Shown in pieces: positions 1 to 64,000 of a stretch of DNA of 64,000 bases. The stretch is from Gemmatimonadota bacterium (GTDB lineage: Bacteria > Gemmatimonadota > Gemmatimonadetes > JACCXV01 > JAHWKZ01): positions 543 to 64,542 of the forward strand of contig DATKCO010000003.1 in NCBI GenBank assembly GCA_035513155.1. The letters run 5' to 3'. The notes under the pieces were generated by a model, which was not told the DNA's origin, did not search any database, and saw only the letters and a list, made by a program, of their open reading frames with translations. The position numbers were made by a program, and so were the translations under genes. How positions within the stretch are numbered: the stretch's first letter is position 1; the number at the start of each line of letters is the position of its first letter.

Positions 1-5
1 TGACC

Positions 6-677
6 TTGCTCGTTTCCCCCGACTCGATCGCCACGGACGAGATCCTCCTTCCTCTCCATCCCCTGGACAGCCTCGCCGTGGCCATCCCCATGTCCGTTCG
101 GGACACTGTTCCGTCGGGGGCCGCCGACCGGCCCGATGTGCGCGCCGCAAGATCGGAAGTCGAGGCCGCGCGTGACAGGCTCGCTCTTGCGGGCCGCGAG
201 CGCATACCCGACATCACGGTTACAGGCGGATACAAGGACCAGGTGGATGGTCCCAAGGGCGGGGTAATCGGGTTGTCCGTCCCGATTCCGTTGCTGGATC
301 GTAACGCCGGCCGGATCGCGGAAGCGCAGGCGGACCTGGCGAACGCCCAGGCGCGGGCTGATCTGGTATCTCGTCGCGCCGAGACAGACATCCAACGGAC
401 CTGGGAGAACTACCGCTCTCTCGCTCGCCGCATCGAGCAGATCGACCTGGACCTTCTGGCTGGAACGGTCGGCCTGCTGGAAACGGCCCGGATCGCCTAC
501 GGGGAGGGCGAGATGAGCCTGGTGGAGCTCCTTGACGCCGCGGAGGCCTACCGTGCCAGCCGTGAGCTCGCGGCCGATCTCCATGCCCGGTACCTGATCG
601 CGATGTATGACCTCGATCGCGCCACCGGCGCGTCGACGACCATCCGAACCACTTCCCCGACAGAGGATCAGCCATGA
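6..677 (+). CDS. Outer-membrane efflux protein (TolC/CzcC family), C-terminal part; 5' end cut by window edge
   Basis: The translation has typical OEP coiled-coil repeats ('AQADLANAQARADLVSRR...IQRTWENYRSL', 'LVELLDAAEAYRASRELAADLHARYLIAMYDLDRATG'). Its stop overlaps the ATG of the next gene (ATGA). It sits first in a CBA efflux order. Confidence 0.8.
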   Translation: MLVSPDSIATDEILLPLHPLDSLAVAIPMSVRDTVPSGAADRPDVRAARSEVEAARDRLALAGRERIPDITVTGGYKDQVDGPKGGVIGLSVPIPLLDRNAGRIAEAQADLANAQARADLVSRRAETDIQRTWENYRSLARRIEQIDLDLLAGTVGLLETARIAYGEGEMSLVELLDAAEAYRASRELAADLHARYLIAMYDLDRATGASTTIRTTSPTEDQP

Positions 678-2149
678 ATCGTCATCTCCAACTCATGCCT
701 CTCCTTCTCGCCTGCATGGCCCCGGTGTCCGCATGTGGGTCGCGTGAAGCAACCGAAGAGCGCGAGCACCCGAGCGTGGTGATCACGCAGTGGAACGATT
801 CGACCGAGCTCTTCCTGGAGTACCCACATCTACTTGCGGGGGAGGCGACGGGTAACTGGGCGATCCACCTCAGCGATATGGAGACATTCAAGCCGATCAC
901 CGAGGGGACACTGACGGTCGCATTCCGGAGAGCAGGCCGCGAAACGAAGTCGTTCACCTTGAACGCCCCGGCCCGCGACGGGATATACCTGCTCGATCCG
1001 GTGATCGAGGAGTCCGGCACCTACGAGGTCCGGCTCTCACTCGACGGCCCACAGGCACGGAGCGTTCACACGCTGCCAGCTGTCGAAGTCTTTCCGGACG
1101 TGAGCGCGCTGCCTGACGAGGAAGAGGAAGAGGGGGGCGCGATCGCGTTCCTCAAAGAGCAGCAATGGAAGATCCCGTTCGCGGTTCGACCCGCCGCAGA
1201 GATGGATGTAGCCCGCACCGTTGTGGTTCCGGGCGAAATCATCGCCAGGGACGGTGGCCTGGCCGAGGTGAGTGCTCCGGCCGCCGGCATCGCTCTGGCA
1301 GGGCCGAATCGTGGTGCGCCCTCTGTCGGTGAACCGGTTCAAGCGGGACAAGAGCTGATTGTGCTCTCCCCGATCGCCGATGAGGGAGGGTACGCGCGTG
1401 CGCGCGGCGAGATGGAGCGACTCGGTCGGGAGGCCGCGCGTGCTGAACGGCTGTACGCGGCCGGCGCCATTCCAGAGAAACGACTCCAGGAATCCCGCCA
1501 CGCGCTGGAGATCGCCCGCGCCGAACTCGCGGCCCTGGGTGGGCGAGTAGACGGCGACTTTCGCCTCCACGTGCGGGCGCCGATCTCCGGAGTCGTCGCG
1601 GAGCGGAGCTTCGTCCCCGGCGGCCGTGTCGATGCCGGGGAGTCTCTCTTTCTCATCGTCGACCCCCGTACCCTCTGGCTCCGCGTCCGAGTACCTCCCG
1701 ACAACGCCGCGTTGGCACGCCGGGTAGGCGCCACGTTTCGGGCGGAGGGCATCGACCGAGTGTTTACGGCCTCGTCGCTGGTCTCAATCGGCAGCGTGCT
1801 CGACGAACAGACCCGCACCGTCCCGGCGATTTTCGCCGTCGACAATCCAGACGGCGTTCTCAAGGTAGGTCAGTTCGTGCAAGCGGTGGTCCAGGTAGGC
1901 GGGTCGGTTCGCGGCGTGGCAGTTCCGAATGAGTCGATCCTGGACGATGCCGGTACGCCCGTCGCCTACGTACAGGTAGGAGGGGAGTCCTTCGAACGAC
2001 GGGTTCTCACGCTGGGCGTGCGCGACGGAACTCATGCGGTGGTACTCGACGGGATCCAGCGCGGCGACATGGTCGTGATAGATGGTGCGTACCAGGTGCG
2101 CCTCGCGTCGATGTCCGGCGAGTCGTTCTCCGGTGGCCACGCTCACTAA
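674..2149 (+). CDS. RND efflux periplasmic adaptor subunit (CzcB/CusB-like MFP)
   Basis: Lipoprotein-like N-terminus 'LLLACMAPVSACGS'. An alpha-hairpin segment ('ARGEMERLGREAARAERLYAAGAIPEKRLQESRHALEIARAELAAL') is followed by beta-barrel-like motifs. The gene lies between OMP and RND pump genes. Confidence 0.85.
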   Translation: MNRHLQLMPLLLACMAPVSACGSREATEEREHPSVVITQWNDSTELFLEYPHLLAGEATGNWAIHLSDMETFKPITEGTLTVAFRRAGRETKSFTLNAPARDGIYLLDPVIEESGTYEVRLSLDGPQARSVHTLPAVEVFPDVSALPDEEEEEGGAIAFLKEQQWKIPFAVRPAAEMDVARTVVVPGEIIARDGGLAEVSAPAAGIALAGPNRGAPSVGEPVQAGQELIVLSPIADEGGYARARGEMERLGREAARAERLYAAGAIPEKRLQESRHALEIARAELAALGGRVDGDFRLHVRAPISGVVAERSFVPGGRVDAGESLFLIVDPRTLWLRVRVPPDNAALARRVGATFRAEGIDRVFTASSLVSIGSVLDEQTRTVPAIFAVDNPDGVLKVGQFVQAVVQVGGSVRGVAVPNESILDDAGTPVAYVQVGGESFERRVLTLGVRDGTHAVVLDGIQRGDMVVIDGAYQVRLASMSGESFSGGHAH

Positions 2150-2163
2150 GGGGAGGCGACCAC

Positions 2164-5100
2164 ATGCTGGACAGAGTCATTCGCTGGTCTCTCGACAATC
2201 GCCTCCTGGTCGTGGTCGTCTCAGCGGTCTTGCTCGTCGCGGGAGCCTATACGGCGGCTCGCATGCCAGTGGACGTATTCCCCGACCTGACTGCCCCGAC
2301 AGTGACAGTGTTGACCGAGGCGCATGGCATGGCTCCGGAGGAGATCGAGACGTTGGTCACGTTTCCGATAGAGAGCGCGGTGAACGGCGCAACCGGCGTC
2401 CGCCGCGTTCGCTCCGCCACTTCGCAGGGCATCTCGATCGTGTGGGTGGAGTTCGACTGGGGGACCGACATCTTCCAGGCCCGCCAGATCGTCACAGAGA
2501 AGCTCCAGCTCGTCGCGGCAGCCCTGCCCGAGGGCGTTCCTCCGCCCCTCCTCGCTCCCATCTCCTCGATCATGGGAGAGATCATGCTGATCGGGATCAC
2601 CGGTGATGCGCGGGTGACGCCGATGGAGATCCGATCGGTGGCTGACTGGACGCTGCGCCGGCGGATCCTCGCGGTGCCCGGCGTCTCGCAGGTAATCCCG
2701 ATCGGCGGCGAGGTCAAGCAGTACCAGGTGCTGGTCTCGCCGGCCAAGCTGGAGGCCTTCGACGTCACGCTACTCGATGTCATCCGTGCGGCGGAAGGAT
2801 CGAGCGTCAATGTCTCCGGTGGTGTGTTCATGGACCGCGGTCAGGAGTACCTGATTCGTGGCGTGGGCAGGGTGAGGGACGCGGCCGATATCGCGGCGAC
2901 CGTGATCGTCACGCGCGACGGCGTGCCGGTTTTGATCGGAGACGTGGCGGAAGTCGGCATCGGGGCCGCCACCCGGCTCGGGGAAGGCTCGGTCAACGCT
3001 TCGCCCGCGGTGGTGATGTCGATTCAGAAGCAGCCCGCGACGAACACGCTGGAGCTCACCGAACGGATCGACGAAACGCTGGCTGAGATCCAGACCACAC
3101 TCCCCGACGGAATGACGATCAACCCCGGAGTCTTTCGGCAAGCAGAGTTTATCGAAACATCGATAGAAAACGTCGTCGAGGCACTACGGGATGGTGCCAT
3201 CCTGGTCGTCGTCATCCTGTTCCTATTCCTGTGGAACTTCCGCACGACCTTCATCTCGGTTCTCGCCATTCCGCTCTCGCTCGTGGTGGCCGTGTTCGCG
3301 CTCAAGGGGCTCGGCATAACGATCAATACCATGACGCTGGGTGGAATGGCGATCGCGATCGGGGCTTTGGTCGACGACGCTGTGATCGACGTAGAGAACG
3401 TATTCCGCCGATTGCGGGAGAACCGGCACCTGCCCGACAAAAGGCGGCGCAATTCGTTGCAGGTCGTCTTTCTGGCTTCGAAGGAAATCCGCTCAAGCAT
3501 CGTCACGGCGACCCTGATCATCTGCATCGTTTTCGTCCCGCTCTTCTTTCTTTCCGGGATCGAGGGGCGCATGCTACGGCCGCTGGGGATCGCCTACATC
3601 GTTTCGATCATGGCGTCCCTGCTCGTCGCGCTCACCCTCACGCCCGCCCTCTGCGCGTACCTCCTTCCCCGGGCGAAGGTGATGGAGACGGAGGAGGAGA
3701 GTTGGCTGGTTCGTAGACTCAAGTCGGCCTACGCTCGAGTGCTACAGCCGGCCATGCGGCATCCGCACCGGGTCATCGGGGGGGCCGCCGGGGTGGTGGT
3801 CATCGCGCTGGCAGCCGTGCCGTTCCTGGGACGAGCATTTCTCCCCGAGTTCAACGAAGGAACGCTTGTGATCAGCGCTCTCACGCTGCCCGGTACGTCG
3901 CTCGCCGAGTCCGATGCGATGGGACGCCGGCTGGAGGAGATCCTGCTAGCGCATCCGGCTGTGGAAGAGACCGCGCGGCGGACAGGGCGCGCCGAGCTGG
4001 ACGAGCACGCGCAGGGAGTGAACGCCGCCGAGATCGACGTGCGGTTGAACCTGGAGGGGCACGAAATGGAGGACGTGCTGGAGGAGCTGCGAGCGGAGCT
4101 GACTGCGATCCCTGGGACTCAAATCACGATCGGTCAGCCGATTGGCCACCGAATCGACCATATGCTCTCCGGCACACGGGCCAGCATCGCGATGAAGCTC
4201 TTCGGACCCGACCTCTACGAGTTGCGGCGTCTGGCCGAGCAGATCCGCGCGGTTGCGGACGACGTTCCGGGAACGGTGGACCTCGCCGTCGAGCAGCAGG
4301 CCGACGTGCCGCAGATCCGAATCTCGATGGACCGGAACGCGATGGCGCGGTACGGGGTGACCCCGGCATACCTCGCGGAGATGATCGACGTAGCCTTTGC
4401 AGGCGAAGCGGTCTCGCAGGTCCTGGAAGGCCAGGAGAGCTACGACCTCGTCGTCCGCTTCGAGACTGCTTCACGCGGCAGCGAGGAGCGGATCGCCGGC
4501 GCGCGCATTGACACTCCCTTGGGATCCCAGGTCCCGCTCTCCGCCTTGGCGGATGTGCGGAACGACCGCGGACCCAACACCATCTCGCGTGAAAACGTGC
4601 AGCGTAAGATCGTAATCCAGTCCAACGTGAGCGGGCGTGACGTGGGCAGCGTGGTGGGGGAGATCCGGGAGCAAGTCGCAGAGCGGGTGGATCTGCCGGA
4701 TGGCTACTACCTGGAATACGGCGGTCAGTTTGAATCGGCGGGGGAAGCGACCCGCACTATCGGGCTCCTCTCGCTTGTCTCGCTGGCCGCGATCTTTCTC
4801 CTTCTCTTCATGGAGTTCGGCTCGACGAAGCAGGCCCTGCTCGTGATGGTGAACCTGCCGTTGGCCCTGGTGGGAGGAGTCTTCGCCGTGGTTCTGAGCG
4901 GTGGGGTCCTCAACATCGCAACGCTGGTCGGGTTCATCACGCTGTTCGGAATCGCCGTCCGCAATGGTATCCTCCTGGTGTCCCATTACAACCACCTCCT
5001 AGCCGAGGGAGAACCGATCGAAGAGGCAGTGCGTCGCGGTTCGATGGAGCGGCTCAATCCGGTGCTGATGACCGCTCTTGCCGCCGGACTGGCCCTCATC

Positions 5101-5304
5101 CCACTTGCGATCGCGGGAGACCATCCGGGCAACGAGATTCAGAGCCCGCTGGCGATCGTGGTGCTGGGGGGTCTGCTGAGCGCTGTGGCACTCAACATGG
5201 TAGTAGTGCCGGCCCTTTATCTGCGCTACGGGGCAGGCTCCCGCGCACCCCGTTCTCCCGACGCCGAGGACGCCATGGCGGCGCTGGAGCTGGACGAGGC
5301 TTGA
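2164..5304 (+). CDS. czcA: CusA/CzcA-family heavy-metal efflux RND transporter
   Basis: 1046 aa with an N-terminus typical of the HME-RND family: 'MLDRVIRWSLDNRLLVVVVSAVLLVAGAYTAARMPVDVFPDLTAPTVTVLTEAHGMAPEEIETLVTFPIE'. It shows a 12-TM pattern and conserved 'AIGALVDDAVIDVENVFRRL'. Confidence 0.95.
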   Translation: MLDRVIRWSLDNRLLVVVVSAVLLVAGAYTAARMPVDVFPDLTAPTVTVLTEAHGMAPEEIETLVTFPIESAVNGATGVRRVRSATSQGISIVWVEFDWGTDIFQARQIVTEKLQLVAAALPEGVPPPLLAPISSIMGEIMLIGITGDARVTPMEIRSVADWTLRRRILAVPGVSQVIPIGGEVKQYQVLVSPAKLEAFDVTLLDVIRAAEGSSVNVSGGVFMDRGQEYLIRGVGRVRDAADIAATVIVTRDGVPVLIGDVAEVGIGAATRLGEGSVNASPAVVMSIQKQPATNTLELTERIDETLAEIQTTLPDGMTINPGVFRQAEFIETSIENVVEALRDGAILVVVILFLFLWNFRTTFISVLAIPLSLVVAVFALKGLGITINTMTLGGMAIAIGALVDDAVIDVENVFRRLRENRHLPDKRRRNSLQVVFLASKEIRSSIVTATLIICIVFVPLFFLSGIEGRMLRPLGIAYIVSIMASLLVALTLTPALCAYLLPRAKVMETEEESWLVRRLKSAYARVLQPAMRHPHRVIGGAAGVVVIALAAVPFLGRAFLPEFNEGTLVISALTLPGTSLAESDAMGRRLEEILLAHPAVEETARRTGRAELDEHAQGVNAAEIDVRLNLEGHEMEDVLEELRAELTAIPGTQITIGQPIGHRIDHMLSGTRASIAMKLFGPDLYELRRLAEQIRAVADDVPGTVDLAVEQQADVPQIRISMDRNAMARYGVTPAYLAEMIDVAFAGEAVSQVLEGQESYDLVVRFETASRGSEERIAGARIDTPLGSQVPLSALADVRNDRGPNTISRENVQRKIVIQSNVSGRDVGSVVGEIREQVAERVDLPDGYYLEYGGQFESAGEATRTIGLLSLVSLAAIFLLLFMEFGSTKQALLVMVNLPLALVGGVFAVVLSGGVLNIATLVGFITLFGIAVRNGILLVSHYNHLLAEGEPIEEAVRRGSMERLNPVLMTALAAGLALIPLAIAGDHPGNEIQSPLAIVVLGGLLSAVALNMVVVPALYLRYGAGSRAPRSPDAEDAMAALELDEA

Positions 5305-6605
5305 GATCGGAACAGGAAGGGACCGAAGATCACGGTGCCACGGGCGAGAGCCTGTTCGGGAACCGGGACTTTCGCCGCCTATTCGCCGCCCAGCTGACAT
5401 CGCTCGTCGGCAGCGGTGTAACCAGTATTGCACTAGCCGCGTTCGCGTACGAGCTCGTCGGGAGCGACGCCACCGTTGTGGTCGGCACCGCACTCATGCT
5501 GCGGATCCTCGCCTTCGTCGTCATTTCCCCCATTGCGGGCGTGACTGCGGACCGGGTCGATCGCAAGAGAGTGCTCGTCGCCGCTGATCTGATCCGGGTA
5601 GCGCTCATGGGCGTGTTCCCTTTCATCACCTCGGTAAGCCAGATCTACGTCCTGATCTTCGCCATCAACGCGGTGACGGCATTTTTCACGCCGACCTTCG
5701 AGGCAATTCTGCCCCAGGTAGTAGGGCTCCGGCAGTACACGAAGGCCGTATCTTTGTCGCGCATCGCACTCGCCCTTGAGGCTACGCTGGGCCCGATACT
5801 GGCAGGGCTCCTGATCGCGACCGTGGGTGTCCGTTGGACCTTCTGGGTCGATGGTGGAACCTATCTCGTCTCCGCCCTCTTCGTTCTTGGTGCGACGGTT
5901 CCGCGCGCGCGTCGACCAACGAGCCCCTTTCATTGGAGAAACCTCGTGTCTCAGGTCACGCATGGAACAAGGATCCTGTTGCGTGAGCCGGCCCTTCGGA
6001 AAGCACTCGTGCTCCATTTCGCGGAGGCGGTGGCGGGCGCGATCGCGATTGTCACCACCATCGTGTATGTCCGAGACATCCTGGAGCGCGGGAACGTCGC
6101 CTTCGCCGTCGTAATGGCTGCCGTAGGGGCCGGCTCGGCGGTCGTGGCGCTCCTGCTGCCATGGCGTTCCGAGCGGGCGCGAGTAGGCGCGAGCGGGCGG
6201 CTCGAAGAGCACCTGCAGTATCACCGGTGGGCCGAGCGCTCGATGGTCGTGGGGGGCGCCGTTCTGGCGTTTGCACTCCTGCCCGGACTGCTCGTTCCGG
6301 GAGTCTTCGTTCTGGCTGTCCTCTGGGGGCTGAACGGGGCCGGTCAGGCACTGATCGCGATCCCGTCGGTGGGACTCCTCGCGGAGCATACCGCTCCCGA
6401 CGAGCGGGGGCGCGCATACGCCGCTCACTTCGCCCTCACCCATCTCTTCTGGCTCGGGACCTATCCTCTGTCGGGATACCTGGCGCGGGGAGCCGGCACG
6501 CCGATGACCTTTACAGCGGGAGGCGTGGCCTGCGCCCTCCTGACTCTCGCCGCGTTGATGATCCGGGGACCGCATCGTCGTCACAGGCTGGAACGTGTTG
6601 GATGA
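5301..6605 (+). CDS. MFS transporter
   Basis: 434 aa, multi-TM. Contains 'GVTADRVDRKRVLVAADLIR', an MFS loop 2-3-like motif. The TTG start overlaps the czcA stop. Confidence 0.75.
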   Translation: MRSEQEGTEDHGATGESLFGNRDFRRLFAAQLTSLVGSGVTSIALAAFAYELVGSDATVVVGTALMLRILAFVVISPIAGVTADRVDRKRVLVAADLIRVALMGVFPFITSVSQIYVLIFAINAVTAFFTPTFEAILPQVVGLRQYTKAVSLSRIALALEATLGPILAGLLIATVGVRWTFWVDGGTYLVSALFVLGATVPRARRPTSPFHWRNLVSQVTHGTRILLREPALRKALVLHFAEAVAGAIAIVTTIVYVRDILERGNVAFAVVMAAVGAGSAVVALLLPWRSERARVGASGRLEEHLQYHRWAERSMVVGGAVLAFALLPGLLVPGVFVLAVLWGLNGAGQALIAIPSVGLLAEHTAPDERGRAYAAHFALTHLFWLGTYPLSGYLARGAGTPMTFTAGGVACALLTLAALMIRGPHRRHRLERVG

Positions 6606-6676
6606 AGGGGGATGAAAGTTACCGCGAGAGGGGGAGCCCGGGGCCCGAGAAACGCCATCCGCAGGGTTTAGAGGAC

Positions 6677-6698
6677 TGTGCGACATAGTGTGCGACAT
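6677..6698. repeat. Tandem direct repeat TGTGCGACAT-ag-TGTGCGACAT (12-bp period) in the intergenic region upstream of the SixA-like gene
   Basis: Read directly: 'ctgtgcgacatagtgtgcgacatcg'. It lies in a locally lower-GC spacer. Confidence 0.6.
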
Positions 6699-6940
6699 CG
6701 ACCCCCCATATTGCATGAAAAGGGAGGTGGGGGATTCGCCAGAACGTGGAGAAATCCCAGAGAAGGTATGTATCGCTGACTCTGGAAGTAGTTAACGCGT
6801 GGCCCAGCCCCGCCCTCTACCTTGGCTGACCGGGCCTCTTCCTTTGTCGCGATGGGCGCATCCACTATGACGGCGAGGTCGCTTTGCGTGAAATGGAGGA
6901 TCGGGCGCGCGAACCCGCGCTGGAAGCCGGACATCCGGCG

Positions 6941-7444
6941 ATGAGGACGCTCGTTCTCGTGCGCCACGCGAAGTCGAGCTGGAAAGACGCGGAACTCGCG
7001 GACCGGGACCGGCCGCTCAACCCGCGCGGCCGGCGGGACGCCCCCGAGATGGGGAGGCGGCTGGCGGTGAGGGGGGCAACGCCAGATCGGATCGTCACGA
7101 GCCCGGCCTTGCGGGCCGCGACCACCGCCAGCGTCATCGCGGAGGCAGTCGGCTACCCGGAGCGCGAGATCATCCAGGACGAGCGGCTTTACGGTGCGGG
7201 CTCTGAGGAGATCCTGGAGGTGATCCGGGGGATCGAGAACCGCTTCGATCGTGTACTCCTTTTTGGCCACAACCCAGGCCTGACCGATCTCGTCAACAAG
7301 CTCTCGGAAGAACCGATCCCCAACGTGCCGACCTGCGGCGTCGTGGAGTTCCGGATCGCGGGTGAATCGTGGAGAGATGTTCGGCGCGACACCGCCATGC
7401 GTGTGGACTTCGACTATCCGAAACGCTCTCGTGGAGTTCTTTGA
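6941..7444 (+). CDS. Histidine phosphatase family protein (SixA-like phosphohistidine phosphatase)
   Basis: 'MRTLVLVRHAKSSW...DRDRPLNPRGRRDAPEMGRRL' carries the RHG/RHA catalytic motif. A second His motif follows in 'LLFGHNPGL'. I chose the internal ATG at 6941 rather than the ORF-track start at 6884. Confidence 0.8.
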   Translation: MRTLVLVRHAKSSWKDAELADRDRPLNPRGRRDAPEMGRRLAVRGATPDRIVTSPALRAATTASVIAEAVGYPEREIIQDERLYGAGSEEILEVIRGIENRFDRVLLFGHNPGLTDLVNKLSEEPIPNVPTCGVVEFRIAGESWRDVRRDTAMRVDFDYPKRSRGVL

Positions 7445-7917
7445 AAACGCAGCCTGTACGGGGCGAGTGCATTCGTCGCTACCCCGCGCCGCTCTTGCTC
7501 TCCCACTCACGCTTCGTTAGGTAGGAGCAAGTGAGACGAAGCTGGCCTCGCTCGAGCTCCACCTCGTTAGCGGGAACGTGAAACGATACTCAGCGGTCCT
7601 CCTCCTGGTGGGGGTACGTTCAACGCGCTTCCGGGCATGGGCAGCTGGTATCTACTGATACCGGCTTCGCCGACGTACGGCATCCAATCCGCGCAGAGTG
7701 GCGAAGCGGCCAGCTGAGACGGGCAGGACCCATCGAATACCTGGCCGGCCCCGGCGAGAAAGTGCCGTCGACCGGACCGGGAACCTGATCGATCCCGTGC
7801 GCGTCTGGTTCTATGTCGTCAGGGTGACGGACACGGATACGAGTCGGATCATCGGGCGGGCTGGGCCGATCGAATACCGGACGGGGTCGAAGAGCAGTCG
7901 CTGAGGAACTGGCCAGG

Positions 7918-10449
7918 CTACGAAGGCTCCTCGTTAGAGGCGACGCGCTGGGAGAGGCGGCGGAGACGTCCGGCGAGCGTGACGAGCAAGGGTTGCGTAA
8001 CCCGCGGTCGGTGGAGCAGGCGGCTCCGGAACATGTTTCCCGGTATGCGGAGAACCCGCAGGGGACCGTCCTTGGGCCGCACGGTGGCCATCCGTGGGCT
8101 GCCATCGAGCAGTGACAGCTCGCCTACGACCTCGCCGGCGCCGAGAACGGCGACCTCGCGGTCCGACCCCTCCCCGGCGGTGGTCCGCGCGCGCAGGACG
8201 ACGGATGCGAGGCCGTCGACGATGATGTACACGGCATCGTCGTCCATGTCGCCTTCCTCGCAGAGAACCTGGGGCGCCGCGACGGTCTCGTCCTCGGTCA
8301 GCCTGCCCAGGTCCTCCAGATCCTCGGGGTCCAGGTGGGCGAACAGAGGGACTCCTCGCAGGAATTGCATCTTTTCGATCGTAGCCAGGCTGGAGAAACC
8401 GGCCGTCGAGCTCTCGCTCTGATCGCTGGCGGGTTTCCCGCAAAGGACGGCGGTTTCCCGGACCAGGGGATGGGAGTCCACCAGGCCACGCGCGACGATC
8501 GTGGGGGCGAGGCTTCCCTCGGTCCCGGCGGTCCAGACAGCGGCCGCGCGGATGTAGGGATCCGTGGCCCCGGCCAGGCGCTCCAGAGCCACTGACCGAT
8601 CGTCCAGGTTCATCTCCTCTACAGGGGGAGCATCGAGGATCAAGGGCGCCAGATCTCCAAGCAGCCCCTCGGTCCCAGGACAGGCCTCCTCGAGTTGTCG
8701 CAGGGCCGCCTTGCGGGTGTCGATCTCCTCAGCCAAGAGACCCGGTCGCAGGGCCTGCACCCGCTCGGCGTCGCCGGCGATCTCCAGGAACTCCAGCACG
8801 CGGCTGATGGCCGCTTCCAGCTCACGGTGCAGGAGATACGCCAGCAGCCCTGCCGCACCCGGTTGGCCGGGGAGGCCCAGGGTCGCGAGATCGCGACGGA
8901 CGGCCAGCGCGTGCTCCACCTGGCCGCGCGCCCGGACGAGCAGCGCGCCGGACTCCCCTCGCATCTGCTCGAGCACGCGGGCGTGGGCCTCGGAGCTGAT
9001 GCCGAACGCGCGCTGGAGCTCGGTCACCTCGCTCGCGGACGCGCGCCGCAGGAGCGCCGCCGCGAGAGCGGTCTGGTAGCCCTCCAACTGCGCGCGCTCC
9101 TCGACGCTACCGACCTCGCCCTGCTCGAACAGCCGACGCTCCTCCTCAGAAAGACGCTCGATCACTTTCTCGTGCTCCCGCGGCGTGATGCCGAGCTGGA
9201 CACGGATCTCGTCGAGGAATCGAAGCTCCCCGCGCCCGACGAGGCCATCGGTGATGATCTCCCGGATCGTGTTGGTGTACGCGGTCAGGTACTGCTCGCG
9301 CGCGTGTTCGCCCGCCTTGATCCATGCATACACCTCACCGGGATCCTGTGGCGGCGGATCCTCGAATGGCCAGTTGCGCAGGAGCTTGACGGCTCCCCTC
9401 TCCTGGATGTAGCGCTCGCGGGTGCGGCGCGATCGCTTGAGGACGAAGAGGGTCGCGATCAGCGGCGCCGCAAAGGCGACCGTCCGGGTAGCGCCAGGCA
9501 GCTGGCGCAAGGAGGGAGCGCCGGCGAAGAAGTAGAAGATGCTGAAGGCCGCGAAGGCGGCGATGGCCAGAGTCAGGTGGCGACGACGCTCCACTTCGGC
9601 GACGGAACGCCCGATGACGGCCTCGATCCCCAGGAAGACCCCGTAGCTGACGGCGGAGAAGACGAGGAGCGTCGCGAGCGCCGCCCCGAATGCCGGGACC
9701 TGCGGGGCGAAGAAGAAGCCGGCACCGGCGACCAGGTCCGCGGTGACCGGGAGCTGGGTCCAGCGACCGTCGAAGTACGCCTCCCAGTCGCCGTGCCGCA
9801 GCCAGTAATAGGTGTAGAAGGCCAGGACGAGACCGGGGAACGCGAACATCGCGACGCGCCGTCCCGTGGACGACACGTCCTGCCAGTAGGCGTTCTCCTG
9901 ATCGATGTCCGGACAATGCTTTTTGCACGCCGTGCACCGGACGCACTGGGAGTTGGAGACCTTGGGTAGAGAGTTGGGCTCGGTGTAGACGCGTTCCACC
10001 AGGCCGACGGGGCAGAGGAAGTTGCACCACGTTTTACCGGTGAAGATCCGGTTCGTGACGGCCGCGGCCGCGGCCAGGCCGATCAGCAGGCCTGCGAGCC
10101 ACAGGCCGTCGCCGTTCGTGGCAATCAGCCGGAAAACCAGCATGGCGAGCAGCAGCCCGAAGGTCACGAGGAAGAACCATCGCTCCAGCCACTTCGGCAC
10201 GCGTCGCTGCGTGCCTCGATTGAGCTTCCGACCCAGCTCGCCGAAGAACGCCAGCGGACAGATCTGGCGCCAGCGGGGGAACCCCATCAGGACGATGGAC
10301 ACGGGCAGCAGCGGGAGGAGCATTGTCCAGAAGTAGCGTGGCAGCGAGTCCGTCGTCAGGCCCACGATGATCGCCGCCCCGTATCCCGCGACGAGCACGG
10401 CACGGGTTCGTCGCTGCCAAACGGTGGGTCCGACCGCTCTACCGGCCAA
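7918..10449 (-). CDS. Multidomain membrane protein: N-terminal polytopic 4Fe-4S-binding (NapH/Fer4_5-like) module, helical/HEAT-like middle region, C-terminal cyclic-nucleotide-binding domain
   Basis: Cys motifs 'CNFLCPVGLVERVY' and 'CVRCTACKKHCPDID' lie between TM segments. HEAT-like 'DPYIRAAAVWTAG...VDSHPLVRETAVLC'. The cNMP domain reads 'FLRGVPLFAHLDPEDLEDL...GAGEVVGELSLLDGSPRMATVRP'. The start is an apparent TTG at 10449 and is uncertain. Confidence 0.8.
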   Translation of the reverse strand: MAGRAVGPTVWQRRTRAVLVAGYGAAIIVGLTTDSLPRYFWTMLLPLLPVSIVLMGFPRWRQICPLAFFGELGRKLNRGTQRRVPKWLERWFFLVTFGLLLAMLVFRLIATNGDGLWLAGLLIGLAAAAAVTNRIFTGKTWCNFLCPVGLVERVYTEPNSLPKVSNSQCVRCTACKKHCPDIDQENAYWQDVSSTGRRVAMFAFPGLVLAFYTYYWLRHGDWEAYFDGRWTQLPVTADLVAGAGFFFAPQVPAFGAALATLLVFSAVSYGVFLGIEAVIGRSVAEVERRRHLTLAIAAFAAFSIFYFFAGAPSLRQLPGATRTVAFAAPLIATLFVLKRSRRTRERYIQERGAVKLLRNWPFEDPPPQDPGEVYAWIKAGEHAREQYLTAYTNTIREIITDGLVGRGELRFLDEIRVQLGITPREHEKVIERLSEEERRLFEQGEVGSVEERAQLEGYQTALAAALLRRASASEVTELQRAFGISSEAHARVLEQMRGESGALLVRARGQVEHALAVRRDLATLGLPGQPGAAGLLAYLLHRELEAAISRVLEFLEIAGDAERVQALRPGLLAEEIDTRKAALRQLEEACPGTEGLLGDLAPLILDAPPVEEMNLDDRSVALERLAGATDPYIRAAAVWTAGTEGSLAPTIVARGLVDSHPLVRETAVLCGKPASDQSESSTAGFSSLATIEKMQFLRGVPLFAHLDPEDLEDLGRLTEDETVAAPQVLCEEGDMDDDAVYIIVDGLASVVLRARTTAGEGSDREVAVLGAGEVVGELSLLDGSPRMATVRPKDGPLRVLRIPGNMFRSRLLHRPRVTQPLLVTLAGRLRRLSQRVASNEEPS

Positions 10450-10469
10450 AGCGCGCTACCTCGAGTCCT

Positions 10470-12065
10470 TCAATCGTCCTCTGGCGAGAAGGTGCGCAGG
10501 CTGAGCAGGAAGATCACGAGCGAATGGCGGTCCTGGGCCGGAAGGGCCACGAAGGCGTCGCGCGAATCCTGAGCCTCGCTGCGACCCGGGTCGTCAGTCG
10601 GGGGCGGGTCGTCCTCGCCATGCAGCAGGATCGCTTCCTCCAGGGTTCCCGCGCGGCCGTCATGCAGCCAGGGCCCGGTGTTCCCGACGCCCCAGAGTTC
10701 CGGGGTCAGAAACGCCGTGGCGGCGATCAGCACGTTCTCTCCGTCCACCTGCAGCGGGACGAAGTTCGCGGTGAAGGTAGGCTGCGGACCCGCGGGATCC
10801 GCGAGATGGCGTCCCATGTGATGGCGCCTGAGATCCCCGTACATCCGGATGATCGCTCCACCGTCGGGATGGGCTTCCGCGCGGGGCGGCTGAGAGTCCA
10901 GCAGGATGTCGAAGCGAAACGGGCGCGCGGGGTCGTACCCCGGATCCCGCTCCGCCAGGCGCTGGTTGTAGTAATTGCCGTTGCCGCGGAGCGTCGGCTC
11001 TTCGAACACCGTATTCTCGAGTCTGATCTCCGGGATGTGGCAGGCCGCACAGCCGACCTCCTCGAAGACCGTTCGCCCCCTGCGGACCTCGGCGAGCGTG
11101 GATTCCTCCGGGGCGGCGACCATCCCGAGCTCCGCGAGCCTCTCGAGGGATTGAGGAGTCTCCTGGGCGGCCGTGTAGATCGTAATCGCCGTGACGTCTC
11201 CCACCGACAGCTCGCGAGTCACGCCGTCACCGTCGGGATCGGGGTCGTACTCGCGCCCGGGCGGAGGGAACCAGAGGAGCTCTTCGGCCAGCATCCCCAT
11301 GAGGCCCGCGGCGGCGCCCACGGTCGGGCCGCGCACGGTCGCCACATCCCCCTTCCACCCGATCGGCCGTACCACGAGGTCCGGATCGACGCCGCGAGTC
11401 CCCGTGAGGTCGAAGCTCACCGCATGTCCCGCATCGGCGGTCGCGATGAGGGTCCCGTAGTCGATGCCCTTCGAGGTCAAGCGTCGCCGGACCGGCGTAC
11501 CAGGGTGTTCGCCCGCCTCCCGCTCCGCGTCCGCTCGGATGGAATGCAGATCCTCGGTGATCTCCTGCGCCAGGAGCTGCACGATGCCATCGCCGAAAAG
11601 GGATGTCGTCGAACGGGTATTGAACGGGGGCATGCCGTCCCCATCGGGATCGCCCACCCGATTGGTCGAGGCCAGACCGGCCGCGGCGCCGGAGGGCGAA
11701 TTGTGGCATTCGCCGCAGGACTGGGACGAGATCATCCCACCCGCTCCACCGCCGGCGGGCATCACGCCGAAGCGGGGAAATGCCGAGCCGTCCGGCAACC
11801 GCGAGCGTCCGACACCGTCGAGGCCGTTGAACGGAGTGTGGAAGAGAGCGGCCCCGGCCTCGAAGAGCTGCTCGAAGCTCATCTCACCCGCGGCGATCGA
11901 GCTGGACTCGAGATGGCCGCCCTCCAGGGGGAAAGCCGGTCCGGCCGACAAATTGATGACGGGAAGTTCCGGCACGACCTCGTCTGCCCGGGAGGTGCAG
12001 CGAGTTACGGCGAGAATCCCGAGGGCGAGAGAAAGACCAGACGACAGGATCCGGCGCTGCTTCAC
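10470..12065 (-). CDS. DUF1111-family di-haem cytochrome c protein (putative peroxidase/thiol oxidoreductase)
   Basis: Two CxxCH motifs ('CGECHNSP', 'CAACHIPE') and a signal/lipobox-like 'LSLALGILAVTRCTS'. GTG start at 12065 with upstream 'GGAAGGAAGAG'. The Arg/Pro-rich 5' extension of the track ORF (to 12707) was discarded. Confidence 0.8.
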   Translation of the reverse strand: MKQRRILSSGLSLALGILAVTRCTSRADEVVPELPVINLSAGPAFPLEGGHLESSSIAAGEMSFEQLFEAGAALFHTPFNGLDGVGRSRLPDGSAFPRFGVMPAGGGAGGMISSQSCGECHNSPSGAAAGLASTNRVGDPDGDGMPPFNTRSTTSLFGDGIVQLLAQEITEDLHSIRADAEREAGEHPGTPVRRRLTSKGIDYGTLIATADAGHAVSFDLTGTRGVDPDLVVRPIGWKGDVATVRGPTVGAAAGLMGMLAEELLWFPPPGREYDPDPDGDGVTRELSVGDVTAITIYTAAQETPQSLERLAELGMVAAPEESTLAEVRRGRTVFEEVGCAACHIPEIRLENTVFEEPTLRGNGNYYNQRLAERDPGYDPARPFRFDILLDSQPPRAEAHPDGGAIIRMYGDLRRHHMGRHLADPAGPQPTFTANFVPLQVDGENVLIAATAFLTPELWGVGNTGPWLHDGRAGTLEEAILLHGEDDPPPTDDPGRSEAQDSRDAFVALPAQDRHSLVIFLLSLRTFSPEDD

Positions 12066-12217
12066 GGTCAAATCGCTCTTCCTTCCTGTAAGGAGGGGTG
12101 GAAAGGCGCTGATGAGACGCGCCGATCTACTATCTCCACGGTAGGACGGCAACCGGTGTCGTGTCAACGCCAAGCAGCGCGCGTTCACTCTTCGGTTCGA
12201 GCGTATCCACGCCAGGC

Positions 12218-13696
12218 TCAGGCCGCCGCGCTCGACTTCTCCAGTTTCTCCGTGATCTCGGGTCGCTGCCCGGCCTCGATCGCGCGGTGCTCGCGGACGA
12301 TAAGGGCCACCAGGCCCAGCCACAGCAGGATGAAACCGAGATTCACCGCCGCGAACCCTCCGGGGCCGAAGGCGAAGACCACGGTCCCCAGGAACACGAC
12401 GCACGCCGAGAAGACATCCCCGATTCGCTGGAAGAAGCTGTCGACTACCTGCTTGGCCTTGTACTTGATGTCTCTCGAAGTGGGGAGGAACAGCATCTGG
12501 AGCGTGGTCTTGTTGATGGAATAGTCGGATGCGTTCTCGAAGGTCTTTCCGAGCCGGATGTAGCGGATCACGGGTAGGAAGAAGACCAGCGCGTAGGTGC
12601 CGAGCGCTATGAGAGGAAGCCAGAGGAGTCCCGCTCTCACACCCCCGTACTTGACCAGACGCCCGACTACGAAGAGCTGGAGCCCCATCGCGAGCAGGTT
12701 CATCCACGTGAGGAAGCCGGCATAGAAGCTCCCGATCACGGAGGCTCGGTACTGCTCCTGATTCCTGGAGTCGCTCGGGTCACCGAATTCTCGGCTCTCG
12801 AACGTCAGGGGCGAACTCGTCGCCAGGGCGAGCTCCACCGCTTCCTCGGTCTGGGTGATCCCGTAGTTCACGACCAGGCTCCCGAGGATGTACTCCCCGT
12901 TCGTGTTGACCAGGTTCAGGAGCAGCACGAGAAGCGCGATGGCCCCGATGTACTTGTGGCGAAAGAGGAGATCGAATCCGAGACTCTCCTTCTCCCGTCG
13001 TCCCGGCGATTCCTGCCGCGCCTTAACCGCGGCCGACAGCTCGCGCTGGCGCGCCTCCATGGCTGCCTTTCCCCATACCCTGCGGCTGATCATGTTTGTC
13101 AGTGCCATGCAGCCGGCCAGGAGCGCGGCTGCCCACAGCAGCATCTCCATCACGCTGAAGTAGTCGAGCAGCCGATCGGCGATCCACGAACCGACGAAGG
13201 CGCCGAACGAGCCGCCGAACGCAACGAGGGGGAAGAGACGTTTTCCGGAGTCGTTACTGTAGACATCGTTGGCGTAGGACCAGAACTGGGCCACGACCAT
13301 TACGCTGAAGATCCCGACCCAGAGGAAGAAGGCGTACCCCAGATACGGCATTCCCGCCCGTCCCATCGCCCAGAACGCGATCAGACAGCCGATGAAAATC
13401 CCGGTGACGACCGTGATCAGGCGGGTCCGCTCGTATCGCGAGACCAGCTTGGCATATCCGCCGACCAGAAAGAAGAGGAGCACCGCCATGCCAGCCGCCA
13501 GATAGCTTTTGGCTTCCGCACCACCACTCGAGAGGATGAGGGCTTCCCGAACCGGCCGGATTAGGTAGTAGCTCGTCAGGAGCAGGAAGATGTTGAGCGC
13601 CATGAGCAGGGTGAGGATCCCTTCGCCCGCTCGGACATCGGTGAACAGGGTCAGGAACCTCTCGAGGACGCTCTTTTCGACCGCGGCTTGTGACAT
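12218..13696 (-). CDS. TLC/Npt-type nucleotide (ATP/ADP-translocase-like) transporter family protein
   Basis: The N-terminus is characteristic of the PF03219-like family: 'LERFLTLFTDVRAGEGILTLLMALNIFLLLTSYYLIRPVREALILS'. About 12 TM segments. Confidence 0.8.
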   Translation of the reverse strand: MSQAAVEKSVLERFLTLFTDVRAGEGILTLLMALNIFLLLTSYYLIRPVREALILSSGGAEAKSYLAAGMAVLLFFLVGGYAKLVSRYERTRLITVVTGIFIGCLIAFWAMGRAGMPYLGYAFFLWVGIFSVMVVAQFWSYANDVYSNDSGKRLFPLVAFGGSFGAFVGSWIADRLLDYFSVMEMLLWAAALLAGCMALTNMISRRVWGKAAMEARQRELSAAVKARQESPGRREKESLGFDLLFRHKYIGAIALLVLLLNLVNTNGEYILGSLVVNYGITQTEEAVELALATSSPLTFESREFGDPSDSRNQEQYRASVIGSFYAGFLTWMNLLAMGLQLFVVGRLVKYGGVRAGLLWLPLIALGTYALVFFLPVIRYIRLGKTFENASDYSINKTTLQMLFLPTSRDIKYKAKQVVDSFFQRIGDVFSACVVFLGTVVFAFGPGGFAAVNLGFILLWLGLVALIVREHRAIEAGQRPEITEKLEKSSAAA

Positions 13697-13721
13697 CGAA
13701 GTCCTCCAGTACCGGACGAGG

Positions 13722-14261
13722 TCAGTAGTTGTCCTTCAGGAAGTCTCGAACCGCCTTGACGACCCCTTTCGCGGCGCCATCCGAGGAGCCGCCGAACAGC
13801 CCTCCGGACAGTTCGCCGTCGAAGCTCGCGATCGCGATCTGCCGCCCGGACGCCTTGTCGGTGAAGACACACTCGACGGTCACCGTGGCCTTCCCGGCAC
13901 CGAGCCCTATGAGGTAGCGCTGGGCTCGGCTGCCTTCCTCGTAGCTGAGGATCCTTCCGCTGACGGTCAGCACCCCTCCGGTCTGCTCCGTGGAGCGCGT
14001 GACCACCGGGAACAACCTGTCCTTCGAGCCCTTCCGGGTGGCGTCCGCCAGAACCTCGACAAGCGCGTCGGGAAGCTCATCGGCTGCGCTGCGCGCGGAT
14101 TTCGTGCCGATGGTAGACGTGAAGGGGAGGACCTCGATCGTGTCGAAGGCCCCGAATCGTTTCTCAACGGGTTCCTGGACGGAATAGCGGTGCGAGGCGC
14201 ACGCGCTGCTCGCGATCAGAGCGGCCGAGAGGATCAGCCAGGGACGCTTCAGGGAGTTCAT
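13722..14261 (-). CDS. DUF4410-like lipoprotein
   Basis: The internal ATG at 14261 gives 'MNSLKRPWLILSAALIASSACASH' (lipobox). The body 'LTVSGRILSYEEGSRAQRYLIGLGAGKATVTVECVFTD...' resembles DUF4410. Confidence 0.65.
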   Translation of the reverse strand: MNSLKRPWLILSAALIASSACASHRYSVQEPVEKRFGAFDTIEVLPFTSTIGTKSARSAADELPDALVEVLADATRKGSKDRLFPVVTRSTEQTGGVLTVSGRILSYEEGSRAQRYLIGLGAGKATVTVECVFTDKASGRQIAIASFDGELSGGLFGGSSDGAAKGVVKAVRDFLKDNY

Positions 14262-14487
14262 GGTGAGTCCCTTCCCCGACGACCGGGCTACGCCGCGGCG
14301 TCGGTTGAAATGAGTGGTGGTCGAACCGGGCTGCCTACAGGCCGAGCATACGAGGCCCCGCTTCCTCAGCGATGCCCCGCCGGTTCCCTGGAGCGCTCGT
14401 TCGACGGATCCCGGCCTTGTGCGCGGGTCCGCCGGCGGTAGCTTCGCCCTTTTCGGGACGCGGTCTTCCCCTATCGGAGGTCTCGAG

Positions 14488-14718
14488 ATGCAGCAGAAGC
14501 ACTCCGTGCGCGCCGAGCTCACCGTCCAGGAGCTCACGCGGGCGGGCACCAGTCTCGACCTGATGATCTACGCCGGGAACGAGAAGATCGGGACGCTGAT
14601 CATCGGTCAGGGCTCCCTGTTCTGGCGCGGCGGCAAGCGCGTGAAGAGCGAGCGGATCGACTGGACGAGCTTCGCCGAGATGATGAACGAGAAGGTCTAC
14701 GGCGAGAAGCGCGTTTGA
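14488..14718 (+). CDS. Small hypothetical protein (76 aa)
   Basis: ATG preceded by GGAGG (14476-14480). 'MQQKHSVRAELTVQELTRAGTSLDLMIYAGNEKIGTLIIGQGSLFWRGGKR...'. The stop overlaps the psuG start. Confidence 0.4.
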   Translation: MQQKHSVRAELTVQELTRAGTSLDLMIYAGNEKIGTLIIGQGSLFWRGGKRVKSERIDWTSFAEMMNEKVYGEKRV

Positions 14719-15569
14719 GGCGAGTGGCGCTCGAAACCGCTTTTCTGACGAGCGGTCTTCCCGAAGATGCGCGTATCCCGACCGCAGACGCGATGTCCCG
14801 CGCGGTCCGCGACCATGGGGCGGAGCCGGCCTTCGTGGGCGTGATCGGTGGGGAGCCGGTGGTGGGGATCGACGCCGCCGGGCTCGCGCGATTGTCACAG
14901 TCGGGCCGGAAGGCCTCGACCCGCGATCTGCCGCTGGCCGGCGCGCGCGGCGAGGACGCCGGCACGACCGTGGCGGCCACCCTCTTTCTCGCCCATCGGG
15001 CAGGGGTGCGGGTCGCGGCAACGGGCGGGATCGGCGGCGTCCATCCGGGAGAGGGGCGGATCGACGAGTCGGCGGACCTGCTCGAGCTGGCGCGGAGCCC
15101 CGTCGTTCTCGTCTGCTCCGGCGCCAAGGCGATCCTCGATCTTCCCGCCACGCTCGAGCGGCTGGAGACCCTCGGGGTGACGGTCGTGGGGTACGGGACG
15201 AGCGAGCTTCCCGCCTTCTGGTGGGTGGGGAGCGGCCTCAGGCTCCCCCACCGGGTCGAGGGCGCGGAGGAGGCGGCCGCTGTCGCGCGGTCGGCGCGCG
15301 AGCTCGGGCTCCCGGGGGCCGTCCTGGTCTGCGTGCCGCCGCCCGCCGACGCCGCGCTCGACCCGGGCGAGGGGGAGCGGGCGATCGACCGGGCGCTCGC
15401 CGACGCGGGAGAGCGTGGCGTCCGAGGCGCGGAGCTGACGCCCTATCTCCTCGCCCGCGTCGCCGAGCTGACCGAGGGCCGGTCGCTCCGCGCGAACCGC
15501 GCGCTCCTCGCGCACAACGCCGGCGTGGCCGGAGAGATCGCGGCGGCTCTGGCCGCGGGCACGCCGTGA
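14715..15569 (+). CDS. psuG: Pseudouridine-5'-phosphate glycosidase
   Basis: 'VALETAFLTSGLP', 'TVAATLFLAHRAGVRVAATGGIGGVH' and 'PVVLVCSGAKAILDLPATLERLETLGVTVVGY' match the YeiN/PsuG family pattern. The apparent TTG start gives an N-terminus shorter than usual. Confidence 0.85.
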   Translation: MRRVALETAFLTSGLPEDARIPTADAMSRAVRDHGAEPAFVGVIGGEPVVGIDAAGLARLSQSGRKASTRDLPLAGARGEDAGTTVAATLFLAHRAGVRVAATGGIGGVHPGEGRIDESADLLELARSPVVLVCSGAKAILDLPATLERLETLGVTVVGYGTSELPAFWWVGSGLRLPHRVEGAEEAAAVARSARELGLPGAVLVCVPPPADAALDPGEGERAIDRALADAGERGVRGAELTPYLLARVAELTEGRSLRANRALLAHNAGVAGEIAAALAAGTP

Positions 15570-16747
15570 GACGGGGCCCGCTGGCGGTGGCGCTCGCGAT
15601 CGCCGTCCTGCACGGCCTGAACGACGCCTACACGGCCTTCCTCCCGCCGCTTCTGCCCCGGATCATGGGCGAGCTCGGCCTCTCGATCACGCTCGCGGCG
15701 GGCCTCATGACCGCGCTTTCGCTCGGCTCGTCGCTCGCCCAGCCGCTCATGGGGCGGCTGGCCGACCGCCGCGGACGACGCGCGCTCGTCGTCCTGGGAC
15801 CGGTGACGACCGGAGTGCTCCTGTCCTTGATGGGTCTCGCGCCGGGCTTCTGGTGGCTGATCGCCCTCCTCACGATCGGCGGCCTCGGAAGCGCCGCGTT
15901 CCACCCGCCGGGAGCGTCCCTGGCCGCGCGCGTGGGGGAGGGCGGCCGGAGCGGGATGCGGCACGCGGTCTTCTCGTTCGGCGGGGCGACCGGCTACGCG
16001 CTGGGGCCGCTGGTGGCGGTCTGGCTCGTTTCCCGCGTCGGTCTCGACGGGATGTGGGTCGCGATGGCGCCGGTCGTCGTGCTCGCCGCCGTGCTCTGGT
16101 TCGTGCTGCCGCCGGGAGCGTCCGATCGCGTCGTCGCGCCACCGCCATCGGTCGGGGAGATCGCCCGGCTCCTGCGCGGGCCGCTGGGCCTGATCTTCGG
16201 GATCAGCGCCGTGGCGGCCTTCCTGCAACGGCTCGTCCTCACCCTGCAGCCGATCGTGATGGCGGCGGCGGGAGAGAGTGAGGCGCGCGGGGCGGTCGTC
16301 CTGAGCGTCTATCTCGCGGGCCAGGCGTCGGGCACCCTGCTGGGTGGCTTCCTCGCCGACCGGATCGACCGCCGGCGGCTCCTGGCGGTCCTGACCGCGG
16401 TGTCGTGCCCGCTCCACGTGGCGTTGTTCCTCATGCCCGGCGGGGAACCCATGGCGTTGGCGGTGGCGGTCCTGGCGGGGGCCAGCAACATGGCGATCCT
16501 GCCGGCCATCGTCGTGATCGCCCTCGAGCTCGCGCCGTCGTTCGGATCGACCAGCTCGGGGATCGTCATGGGGCTGGCGTGGGCGGTCGGCTCGCTGGGG
16601 GTGCTGGGCGCGGGAGCGGTGGGGGACTGGCTCGGCCCGCAGCCGGCGGCGATCCTCCTGTCGCCCATCGTCCTGGTCGGATCGTGGCTCGCGCTCCGGC
16701 CATCCCTGAGGAGGCACGGGCGTCCCCTGGTGGTGGAGGCAGGATGA
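15566..16747 (+). CDS. MFS transporter
   Basis: The GTG at 15566 overlaps the psuG stop. 'LAVALAIAVLHGLNDAYTAFLPPLLP...GRLADRRGRRALVVLG'. The upstream 115 codons of the track ORF are Arg/Gly-rich shadow sequence. Confidence 0.75.
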   Translation: MRRGPLAVALAIAVLHGLNDAYTAFLPPLLPRIMGELGLSITLAAGLMTALSLGSSLAQPLMGRLADRRGRRALVVLGPVTTGVLLSLMGLAPGFWWLIALLTIGGLGSAAFHPPGASLAARVGEGGRSGMRHAVFSFGGATGYALGPLVAVWLVSRVGLDGMWVAMAPVVVLAAVLWFVLPPGASDRVVAPPPSVGEIARLLRGPLGLIFGISAVAAFLQRLVLTLQPIVMAAAGESEARGAVVLSVYLAGQASGTLLGGFLADRIDRRRLLAVLTAVSCPLHVALFLMPGGEPMALAVAVLAGASNMAILPAIVVIALELAPSFGSTSSGIVMGLAWAVGSLGVLGAGAVGDWLGPQPAAILLSPIVLVGSWLALRPSLRRHGRPLVVEAG

Positions 16748-17427
16748 TCACGCGCGTCAAGGTGTGCTGCATCGCCAGTCTCGAGGAGGCGCGGATGGCG
16801 GTCCGCGCGGGCGCCTCGGCGCTCGGGCTCGTGTCCGAGATGCCGAGCGGCCCGGGGGTGATCCCGGAGGATCGGATCGCCGAGATCGCGTCCGCGGCGC
16901 CGCCCGGAGTCGCCACGTTCCTGCTGACCTGTCGACCCGACGCGGAGGCGATCGCGGCCCAGCAGCGGCGCACGGGCGTTGGGGTCCTCCAGCTCTGCGA
17001 CGAGACGGCGCCGGGCACCCGCGCGGAGCTCCGGCGGCTCGCTCCGGGCGTCAAGCTGGTCCAGGTGATCCACGTCCAGGGACCGGAGTCCGTCGACGCC
17101 GCGCGGGCCGCGGCCGCGGAGGTCGACGCCCTCCTCCTCGACTCCGGCCGTCCCGACCTGGCGGTCAAGGAGCTCGGCGGGACCGGCCGTGTGCACGACT
17201 GGGAGACGAGCCGGGCGATCCGCGAGGCCGTCGAGGTGCCGGTCTTCCTGGCCGGCGGTCTCCGGCCCGAGAACGTCGCCCGCGCGATCGCCATCGTACG
17301 ACCCTACGGCGTCGACCTCTGCAGCGGGATCCGTGTGGACGGCCGGCTGGACGAGCGCCGCCTGTCCGCGTTCATGCGCGCGGTCGCCTCCGCGAGGCAG
17401 AACTGTAAGGACCCCGACACCGGCTAG
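16744..17427 (+). CDS. trpF: Phosphoribosylanthranilate isomerase
   Basis: 'MITRVKVCCIASLEEARMAVRAGASALGLV', 'GGTGRVHDWE' and 'FLAGGLRPENV'. ATGA overlap with the preceding MFS gene. Confidence 0.8.
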   Translation: MITRVKVCCIASLEEARMAVRAGASALGLVSEMPSGPGVIPEDRIAEIASAAPPGVATFLLTCRPDAEAIAAQQRRTGVGVLQLCDETAPGTRAELRRLAPGVKLVQVIHVQGPESVDAARAAAAEVDALLLDSGRPDLAVKELGGTGRVHDWETSRAIREAVEVPVFLAGGLRPENVARAIAIVRPYGVDLCSGIRVDGRLDERRLSAFMRAVASARQNCKDPDTG

Positions 17428-17449
17428 ACTCCGGGGCGAGTAGCTTGAT

Positions 17450-18739
17450 GTGATGACCTGGTCCCGAAACGCCATCCTGTATCCGCTGGCGGGTGTCGGC
17501 GCCGTCGCGTCGCTGTATGCGATCTATGCGCTGGCGACCGCCGAGCCCACCGACGTGCTGCCGCGCAAGCTGAGCAGTGGGGACGACCGCGGCAGGATGG
17601 ATCTCGCGACCACCCTCGCCGCCAACCTCGACGCCCCTCTCCTGGAAGGGAATCGCGTCGAGCTGCTGGAGAACGGGGATGAGATCTTCCCGCCCATGCT
17701 GGAGGCGATCGGGGACGCGCGGCAGTCGATCAACTTCCTCACCTACGTCTACTGGGAGGGCGACATCGCCCGCCGGTTCGCCGCCGAGCTCTCCGCCGCG
17801 TGCCGCCGCGGGGTCGAGGTCCGGGTGCTCCTCGATGCGGTCGGGTCGGTCAAGATGGACGACGCGCTGATCGAGGAGATGGAGGGGGCGGGTTGCCGGG
17901 TCGCGCGCTTCCGTCCGCCACGCTGGAACGAGCTCCGCCGCCTGAACGGCCGCACCCATCGCAAGGTGCTGGTGGTCGATGGCACTCGCGGGTTCACCGG
18001 TGGCGTGGGGATCGCGGAGGAGTGGAGCGGGGACGCCCGCGGTCCCGGGCAATGGCGCGACGACCACTTCCGGGTCGAGGGCCCGGTCGTGCGCTACCTG
18101 CAGGGGGCCTTCGCCGATAACTGGCGGGAGGCGACCGGCGAGGTGCTGGCCGACGAGCGCTTCTATCCTTTGATTGAGCCCGCCGGCGACGCGCGCGCGA
18201 TCCCGCTCCTCGGCGGGCCCGGTGGCACGGTCTCGCCGATCGCGTTCCTCTACTGGATCGCGCTCCAGGGGGCACGGGAGCGGGTGTGGATCTCGACCCC
18301 GTACTACGTGCCCGACCCCGACCTCCAGGAGGCGATCGAGGCGACCGCCCGCCGGGGCGTCGAAGTCGTCCTCATCGTGCCGGGCGAGCGGAACGACTCG
18401 CGGGTGGTGCGCTGGGCGAGCCGGACGCAATACGGGGCGCTGCTCGAGGCGGGGGTCCGAATCTACGAGTTCGAGCCCACGATGTTCCACGTCAAGGCCC
18501 TGACGGTCGACCGGGAGTGGGCGATCGTCGGCTCGGCGAACTTCGACAACCGCTCGTTCGAGCTGAACTACGAGACCGTCCTGGCGGTGGAGGACCCCGC
18601 GCTGGTCGAGGCCCTCGACGCTTCCATGCGGCGGGACATCGAGCGGTCGCGGGAGATCACGCGGGAAGACGTGGCTGGGTGGTCGGCGCTCGAGCGCGCC
18701 CGGGATCACCTCGCCCTGTCCCTGCGCGAGCAGATCTGA
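17450..18739 (+). CDS. cls: Cardiolipin synthase (PLD superfamily)
   Basis: Two HKD motifs: 'HRKVLVVDGTRGFTGGVGI' and 'HVKALTVDREWAIVGSANFDNRS'. Confidence 0.9.
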   Translation: MMTWSRNAILYPLAGVGAVASLYAIYALATAEPTDVLPRKLSSGDDRGRMDLATTLAANLDAPLLEGNRVELLENGDEIFPPMLEAIGDARQSINFLTYVYWEGDIARRFAAELSAACRRGVEVRVLLDAVGSVKMDDALIEEMEGAGCRVARFRPPRWNELRRLNGRTHRKVLVVDGTRGFTGGVGIAEEWSGDARGPGQWRDDHFRVEGPVVRYLQGAFADNWREATGEVLADERFYPLIEPAGDARAIPLLGGPGGTVSPIAFLYWIALQGARERVWISTPYYVPDPDLQEAIEATARRGVEVVLIVPGERNDSRVVRWASRTQYGALLEAGVRIYEFEPTMFHVKALTVDREWAIVGSANFDNRSFELNYETVLAVEDPALVEALDASMRRDIERSREITREDVAGWSALERARDHLALSLREQI

Positions 18740-18751
18740 GGCCACCCCGGG

Positions 18752-19156
18752 TCACTCGGGCCACGGGTCCCGCAGCCGGTCGAGCTCGCGGCGCTCCTTC
18801 TTCGTGGGCCGTCCCTTCCCACGGAACGTGGTCTGGGGCATCAACCGAAGCTGGGATTCCCGCTCGCGGCGGAGCGTCCGGCTCTCGGCGGTCTCCTCGA
18901 ACAGGGCGGCCGCCTCCGCGGCCGTTCCGCGTCGCTCCGCGAGACCCGAGACGACCAGCGTGCGCTCGATCGGCCCGTGCCGGACGCGGACGACATCCCC
19001 GACCCTGACGGGGGTGCCCGTCTTGGGCCGGGTGTCGTTGAGCCGGACCTTGCCGCCCTCGATCGCCTTGGCGGCCCGGGAACGGGTCTTGAACATCCGC
19101 GCCGCCCAGAGCCAGCGGTCGACCCGCACGCTCTCGTCGACGTGACCCTCGGTCAC
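18752..19156 (-). CDS. RNA-binding S4 domain protein (heat-shock protein 15/HslR-like)
   Basis: The GTG at 19156 gives 'VRVDRWLWAARMFKTRSRAAKAIEGGKVRLNDTRPKTGTPVRVGDVV'. GTGA overlap with the upstream DUF309 gene. Confidence 0.8.
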   Translation of the reverse strand: MTEGHVDESVRVDRWLWAARMFKTRSRAAKAIEGGKVRLNDTRPKTGTPVRVGDVVRVRHGPIERTLVVSGLAERRGTAAEAAALFEETAESRTLRRERESQLRLMPQTTFRGKGRPTKKERRELDRLRDPWPE

Positions 19157-19674
19157 GAGGGCTCCTCTGCGAGCGTGATGCGGGGAGGGGGTCCGGATCC
19201 GGAGAACGCGGAGCGCACGTCGTCGGCGAGCCGCTCGAGATCGACACCCATGACCACGGGCCCGAGCGTCCGCGCGGCTCGGAGCCCGCGGAGCGCGCGC
19301 GCCGCCTGGCGCCGCGACGCCGCGTCGTGTTTGCGGCGGCGGTTGAGGAGCGCCGCGGACAGGTGGACGAGCGACTGGGCGAAGCGGGCGTGCGGGGTGG
19401 TCCGCCCCGAGGCGTGCCAGAGCCCCTCCAGCGCCTCGTGACACTCCCACCAGTATTCGCGGTTGAACAGGTCGACGGCCCAGCGCCACTCGTCCAGGGT
19501 CCGCCAATCGTCGGGGATCCAGGAAGCGGGGGGCGCGGAGATCTCGTCGCGGGAGTGCCCCCCGGGGTCGCGCGTCGGATGTGGGGTCTCGCCGGGGAGG
19601 AACGCGTAGGGAGGAAGGGGGCGCGTCGAGTATCGCGGGGGTGTTCTCAGGGGATTCCGGGGTCGATCTCTCAC
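19153..19674 (-). CDS. DUF309 domain protein
   Basis: 'AVDLFNREYWWECHEALEGLWH...ARFAQSLVHLSAALLNRRRKH' is the DUF309 signature pattern. Confidence 0.7.
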   Translation of the reverse strand: MRDRPRNPLRTPPRYSTRPLPPYAFLPGETPHPTRDPGGHSRDEISAPPASWIPDDWRTLDEWRWAVDLFNREYWWECHEALEGLWHASGRTTPHARFAQSLVHLSAALLNRRRKHDAASRRQAARALRGLRAARTLGPVVMGVDLERLADDVRSAFSGSGPPPRITLAEEPS

Positions 19675-19791
19675 GGGTCGAGGATACCGCCAGCCGCCGC
19701 GGGAGAACCAGCCAGCGGAAATAAGGATTGACCGCGACCGACCTGGTTCCCATCATTGATCCCTGGGATCTTTCTACAACTTCAAGGGTGC

Positions 19792-22700
19792 ATGACCACG
19801 CCCGCATCCCCAGCGTCCACCCGACGTCTCGCCGCGATCTGGTTCGCCGACATCGTCGGGTTCACGGGGATCTCGGCCAAGGACGAGCGGATAGCCATGT
19901 CGCTCGTCTCTCTGCTGCAGCTGTGCGCCCGCCGAGCGGTCGGCCACCACGGGGGGCGTCTCGTCAAGTTCATCGGTGACGAGGCGATGGCCGAGTTCGG
20001 CAGCACGGATTCTGCCGTTCTGGCCGCGCTCGAGCTCCGCTTGGACTTCACTGGACTCTCCGCCAAGCACTCCACGCCGGCCCTTCTGAGGATCGGCGTA
20101 CACCTGGGTGATGTCGTCACCTCCGAGGGGGACATCTACGGCGACGGCGTGAACACGACGAGCAGGATCGAGCGCGAGGCGCGACCCGGTGAGATCCTGG
20201 TCAGCGAAGAGGTGTGGCGCCAACTCCGGAAGCGTACCGAGTTCGTCTTGGAAGACCGGGGAGAGCGTGAGCTGCGCGGTCTCGACGGGTCCCTTCGACT
20301 CTACTCCGTGACGCTGGGGGAGGCGCCGGAGCACGCGCAGTCGCCCGGGGAGCCGCTGTTGCCGGATTCGTGGGCCATCGCCGTGCTCCCCTTCATCGAC
20401 ATCAGTCCGGCGCACGACAACGAATACTTCAGCGACGGAATGACCGAGGAGCTGATCCATTCTCTGTCGAGGGTCGACGGTCTGCGAGTGGCCTCGCGCA
20501 CGTCATCCTACGCGTTCAAGGGTAGGAGCCTGGGGATCAAGGAGATTGCCCAAGCGCTGCGGGTGAACGTCGTCCTCGAGGGCAGCGTCCGGAAAGTCGG
20601 CACCCGGGTTCGCGTCACGCCCCTTCTCATCGACGCGACGAATGGATATCAGCTCTGGACCGAGACCTTCGAGCGTGAGCTCGAGAACGTATTCGACCTC
20701 CAGGAGACGATCTCAGGAGCGATCGTGGACGCTCTGCAGATCAAGCTGGGCCCGGAGCAGATCGTGCGCGAGCACACCCGGGACACCCTGGCCTACGACG
20801 AGTACCTCAAGGGACGGTTCCATTGGAACCGACATTCGCCGGCCGACTTCCAGAAGAGCATCGGACACTACGAGCGGGCGATCGCCGCCGACCCGGGATA
20901 CGCGCTCGCCTGGGCAGGTCTGGCGGATACGTATTGCACGATGGGGGCCGTATTCCTGGCCAGGCCGGGCGACGTCTATCCGCGCGCGAAGGAAGCGGCG
21001 CGCAAGGCGATCGATCTCGACCCCCGGCTGGCGCCGGCCCACGCGGCGCTGGCGGAGGTTCAGGTCCGTTACGAGTGGGACTGGGAGGAAGCCGAGCGTG
21101 GCTTCCGACGGGCCCTGGCGCTGGATCCCGAGTACGCCGATGCCCGCTACAGGTACGCGAACCTGCTGCGCGACCTGGGTCGCTTCGACGAGGCGATCGT
21201 GGAGGTGAGACGGGCCCAAGGGGCGGATCCCTACTCGCTCCCGATCTCGGCGGCCGTGGCCGGCGTTTTCTATCACGCGAGGCGCTACGACGAAGCGATC
21301 GCGGAATCGAGGCGGGCGGTCGAACAGGCGCCCACTTTCTACAACGCGAGCTACTACCTCGCCGTCTCCTACCTCATGAAGGGAATGCCCGAGGAGGCGG
21401 TGCGACACTTTCAGCGCGTCCATGAGCTGTCATCCGTGCCGGCCTCGATCGCGGGAATCATCGTGGCGTACGCCGCGGCCGGAAGACGCGAGGAGGCGAT
21501 CGCACTGCAGACCGAGCTGCTGGAGATGGCAGAAGGAGGGGCCCCCTTCGCGTATCCGGTGGCATCCGCGTGTGTGGCACTCGGAGATCGGGAACAAGCC
21601 TTTCGCTGGTTCGACCGGGCCGTCGAAGAGCGGACGAGCTGGCTTACGAGCCTCCGCGTCGAGCCACGCTTCGAGCACCTCCACGGAGATCCACGCTTTC
21701 GGCGGCTGCTTGAGCGCGTCGGCCTGGTCCCCAGGGAGGCGCGGAGCAAGCACAATCTGCCCGCACAGCAGACCTCCATGCTGGGACGAGAGCGTGATCT
21801 GAGAGAAGTGGAGCGACTCCTTCACGACTCGGCGGTCCGCATCGTGACCTTGGTCGGTCCGGGTGGCGTCGGGAAGACCAGGCTCGCGCTCGAGAGCGCT
21901 TCCCGCGGGCTGGATGGATTCCCGGACGGAGTCTGGTTCGTCCCGTTATCGGCCGTGGATCACCCCGAGCTTCTCCTTTCCACCATCGCGCGCGCCCTGG
22001 GGTTGAGGGAAGCAGCGCCCGATCCACAAGAGGCGCTGGTCGCAGAACTGCGGGACGCCCGGACCCTGCTCGTCTTGGACGGCTTTGAACATCTCCTCCC
22101 TGCGGCCTCCGCTCTGGTCGACCTTCTCGCCGAGCTTCCGGACCTCCGCGTTATCGTCACGAGCCAGGCCGTGCTTCGTGTCCGGGGAGAGCGAGTCTTC
22201 CTGGTTCAGCCGCTCGGTTTTCCGGAGGCCGGGAGCGAGTTGAACGCCTCACAACTGGAAGGGTACGGGGCAGTCGCCTTGTTCATGGACCGTATGGAAG
22301 CCGTCAAGCCTGCCTACCGCCCGAACGCGACCGACCTGGAGGCCATCGTGGAAATCTGTCGGCAACTCGACGGGCTCCCGCTGGCGATCGAACTGGCGGC
22401 AGCCAGGCTGCGCCTCATGCCACCGCCGGCCCTTCTGGGGCGTCTCGAGAATCGCTTCGTGTTCCTGGTCGAGGGGCCGAGGGACCTCCCCCAGCGACAC
22501 CAGACCCTGGAGGCGGTATGCGATTGGAGCTACGGGCTCCTCGATCCTCGCGAGCAGGCGACGTTCCGTGACCTCGCTCCCTTCTCGGGTGGCTGCAGCC
22601 TGGAAGCCGCGGAGTGGATGGAGCGCGGCAGAACGGCAGGAGGGCAGACCCCCCAGGGCGGGGATCGACGCGAGGTGCTGGATCTGCTGGCCTCGCTCGT

Positions 22701-23988
22701 CGAAAAGAGCCTGCTGCGACAGGTGGAGACCGGCGAGGGTGAACCTCGCTTCCAGATGCTGGAGACGATCCGGCAGTATGGACTCCGTCTCATCGAGTCG
22801 TTGGGCGAGTCCGCGGCGGTCCGTGGGCGTCAGCTCGACTACCTCCTGGACCTGGGATTGCGAGCCGAGTCCGCGCTCACGGGGCCCGACCAGGCCGAGT
22901 GGCTCGACCGCCTGGAGCGGGACTACGAGAACATGGTCGCGGTCATGGACTGGGGGTTGGAAGCAGGGGAAGTGGAGAAGGCCGTCCGACTGGGTAGCGC
23001 GATGTGGTGGTTCTTCTGGCTTCGCGGGCACTTCGGAGAGATGCGGAAGCGGCTCGACCTGGCGCTCCAGCGGGGGGGAGGTCTGCCTGGCTCGCTGCGG
23101 GCCAATCTCCACGTGGCGAGCGGAGCCATGGCTACGCTGGATGGTGAGGATGATCTCGCCGCCCGGCACTTCGAACAGGCGGTCGCGCTCGAAAGGGAGC
23201 GTGACGATCCACGCGGGATGCCGCGCGCCCTGAGGGGCTTCGCCTCTGCGCTCGCAAATCTGGGTCAGTACGAGGCGGCCGTTCCCTTCTACGAGGAGGC
23301 GCTGCGGATCGATCGCGACCTCGGGAACCGCGCGGGGGAGTCCGCCGCGCTGCGGGGGATGGGAAAGATGGCTCTCTCCCTGGGAGATCTCGACGGAGCA
23401 CGCGATCATTTCGACAAGGCGCTCGTCATCGCGCGCTCGATGGGGGGGCCGCAGTACATGGCGTACGCGCTGGCCGGGTTGGGAGACGTCGCGCGGGAAC
23501 AGGGCCGGTTGGCCGAGGCCACTCGTCTGTACGAGGAGGGACTGCGACACTGTCGAGAGATCGGCAGCCGACCGGGAGTCCTCTCCGCGTTGCAGAATCT
23601 GGCCCTGATGGAGTTGGCCTCGCACGACCTGGAGTCCGCGGAGGCTCGTTTCACCGAGGCCCTCCAGATGGCTCGATCGCTGGGGGATCGAGGACGCCTG
23701 GCGATCTCATTGCTCGGGCTGGGGCGGATCTCTGTTGCCCGGGAGAACCCAGAGCGGGGGGTTCGACTCATCGGGGCGGCCCGGCACGTAAAGGGATCCA
23801 GGCCCACCGAAGAGCTCGATCGGAGACATGGGGAATCGGAGCGATCGCTGGCGACCGCCAGGGAAGCACTGGGCGTCGAGGGGGTCGAGCGACTGCTGGA
23901 GGAAGCTCGTTCGATGCCGCTCGCGACTACGGTCGAGTGGGCGCTGGGGCAGAGCCCGAAGCCGGTCCAGCCGGGAGGAGCCGCCTAA
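19792..23988 (+). CDS. Multidomain signalling protein: class III adenylate/guanylate cyclase, TolB-N-like domain, TPR, NB-ARC/AAA (STAND) NTPase, TPR
   Basis: Cyclase: 'AAIWFADIVGFTG...FIGDEAMAEF...GVHLGDVV...GDGVNTTSRIE'. TolB-like: 'IAVLPFIDISPAHDNEYFSDGMTEELIHSLSRVDGLRVASRTS'. P-loop 'LVGPGGVGKTRLA' and Walker B 'LLVLDGFEHL'. Many TPR-like repeats lie before and after the NTPase. Confidence 0.85.
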   Translation: MTTPASPASTRRLAAIWFADIVGFTGISAKDERIAMSLVSLLQLCARRAVGHHGGRLVKFIGDEAMAEFGSTDSAVLAALELRLDFTGLSAKHSTPALLRIGVHLGDVVTSEGDIYGDGVNTTSRIEREARPGEILVSEEVWRQLRKRTEFVLEDRGERELRGLDGSLRLYSVTLGEAPEHAQSPGEPLLPDSWAIAVLPFIDISPAHDNEYFSDGMTEELIHSLSRVDGLRVASRTSSYAFKGRSLGIKEIAQALRVNVVLEGSVRKVGTRVRVTPLLIDATNGYQLWTETFERELENVFDLQETISGAIVDALQIKLGPEQIVREHTRDTLAYDEYLKGRFHWNRHSPADFQKSIGHYERAIAADPGYALAWAGLADTYCTMGAVFLARPGDVYPRAKEAARKAIDLDPRLAPAHAALAEVQVRYEWDWEEAERGFRRALALDPEYADARYRYANLLRDLGRFDEAIVEVRRAQGADPYSLPISAAVAGVFYHARRYDEAIAESRRAVEQAPTFYNASYYLAVSYLMKGMPEEAVRHFQRVHELSSVPASIAGIIVAYAAAGRREEAIALQTELLEMAEGGAPFAYPVASACVALGDREQAFRWFDRAVEERTSWLTSLRVEPRFEHLHGDPRFRRLLERVGLVPREARSKHNLPAQQTSMLGRERDLREVERLLHDSAVRIVTLVGPGGVGKTRLALESASRGLDGFPDGVWFVPLSAVDHPELLLSTIARALGLREAAPDPQEALVAELRDARTLLVLDGFEHLLPAASALVDLLAELPDLRVIVTSQAVLRVRGERVFLVQPLGFPEAGSELNASQLEGYGAVALFMDRMEAVKPAYRPNATDLEAIVEICRQLDGLPLAIELAAARLRLMPPPALLGRLENRFVFLVEGPRDLPQRHQTLEAVCDWSYGLLDPREQATFRDLAPFSGGCSLEAAEWMERGRTAGGQTPQGGDRREVLDLLASLVEKSLLRQVETGEGEPRFQMLETIRQYGLRLIESLGESAAVRGRQLDYLLDLGLRAESALTGPDQAEWLDRLERDYENMVAVMDWGLEAGEVEKAVRLGSAMWWFFWLRGHFGEMRKRLDLALQRGGGLPGSLRANLHVASGAMATLDGEDDLAARHFEQAVALERERDDPRGMPRALRGFASALANLGQYEAAVPFYEEALRIDRDLGNRAGESAALRGMGKMALSLGDLDGARDHFDKALVIARSMGGPQYMAYALAGLGDVAREQGRLAEATRLYEEGLRHCREIGSRPGVLSALQNLALMELASHDLESAEARFTEALQMARSLGDRGRLAISLLGLGRISVARENPERGVRLIGAARHVKGSRPTEELDRRHGESERSLATAREALGVEGVERLLEEARSMPLATTVEWALGQSPKPVQPGGAA

Positions 23989-24095
23989 CGCGGGGAGCGA
24001 TGCAGGCGGCTAGGCGCGAATACGCGCTCCTGTCCCGGCGTGGGCTTGAGCGCCGCCAGGACCGCGATTCCGATCATCATCGCGAGGATCTCCAT
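23985..24095 (-). CDS. Candidate 36-aa hydrophobic micro-protein
   Basis: The reverse strand reads GGAGGAAGACG-ATG and encodes 'MEILAMMIGIAVLAALKPTPGQERVFAPSRLHRSPR*'. GC3-rich codons. Its 3' end overlaps the stop region of the convergent cyclase gene by 4 nt. Not in the ORF track (<60 aa). Confidence 0.3.
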   Translation of the reverse strand: MEILAMMIGIAVLAALKPTPGQERVFAPSRLHRSPR

Positions 24096-24206
24096 CGTCT
24101 TCCTCCTTCCGGGTTCGCGTTGCCTTTCGACCCGTCCTACGTGAGCTTTCACCGGTGGGTTTCAAGCCGCAGGCTCTGTCTCCACTCCCCAGCCGAGAGG
24201 TGCCCC

Positions 24207-24809
24207 ATGACCGCCGAAGCCAGCACGAGCGCCCCGAGTTCCGCCCGACCGTTCTACATCGCGATCGGGGTCCTCGTACTCCTTTTGATCGCCACCTACG
24301 CGTGGAAGGTCGTAAGCGTCAACCGTGCCGAGGAGCGGATGGCCGAGGCCGAGAGGACGTGGGAGGAGGGCGCGCGCCACGCGGTCCTCGAGAACACGCG
24401 CTCGATGCTGGCGCTGGCGGCGGTTCCGCTCGGCCTCTCGGCGCGGGAGGAGGCGATGTCGCGGAACTACGGCCTCCTCGAGGAGCGGTTCGAGCGGCTG
24501 GTCCGGGAGCCCGGGGTGGAGCGCGTGCTCTACGCGACCGCCGGGGACTCGATCGCGGTCTCGACCGACCGCTCGCTGATCGGGCGTTCGCTGGACAGCG
24601 CGGTCCCCGCGCAGTACGCGCGCCCGATCGCGACCAACGTGATCGTGGAGGACGGGGCCTTCCACGCGATCGTCCCGATCACGGGACTCAACGAGCGGCT
24701 CGGCGTCGTCGTCCTCACGTACCGGCCACCGGCCGTCCCGGTGGAGGGCGCGTCGACCCCGGGGGACACGACGGCTCCGGTGGACGGGGGAGCTGACCCC
24801 GCTCCTTGA
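24207..24809 (+). CDS. Hypothetical membrane-anchored protein
   Basis: The internal ATG gives 'MTAEASTSAPSSARPFYIAIGVLVLLLIATYAWKV' (one TM helix) followed by a soluble domain. No family recognised. Confidence 0.45.
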   Translation: MTAEASTSAPSSARPFYIAIGVLVLLLIATYAWKVVSVNRAEERMAEAERTWEEGARHAVLENTRSMLALAAVPLGLSAREEAMSRNYGLLEERFERLVREPGVERVLYATAGDSIAVSTDRSLIGRSLDSAVPAQYARPIATNVIVEDGAFHAIVPITGLNERLGVVVLTYRPPAVPVEGASTPGDTTAPVDGGADPAP

Positions 24810-24853
24810 CATGGAAGGCAGCGATAGCTATTCCTGTTCAGGAATGATTCCTG
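24806..24853 (+). promoter_or_regulatory. Candidate ferritin promoter/operator: TTGACA followed by ATTCCTG-tt-CAGGAAT-g-ATTCCTG
   Basis: TTGACA at 24806-24811. A perfect 7-bp inverted repeat at 24830-24845 is followed by a third direct half-site at 24847-24853. It lies about 30 nt upstream of the ferritin ATG. Confidence 0.35.
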
Positions 24854-24883
24854 ATCGCCGCTGACCATCATCCCGGGGGAGAC

Positions 24884-25381
24884 ATGCTGAGCGACAAGCT
24901 CCAGAAGGCGCTGAACGAGCAGATCAACGACGAGCTGTTCGCTGCGTACCAGTACCTGGCCATGGCCGAGTACCTCCACTCCAAAAACCTCGACGGCTTC
25001 GCGCACTGGATGCGGCTCCAGCGCGAGGAGGAGATCGGCCACGCGATGAAGATCTTCGACTTCGTGCTCGACCGGGACGGCCGGGTCAAGCTGGGGGCGA
25101 TCGCGGCGCCGGCCACGAAGTTCAGCTCGACCATTGACGTCGCGAAGAAGGCGCTCGAGCACGAGCGCAAAGTCACGCAGGGGATCAACGAGCTCTACGA
25201 GGCGGCGAAGAAGGAGCAGGACTACCCGACCGAGGCGCTGATGCAGTGGTTCGTCCTCGAGCAGGTCGAGGAGGAGGCGAGCGCGCTCAAGATCGTCGAG
25301 CGGCTCGAGATGGCGGGCGACGACAGCGCCGCGCTGTTGATGATCGATCGGGAAATGGGCCAGCGCACGTCGACCGACTAG
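24884..25381 (+). CDS. ftn: Ferritin (non-haem, Ftn-type)
   Basis: 'LNEQINDELFAAYQYLAMAEYLHSKNLDGFAHWMRLQREEEIGHAMKIFDFV' carries the ferroxidase-centre E/ExxH pattern. Confidence 0.9.
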   Translation: MLSDKLQKALNEQINDELFAAYQYLAMAEYLHSKNLDGFAHWMRLQREEEIGHAMKIFDFVLDRDGRVKLGAIAAPATKFSSTIDVAKKALEHERKVTQGINELYEAAKKEQDYPTEALMQWFVLEQVEEEASALKIVERLEMAGDDSAALLMIDREMGQRTSTD

Positions 25382-25393
25382 ACGCCGCGGGGC

Positions 25394-25822
25394 CTATTCC
25401 TCGTCGTCCTCTTCGCCCGACTCCGACAGCAGCTCCTCGGAGAGCCCGGCGGGGGGGTTCCGATCGAGGAGCAGGATCGCCCCCTGGGGGACGATGAGGT
25501 AGGTCCGCCCCTCGAACTTGATCTCCACCGACGCCTTCCGCAGGAAGATCGCGTAATCCCCGACATGGGCCTGCATGGGGACGTGGCGCGTCGAGGATTC
25601 GAGGGTCTTCCAGGGCTCCTCTTCCATCGCGCCCGGGTCCGGGAGCGGGATGCCGGGCCCCGCCGCTACGATCCGCCCCGCCTGGACCGCCTCCTTCTCG
25701 ACCGCCCAGCGCGGCAGGTATAGCCCGACCTCGGTCCGGTGCTCGCCTTCGTCGGGCTGGATCAGCACCCGGTCGCCGATGACGACCAGCCGGTCCTCGA
25801 TGGGCATGGAATCGTCGGGCAT
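25394..25822 (-). CDS. GroES/Cpn10-family co-chaperonin-like protein with an insert and acidic tail
   Basis: 'IEDRLVVIGDRVLIQPDEGEHRTEVGLYLP...AGRIVAAGPG...HVGDYAIFLRKASVEIKFEGRTYLIVPQGAILLL', ending 'SGEEDDEE'. Only the 3' 143 codons of the 575-aa track ORF look coding. Confidence 0.6.
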   Translation of the reverse strand: MPDDSMPIEDRLVVIGDRVLIQPDEGEHRTEVGLYLPRWAVEKEAVQAGRIVAAGPGIPLPDPGAMEEEPWKTLESSTRHVPMQAHVGDYAIFLRKASVEIKFEGRTYLIVPQGAILLLDRNPPAGLSEELLSESGEEDDEE

Positions 25823-25906
25823 GAGAGGAAGGTGGTCCGGTCGTGACGAGGCGGCAACCCACCGCCCTCGTTCCGCTCCCCGGCGAATCCGCATAGGTTT
25901 CTGTCC

Positions 25907-27289
25907 ATGGACATGGTCGTCCGCAGCCGAAGGGTCGTCCTCCCCGACGAGGTGCGCCCCGCAACCGTCGGGATCGCGAAGGGGAGGATCGTCGCCGTGA
26001 CGTCCAAGGAAGCGTCCTTTCCGGGCGTCCCGGAGATTGACGCAGGGGAGTCCGTCGTGATGGCGGGCCTCGTCGACTCGCATGTTCACGTCGACGACCC
26101 CGGGCGCGCCGAGTGGGAGGGGTTCGAGACGGCGGGGCGCGCGGCCGCCGCCGGCGGCACGACGACGATCGTCGACATGCCGCTGAACTCCATCCCCGCG
26201 ACGACGACGGTGGCCGCGCTCGACGCGAAGGTGGCGGCGGCCACGGGCGTCTGCCGGGTGGACTTCGGGATGTGGGGCGGGATCGTGCCGGGGAACGGCG
26301 CCGAGCTGGCCGCGCTCCTGGCGCACGGAGCGCTCGGGCTCAAGGCGTTCCTCGTGCCCTCCGGAGTCGAGGAGTTCCCGCCCGTCGAAGACGAGGAGCT
26401 GGGAGCGGCGATGGCCCGGGTGGCGGGCTCCGGCGCGCCCGTGCTCGTTCACGCCGAGGACGCCGGCGAGCTCGCCCGGGCCGGCACCGACGCCCTCGCG
26501 GCGCGCCCTGCTTCCTACGCGGCGTGGCTCGCCTCGCGACCCGGCGTAGCGGAGGCACGCGCGGTGGCACGCGTCGCGGCGCTCGCCGGCCGAACGGGAG
26601 CCCGGGCCCACGTCGTCCACGTGGCCGGAGCCGAGGCGCTCGCCGAGGTGGCGCGCGCACGCGCGGCCGGCATTCCCCTGACGGCCGAGACGTGCCCGCA
26701 CTACCTCGACTTCATCGCCGCCGACGTCCCCGACGGCGACACGCGCTTCAAGTGCGCGCCTCCGATCCGCGGGGCGGCCGACCGGGAAGCCCTCTGGCGC
26801 GGCCTCCTCGATCGAACGCTCGACCTGATCGCCTCCGATCACTCCCCGTGCCCTCCCGGTCTCAAGGTCCCCCGCGACTTCGCCCGTTCGTGGGGCGGGA
26901 TCGCGGGGCTGGAGCTCAGGCTGCCGGCGGTGTGGACCGAGGCGCGGACGCGGGGCGCGACGCTGGTCGATCTGGCGCGCTGGCTCGCGGCCGGCCCCGC
27001 GCGGCTGGCCGGGGTCGCGGCGCGGAAGGGCCGGATCGCTCCCGGGTTCGACGCGGACCTCGTCGTCTGGGATCCCGAGCGGGAGCGGACCGTCGACGGA
27101 CCCTCCCTCCACCAGCGCCACGGGTCGACGCCGTGGGAGGGCCGGACGCTCGCCGGCGTCGTCGAGGCGACGATCCTCCGGGGCCGGCTCGTCTACGAGC
27201 GGGGGGCGTTCCCGGGAAGCCCGGCGGGCCGCTGGATCCGACGGAGCCGCGCGGCGCGCGGGCTGATCGCGGCGAGGGTCGGCCGCTGA
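25907..27289 (+). CDS. allB: Allantoinase
   Basis: 'GLVDSHVHVDDPGRAEWEGFETAGRAAAAGGTTTIVDMPLNSIPATT...GLKAFL...HAED...HVVHV' shows the cyclic amidohydrolase metal ligands. The purine-catabolic context supports the call. Confidence 0.9.
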   Translation: MDMVVRSRRVVLPDEVRPATVGIAKGRIVAVTSKEASFPGVPEIDAGESVVMAGLVDSHVHVDDPGRAEWEGFETAGRAAAAGGTTTIVDMPLNSIPATTTVAALDAKVAAATGVCRVDFGMWGGIVPGNGAELAALLAHGALGLKAFLVPSGVEEFPPVEDEELGAAMARVAGSGAPVLVHAEDAGELARAGTDALAARPASYAAWLASRPGVAEARAVARVAALAGRTGARAHVVHVAGAEALAEVARARAAGIPLTAETCPHYLDFIAADVPDGDTRFKCAPPIRGAADREALWRGLLDRTLDLIASDHSPCPPGLKVPRDFARSWGGIAGLELRLPAVWTEARTRGATLVDLARWLAAGPARLAGVAARKGRIAPGFDADLVVWDPERERTVDGPSLHQRHGSTPWEGRTLAGVVEATILRGRLVYERGAFPGSPAGRWIRRSRAARGLIAARVGR

Positions 27290-28308
27290 GCGAGTTCCTC
27301 CATCTGCCCGATCTCGCCGCGCGGCGGCTCGGTGGCCGGGCTCTCCTCGCGAACGACGAGTTCTTCGCGCCCAAGGAATGCCTGGTGGCGGACGAGCCGC
27401 CGATGTATGACCCCGCCCGCTACACGGATCACGGCAAGTGGATGGACGGCTGGGAGACCCGTCGGCGGCGGGAGCCCGGGGAGGACTGGTGCATCGTCGG
27501 ACTCGGCCTGGCGGGCGACGTGCGGGGGGTCGTCATCGACACCCGCCACTTCCGGGGCAACCACCCGGAGCGCGCGGCCGTCGACGCCTGCGCGACCGCC
27601 TCGGATCCGCGGGACCCCGGCGCGGCCGAAGCGCTGGCCTGGACTCGGATCGTGCCCGAGGTGCCGCTCGAGGCCGATGCGCTGAACGTGTTCCCGGTCG
27701 AGACGGCGGGGCGGTGGACGCACGTCCGGCTCGTCATCGTGCCGGACGGCGGGGTGGCGCGGCTCCGGGTCCACGGGGTCGCGATCCCGGAGGAGGGCGG
27801 AGGGGTGTCCGGGACCACCGATCTCGCGTCCGTGGACGTCGGTGGAGCGGTCCTGGCGTGCAGCGACGCCTTCTTCTGCGCTCCCGGGAACCTCCTCCTG
27901 GCGGGCCCGCCGGCGGGCATGCACGACGGCTGGGAGACGCGGCGGCGGCGCGGGCCCGGCCACGACTGGGTCGTCGTCCACCTCGGCCGTCGCGGGATCC
28001 TCGAGCGGGTCGAGGTCGATACCCGGTTCTTCAAGGGGAATCACCCCGGGAGCTGCGATCTCGAGGCACACGACGCGGGACCGGGGGGAGAGGCGCCGGG
28101 GGAGGCCCGCCGGCGAGACCGCGCCGTCCTGGTCGAGCCGGCGACGTGGGCGCCCGCGCTCGCGGACCGCCCGCTGGGGCCCGACCGCGTCCACGTGTTC
28201 GAGCCGCCGGACCTGGCGGAGCTCCCCGCCACCCACGTCCGGCTGCGGATCCACCCCGACGGCGGCGTGGCGCGCCTTCGGGTGCACGGCCGGCCGACCG
28301 CCGGATGA
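27286..28308 (+). CDS. alc: Allantoicase (start codon uncertain; the only candidate near the conserved N-terminus is CTG at 27286)
   Basis: 'LPDLAARRLGGRALLANDEFFAPKECL...YTDHGKWMDGWETRRRR...DTRHFRGNHP', with the second repeat 'MHDGWETRRRRGPGHDW...DTRFFKGNHP' (two allantoicase repeats). Confidence 0.85.
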   Translation: MSEFLHLPDLAARRLGGRALLANDEFFAPKECLVADEPPMYDPARYTDHGKWMDGWETRRRREPGEDWCIVGLGLAGDVRGVVIDTRHFRGNHPERAAVDACATASDPRDPGAAEALAWTRIVPEVPLEADALNVFPVETAGRWTHVRLVIVPDGGVARLRVHGVAIPEEGGGVSGTTDLASVDVGGAVLACSDAFFCAPGNLLLAGPPAGMHDGWETRRRRGPGHDWVVVHLGRRGILERVEVDTRFFKGNHPGSCDLEAHDAGPGGEAPGEARRRDRAVLVEPATWAPALADRPLGPDRVHVFEPPDLAELPATHVRLRIHPDGGVARLRVHGRPTAG

Positions 28309-28826
28309 CTGCCGAGCCCGGCCTCGCCCGCCTCAACGCGCTGCCGGAAGCCGCCGCCCGTGCCGAGCTCCTCGCGTGCTGCGGGTCGGAGCGCTGGGCG
28401 TTACGGGTCGCCGCGGCGCGGCCCTTCGCGTCGGTCGCCGCTCTGCGCGAGATGGCGCGTGAAGCGTGGTACGATCTCGATCCGGACGACCGCCGGGAGG
28501 CGTTCGCCGCCCATCCGGAGATCGGCGGCGAGCGGGAGGGATCCGATCCCACCCGGGCGTGGTCCCGTCGGGAGCAGTCGTCGATGGAGGAGGCCGAAGG
28601 CGAGACCCGCGCCCAGCTGGCCGCGGGACAGCGCGCCTACCGCGAGCGTTTCGGCTATATCTTCCTGATCCGCGCGACCGGACGGAGCCCCGAGGAGATG
28701 CTGTCCGCGCTCCGCCGCCGGCTCGGCCACGACCCCGAGGAAGAGCTCGCGGTGGCCTCCGACGAGCAGTGGGAGATCACCGAGATCCGTCTCGCGCGTC
28801 TTCTCGAGCAGGAGGGAGTCTCGTGA
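28305..28826 (+). CDS. uraD: 2-oxo-4-hydroxy-4-carboxy-5-ureidoimidazoline (OHCU) decarboxylase
   Basis: 'LNALPEAAARAELLACCGSERWA...AFAAHPEIGG...YRERFGYIFLIRATGRSPEEML'. ATGA overlap with alc. Confidence 0.9.
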   Translation: MTAEPGLARLNALPEAAARAELLACCGSERWALRVAAARPFASVAALREMAREAWYDLDPDDRREAFAAHPEIGGEREGSDPTRAWSRREQSSMEEAEGETRAQLAAGQRAYRERFGYIFLIRATGRSPEEMLSALRRRLGHDPEEELAVASDEQWEITEIRLARLLEQEGVS

Positions 28827-29158
28827 GCATCACGACCCACGTCCTGGACGTGGCCGCCGGGCGGCCGGCCGCCGGCATCGAAGTCAAGCTCTTCGAGCGG
28901 AACCGCCATGGGGAGTGGCGGGACCGGGGGCGGGGGGTCACGAACGACGACGGGCGCGCCGACGGCCTCCTCCCGAACGGCCTGGAGCCGTCCACCTACC
29001 GGTTGCGGTTCGAGGTTTCCGAGTACTTCGAGCGCCAGGGGACTTCCACCTTCTTCCCGTTCGTCGACGTCGTCTTCCAGGTGGCCGACCCGGAAGGCCG
29101 GTATCACGTGCCACTGCTCCTCTCGCCCTGGGGATACTCGACCTACCGGGGGAGCTGA
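28823..29158 (+). CDS. uraH: 5-hydroxyisourate hydrolase (transthyretin-like)
   Basis: 'ITTHVLDVAAGRPAAGIEV...YHVPLLLSPWGYSTYRGS' carries the C-terminal YRGS signature. GTGA overlap with uraD. Confidence 0.9.
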   Translation: MSITTHVLDVAAGRPAAGIEVKLFERNRHGEWRDRGRGVTNDDGRADGLLPNGLEPSTYRLRFEVSEYFERQGTSTFFPFVDVVFQVADPEGRYHVPLLLSPWGYSTYRGS

Positions 29159-29162
29159 GTCG

Positions 29163-30338
29163 ATGATGGGGTGGGCGGAGCTCGCCGCGCGCTGGCTCCA
29201 CGTGATCGCCGGCATCGCGTGGATCGGCACGTCGTTCTACTTCATCCGGCTGAACGCCGTCCTCAGGCCCGCGGGCGAGCCTGAGGCGGGCGTCGAGGGC
29301 GAGGCGTGGGAGGTCCACGGCGGCGGGTTCTACCGGGTGGCGAAGTACCGGGGCGCCCCGGGCGCGATGCCGAACGAGCTCCACTGGTTCAAGTGGGAGG
29401 CGTACGCGACGTGGCTCTCGGGCGCGTGCCTCCTCGTCCTCGTGTACTACCTGGGCGCCGACGCGTACCTGCTGAACCTGGCGGCCCGGGACATCGGCGC
29501 GGGGACGGGGATCGCGATCGGGGTCGGCTCGGTCGCCGCCGGGTGGCTCGTCTACGAGGCGCTCTGCCGGAGCCCGCTGATCCGGTGGCCGGGGTGGTTC
29601 GCCGGGCTCGGGCTGGCGCTCGCGACCGGGGCCGCGTGGGCGCTCTCCCAGTGGCTGAGCGCCCGGGCCTCCTACATGCACGTCGGGGCCGCCGTGGGCA
29701 CGATCATGGCGGCGAACGTCTTCCTCGTCATCATCCCCGCCCACCGCCACCTCGTGGCCGCCGTCAAGGCCGGGCGGGAGCCCGACGCCAGCCTGGGGAG
29801 GGCCGCGGCCCAACGCTCCCTCCACAACAACTACCTCACCCTGCCGGTCGTCTTCGTCATGATCTCGAACCACTATCCGATGACGTATGCACATCCACAG
29901 GGGTGGCTGATCCTCGGCGCGCTGGGATGGGTGGGCGGATACATCCGCCACTACTACAACCTGCGCCACGCGGGCCGCGACCGGCCGTGGATGCTGGCCG
30001 TCGCGGCGGCGGCGTTCGCCGCCGTCGCGCTGCTCGCGACCGTCGGCGCGCCCGGATCGCGGGAGGCGGGAGCCGACGAAGCGACGGTCGGGCTGGCGGA
30101 GGTGCGGGAGGTGATCGCGGTCCGCTGCGCGCCATGCCATTCCGCCGATCCCGTCCACGAGCTCTTCGACGCCCCGCCGGCGGGGATCGCCTTCGACACC
30201 GAGGAGGAGATCCGGGCCCGCGCGGCCGAGATCCACGCGGTCACGGTCGAGACCCGGATCATGCCGCTCGGGAACCTGACCGGAATGACCGAAGAAGAGC
30301 GCGCGCTGGTGGGGCGCTGGGCGCGACAGACGAGATGA
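29163..30338 (+). CDS. puuD: Membrane cytochrome-c urate hydroxylase (PuuD-like)
   Basis: The polytopic N-terminus 'WLHVIAGIAWIGTSFYFIRLN' is followed by a C-terminal haem-c motif 'VRCAPCHS'. It lies immediately after uraH. Confidence 0.8.
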   Translation: MMGWAELAARWLHVIAGIAWIGTSFYFIRLNAVLRPAGEPEAGVEGEAWEVHGGGFYRVAKYRGAPGAMPNELHWFKWEAYATWLSGACLLVLVYYLGADAYLLNLAARDIGAGTGIAIGVGSVAAGWLVYEALCRSPLIRWPGWFAGLGLALATGAAWALSQWLSARASYMHVGAAVGTIMAANVFLVIIPAHRHLVAAVKAGREPDASLGRAAAQRSLHNNYLTLPVVFVMISNHYPMTYAHPQGWLILGALGWVGGYIRHYYNLRHAGRDRPWMLAVAAAAFAAVALLATVGAPGSREAGADEATVGLAEVREVIAVRCAPCHSADPVHELFDAPPAGIAFDTEEEIRARAAEIHAVTVETRIMPLGNLTGMTEEERALVGRWARQTR

Positions 30339-30398
30339 GAGAAAGGTAGTACACTCCAGGTGCAGCCAATCTCCGCAACTCGAGACGAGGAGTGGCTC

Positions 30399-30749
30399 GT
30401 GCAGATTCAAGTCAACACGGACAGAACGATCAAGGGTGACGAGGATTTGACGCAGCAGGTCCGGGCTGAGGTAGAGGCGAGACTGGGACGTTTCGGTGAC
30501 CGAATCACGCGCATCGAGGTTCATCTCGGTGATGAGAATAGTCACAAGTCACGCGGGGACGACAAGAGGTGCCTGATAGAGGTCCGGCCTGCAGGGCTCA
30601 AACCCGTCGTTGCGACGCACCGAGCCCCGAGTGTCGCTCTGGCCCTCGAAGGGGCGGCGGATAAGGTGGAAAGGCTCCTCGATGGAGCCCTCGAGAGGCT
30701 GTTCGATCCCAAGGGGAGGACCCCCTACGGAGGGGATCCGGAAGCGTGA
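30399..30749 (+). CDS. HPF/RaiA-family ribosome-associated protein (short form)
   Basis: The GTG at 30399 is preceded by GAGGAG. 'VQIQVNTDRTIKGDEDLTQQVRAEVEARLGRFGDRITRIEVHLGDENSHKSRGDDKRCLIEVR'. Confidence 0.7.
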   Translation: MQIQVNTDRTIKGDEDLTQQVRAEVEARLGRFGDRITRIEVHLGDENSHKSRGDDKRCLIEVRPAGLKPVVATHRAPSVALALEGAADKVERLLDGALERLFDPKGRTPYGGDPEA

Positions 30750-30773
30750 GAGACTCTCTCGAGGAGAATACCC

Positions 30774-31943
30774 ATGCCTCAATATGCCGAAACCAGTCAT
30801 ATCTCCCAGTTGCTGGCGGATCATCAGCCGCCCTGCCTCTCGCTGTATCAACCCACTCACCGACATCACCCCGATAATCGCCAGGACCTGATTCGCTATC
30901 GGAACCTCGTTCGAGAGCTCGAGGACTCCCTGAACCGGAAGTATCCGGCGCGAGATGTGTCCTCGCTCATGAAGGAGTTTCAGGGGCTGGCCACAGACGG
31001 CGAATTCTGGAACCATCGCACGGATGGACTGGCGATCCTGGCTGCGCCCGGCGCGTTCCAGGTCTTCGAGCTCCAGCGTGCCGTGCCGGAGCTTGTCGTC
31101 GTGGCGGACAGCTTTCATCTCAAACCCCTCATTCGGATCGTCCAGTCGGCCGACCGATACCAAATCCTGTGCCTGAACCGACACGCCGCCCGACTCTATG
31201 AAGGCAACCGTGACACCCTGGACCCGGTGGATCTTACGAACCTGCCCGCGACCATCACGGAGGCGCTCGGGGAGGAATTGACCGAGCCACACCAGACCGT
31301 AGCCTCGTACGGGGAGGTCAGAAGCATGCCCGGTGGCTCGCGAGGTCAGCAGGCCATGCACCATGGACATGGGGCGAAGAAGGACGAAGTCGATATCGAC
31401 ATCAAGCGCTTTTTCCGGGTCATCGACCGAGGAATCCTCGAACACCATTCGCGCCCATCGGGTCTGCCGCTGATGCTCGCGGCCTTGGCCGAGCATCACG
31501 GGCCATTCCGCGCAATCAGCCAGAATCCTCACTTGTTGCCCGACGGAATCACGACGAACCCCGATGCGCTTTCAGTGGATCAGCTACGGGTCGAAGCATG
31601 GCGGAAGATCGAGCCCATCTATCTCGACCGACTCGCTCGTCTGGTGGACGCTTATCAGGTGGCGAAATCCCGCCGCCTCGGGTCGGATGACGTGCTGGAG
31701 GTCGCAGTCGCGGCAAGCGCAGGGCGGATCGACACGCTGCTGGTCGAAGCCGATCGGCAGGTTCCCGGTCGGATGCAACCGGAAACCGGCGAGATCGAGT
31801 TCGGCGATCTGGCCGATCCCGACACCGACGATGTCCTCGATGACGTCGCGGAGCTCACCCTTCGCATGAAAGGCCGGGTCGTCGTGGTTCCCGGGGAGCG
31901 AATGCCCAGCACGACCGGCCTGGCGGCAACCTACCGGTCGTAG
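30774..31943 (+). CDS. Bacterial archaeo-eukaryotic release-factor-like (baeRF/eRF1-fold) protein
   Basis: The N-terminal pattern 'ISQLLADHQPPCLSLYQPTHRHHPDNRQDLIRYRNLVRELEDSL' resembles baeRF-family proteins as I remember them. It has a Gln-containing loop 'PGGSRGQQ' (aa 186-193). GAGGAG RBS. Function is assigned from recalled family resemblance only. Confidence 0.55.
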   Translation: MPQYAETSHISQLLADHQPPCLSLYQPTHRHHPDNRQDLIRYRNLVRELEDSLNRKYPARDVSSLMKEFQGLATDGEFWNHRTDGLAILAAPGAFQVFELQRAVPELVVVADSFHLKPLIRIVQSADRYQILCLNRHAARLYEGNRDTLDPVDLTNLPATITEALGEELTEPHQTVASYGEVRSMPGGSRGQQAMHHGHGAKKDEVDIDIKRFFRVIDRGILEHHSRPSGLPLMLAALAEHHGPFRAISQNPHLLPDGITTNPDALSVDQLRVEAWRKIEPIYLDRLARLVDAYQVAKSRRLGSDDVLEVAVAASAGRIDTLLVEADRQVPGRMQPETGEIEFGDLADPDTDDVLDDVAELTLRMKGRVVVVPGERMPSTTGLAATYRS

Positions 31944-31955
31944 GGGAGAGCTAGC

Positions 31956-33215
31956 CTAGTCGCTCTCGGCGCGACCCTGTAGGATGGCGAGGAACGACCG
32001 CGTCCGGAGCTCCTCCAGCGAGAGGCCGGTCGCCAGCGCCTCCTCCTCCGTGATCGCCCCGCAGCCGGTTCCCCGCAGGAAGAAGTTCAGCAGCGCCTGG
32101 CCGGTGGCGGCGTCGTCGAACACATCGCCGGTCAGGGTCGCCCGCGCGGCCCGCTCGACGAAGCGGGAAAGCCGCTCGGTCGCGGCTTCGAGCGCCTCGA
32201 GGAAGAACGCGTACACGGCGGCGTAGCGGGTCGGGAGCTGGGCGGGGTGGAGGTCCCATCCCTGGTAAAAGCCGTGGCGCAGGGAGTGGCGAACGTGCCG
32301 GTAGTGGAGCGCCCAGCCGCGGTGGACGGCGGCGCGGTTCTCGGCTTCCTCCTCGGAGGTCAGAGAGCGACCCTCCGCGGCCCGATGGGGCGGCGCCGGC
32401 ATGACGTTCGTCGCCCCGTCGGACAGCCATACGCCGGAGTCGGATAGCGAGACTTGCATCATGTGACGCGCGAAGTCACAGGCCGGGTGGTCGAGATCCT
32501 GGTGGAGCGCGGTGATCCCGAGCGAAGCCGTGTAGTCGTAGATGCCGAAGTGGGCGGCCGCGCAGCGGCCGCGTCCCGCCGCCACCAGCGCGGGCAGGGG
32601 ACACGACCCGTCGGGCCCGAGGATCGACTGCGGGGTCTCGACCATGATCTCGAGCCGGATCGCGCCGGGGGCGAGGCCGGCCCGCTCCTCGAGCGCGTCC
32701 AGCAGGTCGGCGAGGACCGCGACCTGTTCGGGGACGACAACCTTGGGGTCGGTGACGAAGAGTGGCTCGGGGAGCACGCCACCGCTGGTCTCCAGGAGCG
32801 CGTCGAGGAAGATCTCGAGCGTCCGCCCGGCCCGCCCCGCGAGCTGCTCGGTGAAGGGCTTGACGCGGATCCCGAGGAACGGCGGAAGCGTCCCCTCGGC
32901 CAGCCCGCGCGCGACCTCGCGACCCGCGGCCCCGGCGGCGGCGTCCTCCTCGGCGTCGGGGCGGTTCCCGAAGCCGTCCTCGAAGTCGATCCGGAAATCC
33001 TCGACGGGCTCGATCTCGAGCTTTCGCACGATCCGCTCCCGCACCGGGTCCGCGAGCCGGGCGTCCATCCCCAGGACGTCGGCGAGTGTTTCGGCGTCGG
33101 GCGCCCACGCGTCGAGCGCCCGCAGCGCGAGGTCGCCGAGCCGTCGGGCGGTGTCGGCGCGGAAGAGATCCGCCCCTCCGTAGACGGTATGGACGGGCTG
33201 GCGGGACTCGGGCAT
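31956..33215 (-). CDS. HpcH/HpaI-aldolase / citrate-lyase-beta / malate-synthase-like TIM-barrel protein
   Basis: The internal ATG at 33215 gives 'MPESRQPVHTVYGGADLF'. Motifs 'FRIDFEDGFG' and 'IRLEIMVETPQ' resemble the CitE/HpcH metal-binding pattern. The exact family is not resolved. Confidence 0.5.
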   Translation of the reverse strand: MPESRQPVHTVYGGADLFRADTARRLGDLALRALDAWAPDAETLADVLGMDARLADPVRERIVRKLEIEPVEDFRIDFEDGFGNRPDAEEDAAAGAAGREVARGLAEGTLPPFLGIRVKPFTEQLAGRAGRTLEIFLDALLETSGGVLPEPLFVTDPKVVVPEQVAVLADLLDALEERAGLAPGAIRLEIMVETPQSILGPDGSCPLPALVAAGRGRCAAAHFGIYDYTASLGITALHQDLDHPACDFARHMMQVSLSDSGVWLSDGATNVMPAPPHRAAEGRSLTSEEEAENRAAVHRGWALHYRHVRHSLRHGFYQGWDLHPAQLPTRYAAVYAFFLEALEAATERLSRFVERAARATLTGDVFDDAATGQALLNFFLRGTGCGAITEEEALATGLSLEELRTRSFLAILQGRAESD

Positions 33216-33225
33216 GCGCCGGGGT

Positions 33226-34068
33226 CTACCGGCCGCCCGCGGAAGCCGGCAGGACGGCGTCGTAGAGGACGCGCGCCAGGACTCGGGATCGGTACCGGGC
33301 GCTCGACCGCACGTCGTCGATGGGGGAGACGTCGGCGCGGAGCGCCTCATCGAGGTCCTCGGGGTCGCGCGGGGGAGGTCCCGCCTCGAGTCGGGCCTCG
33401 ACGGTGGGGCAGCGACGCACGGTCGGGGCCACGCTGGCGGCGACGACGCGCCAGCCGGCGTCGTCGGAGCGGGTCACCGCGAGCCCGACCTTGGCGATCG
33501 CCTGCGCCCGCCGCGGCCCGACCTTGACGAACCGCTGGAGGGCGTAGCGCCGGAGGGGGAGGCGGATCGCGACCACGAGCTCGTCCGCGCGCCGGACGCT
33601 CTCCCGGTACCCGGTGTAGAAGGCGTCGAGCGGCACCTCCCGGCGCCCGTCGCGCGCGGCCAGCACGACCGTGGCGTCGTACGCCATGAGGACCGGCACC
33701 CCGTCGGCGGCGGGCGAGCCGTTCACGATGTTGCCGGCCCAGGTGCCCCGGGACTGGATCTGGATCGCCCCCACCTGGCGGGCGGCCTCGACGAGGAGCG
33801 GGAACACAGCGGGAACGCGGGGATTCACGATCACGTCCCAGTAGCTCGCGAGGGCCCCCAGCTCCAGCCCGTCGGCGCTCCAACGGAGCCCGCGGAGGGC
33901 ATCGATCCTCACGAGGTCGAGGAGGTCCCGCCCGTGCTGATCGACCTTCTGCGGCCAGTGGACGAAGAGGTCGGTGCCGCCGGCGACGGGAAGGAGGGAG
34001 TCGCCGTCCGGGCGGTCGGCCAGGAGATCCAAGGCCGCCCCCAGCCCGGTCGGCCGCCGGACGGTCAC
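33226..34068 (-). CDS. Molybdenum hydroxylase FAD-binding (medium) subunit, system 1
   Basis: The GTG at 34068 directly abuts the upstream stop. 'LLPVAGGTDLFVHWPQ...GTWAGNIVNGSPAADGVPVLMAYDATVVL' is the CO-dehydrogenase-flavoprotein/XdhB pattern. Confidence 0.85.
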   Translation of the reverse strand: MTVRRPTGLGAALDLLADRPDGDSLLPVAGGTDLFVHWPQKVDQHGRDLLDLVRIDALRGLRWSADGLELGALASYWDVIVNPRVPAVFPLLVEAARQVGAIQIQSRGTWAGNIVNGSPAADGVPVLMAYDATVVLAARDGRREVPLDAFYTGYRESVRRADELVVAIRLPLRRYALQRFVKVGPRRAQAIAKVGLAVTRSDDAGWRVVAASVAPTVRRCPTVEARLEAGPPPRDPEDLDEALRADVSPIDDVRSSARYRSRVLARVLYDAVLPASAGGR

Positions 34069-34535
34069 GCGGACCCCGGCGGGGAACCGAACCGCCCTGC
34101 GAGCGCGGCCTCGACGCCCTCTATGATCCCATCGTAACCCGTGCACCGGCAGATATTTCCCGCCATGAGCTCACGTATGGTATGAGATCGGAGGAGATCG
34201 GGGTTCTCGACGATCCAGAGCGCCGTCATGACGACCCCGGGGGTGCAGGCGCCGCACTGGGTCGCCCCGCTCGCGAGGAACGGTCGGAGGCGGTCCGGAT
34301 CAATCGACTCGATCGTCCGGACGTCGCGGCCGGCGACCTGGAACGCCGGGACGAGACAGGCGTCGGTGGGGAGCCCGTCGAGCCAGACCGTGCACGCCCC
34401 GCATTCGCCCTCGCTGCATCCGTCCTTGGTGCCGGTGAGGCCCAGGTCGTACCGCAGGACGTCGAGGAGGCGGGCGACGGGGTCGACGCGCAGCGCGGCG
34501 GGCCGCCCGTTCAGGGTGAAGTCGAGCTCAAGCAC
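34065..34535 (-). CDS. Molybdenum hydroxylase [2Fe-2S] (small) subunit, system 1
   Basis: 'GTKDGCSEGECGACTV' and 'QCGACTPGVVM...GNICRCTGY' are the two canonical 2Fe-2S motifs. Confidence 0.9.
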   Translation of the reverse strand: MLELDFTLNGRPAALRVDPVARLLDVLRYDLGLTGTKDGCSEGECGACTVWLDGLPTDACLVPAFQVAGRDVRTIESIDPDRLRPFLASGATQCGACTPGVVMTALWIVENPDLLRSHTIRELMAGNICRCTGYDGIIEGVEAALAGRFGSPPGSA

Positions 34536-36777
34536 TGCGAGGCCGACTCGCCGCGGCGTCGTCGACGAGGTCCATCAGGCGCTCGGCGGTGAGCGGGATC
34601 TCGCGGGGCTCGACGCCGAGCGCGCGCGCCACCGCGTTGACGACGGCCGGAGCCGGCCCGTCGATCGGCAGCTCGCCCAGGCCCTTCGCCCCCCGCGGCC
34701 CACCGGCCCAGGGGGTCTCGCGGAAATGGACCCGGATCGGCGGCAGGTCGTCCGAGGTGGGGATGATGTAGTTCGTGAGCTGGGCGTTCGTCATCGCGCC
34801 GTCCTCCCAGTGGCACTCCTCCATCAGCGCCCAGCCGACGCCCTGGGCGACGCCACCCTGCACCTGGCCCCGGGCGAGCGTCTCGTGAAGGAGGGTGCCG
34901 ACGTCTTGCAGGGCCACGAAGTCGATCACGCGCACCCCGAACGTGCGGAGGTCGACCTCCACCTCGGCGACGTAGGTCGCCCAGCCGAAGGCGGCGTACG
35001 CGTCCCCCTGGTACGTGGCCTCGTCCCAGCGGACGTTCGGCGGCGGCGCGTACTCCGCGCGGCCGACCAGGTCGGCGCCGGGATGGTCGTCGTGCCAGGC
35101 GAGAAGCGCCCGTCGGAGGTCGTCGCCGCGGACCTCCGAACCGAGCCCCAGCTCGGCGCGGAGATCGTCGCACGCCGCCTCGACGAGCCCGCCCACCACC
35201 ATCGCCGTGCGGGAGGCGACGGTGGGGCCGCTGTTCGGCACCCGCCCGGTGTCGGCCTCGGCGATCACGACCGCGTCCGGGTCCACGCCAAGCCGCTCGG
35301 CGGCGAGCTGAGTGAAGATCGTGAGTGTTCCCTGGCCCATCTCGATGTTCGCGCTCCGCACCTCGATCCGGCCGTCCGGGAGCCCCGCCACGTCGAGTCG
35401 CGAGGCGAGCGCCACCTCACCGCCGCCGGTGAAGCCGGCGCCGTGATGGAAAGAGGCGAGCCCCAGGCCACGGCGAAGCCAGGGATCGGAGCGCGCGAGG
35501 CGGCGGTGCTCGACCTCCTTCTCTCGCCACCCCGACAGCTCGACGGCCCGATCCAGGATCCCGACCCGGTCCACGCCGTCGCGGATCCGCTGGCCCGTCG
35601 CGGTCTCGCCGCCGTCGACGATCAGGTTGCGTCGCCTCAGCTCGATCGGGTCCATCCCGATCGCGTCGGCGACGACGTCCATGTGACGCTCGTTCGCGAA
35701 ATGGGTCTGGGGGGCGCCGAAGCCGCGGAAGGCTCCGTGCGGCGGGCTGTTCGTCAAGATGGCGCGTCCCACGATCCGCACGTGGTCGCACTGGTAGGGC
35801 CCTGCCGCGTGGATGATGCCGCGGGAGAGGACGACCGGCGAGAGGGTGACGTAGGCGCCCCCGTCCAGGACCACGTCGATGTCCTGGGCGACCAGCCGTC
35901 CGTCGGAGTCGACCCCGGTCCGGTGACGGACGATCGACGGGTGGCGCTTCGTCGTCGCCGCCATGTCCTCGCCGCGGTCGTAGACGACCTTGACCGGCCG
36001 GCCCGCCTTGAGCGCGAGCAGCGCCGCGTGGAGCGCGATGACCGACGGGTACTCCTCCTTGCCGCCGAAGCCACCGCCCGTGGGGGCGTGCACGATCCGG
36101 ACCCGGTCGGCTTCGCGGGCCAGCGCCCGCACGGCGGCCTTGTGGACGTAGAAGGGGCACTGCAGGCTGCCCTTGACGAACAGCACGCCACCCTCCTCCC
36201 ACGCCAGCATCCCCTGGGTCTCGATGTAGACGTGCTCCTGGGCGCCGGTGCGATACTCGCCCTCGACGACCCGCCAGGCCGCGTCCAGCGCCGCCTCGAC
36301 ATCGCCCTTCTCGATGCGGAGCCGCTTGAGGACGTTGTCGTCGCCGCGCTGGACCTGGTCGGAACGGGGTGAAATCGATACGTCGAGATAGGCAGGGTCG
36401 GGATCGACCACGACCTCGACGCCGCGGACGGCGCGCCGCAGCGCGGACCGCGACGGGTGGGCAAGGAGGACGACCGGCTCGTGGACGTGGCGGACGTAGT
36501 CGGCGGCGAGCACCGGCTGGTCGGGCTCGATCAGCAGGACCTCGTTGGCGCCGGGAACGTCCCGATGGTCGACGACGACGAACCCGGACCAATCGACCGC
36601 GGGATCGAAGCGGACCTCCCGGATCCGGCCGCGAGGCGCCGGGCTCCGCACCGTCATGCCCCACCAGGCGCCTTCGACGGCGAGGTCGTCGACGTAGCGC
36701 TCCGCGCCGCTCAGCTTGGCGAGTCCTTCGAGCCGTTCCATCGACGGAAGTTCGCGTCGGGCGGCGGGAGGCCGCAA
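34528..36777 (-). CDS. Molybdopterin-binding (large) subunit of a xanthine-dehydrogenase-family enzyme, system 1
   Basis: 'GGGFGGKEEY' and 'RGAKGLGELPIDGPAPAVVNAV' (Glu retained in the GE motif). Typical a/b hammerhead N-terminus. An alternative start lies at 36741 (MERLEG). Confidence 0.9.
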   Translation of the reverse strand: MRPPAARRELPSMERLEGLAKLSGAERYVDDLAVEGAWWGMTVRSPAPRGRIREVRFDPAVDWSGFVVVDHRDVPGANEVLLIEPDQPVLAADYVRHVHEPVVLLAHPSRSALRRAVRGVEVVVDPDPAYLDVSISPRSDQVQRGDDNVLKRLRIEKGDVEAALDAAWRVVEGEYRTGAQEHVYIETQGMLAWEEGGVLFVKGSLQCPFYVHKAAVRALAREADRVRIVHAPTGGGFGGKEEYPSVIALHAALLALKAGRPVKVVYDRGEDMAATTKRHPSIVRHRTGVDSDGRLVAQDIDVVLDGGAYVTLSPVVLSRGIIHAAGPYQCDHVRIVGRAILTNSPPHGAFRGFGAPQTHFANERHMDVVADAIGMDPIELRRRNLIVDGGETATGQRIRDGVDRVGILDRAVELSGWREKEVEHRRLARSDPWLRRGLGLASFHHGAGFTGGGEVALASRLDVAGLPDGRIEVRSANIEMGQGTLTIFTQLAAERLGVDPDAVVIAEADTGRVPNSGPTVASRTAMVVGGLVEAACDDLRAELGLGSEVRGDDLRRALLAWHDDHPGADLVGRAEYAPPPNVRWDEATYQGDAYAAFGWATYVAEVEVDLRTFGVRVIDFVALQDVGTLLHETLARGQVQGGVAQGVGWALMEECHWEDGAMTNAQLTNYIIPTSDDLPPIRVHFRETPWAGGPRGAKGLGELPIDGPAPAVVNAVARALGVEPREIPLTAERLMDLVDDAAASRPRSA

Positions 36778-36837
36778 GCGGGCCCGGCTCAGGGGGAGCG
36801 GCCGAGTGAGATGGCGAGGGCCGCGAGCACCCTCCCC

Positions 36838-38154
36838 TCACGGGACCGGGGCGGGCACCCCGTTCGCGCCCGCCAGGGAGGAGAGCGCGTCCAGCAGCTC
36901 GGTCGCGCGGGACCTCGTCCCGGCCAGGCACGCGACCCCGATCTTCCCGGCCTCGAGCGCGCTTGGCGACCAGGGGACGATCCCCTCTCCGCGTCGGGGA
37001 TCGTAGAGCCTGTCCCCGAGATGCCGCTCCAGCTCCGCGTAGTCGCGCGTCGCGACCGGGACGGTCCGGCTGAGGAATGCCTTCGGAGCGGGTCCGCCGA
37101 GGCGGCCCGCGAGCCGAACGAGGCGGGCGGTCAAGGCGTGGGGATACGACGCGCCGTTGACGCGGGGATTGATCTCCGCCAGGAAGTGACGCACCCGACC
37201 GTGGTGCTCGTGCTCGACGAAATCGAACCCGACCCGGCCGCGGAAGGCCTTCCGGCGCATCCAGGCCGCCATCGTGCGCGCGTCCTCGAGCATGCGGTCC
37301 TGTCGGCGGGCGCGGCTGGGATGGACGCTCCCCAGGTAGGCGAGGTCCCGATCGAGGAGCTGATCGGTGATCCCCAGTCGCAGCCCCCCGGGGTCGCCCC
37401 GCTCGACGACGACCTCCACGTTGGGGGAGACGAGCGACTCGTAGAGCGGCTCCACGAGCCAGAGCCGGTCGCCGGGCCTGCCGACGACGGCCTCGAGGAC
37501 CTCATCCAGGCGGTCGGGCTCGACGACGAACGTCGAGCTGCCGGACGCTCCCGAGGAGCCGCGGAGGACGGCGCGCCCGGTCGGTCGGGAGCGGTGCAGG
37601 ACGGCCCGCCGGAGACCCGCGAGATCCGCGCGCCCCGCGCCGCGCGGGATCCGCACGACGTCGCCCGGTGCCACCGGGACGCCGAGCGACCGGGCGAGCG
37701 CGCGTCCCGCGGACTTCTCATGAAGTCGCCGGACGAGGGACGCCGGACCGCCCGCGACCCGCACAGGCCGGCCGAGCCGGGATCGGAGGAAACGGCCGAG
37801 CGTCGCGGTCGCCGGGGTCGCGAAGAACGGGACGAGCTCGAGGGCCTCGGTCTTCCGGAGCCGGCAGGCGAGCCGGTCGAGGGACGGGCCGTCGGTCGCG
37901 ATGCGCGCAGAGAGCCCCGTCCCGGGCCGGATGCCGTCGAAGACGAGGATGTCCTCGGGTCGCGGGCCGATCCCGAGGCTCCGGAGGAACGCGACGTGCC
38001 GCGCGTCGACGGGGCGCGCGAGACACACGACGTCGCCCGGTCGTGCGAGCAGGAGGGCCCGCTCTCCGAGGCATTCGAACTCCGGCATGCGGACCGCGAT
38101 GTCGAGGGCGTTGGGGGCCTCGGAGGGACTGTGGAGGAAGATCCGGGTCGTCAC
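36838..38154 (-). CDS. ATP-grasp family protein with pre-ATP-grasp N-domain (PGM1-like peptide/amide ligase type)
   Basis: The GTG at 38154 overlaps the upstream stop (GTGA). 'VRHFLAEINPRVNGASYP' is the ATP-grasp C-terminal motif pattern. The upstream 209 codons of the track ORF overlap the ligase gene out of frame and were discarded. Confidence 0.6.
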   Translation of the reverse strand: MTTRIFLHSPSEAPNALDIAVRMPEFECLGERALLLARPGDVVCLARPVDARHVAFLRSLGIGPRPEDILVFDGIRPGTGLSARIATDGPSLDRLACRLRKTEALELVPFFATPATATLGRFLRSRLGRPVRVAGGPASLVRRLHEKSAGRALARSLGVPVAPGDVVRIPRGAGRADLAGLRRAVLHRSRPTGRAVLRGSSGASGSSTFVVEPDRLDEVLEAVVGRPGDRLWLVEPLYESLVSPNVEVVVERGDPGGLRLGITDQLLDRDLAYLGSVHPSRARRQDRMLEDARTMAAWMRRKAFRGRVGFDFVEHEHHGRVRHFLAEINPRVNGASYPHALTARLVRLAGRLGGPAPKAFLSRTVPVATRDYAELERHLGDRLYDPRRGEGIVPWSPSALEAGKIGVACLAGTRSRATELLDALSSLAGANGVPAPVP

Positions 38155-39386
38155 GCCCGGACGATCGGGCGCGGCTTCCCGCCTTCCGCGGTCCCGATCC
38201 GCGGGACCGCCTCGATCTCGAATCGGACGTCCGGGCCGAGCATGGCGGCGGCGGCCTCGCGCAGCTCCTGCCCCGAAGGCGGCCCCGCCCCCTCCAGGGG
38301 AACGTGGCGCAGGACGATCCGGTCCGGCGCCTCCTGGACGAGCTGGTACTGCCGGATCCAGGGCGCGGCGCCCAGAAGAGGCGCCAGGATCCGGTACGGA
38401 TGGATCGCGCGGCCGTCGGGCAGTTCGAAGTAGTCGATCGTCCGGCCCTCGATCCGGGCGAGCGTGGCTCCGGGATGGCCACACGGGCAGCCGTACGGCC
38501 CCGGGGTCACCGAGTCGGTCAGCCGGTAGCGGATGAAGGGGGCCGTGGAGAAGCTGAGCGCGGTGACGACGATCTCGCCGGTGTCCGGGGCGGTCGGGAC
38601 GGCGCCCGCCACCACCTCGACGATCAGGTCCGGCCGGCCGAGATGCTTGAGCCCGGCGGCTCGGCAGTCGGAGGCGATGAGCCCCACCTCGTGGGTACCG
38701 TAAGCGTCGTGGACCGGGGCCCCGAACGCGGACTCGATCCGCGCGCGCGCCATCGGCGTGACGACCTCGCCCGAGAGCCATACGACGCGCGGCCGGAGTC
38801 GCGGCCGGTCGTGGTCCGTCACGAGGCCGGCGACGCGCTCGATGACGCTGGGCAGCCCGCGCAGGAAGGTCGGTGGCGTCCGTCGGAGCTCCGCCAGGAT
38901 CTCAACGGGATCGAGGCAGCAGTCGATCATCCGCTCGTCGACGAGTCCCAGCCCGTTCAGGAGCGCGATCCCGTCGGGCCGGCCCTCGCGGTGGACGAAC
39001 ACCGAAGCCACGCGATCCCCCCGACGCAGCCCCGCCGCGAGGAGGTCGCGCAGCCAGCTCCGCGCCCAGAGCGCCTGCTCCGCCCGGCTCCGATGGACGA
39101 CGAGCGGCTCGCCCGAGTACCCCGAGGTCATCGTAGAGACCAGGGTCGAGGGGCGGGTGCCGCGGGCGACGATCTCCTCGATCGGGCGGTCGAGGAGATC
39201 CGCCTTCTCCATCACCGGGAGACGGGCGAGGTCGGCGATCCCGCGGACGTCTGCCGGGCGCAAGCCGGCCCGATCGAAGCGCTCGCGGTGGAACGGGACC
39301 CGCTCGTAGGCGTGAGCCACCAGCCCCCGGAGACGCCGGTCCCGGGTCTCCGCGTCGTTCCGCTCCGTTCCGGATGCGCGCGTCAT
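38151..39386 (-). CDS. Phenylacetate-CoA-ligase-family (PaaK / F390-synthetase-like) adenylate-forming enzyme
   Basis: 'LRGLVAHAYERVPFHRERFDRAGLRPADVRGIADLARLPVMEKADL...TMTSGYSGEPLVV' carries a TSG(S/T)TG-like P-loop variant. 'YGTHEVG'. Confidence 0.8.
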   Translation of the reverse strand: MTRASGTERNDAETRDRRLRGLVAHAYERVPFHRERFDRAGLRPADVRGIADLARLPVMEKADLLDRPIEEIVARGTRPSTLVSTMTSGYSGEPLVVHRSRAEQALWARSWLRDLLAAGLRRGDRVASVFVHREGRPDGIALLNGLGLVDERMIDCCLDPVEILAELRRTPPTFLRGLPSVIERVAGLVTDHDRPRLRPRVVWLSGEVVTPMARARIESAFGAPVHDAYGTHEVGLIASDCRAAGLKHLGRPDLIVEVVAGAVPTAPDTGEIVVTALSFSTAPFIRYRLTDSVTPGPYGCPCGHPGATLARIEGRTIDYFELPDGRAIHPYRILAPLLGAAPWIRQYQLVQEAPDRIVLRHVPLEGAGPPSGQELREAAAAMLGPDVRFEIEAVPRIGTAEGGKPRPIVRA

Positions 39387-39480
39387 GGCCGAAGGGTGTC
39401 CCGACGCGATGCCGGGGTGCAAGGGAGTCGCGGCTGGTCCTTCCTGTGCGGATCGGCCGGGCCGCATTTACCTTGTCCCC

Positions 39481-40014
39481 ATGCGGACGATGAGTCCCGC
39501 CGAGCCCGTTCAGCTGCGCCTCACGGTCAACGGGGAGCCGCGGGTCGTCTCGGCCCCGCTCCACCACACCCTGCTCGAAGTCCTGCGCGAGGAGCTCGGC
39601 CTGACCGGGACCAAGCACGGCTGCGAGCTGGGGGAGTGCGGGACGTGCACGGTCCTGGTCGACGGCGCGCCGGTCCTCTCCTGCCTCGCGGTCCCCGCCG
39701 CCCTTGAGGGACGGGAGGTCACGACGGTCGAGGGGATGGAGACCGCCGCCGGCCTTCACCCCCTCCAGCAGGCGTTCGTCGAGCTGGGGGCGGCCCAGTG
39801 CGGGTACTGCACGCCCGGGTTCCTGCTCGCCGCGATGGCGCTCCTCGACGAGTCGCCGCGGCCCGCGCGGGACGAGATCGTCGACGCGCTGGGCGGCAAC
39901 CTCTGCCGCTGCACCGGCTACCTGAAGATCTACGAAGCCGTCGAGCTCGCTGCCGCGCGGATGGAGGGCGAGGACGCCGAGCCCGCGGAGGAGACCCTGT
40001 ATGGCGAGGCGTGA
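39481..40014 (+). CDS. [2Fe-2S] small subunit, system 2 (HcrC-like)
   Basis: 'GTKHGCELGECGTCTV' and 'QCGYCTPGFLL...GNLCRCTGY'. Internal ATG at 39481. Confidence 0.9.
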   Translation: MRTMSPAEPVQLRLTVNGEPRVVSAPLHHTLLEVLREELGLTGTKHGCELGECGTCTVLVDGAPVLSCLAVPAALEGREVTTVEGMETAAGLHPLQQAFVELGAAQCGYCTPGFLLAAMALLDESPRPARDEIVDALGGNLCRCTGYLKIYEAVELAAARMEGEDAEPAEETLYGEA

Positions 40015-42475
40015 CGGAGGATCCGGCCTCAGGGTCGTCGGCCGCGCGCTGCCGAAGGTGGACGCGGTCGCGAAGGTGACCGGTCGAACGCGGTTCGCCG
40101 ACGACCTGTTCCTGCCCCGGATGCTCCACTGCCGCATGCTCCGCTCGACCGTGCCGCATGCCGAGATCCGCGCGGTCGACACGAGCGCGGCGGAGGCGAT
40201 GGAGGGGGTCGTCGCGGTCCTGACCGGGAAGGACCTGCCGACTCCGTACGGGATCCTTCCCGTCAGCCAGGACGAGCACGCGCTGTGCCTCGACAAGGTG
40301 CGGTTCATCGGCGACCCGGTCGCCGCGGTGGCCGCGATCGACGAGGAGTCGGCCGAGGCGGCGTGCCGCGCGATCGCGGTGGAGTACGCGGAGCTCGACG
40401 CGGTCGCGTCGATCGAGGACGCGCTCGACGGCGAGGACCCCGGAATCCATCTCTACGGCGACGGCCACAACGTCCACAAGGCGGTGGCGCTCGAGTTCGG
40501 CGATGTGGAGGCCGCGCTGGGCGAGGCCGACGTCGTGCTCGAGGACACGTTCTTCTACGAAGGGAATACCCACCTCCCGATGGAGCAGCACGCCGCGCTG
40601 GCGGACTGGCGCCCCGACGGGAAGCTGACCCTCTGGTCCTCGACCCAGACTCCGCACTATGTCCACCGCGCGCTGGCGCGCGTGCTGGAGACGCCGGCGA
40701 GCCGGATCCGTGTCATCGCCACGCCCAACGGGGGCGGCTTCGGCGGCAAGAGCGACCCGTTCAACCACGAGATCGTGGTGGCCGAGCTGTCCCGGCGGAC
40801 CGGCCGGCCGGTGAAGATCTGCTTGACCCGCGAGGAGGTCTTCTACTGCCACCGCGGCCGCCACCCGGTGCTGATGTGGGTGAAGACCGGGTTCCGGAAC
40901 GATGGCGCGATCACCGGCATGCACTTCCGCTCGTTCCTCGACGGCGGGGCCTATGGCAGCTACGGGGTCGCGTCGACCTACTACACGGGCGCGCTCCAGA
41001 CCGTGACGTATCCGGTGCCCGCGTACCGGTTCGAGGGTCTGCGCGCGTTCACGAACAAGCCCCCGTGCGGGCCCAAGCGCGGCCACGGCACCCCGCAGCC
41101 CCGCTTCGCTCTCGAGGTGCAGATCGACAAGGCGGCCCATCGGCTGGGCCTCGATCCCGCCCGCATGCGACTCGACCACCTGGTCCCGCCGGATTCGGTG
41201 ACGGCGAACTGGCTCCGGATCGGGTCGATGGGCCTCGGCGCGTGCATCGAGAAGGTCGTCGCGGCGTCCGGCTGGGAGGAGAAGCACGGCCGCCTGCCCG
41301 AGGGCCGGGGCGTGGGCCTGGCGTGCGGGAGCTACATCTCGGGCGCCGGCCTGCCGATCTACTGGAACGCGATGCCCCATTCGGGCGTCCAGCTCAAGCT
41401 GGACCGCGGCGGCGGCGTGACCGTCTTCTGCGGCTCGACGGACATCGGACAGGGATCGGACTCGATCCTGGCCTATGTCGTCGCCGAGGTTCTGGGCGTC
41501 GACCCGTTCGCGATCGAGGTCGTCACCGCCGACACGAGCCTGACCCCGGTCGACCTGGGATCGTACTCGAGCCGGGTCACGCTGATGAGCGGCAACGCCG
41601 CGCTCCAGGCCGCCGAGCGGGCGCGCGAGCTGCTCGTCCAGGCGCTGGCCGAGAAGTGGGAGATCCCCGGATCCCGCATCGCCCTGGCCGAGGGGCGCGC
41701 CTTCGACGTCGAAGACCCGGACCGGTCGATCCCGTTCGCCGACGCGGTCGTCGCGGCCGAGGCGAAGTTCGGGACGATCGGCACGGTGGGCTCCTACACG
41801 CCGCCCGCGTCGCCCGGGCGATACAAGGGCGCGGGGGTGGGACCCAGCCCGGCGTACTCGTACGCGGCCGCGGTGGCCGAGGTGACGGTCGACCCCGAGA
41901 CCGGCGAGACCCGGGTCGACGAGGTGTGGATCGCCCATGACATCGGGCGGGCGATCAATCCCGTCGTCGCGATCGGCCAGGTCGAGGGATCGGTGTACAT
42001 GGGCCTGGGAGAGGCGCTGATGGAGGAGATGACCTACCGCGGGAACCGCAACGTCGTCCACCGCCATCCGTCGCTGCTCGAGTACAAGAGCCCGACGACC
42101 CACGAGATGTGCCGGATCCACACGTTCCTGATCGAGGATCCGGATCCCAACGGGCCGTTCGGCGCCAAGGAGGTGGGGCAGGGACCGCTGCTCCCGATCC
42201 CGCCGGCGATCGTCAACGCGATCCACGACGCCGTCGGCGTCCGAGTGGACGAGGTGCCGGTGACGCCGCAGAAGGTGCTCGCCGCGCTCAAGCGGAAGGC
42301 GAAGGGGGAGGAGGCCCGCGAGGGACCGGCCGGCATCCCGGAATTCCCGTGGCCGGAGCCCGTGCGGGTGCCGCCGCCCTCGTCCGGCGGGGACGGCCGC
42401 GCGATCGACGACCCGCGCCACATCGGGGCCGGCGGCGTGCGGGACGGGGGCGTGACGGGAGGGGTGCCGGCATGA
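40001..42475 (+). CDS. Molybdopterin-binding large subunit, system 2 (4-hydroxybenzoyl-CoA-reductase-alpha/aldehyde-oxidoreductase-like)
   Basis: 'GRALPKVDAVAKVTGRTRFADD' and 'GGGFGGKSDP'. The C-terminal active-site loop reads 'GAKEVGQGPLLP', with Gln where the family normally has Glu. It has a low-complexity tail of about 50 aa. Confidence 0.85.
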   Translation: MARRDGGSGLRVVGRALPKVDAVAKVTGRTRFADDLFLPRMLHCRMLRSTVPHAEIRAVDTSAAEAMEGVVAVLTGKDLPTPYGILPVSQDEHALCLDKVRFIGDPVAAVAAIDEESAEAACRAIAVEYAELDAVASIEDALDGEDPGIHLYGDGHNVHKAVALEFGDVEAALGEADVVLEDTFFYEGNTHLPMEQHAALADWRPDGKLTLWSSTQTPHYVHRALARVLETPASRIRVIATPNGGGFGGKSDPFNHEIVVAELSRRTGRPVKICLTREEVFYCHRGRHPVLMWVKTGFRNDGAITGMHFRSFLDGGAYGSYGVASTYYTGALQTVTYPVPAYRFEGLRAFTNKPPCGPKRGHGTPQPRFALEVQIDKAAHRLGLDPARMRLDHLVPPDSVTANWLRIGSMGLGACIEKVVAASGWEEKHGRLPEGRGVGLACGSYISGAGLPIYWNAMPHSGVQLKLDRGGGVTVFCGSTDIGQGSDSILAYVVAEVLGVDPFAIEVVTADTSLTPVDLGSYSSRVTLMSGNAALQAAERARELLVQALAEKWEIPGSRIALAEGRAFDVEDPDRSIPFADAVVAAEAKFGTIGTVGSYTPPASPGRYKGAGVGPSPAYSYAAAVAEVTVDPETGETRVDEVWIAHDIGRAINPVVAIGQVEGSVYMGLGEALMEEMTYRGNRNVVHRHPSLLEYKSPTTHEMCRIHTFLIEDPDPNGPFGAKEVGQGPLLPIPPAIVNAIHDAVGVRVDEVPVTPQKVLAALKRKAKGEEAREGPAGIPEFPWPEPVRVPPPSSGGDGRAIDDPRHIGAGGVRDGGVTGGVPA

Positions 42476-43461
42476 TGCGGCTGCCCCGCTTCGAGTACCG
42501 CGTCCCGCGCTCGATCGACGAGGCGGTGGCGGCGAAGGGGGACGCGCCGCCGGACGCCGCGTACGTCGCGGGCGGCACCGATCTCTATCCGAACATGAAG
42601 CGCCGCCATCAGGAGCCCGGCACCCTGATCGCCCTCCACGCGGTCGAGGAGCTGAGGCGGATCGAGCCGCGGGAAGGAGGCGGCCTCGCGATCGGCGCGA
42701 CCGCGACCCTGACCGAGGTCCGGCGGCACCCCCGGGTGCGGGCGGACCATCCGGCGCTCGCCGAGGCGTGCCGGCTCATCTCCACCCCGATCCTCCAGAA
42801 CATGGGGACGCTGGGCGGGAACCTCCTGCTGGACACGCGCTGCAACTACTACGACCAGAACTACGACTGGCGGAAGTCGATCGACTTCTGCATGAAGAAG
42901 GACGGGACGATCTGCTGGGTGGCACCCGCCTCGCCGCGCTGCTGGGCGGTGCAGTCTGCGGACAGCGTGCCGCTCCTGGTGGCCCTGGGGGCCGAGGTCG
43001 ATCTCGCGGGACCGGGTGGGGAGCGGCGGGTGCCGGTCAGCGCGCTCTATCGCGACGACGGGATCCTCTATCTCGCCAAGCAGCGGGACGAGCTCCTGAC
43101 CCGCGTGCTCCTGCCGGCGCCCGACGGCTGGCGCGCGGTCTACCGCAAGGTGCGCCGCCGTGGCGCGTTCGACTTCCCGGTCCTCGGCGTCGGCGCGTGG
43201 GCGCGGTTCGAGGACGGCGGAACGGTGGCCGAGGCGCGGGTCGTCATGGGCGGGGTCGGCTCCGCCCCCGAGGCCGTCGAGGGGGCGGCCGCCGCGCTGG
43301 TCGGCGGGACGCTCGACGACGCGTCGATCGAGGCCGCCGCGAGCGCCGCGTGGAAGGCCGGCCGTCCGCTCGACAACACCGATTTCTCGATCTCCTGGCG
43401 CAAGGAGATGATCCGCCCCACCGTCGCCCGCGCGCTGAGAGACCTGCGGGACGGCCCATGA
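42472..43461 (+). CDS. FAD-binding medium subunit, system 2, with a four-Cys insertion (HcrB-like extra [4Fe-4S] loop)
   Basis: 'YVAGGTDLYPNMK' (FAD). The insertion 'CNYYDQNYDWRKSIDFCMKKDGTICWVAPASPRC' has spacing C-x15-C-x7-C-x8-C at residues 124/140/148/157. ATG overlaps the upstream stop. Confidence 0.8.
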   Translation: MMRLPRFEYRVPRSIDEAVAAKGDAPPDAAYVAGGTDLYPNMKRRHQEPGTLIALHAVEELRRIEPREGGGLAIGATATLTEVRRHPRVRADHPALAEACRLISTPILQNMGTLGGNLLLDTRCNYYDQNYDWRKSIDFCMKKDGTICWVAPASPRCWAVQSADSVPLLVALGAEVDLAGPGGERRVPVSALYRDDGILYLAKQRDELLTRVLLPAPDGWRAVYRKVRRRGAFDFPVLGVGAWARFEDGGTVAEARVVMGGVGSAPEAVEGAAAALVGGTLDDASIEAAASAAWKAGRPLDNTDFSISWRKEMIRPTVARALRDLRDGP

Positions 43462-44048
43462 GGGTCGGAGGGATCGTCCTCGCCGCCGGTCGCTCGTCCC
43501 GCATGGGGAGCGCCAAGGCGCTGCTCGAGATCGAGGGCCGGACGTTCCTCGAGCGCGCCCTCGGCATCCTTGCCGGGGGAGGCTGCGAGCCGCTCGTCGT
43601 CGTGCTGCCCGACGGCGCCTCCGCCGGTCGGGCGGGAGAGCTGGCCAGGGCCGGCGGGGCCGAGGCCGTGGAGAACCCGCTCGCCGGAGCCGAGCAGATC
43701 GACAGCCTCCGGGTCGGTCTCGCCGCCCTTCCGGACGACCTCGACGCGGCGGTCGTCCTGCCCGTCGACCATCCCCTGGCGCGCGCGGAGACGGTCCGGG
43801 CGCTCGTCGGGGCCTTCGGGGCGAGCGGAGCCCCGATCGTCCGACCCGTCTACCGCGACCGGCCCGGCCACCCCGTCCTGTTCGCCCGGGCCGTCTGGGG
43901 AGAGCTCGCGGACCCGACCCTCGACCGGGGCGCGCGCGACGTCGTCCACCGGCACGCCGGGGAGCTCCTCGACGTGCCGCTCGACGATCGCGGGGTCCAC
44001 GTCGACGTCGACACGCCGGACGACTATCGCCGGGAGGTCAAGCCGTGA
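43458..44048 (+). CDS. mocA: Molybdenum cofactor cytidylyltransferase-like nucleotidyltransferase
   Basis: 'GIVLAAGRSSRMGSAKALLEIEGRTFLERAL' is the MobA/MocA-type N-terminal motif. ATGA overlap. It follows a Mo-hydroxylase operon. Confidence 0.75.
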   Translation: MRVGGIVLAAGRSSRMGSAKALLEIEGRTFLERALGILAGGGCEPLVVVLPDGASAGRAGELARAGGAEAVENPLAGAEQIDSLRVGLAALPDDLDAAVVLPVDHPLARAETVRALVGAFGASGAPIVRPVYRDRPGHPVLFARAVWGELADPTLDRGARDVVHRHAGELLDVPLDDRGVHVDVDTPDDYRREVKP

Positions 44049-44863
44049 CGCGCCTCGACGTAGCGCGCGCCCTGGCGCTCGTCCAGGCCGCGGTCGCGGA
44101 GGGGCGGGACGCCGCGACGGCCGTGGTCGTGGCCGCCCCCGATCCGGCCCTGGTGGGACGCCGGGTCGTGTGGGACGGCGAGCGGCATCACGGAGGGCTG
44201 GGGGAGCGGTCGGCGGACGCGCGAATCCGGCGGCTCCTCAAGACGGCGACCGGGTCCGCGGGGTGCCACACGATCGCGGAAGGGCTCGAGCTCTACGTGG
44301 AGTGGTGGTCGCCCGCTTCGGAGCTCGTGATCGTGGGCGCCGGACACATCGCGCGCCCGCTCGCCGCCATCGGGCGACTCCTCGACTTCCGGGTCCTCGT
44401 GCTCGACGATCGAGCGGAGCTGACGACTCCCGAGCGCTTTCCGGGGGCCGACGTGCGGATCGTCGACTTCGCCGACCCGTTCTCGGGCCTCGAGATCGGG
44501 CCCCGGACGAGCCTCGTCCTGGTGACACGCGGCCACCGCTACGACTACGACTGCCTGCGCGCGCTCGTCCGGAGCGGGGCCCTCCCCGCCTACCTGGGTG
44601 TGATCGGGAGCCGCCGCCGGGTCCGCGCCGCCTTCGAGCAGCTGGCGGAGGAGGGGGTCGACGCCGCCTGGCTGGCGCGGATCCGCGCCCCCATCGGGCT
44701 CGACATCGGTTCCGAGACGCCGGCCGAGATCGCGGTGGCGATCGCCGCGGAGATCGTTCACGCCGTCCGCGGCGGGACGGGGCGGCCTCTCTCGGAGGCG
44801 GCCGACGTGCTGCGGCACGTGCGCGCGCTGAGCCGGTCGGCGACCGCCGGAGAGGGATCGTGA
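44045..44863 (+). CDS. xdhC: XdhC/CoxI-family Mo-hydroxylase maturation protein (with Rossmann domain)
   Basis: 'LVIVGAGHIARPLAAIGRLLDFRVLVLDDR...LVTRGHRYDYDCL...IGSRRR...PIGLDIGSETPAEIAVAIAAEI'. Confidence 0.8.
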   Translation: MTRLDVARALALVQAAVAEGRDAATAVVVAAPDPALVGRRVVWDGERHHGGLGERSADARIRRLLKTATGSAGCHTIAEGLELYVEWWSPASELVIVGAGHIARPLAAIGRLLDFRVLVLDDRAELTTPERFPGADVRIVDFADPFSGLEIGPRTSLVLVTRGHRYDYDCLRALVRSGALPAYLGVIGSRRRVRAAFEQLAEEGVDAAWLARIRAPIGLDIGSETPAEIAVAIAAEIVHAVRGGTGRPLSEAADVLRHVRALSRSATAGEGS

Positions 44864-45225
44864 GCGAGACGCTGGACGTCCTCGCGGCGTTCACCGACGC
44901 CGTGAGATCGGGACGGCCGGTCGTGCTGGCGACGATCGTGCGCGCGAAGGGCTCGACGCCCCGGGGGGTTGGGAGCCGGATGGCGATCGAGCCGGACGGC
45001 GAGGCGGTGGGCACGGTCGGCGGGGGATGCGGCGAGGCCCAGGTCCTGGAGGAGGCGCGAGCCGCGCTCGGAGCGGGCCGGGCACGACTGGTCCGCGTCG
45101 ACCTGACCGAAGACCTCTACTCGTGGAGCCCCGCCATCTGTGGCGGCGTCTTCGACGTCCTGCTCGAGCCGTGGTCGCCCGCGCGGACCCCGGGGACCCG
45201 CGGACCTCGATTCGAGGTAGAATAG
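44860..45225 (+). CDS. XdhC N-terminal-domain-only protein
   Basis: GTGA overlap start. 'VVLATIVRAKGSTPRGVGSRMAIEPDGEAVGTVGGGCGEAQV'. Confidence 0.7.
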   Translation: MSETLDVLAAFTDAVRSGRPVVLATIVRAKGSTPRGVGSRMAIEPDGEAVGTVGGGCGEAQVLEEARAALGAGRARLVRVDLTEDLYSWSPAICGGVFDVLLEPWSPARTPGTRGPRFEVE

Positions 45226-45285
45226 GGATCCCACCCGCGGGCTTCGTCCGCGGCGCGTCTCGAACCCTTCGCTCCTGGAGATCCG

Positions 45286-45993
45286 ATGGCCGTCCGTGCC
45301 GCCCTCGTCCTCGGCGTGGCGGGAATCCTCGCCGCCACCGTCTTCGGGCTCTTCCTGCGCTCCACGCGCGCCCAGCGGGACACCGTCCAGGTGACCGGCG
45401 CGGCGACCGAGCGGTTCGAGTCCGACGTCGTGAAGTGGTCGATCACGATCAGCCGCCACGTCCCCAGCGATGGCGTGGCCACGGGGTACGGCGGGTTGCG
45501 CGCGGACCGGTCGCGGGTCATCGAGCTGCTCGGCGCCGCGGGAATTCCGGAGGAGTCCGTGATCGTCCAGCCGGTTTCCGCGAACCCGCGGTGGGATCAG
45601 TTCGGGAGCCAGACCGGGTTCAGCCTCGATCAGGGGCTCACGGTGGTGGCCGAGGGCGGAGGCCGGGAGCTGGAGGCGATCGCGCTCGATCCCGGGCCGC
45701 TGCTCGAGAGCGGCGTGGTCCTCCAGTACGCGCGCCTGGAGTACTTCTTCTCGGGGATCGACGAGCTCAAGCACTCGCTCCTCGGCCAGGCGACCGAGGA
45801 CGCGCGGCGTCGCGCCGAGGAGATCGCCGGCGGCTCCGGCCTCGCCATCGACAGGATCGTCGCCGCGCGCGCGGGGGTGTTCCAGATCACGGAGCCCTTC
45901 TCGACCGAAGTCAGCGACTACGGTGTCCACAACACGTCGACCCGCACCAAGGAGATCACGGTCACCGTCCACGCGACCTTCCTGCTACCTTAG
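45286..45993 (+). CDS. SIMPL (DUF541) domain protein
   Basis: A signal-anchor is followed by 'VQVTGAATERFESDVVKWSITI...'. The C-terminus 'ITVTVHATFLL' is typical of SIMPL. Confidence 0.75.
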   Translation: MAVRAALVLGVAGILAATVFGLFLRSTRAQRDTVQVTGAATERFESDVVKWSITISRHVPSDGVATGYGGLRADRSRVIELLGAAGIPEESVIVQPVSANPRWDQFGSQTGFSLDQGLTVVAEGGGRELEAIALDPGPLLESGVVLQYARLEYFFSGIDELKHSLLGQATEDARRRAEEIAGGSGLAIDRIVAARAGVFQITEPFSTEVSDYGVHNTSTRTKEITVTVHATFLLP

Positions 45994-45997
45994 CGGC

Positions 45998-46771
45998 GTG
46001 CTGTTCCTCGTCACCAATGACGACGGTTACCTGGCGCCGGGCATCGGCGTCCTGTCCCGGGCGCTGGCGGAGCTGGGGGACGTCGTGGTCGTGGCGCCCG
46101 ATCGCGAGCAGTCGGCGACCAGCCATTCCCTCACCCTCCACCATCCGCTGCGGGTGCGGAAGACGGCGGCGGACCGCTATCACGTCGACGGCACCCCCAC
46201 CGATTGCGTGATGCTGGCGGTCAACGCGCTGCTGGACAGGCGGCCGGACTACGTCTTCAGCGGCATCAACCACGGCGGGAACATGGGGGAGGACGTGTCC
46301 TACTCCGGGACCGTGTCGGCCGCCATGGAAGGTACGCTGCTCGGCATCCCCTCGGTGGCGATCTCGCTGGTCCATGGAGACGAGCAGTGGCTGGCGGGAT
46401 ACGAGCAGGTGGTGCGTCGAATCGCGCGGATGATCGTGAACGAGCCGCTGCAGAAGCTCTTCCCCTCGGACACCCTGCTCAACATCAACCTCCCCGACCG
46501 CGACACCGATTCGCTGCGGGGGGTCCGCATCACCACCCTCGGCAAGCGGGTCTACGCCGACCCCGTCGTGACCGACAAGGATCCGCACGGGAAGACCTAC
46601 TACTGGATCGGGGGAGGAGAGGCGACGTGGGAGGGTCCCGAGAGCGCGGACTATCTGGCGGTCGAGAGCGGCTACATCTCGATCACCCCCGTCCACCTGG
46701 ACCTCACGAACCATCGCGTCATCCCCGATCTCCAGCCGTGGGAGGATCTGTCCCTGCGGGACGACGGATGA
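45998..46771 (+). CDS. surE: 5'/3'-nucleotidase SurE
   Basis: The GTG at 45998 gives 'VLFLVTNDDGYLAPGIGVLSRAL...GINHGGNMGEDVSYSGTVSAAMEG'. Confidence 0.9.
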   Translation: MLFLVTNDDGYLAPGIGVLSRALAELGDVVVVAPDREQSATSHSLTLHHPLRVRKTAADRYHVDGTPTDCVMLAVNALLDRRPDYVFSGINHGGNMGEDVSYSGTVSAAMEGTLLGIPSVAISLVHGDEQWLAGYEQVVRRIARMIVNEPLQKLFPSDTLLNINLPDRDTDSLRGVRITTLGKRVYADPVVTDKDPHGKTYYWIGGGEATWEGPESADYLAVESGYISITPVHLDLTNHRVIPDLQPWEDLSLRDDG

Positions 46772-47355
46772 ATTGGCACCGTCGGCTGTATCACTGGGTG
46801 CTCTCGTGGGCCGATCACCCGCAGGGGACCTGGGCGCTTTTCCTGCTGGCTTTCGCGGAGTCGTCGTTCTTCCCGATTCCCCCCGACGTCCTGCTCATCG
46901 CTCTCTGTCTCGGCCGCCCGCGGCGCGCCGCCTGGTACGCCCTCGTCTGCACGACTGGCAGCGTGCTCGGGGGCCTGGGTGGCTACGCGATCGGGATGAG
47001 CCTCTACGACGCGGTGGGAAGGCCGATCCTCGAGTTCTACGGCCTGATGGAGAAGTACGGCGAGGTCCAGGACCTCTATCGGCGCTACGACGTGTGGGCG
47101 GTGGGCATCGCCGGCCTGACGCCGATCCCGTACAAGGTCTTCACGGTTACCGCGGGGGCCTTCGGCATCTCGGTCCCGGGATTCGTGGGCGCCAGCATCG
47201 TGGGTCGCGGCCTGCGGTTCGGAATCGTGGCCGCGCTCCTGCGGCTTTGGGGAGAGCCCGCGCGCGGGTTCATCGACCGGCACCTGGGGATCCTGTCGAT
47301 CCTGTTCGTCATCCTCCTCGTCGGCGGCTTCGTCCTCGTCCGCGTCGTCCTCTGA
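46768..47355 (+). CDS. YqaA/DedA-related (SNARE-associated) membrane protein
   Basis: 'LFLLAFAESSFFPIPPDVLLIAL...GLTPIPYKVFTVTAGAFG'. ATGA overlap with surE. Confidence 0.75.
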   Translation: MNWHRRLYHWVLSWADHPQGTWALFLLAFAESSFFPIPPDVLLIALCLGRPRRAAWYALVCTTGSVLGGLGGYAIGMSLYDAVGRPILEFYGLMEKYGEVQDLYRRYDVWAVGIAGLTPIPYKVFTVTAGAFGISVPGFVGASIVGRGLRFGIVAALLRLWGEPARGFIDRHLGILSILFVILLVGGFVLVRVVL

Positions 47356-47383
47356 CCTTCCGGCTGTCGTTCGACAGAAAACA

Positions 47384-47411
47384 TTTACAAATGGAAGGAA
47401 AGCCTTATAAT
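47384..47411 (+). promoter_or_regulatory. Sigma-70-like promoter (TTTACA-16 nt-TATAAT) upstream of the Lys-rich micro-ORF
   Basis: Read directly in an unusually AT-rich spacer: 'catTTTACAaatggaaggaaagccTTATAATcg'. Confidence 0.5.
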
Positions 47412-47459
47412 CGTTTCAATTCACCGTCTTTGACCGGGACCTGAACCCACGGAGGAACG

Positions 47460-47540
47460 ATGGCCATGAAGAAGACGGCCAAGAAGGCGGCCAAGGCGAA
47501 GAAGCCGGCCAAGAAGGCGAAGAAGAGTAAGAAGAAGTAG
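47460..47540 (+). CDS. Candidate 26-aa Lys/Ala-rich basic micro-protein (histone-H1-tail/AlgP-like repeat)
   Basis: GGAGGAACG-ATG, encoding 'MAMKKTAKKAAKAKKPAKKAKKSKKK*'. It has its own promoter-like element upstream and a perfect 13-bp terminator stem downstream. Not in the ORF track (<60 aa). Confidence 0.45.
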   Translation: MAMKKTAKKAAKAKKPAKKAKKSKKK

Positions 47541-47563
47541 CTTCTCGATCCAATGCACGACGA

Positions 47564-47599
47564 CGAAGGGCCGCCCGCTGGGGCGGCCCTTCGCGTTTG
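47564..47599 (+). terminator. Intrinsic terminator-like hairpin after the micro-ORF
   Basis: 'cgaagggccgccc-gctg-gggcggcccttcg' forms a perfect 13-bp stem with a tetraloop, followed by 'cgTTTgcc'. Confidence 0.6.
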
Positions 47600-47647
47600 C
47601 CGCCGGGAGCCGGCCCGCGTACCTTGAAACTCTTTCAGGAGAATCGT

Positions 47648-47724
47648 CGGGGAGTAGCTCAGCCCGGTAGAGCACTACGTTCGGGACGTAGGGGTCGCAG
47701 GTTCAAATCCTGTCTCCCCGACCA
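47648..47724 (+). tRNA. tRNA-Pro (anticodon CGG), CCA encoded
   Basis: The cloverleaf was folded by hand: acceptor CGGGGAG/CTCCCCG, D stem GCTC/GAGC, anticodon stem CTACG/CGTAG with loop TT-CGG-GA, T loop TTCAAAT. Confidence 0.95.
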
Positions 47725-47730
47725 CGAAGA

Positions 47731-47766
47731 AGCGCGCGGAGGCCCTAGGGCCGCCGCGCGCTCTTT
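47731..47766. terminator. GC-rich hairpin between tRNA-Pro and the convergent TonB-receptor gene (possible bidirectional terminator)
   Basis: 'agcgcgcggaggccctagggccgccgcgcgct' has near-perfect arms with one mismatch. It is followed by CTTTG on the plus strand and TCTTC on the minus strand. Confidence 0.5.
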
Positions 47767-47793
47767 GCGTGGCGATCGATCTCCGGCTCGGGA

Positions 47794-50397
47794 TCAGAAC
47801 GTCAGCGTCACGCCTCCCAGCGCGCGGCTCCCGATCACCGACCCGCCGTACAGCTCGATGTGCTCCTTGTCCAGGACGTTGTTCCAGATCAGGTTCACGC
47901 GCGCCCACTCGTTGACCACGTAGCTGCCGTTGAGGTCGACGGTGGCGAACCCCGGCACGTGCCCGGCGAAGACCCCCGCCGCCCAGTCGAAGCCCTCCTG
48001 CAGGTGGACTCCCGCGCCCACGCTCCAGCGGTCGAGATTGTTGAAGGTTAACCCCAGGTTCCCCTTGTGCTGCGGGGTGTTGGGAACCAGCACGTCGCCG
48101 GGGAGCGTGCTCTCCTCGACGTTGAAGTCGAAGTACGTGTAGTTGCCGTACACCTCCCACTTCACCGCGGGCTGGAACGAGAGGCCGAGCTCGATCCCGT
48201 TCTCGGTGACCCGGCCCGCGTTGGCGTACGAGAGGACGTATTCGAGGCTCCCGTCCGGCTTGATGGAGAGCAGTGGGAAGACGGCCGCCAGCTGTCCGGT
48301 CGACAGCGCGTTCTGGATCGCCGGGACGAACGGCGCCAGCTGGGGCGCCGCGAAAGCCGGCTGGTACTGGACCAGGTCGAAGGGCATGGCGAAGGCGGGG
48401 TTCGTGATGGGGCCCGGGAGCAGGTCGGTGACGAAGTCCTCGATCTCGTTGAAATAGATGTCGGCCGTCGCGTACACCCGCCCGCCCGCCAGCGCGCCCT
48501 TCCAGCCGACCTCGTAGCCGGTGAGCTGCTCGGCCGTCAGGTCGGGGTTCCCGCGCGCGACCACCGGCGTGGGGGAGAAGTTCAGCGGCAGGTCGACCGG
48601 CATCCCCACCTGCTGGCTGATCGCGGCCTCCAGCCCGAGCTCGACCAGATGGAGGGGGATCACCGGACCCGCCGCGACCCGCAAGAACAGCTCCGAGTAG
48701 TTGGGCGTCTGGAACGCCCGATTGAAGGTGAAGCGGAGGGCGTGGTTGGCATTGGGGCTGATCACGACCGCCGCCTTCGGCGACACCTCGTTCTGGTCGG
48801 ACTCGAGCACCGAGAAGTGATCGAAGCGGGCCGCCGCCAGCAGGTTCACCATCGGATGGACCTGGAACTCGACCTGCCCGAACAGGCTCGAGATCGTGTC
48901 GTCGTGCTTGTCCTCCATGAGCGTGCCGTCCGTGTCGACCGAGACCCAGCGATTGGAACCCCCCGCCACCAGCCGGAAGCGATCGTCGGCCGTGCTCCAG
49001 TTGGCCTGCCCCTCGACGTGGAACAGGTCGGAGGACTCGAGCAGCACGGCGCCGGTCCCCAGCGCCGTCTGGTTGTTCCCCGCGCAGGTGTCACGGGGAA
49101 CGCAGAGGTCGGTGAACGCGTTCAGCGGCGGCGGCGCCGGGTTGCCTTCGCGATCGTTGGCGCGCCGGCCGCTGTACCAGCCGAAGACCGTGAAGCGATC
49201 ATCGGCGTACTGGGTGCGGGCCCAGGGCCGGTTGGAGCCGTTGATCTGCACCCGGCCGATCCCGGTGACGAAGATCTCGTTCTCGGTGAACGTGTTGCCG
49301 CCCTCGGCGGTCCAGACCGAGCCGTTGTCGAAGTTGTAGTCGAGCCGCGCGCTACCATAGAGGGAGCTGACCGGGTCGTCGATGAGGGGGATCAGCTCGA
49401 CCGGAAGCGGACCGTACTCGAGGTCGCCCTCCATGAACGTGCATGCGCGCGCGCCGGCGGGGCACTCGCCGACCGTCTCGGCCGATGTGCGGGAGGCCGA
49501 CCACGTGTCGCCGACCCGGACGTAGCCGGCGTTGGCCTTGTACCCGACTTTGCCGTCGGAGCCCACTCCCGCGTGGCGGACGTCCACGCGCGCGGTCGCT
49601 CGCTCCCCGCCGGACGCGGCGACCTTGGTGCCGACGATATCGGCGGGCGCGGGCGTGGAGATGTTGAGCACCCCGCTGAAGGCGTTGGCGCCGTAGAGGG
49701 CCGAGCCGGGGCCGCGCACCAGCTCCAGCCTGCCGAGGTCGTCAAGCGGCATCGAGAGCGCCGTCCATTCCTGGGCCTGGAGGAACCCGACGCTGCGATC
49801 GATGCCGTCCTGAAGCACCAGCACGCGCCGGTTCAGCGACGAGTTGAAGCCGCGCGCGTTGATGTTGAAGTCCTGCACACCGCTCTGGACCACGTCGATG
49901 CCCGGTTGATCGGTGAACAGTTTGGGAAGCTGGCCGTGAAGCGCCTCGCGCTGGAGCTGCTCGGGGGTCACCACGCTGACCGCGGCCGGGGCCTCGACGA
50001 TCCGCGTGGGCCGGCGCGAAGCGCCGATCACGGTGATCATCCCCATCTCCACGAATCCCGCCGGCAGGGCCGCGTCGAGGGTGACGGTCTGCCCGTCTCC
50101 CACCTCGACCTGCTCGCGGGCGGTCTCGAAGCCGAGCATCGAGAAGACCACGGTCCGGGAGCCCGTCGGAACGTTCGGCAGGCTGTACGTCCCACGCTGA
50201 CCGGTGACCGCTCCGATCCCGGTGCCGTCCACGAGGATCTGCGCGCCGGCGATGGGCCGGCCGTTGGCGGCTTCGGTCACGGTGCCGATGACGCGTCCTG
50301 TGCCCTGGCCCTGGGCCGGAACGGACGCGAGGAGCAGGATCGTCGCCGTCGCGATCGTCGACGGCAGCCAGGCGCGCATTTCGTGTGGGATCCGCAT
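47794..50397 (-). CDS. TonB-dependent receptor with N-terminal carboxypeptidase-regulatory-like domain
   Basis: Signal peptide, then 'GRVIGTVTEAANGRPIAGAQILVDGTGIGAVTGQRGTYSLPNVP' (CarboxypepD_reg). Plug region 'ITVIGASRR...'. The C-terminal beta-barrel ends '...ALGGVTLTF'. Confidence 0.9.
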   Translation of the reverse strand: MRIPHEMRAWLPSTIATATILLLASVPAQGQGTGRVIGTVTEAANGRPIAGAQILVDGTGIGAVTGQRGTYSLPNVPTGSRTVVFSMLGFETAREQVEVGDGQTVTLDAALPAGFVEMGMITVIGASRRPTRIVEAPAAVSVVTPEQLQREALHGQLPKLFTDQPGIDVVQSGVQDFNINARGFNSSLNRRVLVLQDGIDRSVGFLQAQEWTALSMPLDDLGRLELVRGPGSALYGANAFSGVLNISTPAPADIVGTKVAASGGERATARVDVRHAGVGSDGKVGYKANAGYVRVGDTWSASRTSAETVGECPAGARACTFMEGDLEYGPLPVELIPLIDDPVSSLYGSARLDYNFDNGSVWTAEGGNTFTENEIFVTGIGRVQINGSNRPWARTQYADDRFTVFGWYSGRRANDREGNPAPPPLNAFTDLCVPRDTCAGNNQTALGTGAVLLESSDLFHVEGQANWSTADDRFRLVAGGSNRWVSVDTDGTLMEDKHDDTISSLFGQVEFQVHPMVNLLAAARFDHFSVLESDQNEVSPKAAVVISPNANHALRFTFNRAFQTPNYSELFLRVAAGPVIPLHLVELGLEAAISQQVGMPVDLPLNFSPTPVVARGNPDLTAEQLTGYEVGWKGALAGGRVYATADIYFNEIEDFVTDLLPGPITNPAFAMPFDLVQYQPAFAAPQLAPFVPAIQNALSTGQLAAVFPLLSIKPDGSLEYVLSYANAGRVTENGIELGLSFQPAVKWEVYGNYTYFDFNVEESTLPGDVLVPNTPQHKGNLGLTFNNLDRWSVGAGVHLQEGFDWAAGVFAGHVPGFATVDLNGSYVVNEWARVNLIWNNVLDKEHIELYGGSVIGSRALGGVTLTF

Positions 50398-50482
50398 ACC
50401 TCTCCCCGGAAAGGTGTCTGGTCCAGAACAAGGTACGATGGATTTGGACGTATATACGCGCCGCTGAGGAGGAAGCGCAACC

Positions 50483-51256
50483 TCAATCGGAGGCGAGGAT
50501 CTCCAGGAATCGATAGGTCTCGTCGGGGGACCGGAGCCGGTATCGGGCGGCGGTCGGACCCCGGTCGTCGTCGCCCACGCGGACGGTGATCCCCTCCGGC
50601 AGCGCGATGAACGCGTCCTCGTCGGTCACATCGTCTCCGGCGTAGAGCGTGGTCCGGGCGCGGGCCCCCGGGACGCGGGCGATCAGCGCCCGTAGCGCGT
50701 CGCCTTTGTCGGGCGCCTCGGCGGGCCGGATCTCCCAGGAGGCCTTCCCCGGGCGCAGCCGGAAGCCGGCACGCTCCACCACGGGCGCGAGCCCGCGCCC
50801 GACGCGCTCGTGCAGGCCGTGGTCCTCACGCGGGCGGGTGTGGACCGTCGCAGTCAGGCGCTTGTCCTCGGCGAAGGTGCCCGCCGGCAGATCGAGATCG
50901 GAGAGGAGGGCGCGCACGCGGTCGGCGATCGCCGCCGACCCCGCGTCGTCCGCGGCGAGGCCGGGCCCTTCGATCTCGAGGCCGTGGTTCCCGACGTAGA
51001 GCGCGCTCTCGATCCCGACGCGGCTCCGCACGTCCGCGAGCGCCCGCCCGCTCACGATCGCGAGTCGCCGGGCGGGGGAGGGGATCCGCTCCAGGACGCG
51101 CAGCCGCTCGGCGGTCAGGCGCGGGGCGGCCGGATCGTCGACGATCTCGGTCAGCGTGCCGTCGAAGTCGAGCGCGACGAGCGCCGGGTCCCCCTCCGCC
51201 AGGCGCTTGCGGACGCGCGCGGCCACCGTCAGGAGCGGCCGGGGGGCTGGGCTCAC
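50483..51256 (-). CDS. otsB: Trehalose-6-phosphate phosphatase
   Basis: 'LVALDFDGTLTEIVDDP' is the HAD motif I. The GTG at 51256 overlaps the otsA stop (GTGA). Confidence 0.85.
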   Translation of the reverse strand: MSPAPRPLLTVAARVRKRLAEGDPALVALDFDGTLTEIVDDPAAPRLTAERLRVLERIPSPARRLAIVSGRALADVRSRVGIESALYVGNHGLEIEGPGLAADDAGSAAIADRVRALLSDLDLPAGTFAEDKRLTATVHTRPREDHGLHERVGRGLAPVVERAGFRLRPGKASWEIRPAEAPDKGDALRALIARVPGARARTTLYAGDDVTDEDAFIALPEGITVRVGDDDRGPTAARYRLRSPDETYRFLEILASD

Positions 51257-52764
51257 GACTCGAGGTCGAGCGAAGCGGCCTCGGCGCGCACCGAGCCGGC
51301 CGCCTCGAGGAAATCGGCCATCCACGTGTGGATCGTCTGGCGCCGAAGCTTCTGCTTCATCGCGTCCATGCGCTGTCGCCGTTCCGCGAGCGGCATGTCG
51401 AGGGCGCGCCGGAGGCTCTCGGCGAATCCCTCGGTGTCGAAGGGATTGATGGAGACCGAGCGGCCGATCTCGTCCGCGGCGCCGGCGAACTCGCTCAGAC
51501 AGACCGCGCCCGGGTCGTCGCCCTGGCTGGCGATGAATTCCTTGACCACGAGGTTCATGCCGTCCTGCACCGAGGAGATGACCGCGAGGTCCGCCATCCG
51601 GTAGAACGCCACCAGCTCGTCCTGGGGAAGCGGGTGGCGGATGTAGACGATCGGCTTCCAGTCGTCGGTCGAGAGCGCGGCGTTCAGCTCCTCGATCCGC
51701 TGGTCGACCTTGTCCTGAAGGTTCTGGTAGGCGGGAATCTCACCTCGGCTGGGCACCGCCACCTGGACGAAGGTGAAGCGTCCGGCGAGCTCGGGATGGT
51801 TCCGGAACAGGATGCGCAGGGCCTCGAGCCGCTGGAGGATCCCCTTCGAGTAGTCGAGCCGATCGACGCCGATGCCGATCTTCTGCTCCGCGAGCCCGTG
51901 CCGCTCCACGATGGCCTCGATCCGCCGCTCGGTCTCCTCGCTGGCCGCCATCTCCTCGAACCGGCCGACGTCGATCGAGATCGGGAACGCCTTGACGGCC
52001 GTCATGTGTCCCTTGTACACGACCGCCCGCTTCGTCCAGTCGACAAAGGCATCGAGCTCCCGAATGCAGCAGGTGATGAAGTTGGTGACGAAGCTGTCGA
52101 GGTGGAATCCCAGCAGGTCGTTCGCCAGGAGGCCCTCCAGGATCTGGATCTTCTGCGGGCACACCCGGAGCGTCTCCCATGCCGGCCAGGGGATGTGCCA
52201 GAAGTGGGAGAGGGTCAGGTCGGAGCGGACGTTGCGCAGCACGGCGGGCGCCATCGCGAGGTGGTAATCCTGGAACCAGACCAGCCCGCCTTCGTCGCCC
52301 GCCTCCTCGACCACGGCGTGGGCGAACCGCGTGTTGACGTCGCGATACGACCTCCAATAGCGAGAGCGGAACCGCACGTGCTCGAGGACGTTGTGGCACA
52401 GGGGCCACAACGCCTGGTTCGAATATCCCAGGTAGTAGTTGTCGATGTCGTCATCGGAAAGCCAGAGGCGTCGCAGCGTGTAACGCGGGTCCTCCGGCGG
52501 CACGCCGACGCGGTCGTGATCGTCGACGACGTCCCGGTCCGCGGACCCGTGGCCCCAGGCGATCCACGTGCCACCGACCGCCTGGAGGACGGGATCCAGC
52601 GCCAGCGAGAGGCCTCCGGCCGGGCGCTGCACGGTGACCTCGTCCTTTTCGGTGCGCATGTGGGCGTAAGGCTGCCGGTTCGAGACCAGGACCAGCCGTC
52701 CCTGGGGGAACGCCTTCCGGTAGCTGTCGCGGACGCGTGCCGGGGACCATCCCGATGTCGTCAC
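51253..52764 (-). CDS. otsA: Alpha,alpha-trehalose-phosphate synthase (UDP-forming)
   Basis: 'LVLVSNRQPY...YYLGYSNQALWPLCH...VWFQDYHL...' and the GT20 C-terminal pattern. I chose the GTG at 52764 with GAGAGGAG upstream. The track ORF extends to 52833. Confidence 0.9.
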   Translation of the reverse strand: MTTSGWSPARVRDSYRKAFPQGRLVLVSNRQPYAHMRTEKDEVTVQRPAGGLSLALDPVLQAVGGTWIAWGHGSADRDVVDDHDRVGVPPEDPRYTLRRLWLSDDDIDNYYLGYSNQALWPLCHNVLEHVRFRSRYWRSYRDVNTRFAHAVVEEAGDEGGLVWFQDYHLAMAPAVLRNVRSDLTLSHFWHIPWPAWETLRVCPQKIQILEGLLANDLLGFHLDSFVTNFITCCIRELDAFVDWTKRAVVYKGHMTAVKAFPISIDVGRFEEMAASEETERRIEAIVERHGLAEQKIGIGVDRLDYSKGILQRLEALRILFRNHPELAGRFTFVQVAVPSRGEIPAYQNLQDKVDQRIEELNAALSTDDWKPIVYIRHPLPQDELVAFYRMADLAVISSVQDGMNLVVKEFIASQGDDPGAVCLSEFAGAADEIGRSVSINPFDTEGFAESLRRALDMPLAERRQRMDAMKQKLRRQTIHTWMADFLEAAGSVRAEAASLDLES

Positions 52765-52915
52765 GGGGACTCCTCTCGGGGAGGGACGAGTGACTCGGTC
52801 GCCGAAGGTAACGCCCGCCGGGGGCTTTCCCAAAAGGCGGACTTGAGGATCGGGCCCCGAAAGTGCTTATCTTAAAGGCTGGAGCAGGAATCGCACCGAG
52901 CATCGGGAGGCAGAG

Positions 52916-53191
52916 ATGGAGACGCGGAAGTGCGTCGTTCGCGGGCGTGTCCAGGGAGTCGGGTTCCGCTGGTTCGTGACGCGGAACGCCAAGGACCTGG
53001 GTGTCCGCGGCACGGTGCGAAACCGCACGGACGGAGCCGTCGAGGCGGTGCTCCAGGCCGACGGGCCGGAGCCCGTGGAGAGCCTGATCGCGCGCATTCG
53101 CAGCGGCCCGCCCGCTTCCCGCGTGGAGGCCGTCGACTGCGCGCCGGTGGACGACGGCGCGCGCTTCGAGCGGTTCGAGGTCACCGGATGA
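52916..53191 (+). CDS. acyP: Acylphosphatase
   Basis: 'VRGRVQGVGFRWFVTRNAKDLGVRGTVRNRTDGAVEAV'. Confidence 0.85.
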   Translation: METRKCVVRGRVQGVGFRWFVTRNAKDLGVRGTVRNRTDGAVEAVLQADGPEPVESLIARIRSGPPASRVEAVDCAPVDDGARFERFEVTG

Positions 53192-53784
53192 AGCGGGACA
53201 GGAGGAGCATCGGGGCCACGGTGGGAGTCCTCGCGCTGGTCGGGACGCCGGCCTGCGCGCCGGTCTATTCGGAGACGGCGCCACCGCCCGCGCGGGTGCT
53301 GGTCGATCACCCCGCCAACTCATCGCCTCCCGCCGGAGAGGCGCCCGCGCTCGAGCGCGCACTGGGCGCGCTCGTATGGCCGCTCGCGGCCGACGGGGCC
53401 GCGCTCCTGAGCTCGAGCTACGGCGACCGGGTCCACCCGGGCTCCGGCGACCCGCGCTTCCACGGCGGTCTCGACCTGCGCGCCCCAGGGGGTACGCCGG
53501 TCTACGCCGCCGCCGCCGGTATGGTCGTCGAGAGCGGCTCTTCCGGGGCCTACGGCAACGTCGTGGTCGTCGATCACGGCGGCGGTCTCCGGACCCTCTA
53601 CGCCCATCACCAGCGGAACCTCGTGCGCGCCGGCGACCGCGTGCGCCGCGGACAGCCGATCGCCCTGGTCGGGCACACTGGCAACGCGACCGGGGATCAT
53701 CTCCACTTCGAGGTGCGCTGGAAGGACGGGACCGTCGACCCGCGTGTCGTGCTGCCCCGGCTTTCCGCGTCGGCGGCCCGATGA
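53188..53784 (+). CDS. M23-family metallopeptidase (lipoprotein)
   Basis: 'HGGLDLRAPGGTPVYAAAAGMVV...GNVVVVDHGGGLRTLYAH...GHTGNATGDHLHFEV'. Lipobox-like 'LVGTPACA'. Confidence 0.85.
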   Translation: MKRDRRSIGATVGVLALVGTPACAPVYSETAPPPARVLVDHPANSSPPAGEAPALERALGALVWPLAADGAALLSSSYGDRVHPGSGDPRFHGGLDLRAPGGTPVYAAAAGMVVESGSSGAYGNVVVVDHGGGLRTLYAHHQRNLVRAGDRVRRGQPIALVGHTGNATGDHLHFEVRWKDGTVDPRVVLPRLSASAAR

Positions 53785-54326
53785 GCGAGCTCGAACGAAG
53801 TTCGCTGGAACAGCGGCTGCGCGCGTCGATCCGCGACATCCCCGATTTTCCCAAGCCGGGGATCCTCTTCAAGGACATCACGCCCGCGCTTCTCGATCCG
53901 GCCCTGTTTCGTGAGACCGTGGGCGCGCTCGCCGACTGGACGCGGGAGAAGGCCGCCGCGAAGGTCATCGGTGTCGACGCCCGCGGGTTCCTGTTCGCCG
54001 GCGCGGTCGCCGACCGCCTGGGGATCGGCCTGGTGCCGGTCCGCAAGCCCGGGAAGCTCCCGTTCGAGACGGTGAGCGAGTCGTACGACCTGGAGTACGG
54101 GGTCAACACCCTCGAGCTTCACACCGACGCGATCGGCAGGGGCGAGAGGATCGTGGTCGTCGACGACCTGCTCGCCACGGGCGGGACCGTGGAGGCGGCC
54201 GTGCGGCTGGTGGAAGCCCTGGGCGGATCGATCGTCGGCCTGGCGTTCGTCGTCGAGCTCGGCTTCCTGAACGGTCGCGCTCGGCTCGACGGCTACGACA
54301 CGATGAGCCTTGTCGCGTTCGACTGA
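53781..54326 (+). CDS. apt: Adenine phosphoribosyltransferase
   Basis: 'IRDIPDFPKPGILFKDITP...RIVVVDDLLATGGT'. Confidence 0.9.
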   Translation: MSELERSSLEQRLRASIRDIPDFPKPGILFKDITPALLDPALFRETVGALADWTREKAAAKVIGVDARGFLFAGAVADRLGIGLVPVRKPGKLPFETVSESYDLEYGVNTLELHTDAIGRGERIVVVDDLLATGGTVEAAVRLVEALGGSIVGLAFVVELGFLNGRARLDGYDTMSLVAFD

Positions 54327-55335
54327 CGCAGGCTCCTCCCACGCCGGAAGGAGCGGACGAGCTCCGGTGCCCATCGGTTCGCTCGAGGAGAACGGGGGAG
54401 GGAGGGGGGACTTCGTCCCGGGCCCGGAGTGGCTGTCACGCGCGCTGCTGCTCGATCCCACCGTGCCCGATCCGGGCGTGGCCTGCTGGGCGGACGCCCG
54501 CTCGCTGGGGCTCGTTCGGCTGCCGATCCTCCTCGGGTGGCGCCGAAGCGGGGGCGCGGTCGTCGTGGGGACGAGCGAGCGCGTCGCCGAGGCCGGGCTC
54601 CTGACCGCCACGCTCGAGCTCGCCGAAAGGACCGCGGAGTGGACCCCCGGCCGGTGGGGCGATGCCTTCCGTTCCTTCTGGTCGAGCGCCGACGCCTCGC
54701 TCCGCGAGGCCCTGGCGACCCGGTTGCCGCTTCCCGCGACCGAGCCCTGGTCGCTGGTGAATTGGTCCGAGGCCGTCTGGGGGACCTACGCCGAGTCGGG
54801 ATCGACCGCCGTGGCGCTGGTCGCGCGGGAGCTGGGACCCGACGTGCTCTCGTCGCTGGAATGGCTGGGGCGCCGCACCGGATGGGTGGCCGGGTACTCC
54901 GCCGAGCCCCTGGACGAGGACGGTCGGCGGATCCGCTGCTTCCGCGTGGCCGGCAGCCTCGGCCCGGAGGCCGCGCGACCGTTGCCGGGAGAGGCCGGCC
55001 GCTCCCCGACGGAAGGATCGCCGGACCCCCTCGATACGGTGGAGCGCCTGGCGCTCGACGCGGGGGCGAGCGTTTCCTGGTCGCGCCGGGACTGGGTCCG
55101 GTTCCACGGCACCGGCGGCACGATCCGGGTCTTCCCGCGAGAGGACGCCGTCTGGCTGCAGCTCGTGGGAGCCGACGAGGGAACGCTGGCGGGGTTGCGC
55201 TTCCGCCATGGTGTGCCGTTGGAGCCGCCCGGGTCTCCCGACGCGCCTCCCGGCGCGCATCTCGCCCTCCGTTCGAACGCCGAGGTGACCGCGAAGGTCG
55301 AGGCCGTGATTCGGGAGTGGCTGCAGGGGGGTTAG
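54310..55335 (+). CDS. Hypothetical protein (no recognisable family; start uncertain)
   Basis: A long ORF in the gap between apt and mobA. Its composition is less Arg/Pro-skewed than the antisense alternative (54436..55524). Confidence 0.35.
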   Translation: MSRSTDAGSSHAGRSGRAPVPIGSLEENGGGRGDFVPGPEWLSRALLLDPTVPDPGVACWADARSLGLVRLPILLGWRRSGGAVVVGTSERVAEAGLLTATLELAERTAEWTPGRWGDAFRSFWSSADASLREALATRLPLPATEPWSLVNWSEAVWGTYAESGSTAVALVARELGPDVLSSLEWLGRRTGWVAGYSAEPLDEDGRRIRCFRVAGSLGPEAARPLPGEAGRSPTEGSPDPLDTVERLALDAGASVSWSRRDWVRFHGTGGTIRVFPREDAVWLQLVGADEGTLAGLRFRHGVPLEPPGSPDAPPGAHLALRSNAEVTAKVEAVIREWLQGG

Positions 55336-55937
55336 CGTCGCTCGCGGCGGGCGCGTTCGAGCGCCTGCGCGTCGTTGACGTTCAGGAGCGCGCGCCGGGG
55401 ATCGAGATCCTCTCTCCCGTCCAGGGCCACCTCCACGGCTCCGATCTCGTCGAGCACGGCCTGGACGCGCCGCGCGCCGCGGGCGAGGGAGCGCACGCAC
55501 GCACCCGCCGCGTCGGAGCGCCACACCGCCACGAGCGGGTGGCTCCGGCCCTCGAGGGTGGGAACGGCGGCGGCGGCCCCGGGGGCCGCGGCGAGGAGCG
55601 CGGTGTAGAGCGCCGGATCCACGAACGGATAGTCACACGCCGCCACCGCCACCGGGACGGCCCCGCCGCCGCCCGCGACCGTGAGGCCCTCGGCGAGACC
55701 GGCGAGCGGCCCTTCGCCGGGGCGACGGTCGTCGACCCGGAGGTAGTCGCCCGCGGGCAGCTCCTGTCCCGGGCGTGCCGACACGACGACGCCGGCGGCG
55801 AGCGGGGCGAGGCGCTCGATCACGTGGAGGAGGAGGGGCAGCTCGCCCCACGGGAGCCGCGCCTTGTCCTGACCCATGCGGCGACTGAACCCGCCGGCCA
55901 GGACGAGCAGCGGCAGACGTTCGGGAAGCTGCGGCAT
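55332..55937 (-). CDS. mobA: Molybdenum cofactor guanylyltransferase
   Basis: 'LLVLAGGFSRRMGQDKARLPWGELPLLLHVIERL...GEGPLAGLAEGL'. Confidence 0.75.
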   Translation of the reverse strand: MPQLPERLPLLVLAGGFSRRMGQDKARLPWGELPLLLHVIERLAPLAAGVVVSARPGQELPAGDYLRVDDRRPGEGPLAGLAEGLTVAGGGGAVPVAVAACDYPFVDPALYTALLAAAPGAAAAVPTLEGRSHPLVAVWRSDAAGACVRSLARGARRVQAVLDEIGAVEVALDGREDLDPRRALLNVNDAQALERARRERR

Positions 55938-56042
55938 GGGGCACAACTTACGCCCCTTACCCGATCCGGCGCCGACTGTTAAATTCCTCCGTTAACAGGC
56001 TTCGAGTCGCGCCGGGCGATGGCCCGCGCCGCTCCCGCATCC

Positions 56043-56119
56043 GCCCCCGTAGCTCAGGTGGATAGAGCAGCGGTTTCCTAAACCGCGTGTCGTGCGTTCG
56101 AATCGCGCCGGGGGCACCA
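56043..56119 (+). tRNA. tRNA-Arg (anticodon CCT), CCA encoded
   Basis: Hand fold: acceptor GCCCCCG/CGGGGGC, D stem GCTC/GAGC, anticodon stem GCGGT/ACCGC with loop TT-CCT-AA, T loop TTCGAAT. Confidence 0.95.
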
Positions 56120-56153
56120 CTCCCGCTCTCGAGTTCAAGGTGACTCTTATATC

Positions 56154-56885
56154 ATGAGTCGTAAACGATTGTCCAAAAAGCAGTTGCGACGTGACAAATT
56201 CGTCGAGCGGACGTTCGACTGGGCGCACTGGGCGGAGACCCATCGCCGGGAGATGATCGGCGGGGCCGTGGCGCTGGCGATCCTCGTGGCCGGCTTCTTC
56301 GTGTACCGGAACGTGTCGCGCGGGGCGGAGGAGGAAGCGGCCCGCGACTACCTGATGGCCCGCCAGGGGTACTTCGCCGGCAACTACCAGCTGGCCATCA
56401 GCGACCTCCAGCAGTTCGTCGACCGCCATGACGGGAGCTCCTACACCGGCGACGCCCTGCTCTTCCTGGGGGAGTCGCAGCTCGAGGCGGGTCTTCCGGA
56501 GGAGGCGGCGACCACCCTGGAGGAGCTCCTGAACGACCACGGGAGGTCCCCGCTCGCCGACAACGCCCGCCCGTTGCTGGCGGTGGCGTACGCGCAGGCG
56601 GGCCAGATGGACCGGGCGATCGAGACCTATCGGGCGGCGATCGAGGAGGCACCGTACGACGAGCTGAAGGCCCAGCTCCATCGCTCGCTCGCGCTCCTCT
56701 ACGAGTCGGAGTCGCGGATGGAGGAGGCGGCCGCCGAGTACCGGGCGATCATCGAGCTCAATCCCGAGGGACCGATGGCGAACGAGGCGCGACGCGAGAT
56801 CGCCGAGCTCACCGTGCAACCGCTGACCGGAGCCGGTTCGGTCGGGAACGCGGCCCCCGCGACGGCGGAGAGGTCGGCGCCCTGA
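56154..56885 (+). CDS. Membrane-anchored tetratricopeptide-repeat protein (YfgM/YbgF-like)
   Basis: Basic N-terminus plus one TM helix ('MIGGAVALAILVAGFFVY'). TPR-like repeats follow ('AAAEYRAIIELNPEGPMANEARREIAEL'). Confidence 0.7.
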   Translation: MSRKRLSKKQLRRDKFVERTFDWAHWAETHRREMIGGAVALAILVAGFFVYRNVSRGAEEEAARDYLMARQGYFAGNYQLAISDLQQFVDRHDGSSYTGDALLFLGESQLEAGLPEEAATTLEELLNDHGRSPLADNARPLLAVAYAQAGQMDRAIETYRAAIEEAPYDELKAQLHRSLALLYESESRMEEAAAEYRAIIELNPEGPMANEARREIAELTVQPLTGAGSVGNAAPATAERSAP

Positions 56886-57051
56886 GGGTGCTGGAGCGGA
56901 GCGGCTCGCAGGACGCGGAACCCCCCGTCAGGATGCAATGTCGCATAACGTATATTATGTAAAGCTACGGGTGATGGAGGTCAGCCGGGCCGTCTAGACC
57001 CACCCCTCCCCTCTCGCCTGCGGCCTCCTGGCTCTCCTGCTGGCCTCTGGC

Positions 57052-57963
57052 TTGCCAGCTAGATTCCCACCCGTGCCCGCCAGCCCACGCATCCTGATCC
57101 ATCTCGACCACAACCCGCACCCGCGGGTCTTCGACCAGATCATGTCGCTGGACGGCGGCGCGGATCAGATCCTCGCCCACGGCGACGTCGATCCCCAGGA
57201 CGTGCCCGTGCTCGTGTCGGGAGCTCTCTACTCGAGGCCGCGGGACGAGCTCCACCGGACCGCGCTCCTGATCACGGGCACCAACGACCACGTCATCGAC
57301 GAGATGGTGCGGCAGGCGCGGCGCGCCTTCTTCGGCCCGTACCGGATCTCGCTCATGTCGGAGTGCAAGGGCGGCAGCACGGTCGCCGGCGCGACCGTGG
57401 CGCGGGTGCGTCAGCTGGTGAACCTGACGAAGGCGCGCGTCGTCGTGATCGGCGGCGGCCCAGCGGGCGGCCGGGTCGCCGGCATCCTCGCCTCCGAGGG
57501 CGCACGCGTGCGCCTCTCCGTCTTCGACGAGGAGGAGGCCGACGAGCGGCGCTCGTTCGTCGAGGAGATGTTCGAGGAGGAGATCGAGGCCGTGGTCTGG
57601 AAGACCGGCGAGCCGCTGGAGGCGCTCGTCGACGGCGCGCGGGTCGTGATCACGGCGGGCCCGCCCGGGCTCCTCCTGCTGCCCCGCCGGGTCTGGTCGG
57701 CGATCGACGGTTTGGAGCTCCTCGTCGACATCAGCGGCGCCGAGCCCGCGGGGATCGAGGGGCTCTCCGGCGAGGAGGACGGCGATCCCCTCCCCAACGG
57801 ACACCACAACGTCCTCGCCGTCGGCGGGCTCGCCGTCTCCCGCTACAAGATCCGCGTCCACCGCGCGGCGGTGGCGGGCCTGTTCCATCGGGAGGCGGTC
57901 GTCCTCGGCCCCGTCGAGATCGCCAGGCTGGCGAGGGAGATCATCACCCCGTCCCTCGATTGA
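57052..57963 (+). CDS. NAD(P)-dependent methylene-tetrahydromethanopterin/methylene-H4F dehydrogenase (MtdA/MtdB)-family homologue
   Basis: It aligns by eye along its whole length to MtdA as I recall it: 'VFDQIMSLDGGADQILAHGDVDPQDV', 'FFGPYRISLMSECKGGSTVAGATVA', 'VVVIGGGPAGGRVAGILASEGARV', 'LAVGGLAVSRYKIRVHRAAVAGLF'. The start is either TTG at 57052 or GTG at 57073. Confidence 0.7.
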   Translation: MPARFPPVPASPRILIHLDHNPHPRVFDQIMSLDGGADQILAHGDVDPQDVPVLVSGALYSRPRDELHRTALLITGTNDHVIDEMVRQARRAFFGPYRISLMSECKGGSTVAGATVARVRQLVNLTKARVVVIGGGPAGGRVAGILASEGARVRLSVFDEEEADERRSFVEEMFEEEIEAVVWKTGEPLEALVDGARVVITAGPPGLLLLPRRVWSAIDGLELLVDISGAEPAGIEGLSGEEDGDPLPNGHHNVLAVGGLAVSRYKIRVHRAAVAGLFHREAVVLGPVEIARLAREIITPSLD

Positions 57964-58140
57964 CCCAGGCGGGTCCGCACGGGGTCCCCCCGAGAGCGGA
58001 TTTTCGGTGCCGGTCTCAATACCATAGTTCGACTTTCGGGTCTGCCGGAACGGCAGGTGCGGAATAAGCTGATGAGGGAACCCCGGATACCCCGAAACCG
58101 ATGCCAAGAACTCAGAAAGTTCCTCGGATGAAACGTCCAA

Positions 58141-58184
58141 GGCGCTGCCGTCCATGGCGTTGCGATGTCCGGCAGTCGAGCGCC
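58141..58184 (-). terminator. Imperfect hairpin just downstream of the aldehyde dehydrogenase stop (candidate end of the BMC operon)
   Basis: 'ggcgctgccg...cggcag(tcg)agcgcc' has 6+6 bp arms with a bulge. It is followed on the minus strand by 'TTGGACGTTTCATCC'. Confidence 0.35.
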
Positions 58185-58188
58185 TCGC

Positions 58189-59628
58189 CTATACGATCCG
58201 GAAGTAGTCGACCAGCACGCATCGCCGCCGGCGCACGAACGTCCGCGCCGACGTCGGGCCCTCTCCGGTGGGGGTCGAGATCGTCATCGCGGTCGGTCCT
58301 TCCCCGCCGAAGCCGAGCCCGGCCAGGCTGGGGCCGTTCTTGACGAAAATCGAGCAGTTCATCGCCACGGCCATGCGGTGGAGGGCGTCCAGGTCCTTCG
58401 AGTGCATGCAGGCCGTGTGCTTGAAGTCGTGCTCGAGCTCGACCGCCCAGTCGATCGCGGTGCGCACGTCGGGACAGCGGATGAGCGGCACGACCGGCGT
58501 CAGGAGCTCGAGGACCGCGAACGGGTGGTCCTTCGTCGTCTCGGCGACGAGAAGCCGGGTGGTTGCGGGAACGTCCTTGCCGATCAACCCCGCGAGCACG
58601 GCGGGGTCCTTCCCCACGAACTCCTTGTCCATTCGGGGCTCGGGGCCGGGATAGCCGGTCAGGATCGCGCGCGCCAGCGACTCGGCCTCGTCGGCGGAGA
58701 GGAGGACCGCGTCGTTCCGCTCGAGCTCGGCCAGGAGATCGTCGGCGATCGCGGCCTCGGCGAGGATCTCCTTCTCGCACGTGCAGACGACGTTGTTGTC
58801 GAACCCGGCGCCGGCCACGATGTCGCGCGCGGCCCGGGCGAGGTCCGCCGTCCGGTCGACGACGACCGGAGGGTTTCCCGGACCCGCCGCGATCACGCGC
58901 TTGTCGGACGCCTGCGCCGCCCGCACGACCCCGCCACCGCCGGTCACGACCAGCAGGTCGATCCCGGGGTGGTGGAACATCGCCTGCGCGGCCTCGATCG
59001 ACGGCTCGGCCACTGCGGTCAGGAGAGTCTCCGGTCCCCCCACCTCCGCGGACGCAGCGTTCATCAGGTGGATCGTGCGGTTGGTGACCGCGCGGGCCAG
59101 GGGGTGGGCGCCGAAGACGACCCCGTTGCCGGACGCGATCATCGAGATCCCGTTGTTGATGATCGTGGCGGCCGGATTGGTCGACGGGGTGACCGCCCCG
59201 ATGACCCCCCAGGGCGCCAGCTCGGTCAGCGTGAGGCCGTGGTCGCCGGAGAGGATCTCCGGCTGAAGGTCCTCGGTGCCGGGAGTCCGGTCGACGACGA
59301 GGCGGTTCTTGAGCGTCTTGCTGGGAACGTTGCCGAGGCGGGTCTCGGCGACTGCTTCCTCGGCCAGCGCGGCGGCTTCTTCTCCGAGGCGCTTCCGCTG
59401 GTTGGCGATGATCCGGTCGCGCAGCTCGAGCGTCCGGATCTCCCGCTGCGCGGCCCGGGCGGCGGCGACGGCCTGGTCGACGGTCTCGAAGATCCCCAGC
59501 GAGCCCGATCGTGGGGGCTCTCGCTCTCCGGCGCCAGCCGTCGGGGTGGGCGCGGCGCGGCGCCCACGGTCCAGCTCGGCCGTGATGCGGTCGACGATGG
59601 TGCGGATCTCGCGTTCGGTCAGCGACAC
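58189..59628 (-). CDS. CoA-acylating aldehyde dehydrogenase (EutE/PduP-type) with N-terminal encapsulation-peptide-like helix
   Basis: Catalytic region 'FDNNVVCTCEKEIL'. The C-terminus 'TISTPTGEGPTSARTFVRRRRCVLVDYFRIV' is typical of BMC AldDH. The N-terminal amphipathic 'EREIRTIVDRITAELDR' is followed by a Pro/Ala/Gly linker. Confidence 0.9.
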   Translation of the reverse strand: MSLTEREIRTIVDRITAELDRGRRAAPTPTAGAGEREPPRSGSLGIFETVDQAVAAARAAQREIRTLELRDRIIANQRKRLGEEAAALAEEAVAETRLGNVPSKTLKNRLVVDRTPGTEDLQPEILSGDHGLTLTELAPWGVIGAVTPSTNPAATIINNGISMIASGNGVVFGAHPLARAVTNRTIHLMNAASAEVGGPETLLTAVAEPSIEAAQAMFHHPGIDLLVVTGGGGVVRAAQASDKRVIAAGPGNPPVVVDRTADLARAARDIVAGAGFDNNVVCTCEKEILAEAAIADDLLAELERNDAVLLSADEAESLARAILTGYPGPEPRMDKEFVGKDPAVLAGLIGKDVPATTRLLVAETTKDHPFAVLELLTPVVPLIRCPDVRTAIDWAVELEHDFKHTACMHSKDLDALHRMAVAMNCSIFVKNGPSLAGLGFGGEGPTAMTISTPTGEGPTSARTFVRRRRCVLVDYFRIV

Positions 59629-59688
59629 GGATGGTGAGGCTCGGAGCGGCGGCGCGCGACCTCGGGCCGCGCGCCGGGCTCGGCGAGA

Positions 59689-59964
59689 CTACTCGGCGAC
59701 GATCGGGAAGTGTGCGTCCAGGTCCGAGTGCGGACGCGGGATCACGTGCACGGAGACGACCTCGCCCACCTTCTTCGCGGCGGCCGCGCCGGCGTCCACG
59801 GCGGCCTGGCAGGCAGCGACGTCGCCGCGGACCAGGGCCGTGACATAGCCAGCGCCGATCTTCTCGTACCCGACGAGCGTGACGCGCGCGGCCTTGACCA
59901 TCGCGTCGGCGGCCTCGATGAGCGCCACCAGCCCGCGCGTTTCGATCATCCCCAGTGCTTCCAT
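59689..59964 (-). CDS. BMC-H shell protein (single PF00936 domain)
   Basis: '[59 protein letters not shown]...VHVIPRPH'. Strong RBS GGGAGGAG. Confidence 0.95.
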
Positions 59965-60060
59965 TCGGGTTCTCCTCCCGGCCGAGGGGTCGTGCGGATG
60001 AGCGTCTCGCGCGCCGGCGAACGGCGCGTGTTCCTGGAATCAGGTCCTCGTGAAATCGAC

Positions 60061-60099
60061 CGGCCGGGGTCCTCCTGGTCGGTGCGGAGGAGCCGGCCG
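60061..60099 (-). other. Strong stem-loop inside the 167-nt gap between pta and the BMC-H gene
   Basis: 'cggccggggtcctcc-tggtcggtgc-ggaggagccggccg' forms a GC-rich stem of about 14 bp with one mismatch. No T-tract follows. Confidence 0.4.
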
Positions 60100-60131
60100 T
60101 TGAGCGAGTTTAAGCACGATGTTCCCGCTAT

Positions 60132-61145
60132 TCAAGTCGGTCCGCCCGATCGGGTCGCCTGGACGCAGCCGATGAGCGCCACGTTGACGAGGTCCTCGGC
60201 CGAGGCGCCGCGCGAGACGTCGTGCATCGGGGCGGCGAGTCCCTGGAGGAGGGGTCCCAGCGCGGTCATGCCCCCGAACCGCTGGGCGAGCTTGTAGCCG
60301 ATGTTGCCGCTGTCGAGATCGGGGAACACGAGCACGTTGGCCCGGCCCGCGAGCGGGCTGTCGGGCGCCTTGGCGGCGGCGACCTCGGGGACGATGGCGG
60401 CGTCGAGCTGGAGCTCGCCGTCGACGACGAGGTCGCCCCGCCGCGCGCGGACTTTCCGGGTCGCCTCGACGACTCGCTCCACCCGCGCGTGTCGGGCACT
60501 CCCCCGGGTCGAGAAGGAGAGCATGGCGATCCGCGGCTCCTCGCCGGTCAGGGCGCGGTGGGTCTCGGCGCTCGTGATCGCGATGTCGGCGAGCTGGTCG
60601 GCCGACGGAACGGGGACGACCCCGCAGTCGGCGAAGGTGTAGGCGGTCCCGTCTCCGGCCACCATGAGGAAGGCCGACGACACGGTGGCGATCCCGGGCG
60701 CGGTGCCGACGACGAGGATCGCCGCGCGGACGGTCTCCGCGGTGGTCGAGAGGTTCCCCGCCACGCAGACGTCGGCCTCCCCCCGCGCGACCAGGGACGC
60801 GCCAAAGCCCGGCCCGGTCTCGAGGAGGGCGCGGGCGTCGCGGGCGGAGGCCTCCCTTCCCCGCGCCCGCCAGCGCCCGGCGAGCTCGTCGGCGGAGGCG
60901 TCGAGCCGGGGCGAGCCGGAGGGATGGACGAGCTCGATTCCCTCGAGGCCGACGCCGGCGCGGTCGGCGGCCTCGCGGAGCGCAATCGGCCCGCCGAGGA
61001 GGACGACCCGAGCGAACCGTTCGTCGGTGAGGCGGCGGGCGGCGAGCGCGGCCCGCGGGTCCGCGCCATCGGCGAGCACGACCCGGCGCGGGCCGGCGCG
61101 CCGCGCCCGGTCCCGCAGCTCGGCGAGCAGATCGCGGCGGGTCAT
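60132..61145 (-). CDS. pta: Phosphate acetyl/acyl-transferase (PTA_PTB domain only)
   Basis: '[17 protein letters not shown]', '[20 protein letters not shown]' and '[23 protein letters not shown]'. ATGA overlap with the upstream small gene. Confidence 0.9.
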
Positions 61146-61456
61146 GGGCCGAGGCGCTCGAGCAGCCGGCGGGCGATCTCGCGGACCTGCGCGGGATCGG
61201 CGCCCGGCACCCGCGCGCGGACGCGCTCGACGATCCGCTCGGCGTCGTCGGGATCGCAGGTGGCGGACCGGCGCCCGGCGGGGGGCGTCGCGGCCGAGCG
61301 CTCGACGGTCGCCTCGACCAGCTCGACCGCGCGCCGGGACGCCTCGTCCCGCGCCAGCGGGGTGACGATCGCGTCCAGCGGCACGGCGAGCCGGGTTTGG
61401 CCCGCGCGTGCGGCCGCGCGGACGTCCTCGGCGGAGACGACCGGCCGGCTCACCAC
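61142..61456 (-). CDS. Small BMC-locus protein (104 aa) of unknown function downstream of ParA
   Basis: GTG-GTG start 7 nt after the parA stop. '[33 protein letters not shown]' recalls the short 'TP(L/S)ARD' N-terminal motif seen in some Eut/Pdu-associated proteins. A central low-complexity stretch is followed by a C-terminal amphipathic '[13 protein letters not shown]'. Confidence 0.5.
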
Positions 61457-61463
61457 CGCCCCC

Positions 61464-62261
61464 TCACGGCTTCGGCACTCCGTCGCGGGCGGCCCGCCAC
61501 CGGCCCACGATCTCCGCCGCGGCGGAGTAGTAGGCGGCGGCCCCCGCCGACTCGGGATCGACCTCGTACAGGAGACGGCCATCCCGCGCCGCCTCGGCCA
61601 GCGCGACGTTGGTCGGGATCGGGGCCTCGATCAGCAGGCTCCCCCACTCCTCGATCATGCGCGCCAGGCACTCCCGCGCCACCCGCGTCCGCCGGTCGTA
61701 GAGCGTCGCCAGGTAGCCGAGCACGACAAGCCGCGGGTTCAGGTGTCGGCGGACCCGATCGACCAGATCGATCGTCCGGGGGACGCTGGCCAGGGCGAAG
61801 GGATGGGTCTGGACCGGGATCACGACCCCGTCCGCGAGCCGGAACGCGTTCACGGTGTAGAGGGAGAGGGCCGGCGGCACGTCGAGCACGGCGAGCCGGA
61901 ACGGCAGGTCGTCCGACCATGCCTCCCACAACAGGCTCTCGCGGTCGGGCATGGACGCGAGCTCGGACTCCAGGGTCCCCAGGCTCTCGTGGGCGGGCAG
62001 GATCGAGAGGTTCTCGTAGGCGGTCGGCTGGACGGCCGGCGCGATCCCCTTCGAGGGGTCGATCAGCACATCGGTCAGCGTGGTCCGGAGGGCGGCCGGA
62101 TCGAGGCCGAGGTGCCGGGTGGCGGAAGCCTGGGGGTCGAGGTCGACGAGCAGGGTCGGGACGCCGATCTCGGCGAACGCGCCGGCCACGTGGACGGCCG
62201 AGGTCGTCTTCCCCACGCCGCCCTTGGCGTTGGCGAAGACGATCGAGAACGGCCGCGGCAC
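61464..62261 (-). CDS. ParA/MinD-family P-loop ATPase encoded inside the BMC operon (McdA-like by position)
   Basis: Deviant Walker A with signature Lys 'FANAKGGVGKTT'. 'LLVDLDPQASAT'. Walker B 'LAVLDVPPAL'. GTG start 4 nt after the shell gene stop. Confidence 0.9.
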   Translation of the reverse strand: MPRPFSIVFANAKGGVGKTTSAVHVAGAFAEIGVPTLLVDLDPQASATRHLGLDPAALRTTLTDVLIDPSKGIAPAVQPTAYENLSILPAHESLGTLESELASMPDRESLLWEAWSDDLPFRLAVLDVPPALSLYTVNAFRLADGVVIPVQTHPFALASVPRTIDLVDRVRRHLNPRLVVLGYLATLYDRRTRVARECLARMIEEWGSLLIEAPIPTNVALAEAARDGRLLYEVDPESAGAAAYYSAAAEIVGRWRAARDGVPKP

Positions 62262-62264
62262 CGC

Positions 62265-62852
62265 TCACCCGGCCGGGTAGTAGCGGCTCTCGACCTTCTC
62301 GATCACGCCCTCGTCGAGGAGCTCCTTGACGAGGACGATGAGCCGGCGCCACTCCGTGCCGAGCGCCTCGCCGAGCTCGGGGAGCGTGATCCCCTTCGCG
62401 CCGGCGCTCCGGACGGCCCCCAGGCTACGGGCGCGCAGATCGCCGTTGGCCGGCGGCGGCTCCCGCCGGCCGCGGCCTCCCGCGCCACGGGAGGCGTCCC
62501 CGCGGGCGGCTCCCTGCCCTCCGATCCGGCCGCCGAGCGTGTGCCGGACGGGATAGGTGCCGATCCGGCGGTCGCCCGGCAGGACCCCGACCAGGAGGTC
62601 GGTGGCGTCGTGGGGACGGGGGATCACGTGGACGGCCACCAGCTCGCCGACCCGGGCCGCCGCCACCGCGCCGGCGTCGGTGGCCGCCTTGACCGCGGCC
62701 ACGTCCCCCCGCACCAGGATCGTGACGAGTCCCCCCTCGGCGTACTCCCGCTTCTCGATCTCGACGGCGGCCGCCTTCACCATCGCGTCGGCGGCCTCGG
62801 TGGCGCCCACGAAGCCGCGGGTCTCGACCATTCCCAGCGCGCGCCCGGCCAC
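62265..62852 (-). CDS. BMC-H domain shell protein fused to an Arg/Gly-rich linker and a C-terminal winged-helix-like domain (EutK-like architecture)
   Basis: N-terminus '[56 protein letters not shown]...VHVIPRPH'. Linker '[28 protein letters not shown]'. C-terminus '[38 protein letters not shown]'. Confidence 0.85.
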
Positions 62853-62854
62853 CC

Positions 62855-63508
62855 TCAGTACCTCACCGGCTCACGGGCGACCTCGAGGACCGCCTTCTCG
62901 AACGCCTCGCACGCCGCCCGGCAATCCGCCTCGCTCCCGGTCACGAGGGCGCCGGCCATGTTCGTCGGCGTCGGCGCCGGCATCCACTCCGCCAGGTCGA
63001 CGGCCGCCTGCTTGAGCGCATGGTCGAGCGCCCAGGTCGCCTCGAGGGGGGCGGCCTTCAGGTAGGCGAGCGACTCCCCTGGCTCGATCCCGGCCCGCGC
63101 CGAGAGGTGGGTCCCGGTCCGGGCGACGAGGTGCGCGAAGTACCGCTGGAGCCCCCCGGCGCCGGCGGCCCGGTAGCTCACGCGCGACTCGAGATGAGAG
63201 ATCGCAGCATCAAGTCCCGCAGTGACTTCCGCGATCTTGTCGCTCGCCAGAATCGCGAGGGTCTCGCCGCTGGTCGGCCCCGACGGATGGGCGGCCCCGC
63301 CGTAGAACGAGCGGGCGGAGACGACCTCGACCCCCGCCTTCTTCGTCGCCTCGTCGATGGCGACGTAGGTGCAGTCGTCCTGGTCGACGGTGAGGAAGCC
63401 GACCGCGACCTGGCCCTCGTCGAGCCCCAGCGCCTCGGCCAGGGCGCCGGCCACGTTGGGGATCGTGCGGACCGCGAGCACGCGCGGCGTCAGCGTCGTG
63501 GTGGGCAT
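62855..63508 (-). CDS. BMC-T tandem-domain shell protein (EutL-like, permuted)
   Basis: It is colinear with EutL as recalled: '[25 protein letters not shown]...[17 protein letters not shown]...[46 protein letters not shown]...[24 protein letters not shown]'. Confidence 0.9.
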
Positions 63509-63641
63509 CCGGTCTCGGGAACGGGAGGAGAATCGTCGGGATCGCGGTCAGCGTATTCTACGGACCGGCCCCGGACGCGGTCAAGCGCTCTATATTCCCG
63601 GACGTCCGAGCTCCCCCCTTTCCCGCTTCCCGGAGACCGCG

Positions 63642-64000
63642 ATGCCGCGCCGCCCGGCGCCCCCGAAGCTCCTCCCTACCCTGCTCCCTGTGCTGGCGCT
63701 CGTCTGGGCGTCCGCCGCCTCCGCCCAGCAGGCACCCCGCGCGCGGGACCTGGGGATCCCGTTCGATGGCGAGACCGGCCCGGGGAACGCGATCACCGAC
63801 GTGGCCGGCGTCGAGGTCGGGCACGCCACCCTGATCTCGGGGGCGGGTCCGCGCGTCCGGGGAGAGGGTCCCGTCCGCACCGGGGTGACCGCGGTCTTCC
63901 CTCGCGGCCGGGACGGCCTGGGAGCGGCGGTCTTCGGAGGGTGGCATACTCTGAACGGCAACGGGGAGATGACGGGCACCACGTGGCTCGAGGAGTCCGG
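63642..64000 (+). CDS. DmpA/P1-family (peptidase S58) aminopeptidase, secreted; 3' end cut by window edge
   Basis: Not in the ORF track because it runs off the window. 'MPRRPAPPKLLPTLLPVLALVWASAASAQQ' is a signal peptide. It is followed by 'ARDLGIPFDGETGPGNAITDVAGVEVGHATL...VRTGVTAVFP...LNGNGEMTGTTWLEESG'. Confidence 0.75.
   Translation, partial: MPRRPAPPKLLPTLLPVLALVWASAASAQQAPRARDLGIPFDGETGPGNAITDVAGVEVGHATLISGAGPRVRGEGPVRTGVTAVFPRGRDGLGAAVFGGWHTLNGNGEMTGTTWLEES

Follow-up and report, generated by a model that had tools for sequence, protein, structure and literature searches.

Balon is a ribosome hibernation factor of the A site, known since 2024 from ribosome-bound cryo-EM structures and from a knockout whose documented phenotype concerns recovery from long stationary phase (PMC10901736). 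Balon genes "most frequently" adjoin raiA, and a single ribosome binds both Balon and RaiA. The HP motif of Balon touches the decoding center, and Balons have no GGQ and leave the nascent chain intact (PMC10901736). The neighborhood of baeRF and HPF genes had been recognized in 2019, together with a proposed non-catalytic role in the A site (PMC6514570). In the same survey most baeRF families, which have no conserved catalytic Gln, were predicted to be catalytically inactive, a few families (e.g., family 10) were found to conserve this Gln, and a Dom34-like rescue role was considered for baeRFs (PMC6514570). The horizontal spread of accessory factors was described in a 2025 preprint, in which accessory HPF copies travel with Balon (10.1101/2025.11.04.686544). 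The Balon-RaiA pair is thus already known in its neighborhood, its structure and function, and its spread, and the locus described below is no new system.

In the analyzed window, i.e., the whole stretch of 64,000 nucleotides, a short HPF/RaiA-type gene is followed by a gene of the Balon family. The locus adds little conceptually, and its value is that of a very clean natural example of the known pair: Balon and RaiA genes inserted into a Gemmatimonadota lineage at an intergenic site of variable content, absent from eight congeners and retained under purifying selection. The initial annotation had considered the release factor-like families of the longer protein essentially uncharacterized experimentally. 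That statement is outdated, since baeRF_family3 includes Balon, with structures and a knockout published in 2024 (PMC10901736).

A low-GC segment between convergent host genes

The GC content of positions 30340-31950 is 0.617, compared with 0.716 and 0.735 in the flanks of equal length and 0.711 (sd 0.030) across the 2.45-Mb genome, where only 0.27% of 1611-nt windows are as GC-poor (0.27th percentile). The third codon positions differ as well: the pair has GC3 values of 0.685 and 0.738, against 0.87-0.92 in six neighboring genes, a drop of 0.15-0.2 relative to the flanks. The drop in GC noticed in the initial annotation is therefore real and far from chance, and its effect is seen at the codon level.

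The segment consists of two co-directional genes, exactly 24 nt apart, flanked on either side by the stop codon of a host gene. On its left is the end of the host urate operon, a puuD-type membrane urate oxidase gene on the plus strand (29166-30338; PF06181 Urate_ox_N, E 6e-118), which is host-like in composition (GC3 0.90) and which in congeners has 74-79% identity and is likewise convergent to the DUF6986 gene. The GC drop starts in a 60-nt spacer (30339-30398, plus strand) with a Shine-Dalgarno-like GAGGAG at 30387-30392. The HPF/RaiA-type gene (30399-30749, plus strand) and the Balon-family gene (30774-31943, plus strand) follow. The 24-nt spacer between them (30750-30773, plus strand) carries its own GAGGAG (30761-30766) 7 nt ahead of the ATG, which suggests co-transcription of the two genes with separate initiation. 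On the right, the acquired segment joins the host through a 12-nt spacer (31944-31955) between the stop codon of the Balon-like gene and that of the convergent host gene. The latter (31956-33350, minus strand; PF22484, E 1.5e-172) is the last of a minus-strand string of Mo-hydroxylase genes and encodes a DUF6986 protein with a distant likeness to the malate-synthase TIM barrel; it too is host-like in composition (GC3 0.90) and is 79-83% identical in 8/8 congeners. Scans for sigma-70 promoters and intrinsic terminators at the pair found none, and an Rfam scan of 29800-32400 gave no match at E values up to 1.

The short HPF-like gene, the 24-nt gap and the 389-aa reading frame described in the initial annotation are all present (30360-30749 and 30774-31943), as are the strings it quotes, with one revision at the 5' end. 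The longest reading frame of the HPF gene starts from GTG 30360 and would encode 129 aa. This start was dropped, as homologs point instead to GTG 30399: all 30 of the 30 aligned homologs begin there with M-x-I-Q-V/I-N-T-D, and the solved homolog of Acinetobacter baumannii (7m4z_v) aligns from the same residue. GTG 30399, preceded by the GAGGAG at 30387-30392, is the most likely start on this comparison and would give a protein of 116 aa.

A Balon-family protein and its HPF partner

The first protein had been annotated as HPF/RaiA from the letters alone, and domain, structure and fold comparisons bear this out. It matches PF02482 with 33.6 bits, above the gathering cut-off of 23.7, but scores 21.7 bits against TIGR00741, for which the equivalog cut-off is 40.9; by this score it is classed as a divergent HPF/RaiA subtype. 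PDB chain 7m4z_v, the HPF bound to the A. baumannii 70S ribosome, matches it over the full length (E 2.3e-21), with ~40% identity and the same length of 116 aa. The AF2 model (pLDDT 81.6) has a beta-alpha-beta-beta-beta-alpha topology, with strands at residues 2-7, 36-45, 56-64 and 70-76 and helices at 15-32 and 79-102. In Foldseek the best match of this model is again 7m4z_v (TM 0.81/0.92, rmsd 1.5 Å), the second is 8rd8_D, the RaiA co-bound with Balon, and the top 35/35 matches are all HPF, YfiA or pY proteins. The fold is that of short HPF/RaiA (YfiA), and the protein has no C-terminal dimerization domain. What sets it apart from YfiA is a subtype-specific C-terminal tail, DPKGRTxYGGD, common only to HPFs encoded upstream of Balon-like genes. 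The host also keeps a canonical long HPF beside rpoN and hprK, and the HPF of the segment is an accessory copy, which fits the published pattern of accessory HPFs that travel with Balon (10.1101/2025.11.04.686544).

The second protein, of 389 aa, belongs to the baeRF group, as the initial annotation had proposed. It matches PF18845 (baeRF_family3) with 153 bits (cut-off 31.5; E 1.1e-44), and the Balon chain 8rd8_B matches the same model (E 4.5e-30), which places both in one Pfam family. Against NF052287, the "AOC03_06830 family ribosome hibernation factor," it scores 178.5 bits, below the cut-off of 330, in an alignment that covers model positions 3-360 of 361. By the NCBIfam threshold it is thus assigned as a family relative of Balon and not as an equivalog. 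Direct comparison with 8rd8_B gave E 3.4e-16 with a single sequence (phmmer) and 1.9e-30 with the family profile. By sequence the founding Balon is in fact closer to the 389-aa protein than to Msmeg1130 (E 0.13). The AF2 model (pLDDT 81, pTM 0.73) has the three-domain fold of eRF1 and Pelota. In Foldseek, Balon, Msmeg1130 and Rv2629, which are Balon structures of three species, take ranks 1-5 and 8 (E 7e-22 to 1.5e-11, TM ~0.54), and aRF1, eRF1 and Pelota rank after the Balon structures (E 1e-13 to 1e-6). The protein shares its overall three-domain architecture with aeRF1/eRF1 and Pelota/Dom34, but no match to either was found at the sequence level, even by family profile.

In the N domain, the codons for residues 28-33 (30855-30872, plus strand) encode THRHHP, which aligns with THREHP in the "HP motif" region of Balon, so that a THR-x-HP segment is common to both proteins. 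Across 37 homologs T28, R30 and P33 never vary and H29 hardly does. Position 32, the His of "HP" and also His here, is H, R, Y or V across the 37 subclade homologs. In the C domain the model has two short strands, at 331-334 and 341-343, that align by sequence with the corresponding segment of Balon and may be equivalent to its EF-Tu(GDP)-binding beta-hairpin insertion.

In the M domain, residues 173-201 (31290-31376, plus strand) form a variable, disordered loop that includes the "GGSRGQQ" (31332-31352) taken for a Gln loop in the initial annotation. This string is no conserved motif. Judged from the 37 homologs, no other part of the family varies as much: length and sequence of the loop are free, some members have it deleted, and no Gln is conserved. 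In the AF2 model its pLDDT is below 50. The strings GGQ and NIKS were searched for in the 389-aa protein and neither is present, as in Balon, which makes peptide release by this protein unlikely; relative to aeRF1/eRF1 and Pelota/Dom34, its loop in the catalytic position is free to vary. After the loop, the subclade has a nearly invariant segment, HGHGxKKDE. A family-profile search of the PDB (E up to 10), run to place the GGQ equivalent, matched no eRF1 or aRF1 chain. HGHGxK would perhaps line up with the HGRGGQ of eRF1, a lead that plays no part in the evidence here. Balon itself has no HGHGxKKDE, and its M-domain loop approaching the peptidyl-transferase center is also different; the details at that center may thus differ from those of Balon.

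Overall identity with Balon is only ~19% in the structural alignment, and the subclade of the 389-aa protein is far more conserved, with 60-75% identity across ~18 phyla. This subclade is abundant in environmental bacteria (>6,000 cluster representatives). The presence of an adjoining HPF/RaiA gene, reported for most Balon genes, is another shared feature. An HPF of this subtype is adjacent and co-directional in 44/80 related loci from ~18 phyla, and the other 36/80 have no adjacent HPF of this subtype. The HPF gene precedes the Balon-like gene in all nearest relatives whose flanks are intact and follows it in the remaining paired loci. The two genes are a conserved pair across phyla.

Acquisition from another phylum

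Horizontal acquisition of the pair, suggested in the initial annotation and here traced to another phylum, is well supported by the deviant GC and GC3, by the absence of the Balon-like gene from congeners at a conserved site, and by a discordant phylogeny. The Balon-like gene was found in 0/8 congeners, 1/24 genomes of the same family and 13/200 genomes of the phylum, with identities of at most 65%. In the congeners, the site between the puuD-type and DUF6986 genes carries a glyoxalase gene, in some cases accompanied by two genes for membrane proteins, or consists of just 81 nt. The nearest relatives, alike in gene order and GC, belong to Nitrosospira, Acidobacteriota and Planctomycetota. In a tree built with a "quick" method the 389-aa protein falls together with those of Nitrosospira and of Acidobacteriota (SH-aLRT 96), and AU tests, for groups defined only once the tree was known, reject placing it among the Gemmatimonadota copies (P = 2e-52, 1.9e-5 and 1e-3). 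Furthermore, in relatives with the same gene order the pair has a GC content of 0.57-0.62, matching the 0.617 observed here, and the C-terminal tail of the HPF is common to them. When the flanks were searched for direct or inverted repeats, nothing beyond short matches at chance level turned up, and no integrase, transposase or tRNA target was seen among the neighbors, which are catabolic genes.

The host genome is a MAG (83% complete, 140 contigs). An independent Logan contig from another run (L183) carries the same pair with 97% identity and reproduces the right junction together with 33 nt of the end of the host gene. The 24-nt intergenic spacer of this contig has one difference, at the base before the ATG. 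The dN/dS is 0.12, and the pair is under purifying selection in its new host.

Predicted function and competing explanations

The locus is very probably a two-gene ribosome hibernation module, composed of a short HPF/RaiA and a Balon-family factor, that was gained horizontally as a unit and sits between convergent host operons. Homology to the solved P. urativorans complex is the basis for inferring that the proteins bind ribosomes, that they do so jointly, that EF-Tu is involved and under which conditions they are induced. By this analogy, starvation, cold or stationary phase would prompt the Balon-like protein to enter the ribosomal A site without any need for mRNA. Its N domain, which bears THRHHP, would be placed at the decoding center, its M domain would reach toward the peptidyl-transferase center while leaving the peptidyl-tRNA unhydrolyzed, and its C domain would touch EF-Tu(GDP). 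The short HPF/RaiA would fill the mRNA/tRNA path of the 30S subunit, and both factors together would silence and protect ribosomes until conditions improve. The initial annotation had left the choice between ribosome rescue and a stress or hibernation role. Hibernation is much better supported for the pair than ribosome rescue or peptide release.

Two explanations would retain an activity at stalled ribosomes. If the Gln of "GGSRGQQ" were catalytic, the 389-aa protein could be a release or rescue factor and the HPF a mere helper, a reading in line with the eRF1/Pelota fold, with the Gln-containing, glycine-rich loop of this one sequence and with the catalytic Gln kept in a few baeRF families such as family 10 (PMC6514570). 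We consider it very unlikely, as the protein has neither GGQ nor NIKS, the loop varies or is deleted without a conserved Gln in 37 homologs and is disordered in the model, the closest solved relatives are the GGQ-less Balons, in whose presence the nascent chain stays intact (PMC10901736), and most baeRF families, having no conserved catalytic Gln, were predicted in 2019 to be inactive (PMC6514570). Slightly less improbable, yet still very unlikely, is a non-catalytic module for rescue or ribosome splitting like that of Pelota/Dom34. Pelota and Dom34 are significant Foldseek matches (ranks 22-40), and the Dom34-like role was raised in the 2019 survey (PMC6514570), but Balon fits far better (E 1e-21 vs. 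1e-7; TM 0.54 vs. ~0.25) and is all that sequence searches recover. No gene for ABCE1, an Hbs1-like protein or a splitting factor is linked, and the gene conserved beside it encodes a hibernation factor.

Other explanations concern the status of the segment. A MAG that is 83% complete and split into 140 contigs invites the suspicion of an assembly or binning artefact, and the negative promoter scan would suit a recent, non-functional passenger. Both are extremely improbable, given that the block fits precisely between two host stop codons, whose genes are neighbors in congeners, that L183 (97% identical) has both the pair and its right junction, and that both reading frames are intact, each with a GAGGAG ribosome-binding site, at a dN/dS of 0.12. 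The patchy distribution and horizontal movement of the pair would also be expected of a conflict module (anti-phage or abortive-infection) that shuts down translation on infection. We give this hardly any credence: a PADLOC scan returned 0 matches for either protein, the flanks are catabolic operons with no defense or mobile-element neighbors, and the phenotype documented for Balon is the stationary-phase recovery described above (PMC10901736).

Within the hibernation reading, the subclade could be a self-contained, mobile two-protein cassette, mechanistically unlike the Balon-RaiA-EF-Tu mode of Psychrobacter through an action at the peptidyl-transferase center or an obligate co-binding with its own HPF. 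This is unlikely, although a little less so than any of the explanations weighed above. The conserved and abundant subclade is a reasonable candidate for the next Balon-type structure. The features from which the cassette reading was drawn are the conserved subclade itself, its HGHGxKKDE segment, the dedicated short HPF, and the C-terminal tail that accompanies the HPF-upstream gene order.

Composition and integrity of the locus

The region at 30340-31950, which the initial annotation had described as less GC-rich than both flanks, has a GC content of 0.617, whereas that of the genome is 0.711 (sd 0.030 in 1611-nt windows; whole assembly, 2.45 Mb in 140 contigs). This value lies at the 0.27th percentile of such windows across the assembly, and is thus no chance fluctuation. 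By sliding window, GC ranges from 0.60 to 0.63 inside the region, against 0.71-0.78 on both sides. The deviation is located at third codon positions, with GC3 of 0.685 in gene 1 and 0.738 in gene 2, compared with 0.87-0.92 in six flanking genes.

All strings quoted by the initial annotation were found in the raw sequence. According to the ORF listing and the raw sequence, the longest ORF of gene 1 is GTG-initiated and occupies 30360-30749, and the ATG-initiated gene 2 (389 aa) occupies 30774-31943, exactly 24 nt further on. The start of gene 1 is almost certainly the GTG at 30399, giving a product of 116 aa, because M-x-I-Q-V/I-N-T-D opens every homologue and is also where the alignment with the solved A. 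baumannii homologue begins. A GAGGAG is located at 30387-30392, 6 nt before this GTG, and a second one at 30761-30766, upstream of the gene 2 ATG. Scans of the locus for Rfam elements, sigma-70-like promoters and intrinsic terminators were negative, thus the pair may be transcribed by read-through from the urate operon or from a promoter that escaped recognition.

An independent Logan assembly contig (L183, run SRR29887048; 1334 nt, 97% identical) runs from the HPF gene's 3' end through the spacer, in which one base differs, and the entire Balon-like gene to the same 12-nt junction and the last 33 nt of the DUF6986 gene. Since the junction is reproduced in an independent contig, the right junction of the pair is real. 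Between the window and L183 copies dS is 0.102 and dN 0.013, and the dN/dS of 0.12 indicates that the Balon-like gene is under purifying selection in this lineage. Neither protein of the pair matched the defence-system models.

Protein families, folds and the variable loop

The small protein, correctly recognised beforehand as hibernation-factor-like, matches Pfam PF02482 (Sigma-54 modulation/S30EA) above the gathering score and, across its whole length (E = 2.3e-21), 7m4z_v, the "ribosomal subunit interface protein" of 116 aa seen on the 70S ribosome of A. baumannii. Its AlphaFold2 model, with 31 sequences as input, has the canonical beta-alpha-beta-beta-beta-alpha order (pLDDT 81.6), and the top 35 Foldseek matches are without exception HPF, YfiA or pY proteins. 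The best of these is 7m4z_v (TM 0.81/0.92, rmsd 1.5 Å), and the second is 8rd8_D, the RaiA sharing the P. urativorans ribosome with Balon.

The 389-aa protein matches baeRF_family3 (PF18845, E = 1.1e-44) and, more weakly, sister baeRF families. It also aligns over its full length with NF052287 of NCBIfam, the "AOC03_06830 family ribosome hibernation factor" (AOC03_06830 is the locus tag of Balon), at 178.5 bits, below the equivalog cut-off of 330. Its PDB sequence matches are Balon only (8rd8_B, 8rdv, 8rdw), at E = 3.4e-16 for the single sequence and 1.9e-30 for a 37-homologue profile. The Balon chain, in the form given by the 8rd8_B alignment, scores to PF18845 at E = 4.5e-30, thus both proteins belong to one Pfam family. 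The expected eRF1/Pelota-like fold was recovered by Foldseek. The three-domain AlphaFold2 model (pLDDT 81, pTM 0.73) finds P. urativorans Balon first (E = 7e-22), and Balon, M. smegmatis Msmeg1130 and M. tuberculosis Rv2629 rank above archaeal aRF1, eukaryotic eRF1 and Pelota/Dom34. Judged from this model, the closest structural relative is an already characterised hibernation factor, and the view that baeRF families are essentially uncharacterised is out of date. The N-terminal THRHHP is aligned opposite THREHP of Balon, and its T28, R30 and P33 are invariant across the subclade in the alignment of 37 homologues. In Balon, this "HP motif" region touches the decoding centre (PMC10901736).

The initial annotation, right about both protein identities and the transfer, erred on the state of knowledge and also on GGSRGQQ (residues 187-193), which it over-read as a Gln loop. 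Among the 37 homologues, whose identity to the window protein is 62-75%, this stretch is the sole part varying freely in length and sequence; it is deleted in some, no Gln is conserved, and residues 173-201 have pLDDT below 50. Neither GGQ nor NIKS was found in the 389-aa protein; Balon likewise lacks both, and preserves the nascent chain (PMC10901736). The loop also agrees with the pattern reported by Burroughs and Aravind for most baeRF families, in which the catalytic loop is unconstrained, the catalytic Gln is missing and arginines of the next helix are conserved; these authors predicted them to be non-catalytic A-site binders (PMC6514570).

A nearly invariant segment, HGHGxKKDE(V/I)D, was observed in the homologue alignment (A1) right after the variable loop and before the Arg-rich helix (R212, R215, R219); residues 198-206, GHGAKKDEV (31365-31391), are part of it. 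The founding Balon sequence reads SANNENSYLKEFF where this segment would fall, with no counterpart. Its position may resemble the eRF1 HGRGGQ context, with Lys in place of Gln.

Horizontal acquisition at a variable intergenic site

The proposed horizontal acquisition is borne out by distribution and phylogeny as well as by composition. Judged by the closest relatives of the flanking gene, the host is a Gemmatimonadota MAG. None of the 8 other congeneric species carries the Balon-like gene; within the family it was found in 1 of 24 genomes, at 57% identity, and a phylum-wide sample of 200 genomes contained it in 13, at no more than 65% identity. In the maximum-likelihood tree, the window protein groups (SH-aLRT 96) with sequences from one Nitrosospira and two Acidobacteriota, nested in a clade of Planctomycetota, Acidobacteriota, Pseudomonadota and Melainabacteria; six Gemmatimonadota sequences and that of the same-family genome are placed well away. 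Trees forcing the window protein together with the Gemmatimonadota or same-family copies were rejected by AU tests (p = 2e-52, 1.9e-5 and 1e-3), the tree being built by a "quick" method and the tested groups named after it had been seen. In relatives with the same gene order, the GC of the pair is 0.57-0.62, equal to the 0.617 of the window. No repeats, integrase or tRNA marking the insertion were found at the locus.

The baeRF3 subclade (L004-L083) is unusually conserved across phyla, at 55-75% identity among Pseudomonadota, Planctomycetota, Actinomycetota, Verrucomicrobiota and others. On its tree, sequences of different phyla are intermixed (34 changes of phylum label against a minimum of 17), which indicates frequent inter-phylum transfer.

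In the congeners (loci L096-L102 of G001-G008; window equivalent 30339-31955), the puuD-type urate oxidase (PF06181; 29166-30338, plus strand, in the window) and DUF6986 (PF22484; 31956-33350, minus strand) genes are adjacent and convergent, with a variable gap. G008 has 81 nt here, apparently including what is left of the beginning of a glyoxalase gene. A glyoxalase/VOC gene (PF00903) occupies the gap in G003 and G004; besides this gene, G001 has two small membrane-protein genes without Pfam match, which also occur in G005 and G006. Some gaps hold a glyoxalase-family gene of about 370-400 nt, and the larger ones (about 1.0-1.4 kb) hold a glyoxalase gene or remnant and the two membrane-protein genes. 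Because gap content differs between congeners, the pair sits in a variable intergenic spot. The glyoxalase reading frame in G003 looks split. The DUF6986 ORF, listed as 464 aa, probably starts later; its homologues all align from about residue 40-50 onward only, and its N-terminal 45 residues are Arg/Pro/Ser-rich. Its product weakly resembles the TIM barrel of malate synthase (E = 4e-4).

Conserved pairing and candidate mode of action

Among 80 related loci from a species-representative genome collection (about 18 phyla), 44 have an HPF of this subtype immediately adjacent and on the same strand; the other 36 do not, a handful of them ending at a contig edge. The HPF is downstream in 36 loci and upstream in eight (L004, L005, L007, L008, L012, L047, L062, L073), the upstream loci including every nearest relative of the window protein with intact flanks. 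The C-terminal tail DPKGRTxYGGD is common to upstream-type HPFs and the window HPF, whereas downstream-type HPFs lack it.

The host also encodes a canonical long HPF (locus L001; about 7560-8100, minus strand, of contig C111 in host genome G000), with an N-terminal PF02482 match (E = 3e-18) and a C-terminal extension. On this contig, which is not that of the pair, its neighbours are the conserved ones classical for hpf, with rpoN (sigma-54) on one side and an HPr kinase/phosphorylase-like gene on the other. The pair is extra to this long HPF and exactly fits the pattern of a 2025 preprint, in which horizontally acquired accessory HPF copies occur beside the canonical long HPF, often adjoining Balon (10.1101/2025.11.04.686544). 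The pairing is already known rather than new, a persistent baeRF-HPF operonic association having been noted in a 2019 survey (PMC6514570), and the general interest of the pair is low.

The best-supported reading, which we consider probable, is that the 389-aa protein would be a Balon-type A-site hibernation factor acting with the short HPF/RaiA, the latter blocking the path of mRNA and tRNA on the 30S subunit, as seen in PDB 8RD8. The analysis establishes the families and folds of the proteins, the linkage of their genes across phyla, the foreign origin of the pair and its maintenance by selection; that the proteins bind the ribosome, and do so together, that EF-Tu(GDP) takes part, and what triggers the response, are inferred. 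Room for a mechanistic variant of the founding Balon mode, an improbable alternative, is left by the low identity to Balon and sub-threshold NCBIfam score, by the far more conserved subclade of the window protein, by the HGHGxKKDE segment missing from Balon, and by a partner HPF of a subtype with its own tail.

In several homologues (P0021, P0068, P0083, P0089, P0092 and P0027, from L021, L068, L083, L089, L092 and others), an insertion of 20-40 residues, His-rich in some (HQHHHHDATGRSEP), was observed in the C-domain hairpin (A1 columns 382-440), which in Balon is the EF-Tu-binding insertion.

Follow-up and report, generated by a model that had tools for sequence, protein, structure and literature searches.

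The 64,000-nucleotide stretch of soil Gemmatimonadota DNA analysed here (the window) encodes, at 39481-43461 on the forward strand, a three-subunit molybdenum enzyme within the xanthine-oxidase (XO) family. We consider it probable that the enzyme and its clade (the Q-clade) constitute a distinct, uncharacterised paralogue within the 4-hydroxybenzoyl-CoA reductase (Hcr; 4-HBCR) superclade, separate from 4-HBCR itself, and that it acts reductively and is coupled to ferredoxin. Given the separate clade, the replacement of a catalytic Glu by Gln and the lack of aromatic-pathway partners, automatic annotation as "4-hydroxybenzoyl-CoA reductase" is probably mistaken.

Operon layout and family assignment

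The gene for the small (gamma-type) subunit (39481..40014; 177 aa; Pfam Fer2 and Fer2_2) overlaps by 14 nt the gene for the large molybdopterin (alpha-type) subunit (40001..42475; 824 aa), the stop codon of which overlaps the start of the medium (beta-type) FAD subunit (42472..43461; 329 aa; Pfam FAD_binding_5 and CO_deh_flav_C) as ATGA. A second ATGA overlap joins the medium subunit to a MocA-like molybdenum cofactor cytidylyltransferase (43458..44048; Pfam NTP_transf_3, E = 3e-37). GTGA overlaps join mocA to the gene for an XdhC Rossmann-domain protein (44045..44863; Pfam XdhC_C, E = 8e-43) and the latter to that for an XdhC_CoxI N-terminal-domain protein (44860..45225; Pfam XdhC_CoxI, E = 5e-26), the two being halves of a split Moco-insertion chaperone. 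All lie on the forward strand, and the six genes (small, large, medium, mocA and the split xdhC) form one translationally coupled operon. The C-terminal half of XdhC is encoded first, then the N-terminal half, an order also observed in loci L004 and L102. The MocA-like gene implies an MCD cofactor. The small subunit carries eight Cys (48/53/56/68 and 107/110/142/144), which matches the expectation for two [2Fe-2S] clusters; taken together, the Pfam domains, the Cys residues and MocA describe an alpha-beta-gamma enzyme of the XO family with two [2Fe-2S] sites, an FAD domain and an MCD-type cofactor. No twin-arginine (Tat) leader or signal sequence was found on the small subunit; a periplasmic aldehyde oxidoreductase of the PaoABC type was rejected on this ground and on its score against NF041671 (284 bits, cut-off 1180).

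The best PDB matches were the chains of Thauera aromatica 4-HBCR (HcrCAB; 1RM6/1SB3): 1RM6_A for the large subunit (631 bits; next match 274 bits, PaoC 209 bits), 1RM6_B for the medium subunit (196 bits, in a single stretch) and 1RM6_C for the small subunit (162 bits). Identity to the Thauera enzyme was 43% for the large subunit (HcrA) and 38% for the medium. The best NCBIfam models were TIGR03194 (large, 838.8 bits), TIGR03195 (medium, 283.1 bits) and TIGR03193 (small, 171.7 bits), each below its equivalog cut-off (994.55, 404.55 and 257.8, respectively). By these comparisons, the nearest solved and curated relative of all three subunits is 4-HBCR. Its two [2Fe-2S] sites, FAD domain and MCD-type cofactor are shared, as are the large-subunit motifs STQ, PPCG..RGHGT and GAKE. 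The small-large-medium gene order, which the sequence-only reading had likened to hcrCAB, is real; it is also that of HbaBCD in Rhodopseudomonas palustris and of L103, a representative of the true-HcrA clade.

An IQ-TREE phylogeny of the large subunit placed the query inside a 20-row Hcr superclade (support 100/99), with no clustering with CO, nicotinate or xanthine dehydrogenases. Within the superclade, the Q-clade (100/100) lies in a 14-row subgroup (93/95) that is sister to a 6-row subgroup containing Thauera HcrA; in the latter, HcrA pairs with its 61%-identical representative at 100/100. The large subunit was thus not placed inside the clade of characterised HcrA. Taken with the NCBIfam scores below cut-off, this separate placement indicates, at the level of sequence, that the enzyme is not an HcrCAB orthologue. 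The earlier identification of a 4-HBCR-like enzyme therefore holds for nearest kin, loop and superclade, but orthology with HcrCAB does not survive the scores, the separate subgroup and the exchange of Glu726 for Gln.

The four-Cys loop and the active site

The sequence-only reading had drawn attention to an insertion in the medium subunit with Cys124/140/148/157 (42841..42942). The open reading frames and Cys positions were as described, and the translation, CNYYDQNYDWRKSIDFCMKKDGTICWVAPASPRC, was exact. In a phmmer alignment to 1RM6 chain B, the four Cys share ungapped columns with HcrB Cys122/138/146/155; the spacing C-x15-C-x7-C-x8-C is common to both, at a residue offset of two. The loop region alone (87 residues) matched HcrB at E = 1.6e-18, far beyond chance, all four Cys were invariant (120/120 homologues), and none of the medium subunits examined in the Hcr superclade lacked the loop. 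The alignment thus identifies the loop as homologous to the HcrB insertion, and its four Cys are predicted to bind an additional [4Fe-4S] cluster. An AF2 model of the medium subunit (pTM 0.83) gave 1RM6_B as its top fold match (E = 1e-29, TM 0.80); the loop itself had pLDDT < 50, as expected of a metal-binding loop in a cofactor-free model.

A gapped version of the loop was found in 5G5G_B (E = 1.7e-4) and 5Y6Q_B (E = 0.03), from PaoABC of E. coli and an aldehyde oxidase of Methylobacillus. Both are heterotrimeric XO-family enzymes with a Cys-rich insertion in the same place of the FAD subunit, where it binds a [4Fe-4S] cluster, and the medium subunit aligns with either chain in one stretch across the insertion. 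They differ in that their loops are gapped and weak matches, the large subunit of the present enzyme scores just 184-209 bits against them, and PaoA is Tat-exported whereas the present enzyme lacks a signal sequence. Because these enzymes oxidise aldehydes, having the cluster does not dictate which way electrons flow, and the earlier proposal that the loop alone entails reductive flow was too strong. A further point against that proposal is Ucdh, the urolithin C 9-dehydroxylase of Enterocloster bolteae, a second reductive XO-family enzyme, with three subunits and MCD, for which only FAD and 2Fe-2S subunits are described, no extra [4Fe-4S], and NADH as electron donor (PMC12771579). Its nearest characterised relative is 4-HBCR (32.7% identical), its maturation needs XdhC, and its activity extends reductive phenol dehydroxylation in this family beyond CoA thioesters (PMC12771579). 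Set side by side by description, Ucdh and the present enzyme are both three-subunit members of the XO family, the former from a gut anaerobe.

In the large subunit, Gln727 (codon CAG read directly at 42179..42181), in the motif GAKEVGQGPLLP, stands where the family has its catalytic Glu, aligning with HcrA Glu726 and bovine XO Glu1261 (alignments to 1RM6_A and 8UEM_A). Gln was present in 120/120 orthologues; of 137 rows for the family, 119 had Glu. Among Gemmatimonadota paralogues, those at 45-53% identity have Glu and those at 72-75% have Gln. PaoABC and the Methylobacillus aldehyde oxidase retain the Glu. Replacement of the corresponding Glu in E730 variants of R. capsulatus XDH reportedly abolishes activity. 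The conserved Glu of the family has been described as essential for hydroxylation (PMC10420851). Two residues upstream of Gln727, Glu724 is invariant and specific to the superclade. Across four active-site loops, 48 of 55 positions were invariant, as against 34% of positions overall, which argues that the site is under selection and not decaying. Its motifs include GAKEVGQG and GGGFGGKS, the latter in place of GGGFGART in HcrA. A conserved C-terminal tail of about 35 residues (~767-801; 42299..42403), with the pattern ...R.GP...P..PWPEP.RVPPP..GGDG.A, is specific to the clade and has no counterpart in Thauera HcrA, which is gapped there; by column counts in 120 orthologues, R773, G775, P776, P780, W784, P785, V790, P793 and G796-G799 are near-invariant.

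Distribution and pathway context

Orthologues occur in at least 583 species genomes of Gemmatimonadota, Blastocatellia and Thermoanaerobaculia, a widespread soil clade, most often in a free-standing small-large-medium(-mocA) operon. Among 80 related loci, the small subunit was kept in 78 and the medium in 74; a MocA homologue adjoined the enzyme in 22-33, and the XdhC_C gene was kept in only four, all close relatives. The immediate sister with Glu (P0245) sits amid two BcrAD_BadFG genes, an acyl-CoA dehydrogenase and a two-subunit 2-oxoacid:ferredoxin oxidoreductase (OFOR), and P0248, likewise with Gln, lies beside a PaaK-type ligase and OFORs; this ancestral context points to reduction.

In the host genome (83% complete), no HGD-D, AFOR_N or BoxB genes (BcrBC-type, BamB-type and BoxB) were found, so the benzoyl-CoA reductase or Box pathway that the sequence-only reading had suggested looking for, and that would use up the product, did not appear. 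The missing genes could lie in gaps of the assembly, though no BoxB was found in the six nearest relatives either. No orthologue had BoxB within 10 kb, and in eight genomes no Hcr-like gene lay 9 kb or less from BoxB. The operon has no conserved neighbour encoding a CoA ligase or a ferredoxin. The sole CoA-ligase-like neighbour is a PaaK/CapK-like adenylate-forming ligase divergently upstream (38151-39467), which is part of a CapK/pre-ATP-grasp gene set encoded on the opposite strand and was kept in only 2/80 related loci. The genome does encode one OFOR and three haem-copper oxidases (COX1), and the host is an aerobe, whereas 4-HBCR is oxygen-sensitive according to work cited in PMC12771579.

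Mechanism and alternative readings

In the mechanism we propose, a carrier of single electrons, probably a ferredoxin, would dock at the surface [4Fe-4S] cluster, and the single OFOR of the genome could reduce this carrier. Electrons would pass from [4Fe-4S] to FAD, the two [2Fe-2S] clusters and Mo, as in 4-HBCR, and the reduced Mo would strip what is probably an electron-poor aromatic or heteroaromatic substrate of a hydroxyl or oxo group. Gln727 stands where the general base would be, which would disfavour the classical direction of a hydroxylase, a base-activated Mo-OH attack; protons might be supplied by Glu724. A reductive dehydroxylase role is possible on these comparisons, the direction of flow being inferred only from ancestry and the missing base.

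The invariant Glu724 might instead be the base, with hydroxylation retained. A real though clearly less probable alternative is that the enzyme oxidises its substrate (for example an aldehyde, N-heterocycle or heteroaroyl-CoA) as a hydroxylase or dehydrogenase, using Glu724 or water as base; its electrons would leave, with similarly limited likelihood, through FAD and [4Fe-4S] to ferredoxin or the aerobe's respiratory chain, as in PaoABC-type enzymes. The aerobic host with its three COX1 genes, the loop homologues in aldehyde oxidisers and the adjoining XDH-like enzyme, with MocA and XdhC in common in this lineage, all fit this alternative, as does the oxidative character of most of the family (PMC12771579). 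It must, however, dispense with the Glu held essential for hydroxylation and with a Tat signal, and the large subunit is much nearer HcrA than PaoC or any hydroxylase (<=274 bits), with its nearest Glu-type sister in an anaerobic, ferredoxin-generating context. Dehydroxylation of an aryl-CoA for catabolism by a genuine 4-HBCR, or a close hydroxyaroyl-CoA reductase, fed by the PaaK-like ligase, is unlikely. Closest characterised relatives, Cys loop, gene order, the nearby ligase and sister lineages in anaerobic aromatic-type clusters speak for it; it is opposed by the sub-cut-off scores, the separate subgroup, Gln727, the lack of BcrBC, BamB and BoxB or any linkage to BoxB, and the rarity and strand of the ligase set.

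A second xanthine or purine dehydrogenase, serving the adjacent purine-catabolic genes, had already been discounted by the sequence-only reading, and we regard it as highly improbable. Purine-catabolic genes do lie close by, as that reading had noted: an XDH-like large-small-FAD set (33226-36777, reverse strand) 2.7 kb away and an allantoinase (25847-27289; NCBIfam score above cut-off) 12 kb away, and the large subunit has secondary XdhA-type NCBIfam matches of 501-522 bits. Over the XdhA and PucD models, however, scores of 417-522 bits fall far under the cut-offs (780-916), the association with XDH2 and DUF6986 was kept in just 3-5/80 loci, and the active-site residues contradict such a role. 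The neighbouring XDH-like large subunit (34528-36777) keeps both Glu, the substrate-binding one of the XDH-type motif GGGFGGKE, which reads GGGFGGKS in the present enzyme, and the catalytic one of GxGE, and the window's second, XDH-type FAD subunit lacks the entire 38-residue four-Cys insertion.

Operon structure and kinship to 4-hydroxybenzoyl-CoA reductase

Six plus-strand genes, assigned by Pfam, form the operon: a small subunit bearing a pair of [2Fe-2S] clusters (39481-40014), a molybdopterin large subunit (40001-42475), an FAD medium subunit (42472-43461), a MocA-like cytidylyltransferase (43458-44048), and the Rossmann (XdhC_C; 44045-44863) and N-terminal (XdhC_CoxI; 44860-45225) halves of an XdhC chaperone. 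The genes overlap in a chain, the first two by 14 nt and each later pair by 4 nt (ATGA or GTGA). XdhC is split between two genes with coupled translation (44045-45225), whose order is swapped, the XdhC_C half preceding the XdhC_CoxI half; this arrangement was also observed in L004, the locus of a 90%-identical relative, and, on the opposite strand, in L102, another of the loci compared.

The sequence-only reading had described this enzyme as similar to 4-hydroxybenzoyl-CoA reductase (hereafter 4-HBCR), with a four-cysteine loop in the FAD subunit, and its observations were correct in all details. The peptide it quoted is the exact translation of 42841-42942. Thauera aromatica 4-HBCR (PDB 1RM6) was the top PDB match by phmmer for each of the three subunits: alpha at 631 bits (runner-up 274 bits), beta at 196 bits in a single uninterrupted stretch, and gamma at 162 bits. 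The alignment proposed in that reading confirmed homology of the loop to the insertion in HcrB, the Thauera beta subunit: Cys124/140/148/157 share columns, gap-free, with HcrB Cys122/138/146/155. The loop region alone, used as a query, retrieved HcrB (E = 1.6e-18), and the four cysteines are invariant (120/120 homologues). The 38-residue insertion is absent from the window's XDH-type FAD subunit and present in all medium subunits examined from the Hcr superclade, the tree group that holds both HcrA, the Thauera alpha subunit, and the window enzyme. Modelling with AF2 confirmed the fold of the medium subunit (pTM 0.83; top fold match 1RM6_B); the Cys loop has a pLDDT below 50 in this cofactor-free model, which is uninformative on cluster geometry. 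The roles of HcrA Glu726 and of the HcrB cysteine ligands are those we presume from the alignment.

Identity is 43% to HcrA and 38% to HcrB. The best NCBIfam models are 4-HBCR equivalogs, and the subunits score below the curated cut-off in every case (839 against 995, 283 against 405, and 172 against 258 bits). We use the term Q-clade for the window's large subunit and its orthologues with glutamine at the family's catalytic-glutamate position (Gln727). Its members have a conserved C-terminal tail of about 35 residues, whereas HcrA has none.

Glutamine at the catalytic position and phylogenetic placement

At the catalytic position the window enzyme reads GAKEVGQG (Gln codon CAG, 42179-42181), as compared with GAKEASEG in HcrA (Glu726) and GAKGIGES in mycobacterial CoxL. 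Glutamine was observed in 120/120 orthologues, and glutamate in 119 of 137 rows across the family; within Gemmatimonadota, homologues of 72-75% identity have glutamine whereas paralogues of 45-53% have glutamate. On the tree, glutamine arose at the base of the Q-clade and independently in two other large-subunit rows, P0248 and P0282. Throughout the four active-site loops, 48 of 55 positions are invariant across the Q-clade (34% overall), and this conservation argues that the site is functional, not decaying. E724, a second glutamate that is superclade-specific and invariant, could have assumed proton transfer. A literature search found no description of the Q-clade or of any Glu-to-Gln XO-family enzyme. 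A large, strongly conserved clade without the family's catalytic glutamate is a test of the accepted mechanism.

Trees were built from representatives of 50%-identity clusters drawn from 1.8 billion proteins. The large subunit fell inside the well-supported Hcr superclade (20 rows, support 100/99) and grouped with neither XDH-like nor CODH-like sequences; the earlier conclusion that the enzyme is not a xanthine dehydrogenase is thus upheld. Thauera HcrA and a 61%-identical representative lie on a long stem within one subgroup; the Q-clade (100/100) belongs to the other (93/95). By this topology, the window enzyme is a paralogue of 4-HBCR, not an orthologue. The earlier interpretation is thus partly supported. 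Membership in the Hcr superclade stands; as a 4-HBCR the enzyme falls short in several defining respects, namely the missed cut-offs, the separate subgroup, the Glu-to-Gln change and the C-terminal tail. Judged from its sequence, the enzyme is a widespread, uncharacterised Hcr-type molybdoenzyme variant with an altered catalytic residue, and at most a putative aryl-CoA reductase.

Within the Q-clade the tree tracks taxonomy, with two Gemmatimonadota groups, Thermoanaerobaculia and Blastocatellia separated by short branches. One large subunit labelled "uncultured Clostridia bacterium" (locus L013, CAZTUB010000019.1) falls inside the Blastocatellia group (local support 99%), and that MAG probably has a wrong taxonomic label or faulty binning.

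Distribution and genomic context

A close relative of the enzyme was found in at least 583 species genomes, the best 80 of which (69-89% identity) belong to Gemmatimonadota, Blastocatellia/Pyrinomonadaceae and Thermoanaerobaculia. The closest protein relatives are from Gemmatimonadota MAGs; about half of the sampled Gemmatimonadota carry some Hcr-superclade member and roughly a quarter a Q-type orthologue. Annotation pipelines (JGI names) label Q-clade proteins "4-hydroxybenzoyl-CoA reductase", and soil metagenome studies have counted hcrA/hbaC as marker genes for the anaerobic breakdown of aromatics (PMC8204438, PMC4842900). Should the Q-clade be something other than 4-HBCR, soil counts of that marker are too high.

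Neighbours were counted at the best 80 loci. The small subunit was present at 78/80, the medium subunit at 74/80 and MocA at 22-33 of 80; XdhC was a neighbour at 4/80, the XDH2 FAD subunit at 5/80, DUF6986 at 3/80, and the CapK/PaaK-like ligase and a pre-ATP-grasp gene at 2/80 each. A de novo search for conserved neighbours in these loci recovered only the small subunit, the medium subunit and MocA as informative; PanB, PanC, FolK and a thioredoxin-like gene also recur, as lineage synteny in Pyrinomonadaceae. The enzyme thus constitutes a self-contained operon, and only in the window's lineage does it lie beside a ligase and genes of purine catabolism.

The divergent upstream gene (38151-39467) encodes a PaaK/F390-synthetase/CapK-like adenylate-forming enzyme with a score far below every CoA-ligase cut-off. 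It forms a minus-strand pair (36838-39467) with a pre-ATP-grasp (PGM1_C-like) gene; in L004 (4579-9414) the pair is followed by a patatin/Omp85 gene, which is absent from the window. We rejected a functional link between the enzyme and this pair, which accompanies it at 2/80 loci and belongs to a minus-strand set with patatin/Omp85 in L004.

A benzoyl-CoA pathway elsewhere in the genome, which the sequence-only reading had proposed to look for, did not materialize: BcrB/C-type (HGD-D), BamB-type (AFOR_N) and BoxB genes were not found in the source genome (2.45 Mb, 140 contigs, 83% complete), nor was BoxB found there by tblastn with an acidobacterial query. BoxB is also absent from its six nearest relatives. 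BoxB scored above cut-off in 22/49 carrier genomes, in none of them within 10 kb of the enzyme, and searching out to 9 kb from BoxB in eight genomes gave no Hcr-like gene; a Box-pathway link was accordingly not seen for the Q-clade orthologue group. Three genes for subunit I of haem-copper oxidases are present in the source genome, as is a single 2-oxoacid:ferredoxin oxidoreductase.

Reaction direction and origin

The set of cofactor-binding sites is established from sequence, and so is the HcrB-type loop. In the mechanism that we propose, the predicted [4Fe-4S] cluster would be the contact site for a one-electron carrier; electrons would pass from it to FAD, the two [2Fe-2S] clusters and Mo-MCD, and the reduced Mo would strip an oxygen function from the substrate. 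The hydroxylase direction would be disfavoured by Gln727. The sequence-only reading had favoured a reductive dehydroxylase on the premise that the [4Fe-4S] cluster implies inverted flow, and this premise is too strong: the aldehyde-oxidising 5G5G_B and 5Y6Q_B have homologous loops that align with gaps, and for the reductive urolithin C 9-dehydroxylase (Ucdh) of Enterocloster bolteae only FAD and 2Fe-2S subunits are described, with electrons from NADH (PMC12771579). The cluster alone therefore does not dictate inverted flow.

The nearest relatives bear on ancestry. P0245, the immediate Glu-type sister of the Q-clade (57% identity), has fused small and large subunits (949 aa); its cluster (L101, GCA_018335975.1 JAGXRH010000160.1, 77-12450) contains two BcrAD_BadFG ATPases, an acyl-CoA dehydrogenase and a two-subunit KGOR-like OFOR, and is an anaerobic aromatic-type context. 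P0245 itself is probably a true reductive enzyme for aryl-CoA, beyond the curated HcrA clade. P0248 (51% identity), which has glutamine at the catalytic position, shares an operon (L100, ENA ERZ27237009 k141_330702, 9505-22301) with an aconitase-like protein in large and small subunits, a CoA ligase of the PaaK type, an HMGL-like protein and a pair of 2-oxoacid:ferredoxin oxidoreductases. Enoyl-CoA hydratases and an ABC transporter are encoded next to this operon, which has the look of an anaerobic pathway for acyl- or aryl-CoA that has not been described. P0247, a Glu-type relative, is in an orphan operon with a nitroreductase. The contexts of P0245 and P0248 place the ancestors of the Q-clade, most probably, among ferredoxin-dependent reductive enzymes, later taken up by aerobic soil bacteria as a stand-alone operon. 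The tree suggests recruitment from anaerobic aromatic clusters, with 69-75% identity now observed across phyla.

The "essential" glutamate permanently lost, the strongly conserved Mo site, the HcrB-type [4Fe-4S] port and the new tail of this soil-wide clade, spread over hundreds of Gemmatimonadota and Acidobacteriota species, may together reflect an undescribed ferredoxin-driven reaction in aerobes that dehydroxylates or deoxygenates a metabolite common in soil, a proposal that we offer tentatively and consider rather unlikely. If true, it would add a third type of reductive chemistry to a family regarded as hydroxylases; the Q-clade may reveal new reductive chemistry, as Ucdh did recently.

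Other genes in the window were also identified. In the minus-strand stretch 31956-36777, a second XO-family enzyme (order large-small-FAD) retains the XDH-type motifs GGGFGGKE and GAKGLGELP; its best model is PucD, below cut-off, and next comes a gene for a DUF6986 protein (574 bits). Some 6 kb further on lies an allantoinase that scores above cut-off (25847-27289, plus strand), and this is probably the real purine-catabolic set. The ORF at 30774-31943 scored 178 bits with the model for the AOC03_06830-family ribosome hibernation factor, short of its cut-off of 330 bits. Finally, a bacterial microcompartment locus (58189-63508) encodes an acylating aldehyde dehydrogenase (58189-59628; PRK15398, 611 bits) and a BMC shell protein (59689-59964).

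Follow-up and report, generated by a model that had tools for sequence, protein, structure and literature searches.

The closest described relatives of the locus reported here are ethanolamine microcompartments (BMCs) of the EUT1 type, encoded in Escherichia coli and Salmonella by eutSPQTDMNEJGHABCLKR. In the portion of the 2021 BMC catalog used for this comparison (Sutter et al., 2021; our statements about the catalog concern that portion, except for its complete EutL/PduB tree file), EUT1 occurs only in Beta- and Gammaproteobacteria, and EUT1 is told apart from EUT2 by its phosphotransacylase, the hallmark being the Pta type (pfam01515). In Salmonella, residues 1–99 of EutQ are enough to target GFP to Eut BMCs; H1/H2 of EutQ bind the shell, and H3/H4 bind the encapsulation peptides of EutC and EutE, with E64 and R67 among the contacts to the EutC peptide. 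Assembly does not require the EutQ cupin domain, and partitioning depends on EutK (PMC12487888).

The window, that is, the 64,000-nucleotide stretch of a Gemmatimonadota contig that we analysed, contains a seven-gene operon (Table 1) that, by sequence comparison, is related to the ethanolamine microcompartment operon of E. coli but reduced, and that also encodes a ParA ATPase beside a DNA-binding-type shell protein. An earlier note on this DNA recognised a metabolosome-type operon, and we agree; the same note held that the locus does not match EUT layouts, a view that we revise because six of the seven genes are related to E. coli EUT1 proteins.

Table 1. Genes and regulatory features of the operon (positions in the window).
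Feature	Position	Strand	Size or location
EutL-type BMC-T, permuted tandem-BMC pseudohexamer	62855..63508	-	217 aa
EutK-like BMC-H + winged helix	62265..62852	-	195 aa
ParA/Soj-type ATPase	61464..62261	-	265 aa
EutQ N-terminal-region homolog, stand-alone shell-cargo linker candidate	61142..61456	-	104 aa
EutD-type phosphotransacetylase (Pta, PF01515)	60132..61145	-	337 aa
EutM-type BMC-H, major shell protein	59689..59964	-	91 aa
EutE-type acylating aldehyde dehydrogenase (AldDH), N-terminal encapsulation peptide	58189..59628	-	479 aa
Promoter P1, sigma-70-like, TTGACC-18-TAGAAT	63555..63584	-	~47 nt upstream of BMC-T gene
Putative internal promoter P2, TTGAAT-17-TAAACT	60107..60135	-	upstream of BMC-H gene, overlaps Pta stop codon
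GC-rich hairpin GCGCCG-TTCGC-CGGCGC	60011..60027	-	BMC-H gene leader

Results

A bounded operon with its own promoter

The seven co-directional genes of the earlier note are seven minus-strand ORFs with strong coding statistics. Between the first five lie gaps of 2, 3, 7, and −4 nt (in the last case the 104-aa gene's stop codon and the Pta start share the sequence ATGA); the two remaining intervals measure 167 and 60 nt. In a consensus scan, P1 is the sole promoter-like site across 5.8 kb (0.1 expected); CTTGAC and TAGAAT/TAGGTT are kept at its position in nearly all related loci, and the DNA farther upstream diverges. The P1 end of the operon adjoins a divergent S58 peptidase gene, and the other end meets a convergent gene. 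P1 and the convergent gene delimit the operon, so nothing is hidden past the edge of the window, where the earlier note had allowed for a signature enzyme and a BMC-P gene in the same operon.

P2 was not flagged by the consensus scan; it is kept in the window's subclade whether the Pta gene or an inserted peptidase gene precedes it, that is, in two different reading frames, and may act as an internal promoter. The hairpin in the BMC-H leader is kept in eight loci, with a predicted fold of −15.6 kcal/mol (50-nt context).

Shell proteins and core enzymes of EUT1 type

The BMC, ParA (AAA_31/CbiA), PTA_PTB, and Aldedh family calls made earlier are confirmed by Pfam and NCBIfam, and the EutL, EutM, EutE-type, and EutD-type families all score above the NCBI curated cut-offs. 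The BMC-T protein, which carries the name EutL in public record HUF88493.1, scores 255 bits with NCBIfam EutL (NF011934; cut-off 198) and shares 48% identity with E. coli EutL over its full length. The EutM-type BMC-H (150 bits with NCBIfam EutM; cut-off 133) is 78% identical to E. coli EutM and 92–100% identical among its orthologs; its 90%-identity cluster has 110 members, from soil metagenomes. Pta matches PTA_PTB (E 3e-104) and NF007233 (357 bits; cut-off 310) and is 53% identical to E. coli EutD. The AldDH scores 611 bits with NF011927 (cut-off 403); over its entire length it shares 50% identity with E. coli EutE, as compared with 32% with a EUT2-type AldDH. The encapsulation-peptide layout proposed for its N-terminus recurs in 12 orthologs as a conserved amphipathic helix (M-x-L-[ST]-E-x-E-I-R-x-I-V-D-R-I-T-x-E-L) followed by a variable P/A/S/G linker. 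By analogy with Salmonella Eut (PMC12487888), an aldehyde, most likely acetaldehyde, would be oxidised to acyl-CoA inside the compartment, and Pta would recycle CoA and release acyl-phosphate; the EutL-, EutM-, and EutK-like proteins probably tile the shell.

The EutK-like protein, whose gene is without a protein accession in the public record, consists of a BMC-H domain (Pfam BMC, E 1e-24), a conserved segment, a variable R/G-rich linker (16–60 aa; net charge 0 to +10 across orthologs), and a C-terminal winged helix; its C-terminus is an invariant ESRYYPAG. The fusion to a winged helix, claimed earlier, is upheld by an AF2 model (pLDDT 88; H-H-H-strand-strand) with Foldseek matches to the MarR, SelB, and Z-alpha winged helices; the net charge of this domain is roughly zero, which says little for DNA binding. 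A BMC-H joined to a helix-turn-helix domain is the architecture of EutK, and the C-termini of the two proteins align (hhalign, E 2e-4; SRYY with SRYR). However, Pfam EutK_C has no match in this winged helix, and the BMC domain is 69% identical to EutM as compared with 45% to EutK, so the fusion could have arisen by convergence instead of by shared descent with EutK.

A EutQ N-terminal homolog encoded on its own

The 104-aa protein, which the earlier note had left as an unknown, is homologous to residues ~3–83 of EutQ, its N-terminal shell-cargo linker region: it matches positions 4–84 of NCBIfam EutQ (E 2e-7) and aligns with E. coli EutQ 1–113 (hhalign, probability 93%, E 3e-7). Its AF2 model has an alpha/beta domain (1–48), a disordered segment (51–65), and a helical hairpin (69–101), the same domain-linker-hairpin layout as EutQ's N-terminal part; in contrast to EutQ, it has no cupin (acetate kinase) domain. 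The invariant D71, R74, and P84 align by hhalign with E68, R71, and P81 of E. coli EutQ, the first two of which are Salmonella E64 and R67 by our renumbering. If the protein works as Salmonella EutQ does (PMC12487888), its N-terminal domain (H1/H2) would dock on the EutM/EutL shell and its C-terminal hairpin (H3/H4) would capture the AldDH encapsulation peptide, linking cargo to shell.

We found 170 homologs of ~100 aa, and all organism-named matches are Gemmatimonadota. Among 88 longer representatives with this domain, 42 are EutQ cupin proteins, and most of the others with Pfam matches belong to enzyme families of BMC loci (RpiB, PduL, PduO-type adenosyltransferase, TIM, EutC, and PF02441 flavoprotein). 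A short EutQ-homologous protein without a Pfam match is also described inside the SPU6 metabolosome locus of Chloroflexi (Sutter et al., 2021); SPU6 is a different BMC type in a different phylum, and the two proteins are likened by description only.

ParA and a possible role in compartment positioning

ParA matches Pfam AAA_31 (E 3e-36); its best solved relative is Thermus thermophilus Soj (E 6.5e-40; 252 of 265 residues aligned, 7–258), as compared with only E 9e-11 for McdA (6NOO). It has the deviant Walker A motif KGGVGKT and an Arg aligned with that of the Soj D-x-R-T motif, which we take to be the DNA-binding residue (R189 in Bacillus subtilis Soj). The gene lies between the EutK-like and EutQ-N-like genes, with gaps of 3 and 7 nt; it holds this position in 17 of the 18 genomes and, among the 17 metagenome contigs that reach far enough, in 16; a Pfam scan of all called genes found no ParB domain in the window.

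This gene position suggests a link between ParA and the compartment: the Soj-like ParA, in its ATP form, would bind the nucleoid and space the compartments, and would contact them through the EutK-like protein, at its R/G-rich linker and winged helix, which would face outward, so that this shell protein would itself be the adaptor, a role held elsewhere by McdB or ParB. In the sole genome without ParA (L019), the EutK-like linker is among the shortest and the basic IRRAG motif of helix 1 is lost, which we count as support for the link; the EutK-like and 104-aa proteins are still present, which counts against the positioning reading. We know of no metabolosome for which ParA-dependent positioning has been shown. 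The positioning of Salmonella Pdu compartments is independent of ParA and MinD (PMC12866334).

The operon resembles the McdAB system of carboxysomes, and the McdA/B-like genes near PDU and GRM operons, in that a BMC operon contains a gene for a ParA-family ATPase and, beside it, one for a candidate partner on the cargo side that has a disordered, charged region; also, the EutK-like protein has a conserved Tyr in its last four residues (YPAG), and McdB-like proteins have a C-terminal aromatic residue. However, the ParA resembles chromosomal Soj far more closely than it does the solved McdA, and the operon encodes no free McdB-like protein, the candidate partner being the shell protein itself. 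The 104-aa protein differs from McdB in having no C-terminal aromatic and is predicted to be a lumenal linker.

Parts of EUT1 missing from the locus

Using tblastn with all 17 E. coli Eut proteins, we found no EutA/B/C/G/H/J/N/P/R/S/T in the window. A Pfam scan of every called window gene revealed no aldolase, glycyl-radical enzyme, diol dehydratase, ethanolamine lyase, aminotransferase, or alcohol dehydrogenase, and a custom HMM at maximum sensitivity detected no BMC-P in the window or in related loci. These searches agree with the earlier note, which reported that the window lacks a signature enzyme, an alcohol dehydrogenase, and BMC-P and concluded that the genes here do not reveal the substrate. 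Within 10 kb of the locus, the 18 related genomes likewise lack EutBC, any other signature enzyme, an alcohol dehydrogenase, and BMC-P.

Because a signature enzyme and an alcohol dehydrogenase are lacking, the operon does not encode a full pathway. Salmonella eutN mutants form elongated, defective compartments (PMC12487888); with no BMC-P nearby, it is therefore doubtful that the operon alone builds a closed shell. Either unlinked genes elsewhere in the genome supply the aldehyde-generating enzyme, NAD+ recycling, and pentamers, or these are missing altogether.

Conservation in Gemmatimonadota

Eighteen Gemmatimonadota genomes at species level and 19 metagenome contigs share this gene order (ParA being the exception in L019), a recurrence that is not due to chance. 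In the related loci, protein identities are 56–100% (72–87% for AldDH in the 18 genomes), no ORF is disrupted, and the promoter is retained; the flanks are stable housekeeping genes, and in six genomes a gene for a secreted peptidase is inserted within the operon. The intact ORFs, the identities, the retained promoter, encapsulation peptide, and linker domains, and the constant position of ParA argue for purifying selection, not decay. We found the marker protein of the locus at full length only in Gemmatimonadota, and the catalog's complete EutL/PduB tree file has no entry from Gemmatimonadetes.

Discussion

Compared with EUT1, the operon has counterparts of EutL, EutM, EutD, and EutE (48–78% identity), a EutK architecture, and a EutQ linker homolog, and it keeps the sub-syntenies eutL-eutK and eutQ-(T)-D-M-(N)-E; it differs in the absence of EutBC/A/T, EutN, EutS, EutG, EutH, EutJ, EutP, and EutR, in the added ParA, and in its host phylum. 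None of the MIC, MUF, FRAG, HO, and ACI types whose descriptions we compared with it shares its set of genes, in agreement with the atypical composition noted earlier. Like the catalog's incomplete-core and unknown-function metabolosomes, it is an AldDH locus without an obvious aldehyde-generating enzyme; the EUT-derived EUT2x has likewise no signature enzymes, having lost them, but it derives from EUT2C, is found in Bacillales, contains BMC-P, and in most cases accompanies a complete EUT2 locus. MUF2 and FRAG8, which are Gemmatimonadetes types, differ in having BMC-P triplets; MUF2 uses PTAC and aldolases (Sutter et al., 2021).

We favor the interpretation (probability about 0.6) that the operon encodes an acetaldehyde-oxidising metabolosome module of EUT1 lineage with ParA-based positioning, with the aldehyde source and the pentamers encoded at unlinked sites or missing; it would be a self-contained unit, vertically inherited in a soil Gemmatimonadota clade, that supplies the structural and core-enzyme half of such a metabolosome. 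The missing parts could instead belong to a fragmented ethanolamine BMC, with EutBC (and EutA, EutT), EutN, and perhaps EutG elsewhere in the genome and ethanolamine degraded as in E. coli. Every BMC-related gene is of EUT1 type, and the catalog describes 57 EUT1 loci split over two locations, 'EUT modules' as satellites in HO and SPU6 genomes, and fragmented BMC loci in Gemmatimonadetes (Sutter et al., 2021). We nevertheless consider this unlikely: no Eut signature gene is present in the 64 kb or within 10 kb in the 18 genomes, the operon possesses a promoter of its own and lies among stable housekeeping genes, and catalogued EUT1 is confined to proteobacteria. Somewhat less likely still is that we see the AldDH/PTAC/BMC-T/BMC-H half of a fragmented, FRAG8-like sugar-phosphate BMC (DeoC type) whose BMC-P triplet and acetaldehyde-making pfam01791 aldolase are encoded elsewhere. 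FRAG8, mostly from Gemmatimonadetes, is complementary to the operon as catalogued (BMC-P triplet, BMC-H, and DeoC; AldDH absent in four of seven loci; no PTAC listed), and dispersed arrangements exist, since in Acidobacteriota the H1/H2-type domain discussed above is fused to RpiB beside a DeoC with an encapsulation-peptide-like N-terminus, far from shell genes; but such FRAG8 AldDHs as exist are ACI-like, with the encapsulation peptide at the C-terminus (Sutter et al., 2021), unlike the EutE-like enzyme, and the shell proteins here are EUT1-like, not SPU-like.

That the operon is instead what is left of a EUT1 operon gained by horizontal transfer and now decaying, with ParA an unrelated insertion and no functional compartment, seems very improbable. 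Essential EUT parts (EutBC, EutN, EutG) are absent, and the peptidase gene in six genomes indicates that the locus tolerates insertions; against this, all seven ORFs (ParA in L019 excepted) are intact in the 18 genomes, the major shell protein and AldDH are conserved at the identities given above, as are the promoter, encapsulation peptide, and linker-protein domains, and ParA is kept at one position, closely spaced from its structural neighbors.

Gene content and borders of the operon

The seven co-directional genes described in the earlier note are present on the minus strand (63508-58189) as well-supported ORFs on a background of 70-75% GC, with the families assigned by Pfam. The first five genes are tightly packed (gaps of 2, 3, 7 and -4 nt). 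At the 5' border, a 133-nt spacer separates the BMC-T start from a divergent, plus-strand S58 peptidase gene; this spacer contains the only sigma-70-like site in 5.8 kb (P1; 0.1 expected), which is kept in position across related genomes, the sequence farther upstream not being kept. At the 3' border, the AldDH gene runs against a convergent gene for an Mpt_N-type dehydrogenase. Because the operon is bounded on both sides, nothing of it lies past the window edge; a signature enzyme and BMC-P just beyond that edge in the same operon, which the earlier note had allowed for, are thereby ruled out.

Features of the operon and its surroundings, with blastp comparisons to the annotated E. coli K-12 eut operon
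Feature	Position	Strand	Pfam family or sequence	E. coli counterpart (identity; aligned length)
BMC-T	62855-63508	-	BMC	EutL (48%; 217 aa)
BMC-H with long C-terminal extension	62265-62852	-	BMC	
ParA	61464-62261	-	AAA_31/CbiA	
104-aa protein	61142-61456	-	no Pfam match	
Pta	60132-61145	-	PTA_PTB (PF01515, E 3e-104)	EutD (53%; 324 aa)
BMC-H (91 aa)	59689-59964	-	BMC	EutM (78%; 88 aa)
AldDH	58189-59628	-	Aldedh	EutE (50%; 479 aa, N-terminus included)
P1, sigma-70-like site	63584-63555		TTGACC-18-TAGAAT	
P2-like element	60135-60107		TTGAAT-17-TAAACT	
GC-rich hairpin	60011-60027	-	GCGCCG-TTCGC-CGGCGC	
Mpt_N-type dehydrogenase	57073-57963	+		
Acylphosphatase	52916-53191	+		
Purine/urate block	25907-45225			

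A second promoter-like element (the P2-like element) precedes the BMC-H gene and is kept in the window's subclade. The leader of this major shell-protein gene also contains a GC-rich hairpin, kept in eight loci, with a strong ribosome-binding site (GGAGGAG) 3' of it. In six related genomes (L005 6097-8208; L010 ~11375-13472; L002, L006, L011 and L015), a 2.1-kb peptidase gene in the same orientation (insertion, 2.3 kb) lies between the Pta and BMC-H genes, its 3' end running into the conserved TTGAAT element; within the window's subclade, the P2-like element and the hairpin are kept whether Pta or this gene is upstream. The insertion was considered as the missing signature enzyme and rejected: it encodes a 703-aa S9 prolyl oligopeptidase that, because it has a signal peptide, is exported. 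An Rfam scan across the operon gave no match to any family, B12 riboswitches and ANTAR-type elements included.

Kinship with EUT1

The shell proteins and core enzymes are related to those of an ethanolamine utilization system. BMC-T and the 91-aa BMC-H pass the NCBIfam equivalogs for EutL (255 vs a cut-off of 198 bits) and EutM (150 vs 133 bits), and Pta and AldDH score above the cut-offs of NF007233 (the EutD-type phosphotransacetylase subfamily) and of the NCBI curated model for EutE-type aldehyde dehydrogenases, respectively. AldDH is much nearer E. coli EutE (50%) than the EUT2-type AldDH of a Synergistales locus (32%). In 12 orthologs it keeps the N-terminal helix M-x-L-[ST]-E-x-E-I-R-x-I-V-D-R-I-T-x-E-L followed by a variable linker; the encapsulation-peptide layout noticed earlier holds in these orthologs. 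The E. coli gene orders eutL-eutK and eutQ-(T)-D-M-(N)-E are also kept, and the public contig record names EutL, EutM, a ParA family protein, a phosphate acetyltransferase and an aldehyde dehydrogenase (HUF88488-HUF88493).

The earlier note had regarded a Pta in place of PduL as the mark of an atypical core and the composition as unlike EUT layouts; neither view survives. In the available sections of the BMC locus catalog (Sutter et al., 2021), the pfam01515 phosphotransacylase is the main feature that divides EUT1 from EUT2, so Pta is an EUT1 trait and not an anomaly. The nearest known system is therefore EUT1, with which the operon shares this enzyme, the EutL-type BMC-T, the EutM-type BMC-H and the EutE-type AldDH with its N-terminal encapsulation peptide. 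However, the operon has neither the EutB/EutC signature enzyme nor the EutN pentamer, and its carriers are Gemmatimonadota MAGs, whereas the available catalog sections give only Beta- and Gammaproteobacteria for EUT1. Among the described types that we compared in those sections, none matches the gene set, and Gemmatimonadetes have no entry in the catalog's complete EutL/PduB tree file. In descriptive terms, the operon is a metabolosome with an incomplete core; it extends EUT1-type components, in minimal form, beyond Proteobacteria.

The missing parts were sought in several ways, and the earlier observation that the window contains no signature enzyme, alcohol dehydrogenase or BMC-P was borne out. 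With E. coli proteins as tblastn queries, EutA, B, C, G, H, J, N, P, R, S and T were absent from the window and from the 10-kb flanks of 18 genomes; as a control, the EutB and EutC queries find both genes in the Synergistales locus. A Pfam scan of all window genes likewise contained no EutB or EutC, and the 59 called window genes include no aldolase, glycyl-radical enzyme, diol dehydratase, aminotransferase or alcohol dehydrogenase. No BMC-P was found in the window or in the Gemmatimonadota loci, either by tblastn with EutN or with a custom HMM (--max) of five sequences, that is, E. coli EutN and the BMC-P genes of control loci L025 and L029. Recovery of the L025 and L029 genes by this HMM is expected, because it was built from them; independently, E. 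coli EutN alone finds them by tblastn (30-36% identity).

Conservation in Gemmatimonadota

We scanned one genome per species with a profile of the 104-aa protein and examined 10-kb flanks. Full-length matches occur only in 18 Gemmatimonadota MAGs, and all named protein matches are from such MAGs. The order BMC-T, EutK-like protein, ParA, 104-aa protein, Pta, BMC-H, AldDH is found in all 18, save that one locus (L019) lacks ParA; identities to the window range from 56-76% (104-aa protein) to 92-100% (BMC-H). A metagenome scan with a profile of the winged helix of the fused shell protein brought in a further 19 contigs that share this order (L048-L063 and the truncated L065 and L066); among the 17 of them that are long enough, 16 have ParA after the fused gene. 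The operon is flanked syntenically by the S58 peptidase gene upstream, with leucyl-tRNA synthetase in L002 and L003, and by genes for a TPR protein, MobA and adenine phosphoribosyltransferase downstream; these housekeeping flanks point to vertical inheritance.

The Mpt_N-type gene, which encodes an NAD(P)-binding protein with a methylene-tetrahydromethanopterin dehydrogenase N-terminal domain, adjoins the operon in five other genomes, not all. We rejected it as a partner enzyme and regard it as synteny only: it lies on the opposite strand, has no encapsulation peptide and is absent beside several orthologous operons.

The 104-aa protein resembles EutQ's N-terminal region

The 104-aa protein, previously listed as unknown, is a homolog of EutQ's N-terminal region. 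It matches positions 4-84 of the EutQ model (E 2e-7), and a 32-sequence profile of its family aligns with residues 1-113 of E. coli EutQ (hhalign, probability 93%, E 3e-7); it matches neither a cupin nor PF06249, the C-terminal domain that joins a four-helix linker region in full EutQ, and only the N-terminal part is there. The family is conserved at both ends, in an N-terminal domain of ~45 aa and in the C-terminal ~40 aa, which a variable P/A/G/S linker joins; AF2 predicts a small alpha/beta domain (1-48, pLDDT about 90), disorder (51-65) and a helical hairpin (69-101).

This layout is that described for residues 1-99 of Salmonella EutQ (PMC12487888). In that protein, helices H1/H2 attach to the shell at EutM/EutL and H3/H4 to the EutC and EutE encapsulation peptides, the flexible region being required as well; residues 1-99 by themselves target GFP to the compartment, and the cupin domain is dispensable for assembly (PMC12487888). 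The family-invariant D71, R74 and P84 align with E. coli EutQ E68, R71 and P81; by our renumbering of the alignment, E68 and R71 are Salmonella E64 and R67, which are among the listed contacts with the EutC peptide (PMC12487888).

A library-wide profile search found the domain in 247 representative clusters. Of the 88 longer representatives, 42 are EutQ cupin proteins; the others with a Pfam match belong mostly to enzyme families of BMC loci (RpiB, PduL, PduO-type adenosyltransferase, triosephosphate isomerase, EutC and the PF02441 flavoprotein), and a few unrelated, apparently eukaryotic proteins were also retrieved. From the EutQ homology, the shared layout and this company, we read the 104-aa protein as a candidate stand-alone shell-cargo linker, not a full EutQ; its client is likely to be AldDH, via the conserved N-terminal helix. 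The H1/H2-type domain itself looks like a widely reused BMC anchoring module.

In two Acidobacteriota MAGs (L022 9971-11624 and L032 10004-11625), an H1/H2-type domain of this family is fused to RpiB, and the next gene encodes a DeoC that has a Cys motif and whose N-terminus resembles an encapsulation peptide; the 10 kb around these fusions are free of shell genes. In the EUT2-type Synergistales locus (L025 10001-11342), the coding sequence of the domain lies immediately upstream of that of the AldDH, and the two may form a fusion. An apparent fusion with Pta (the 459-aa representative P0134) was rejected as a frameshifted gene call from a noisy assembly.

With this protein, the retained set, EutN aside, comprises the parts that Salmonella Eut assembly needs (EutM, EutL, EutK and the EutQ N-terminus; PMC12487888) and two CoA-cycling enzymes. 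For engineering, and for work on what a shell requires, the operon offers a natural "minimal Eut chassis".

A shell protein with EutK architecture

Residues 1-90 of the fused shell protein form a standard BMC-H domain, in which the KAA and PRPH edge motifs are present. A conserved segment follows; the linker after it measures 16-60 aa, has a net charge of 0 to +10 and is R/G-rich in most cases. The protein closes with a conserved domain of ~60 aa whose end is an invariant ESRYYPAG. The fusion to a winged helix recognized in the earlier note is supported: AF2 models the C-terminal domain as a winged helix (pLDDT 88), and its Foldseek matches are the winged helices of MarR, SelB and Z-alpha proteins. 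By hhalign, the domain aligns with the E. coli EutK C-terminus (E 2e-4, probability 45%), SRYY standing opposite SRYR; Pfam EutK_C (PF16365) gives no match even at E 10 (control, E. coli EutK, 6e-27), and the BMC domain is nearer EutM (69%) than EutK (45%). The protein thus has the EutK architecture, and judged from these alignments its orthology to EutK is uncertain.

A profile search with the winged-helix alignment returned 11 truncated fragments only and no wider family, and a PDB sequence search with the profile gave only marginal HTH matches, the EutK C-terminal domain not being retrieved. By exact look-up, neither the window's protein nor representative P0001 is on record. The public contig record has no protein accession for the gene, that is, nothing between HUF88492 (ParA) and HUF88493 (EutL), and it is also uncalled in a second NCBI MAG (GCA_035708865.1; L003 8608-9192); though uncalled in public records, it is intact and conserved in all related loci.

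A related domain occurs in a gas-vesicle cluster on JGI contig Ga0209121_10002595 (L064 4866-5666, plus strand), where a 266-aa protein with apolipoprotein-like amphipathic repeats closes with a domain that shares 49% identity with the winged helix of the fused shell protein (GISLAEIGEKMGVEWRRLIRPTKELL). Its gene adjoins one for a GvpN-like AAA_5 ATPase and lies about 1.7 kb upstream of a GvpL/F gene; this type of winged helix therefore occurs on two different protein-shelled organelles.

ParA and a possible role in positioning the compartment

The nearest solved relative of the operon's ParA is T. thermophilus Soj (E 6.5e-40; residues 7-258 of 265 aligned), solved McdA scoring only 9e-11. ParA has a deviant Walker A motif (KGGVGKT) and an Arg that aligns with that of the Soj D-x-R-T motif, which we take to be B. 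subtilis Soj R189, needed for non-specific DNA binding. As in McdAB systems, a ParA-family ATPase with such a motif is encoded inside a BMC operon (17 of 18 genomes); unlike in ParABS systems, no cognate ParB is found near parA, the ParB domain (PF02195) being absent from the 59 window genes. The 104-aa protein ends in LERLGP/GG, without the aromatic residue in the last 4-5 positions that is a feature of McdB-like adaptors, which are disordered and compositionally biased. The EutK-like protein combines its R/G-rich linker with an invariant YY at -5 and -4; this YY is part of the folded domain, where it falls in a strand predicted for the wing (63-66; 190-193 in full-length numbering).

In L019 (4937-5789), the EutK-like stop lies 8 nt ahead of the start of the 104-aa protein gene. 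In this single genome, AIAEAA replaces the basic IRRAG motif of the winged helix, and the linker is among the shortest; because L019 lacks ParA, we count both changes as support for a pairing of ParA with the EutK-like protein.

ParA- or McdA-like genes have been noted earlier near non-carboxysome BMC operons, e.g., PDU and GRM loci; no metabolosome is known to depend on such a gene, and positioning of the Salmonella Pdu compartment is independent of ParA and MinD (PMC12866334). In Salmonella, EutK is necessary for partitioning, and a ParB- or McdAB-like role has been speculated (PMC12487888). We tentatively propose, with a probability of about one in four, that the shell protein itself is the ParA adaptor, its outward-facing linker and winged helix engaging DNA, nucleoid-bound ParA-ATP or the two together. 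If so, a metabolosome would be spaced and inherited by a two-part system of ParA and a shell tile, without a free McdB or ParB, and the long-unexplained DNA-binding-type domain of EutK would have a function. In addition, the clade may have a compartment without pentamers that merely scavenges aldehydes and has no dedicated signature enzyme.

By analogy with the Salmonella work, the EutM- and EutL-like proteins would form the facets, the N-terminal domain of the 104-aa protein would dock on them, and AldDH would be held by its encapsulation peptide. AldDH would convert an aldehyde to acyl-CoA, and Pta would regenerate CoA and export acyl-phosphate; the affinities to EutE and EutD make acetaldehyde the likeliest substrate. 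BMC-H termini face outward; judging from this orientation and the gene position, the EutK-like tile may turn its linker and winged helix to the cytosol and tie the compartment to nucleoid-bound ParA, which would space the compartments.

The operon could instead be part of a fragmented BMC for ethanolamine whose EutBC and EutN lie elsewhere in the genome; the EUT1 kinship of the shell proteins and enzymes fits this reading, the searches described here found none of those genes in the window or the 10-kb flanks, and we consider it unlikely. More doubtful still is that the operon supplies the AldDH/PTAC half of a DeoC-type, FRAG8-like BMC: in the available catalog sections (Sutter et al., 2021), FRAG8 is reported mostly from Gemmatimonadetes, often without an AldDH and with PTAC not listed. 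A decaying remnant would also lack a signature enzyme and pentamer, but the conservation pattern contradicts decay, which is very improbable. The missing signature enzyme and pentamer make the operon a test case for whether metabolosomes can be assembled from dispersed genes or can be open aldehyde sinks. As to the proposed adaptor role, the ParA gene directly beside the EutK-like gene in 17 of 18 genomes is a concrete, testable pair for metabolosome positioning and for the role of the EutK domain. The operon is of interest chiefly for this pairing and for the minimal gene set.

Other genes in the window

Outside the operon, the window carries genes for efflux, purine and urate catabolism, two molybdenum hydroxylases, trehalose synthesis and housekeeping. 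Acyl-phosphate is the predicted product of the operon enzymes, and no acetate kinase is encoded in the operon, which has neither the EutQ cupin domain nor EutP; the presence of an acylphosphatase gene about 5 kb away is probably coincidental. The purine/urate block contains genes for an allantoinase-like amidohydrolase, allantoicase, OHCU decarboxylase, HIU hydrolase, a PuuD-type urate oxidase and DUF6986, and is accompanied by two separate three-subunit molybdenum enzymes of the xanthine dehydrogenase family with XdhC/MocA-type maturation genes.
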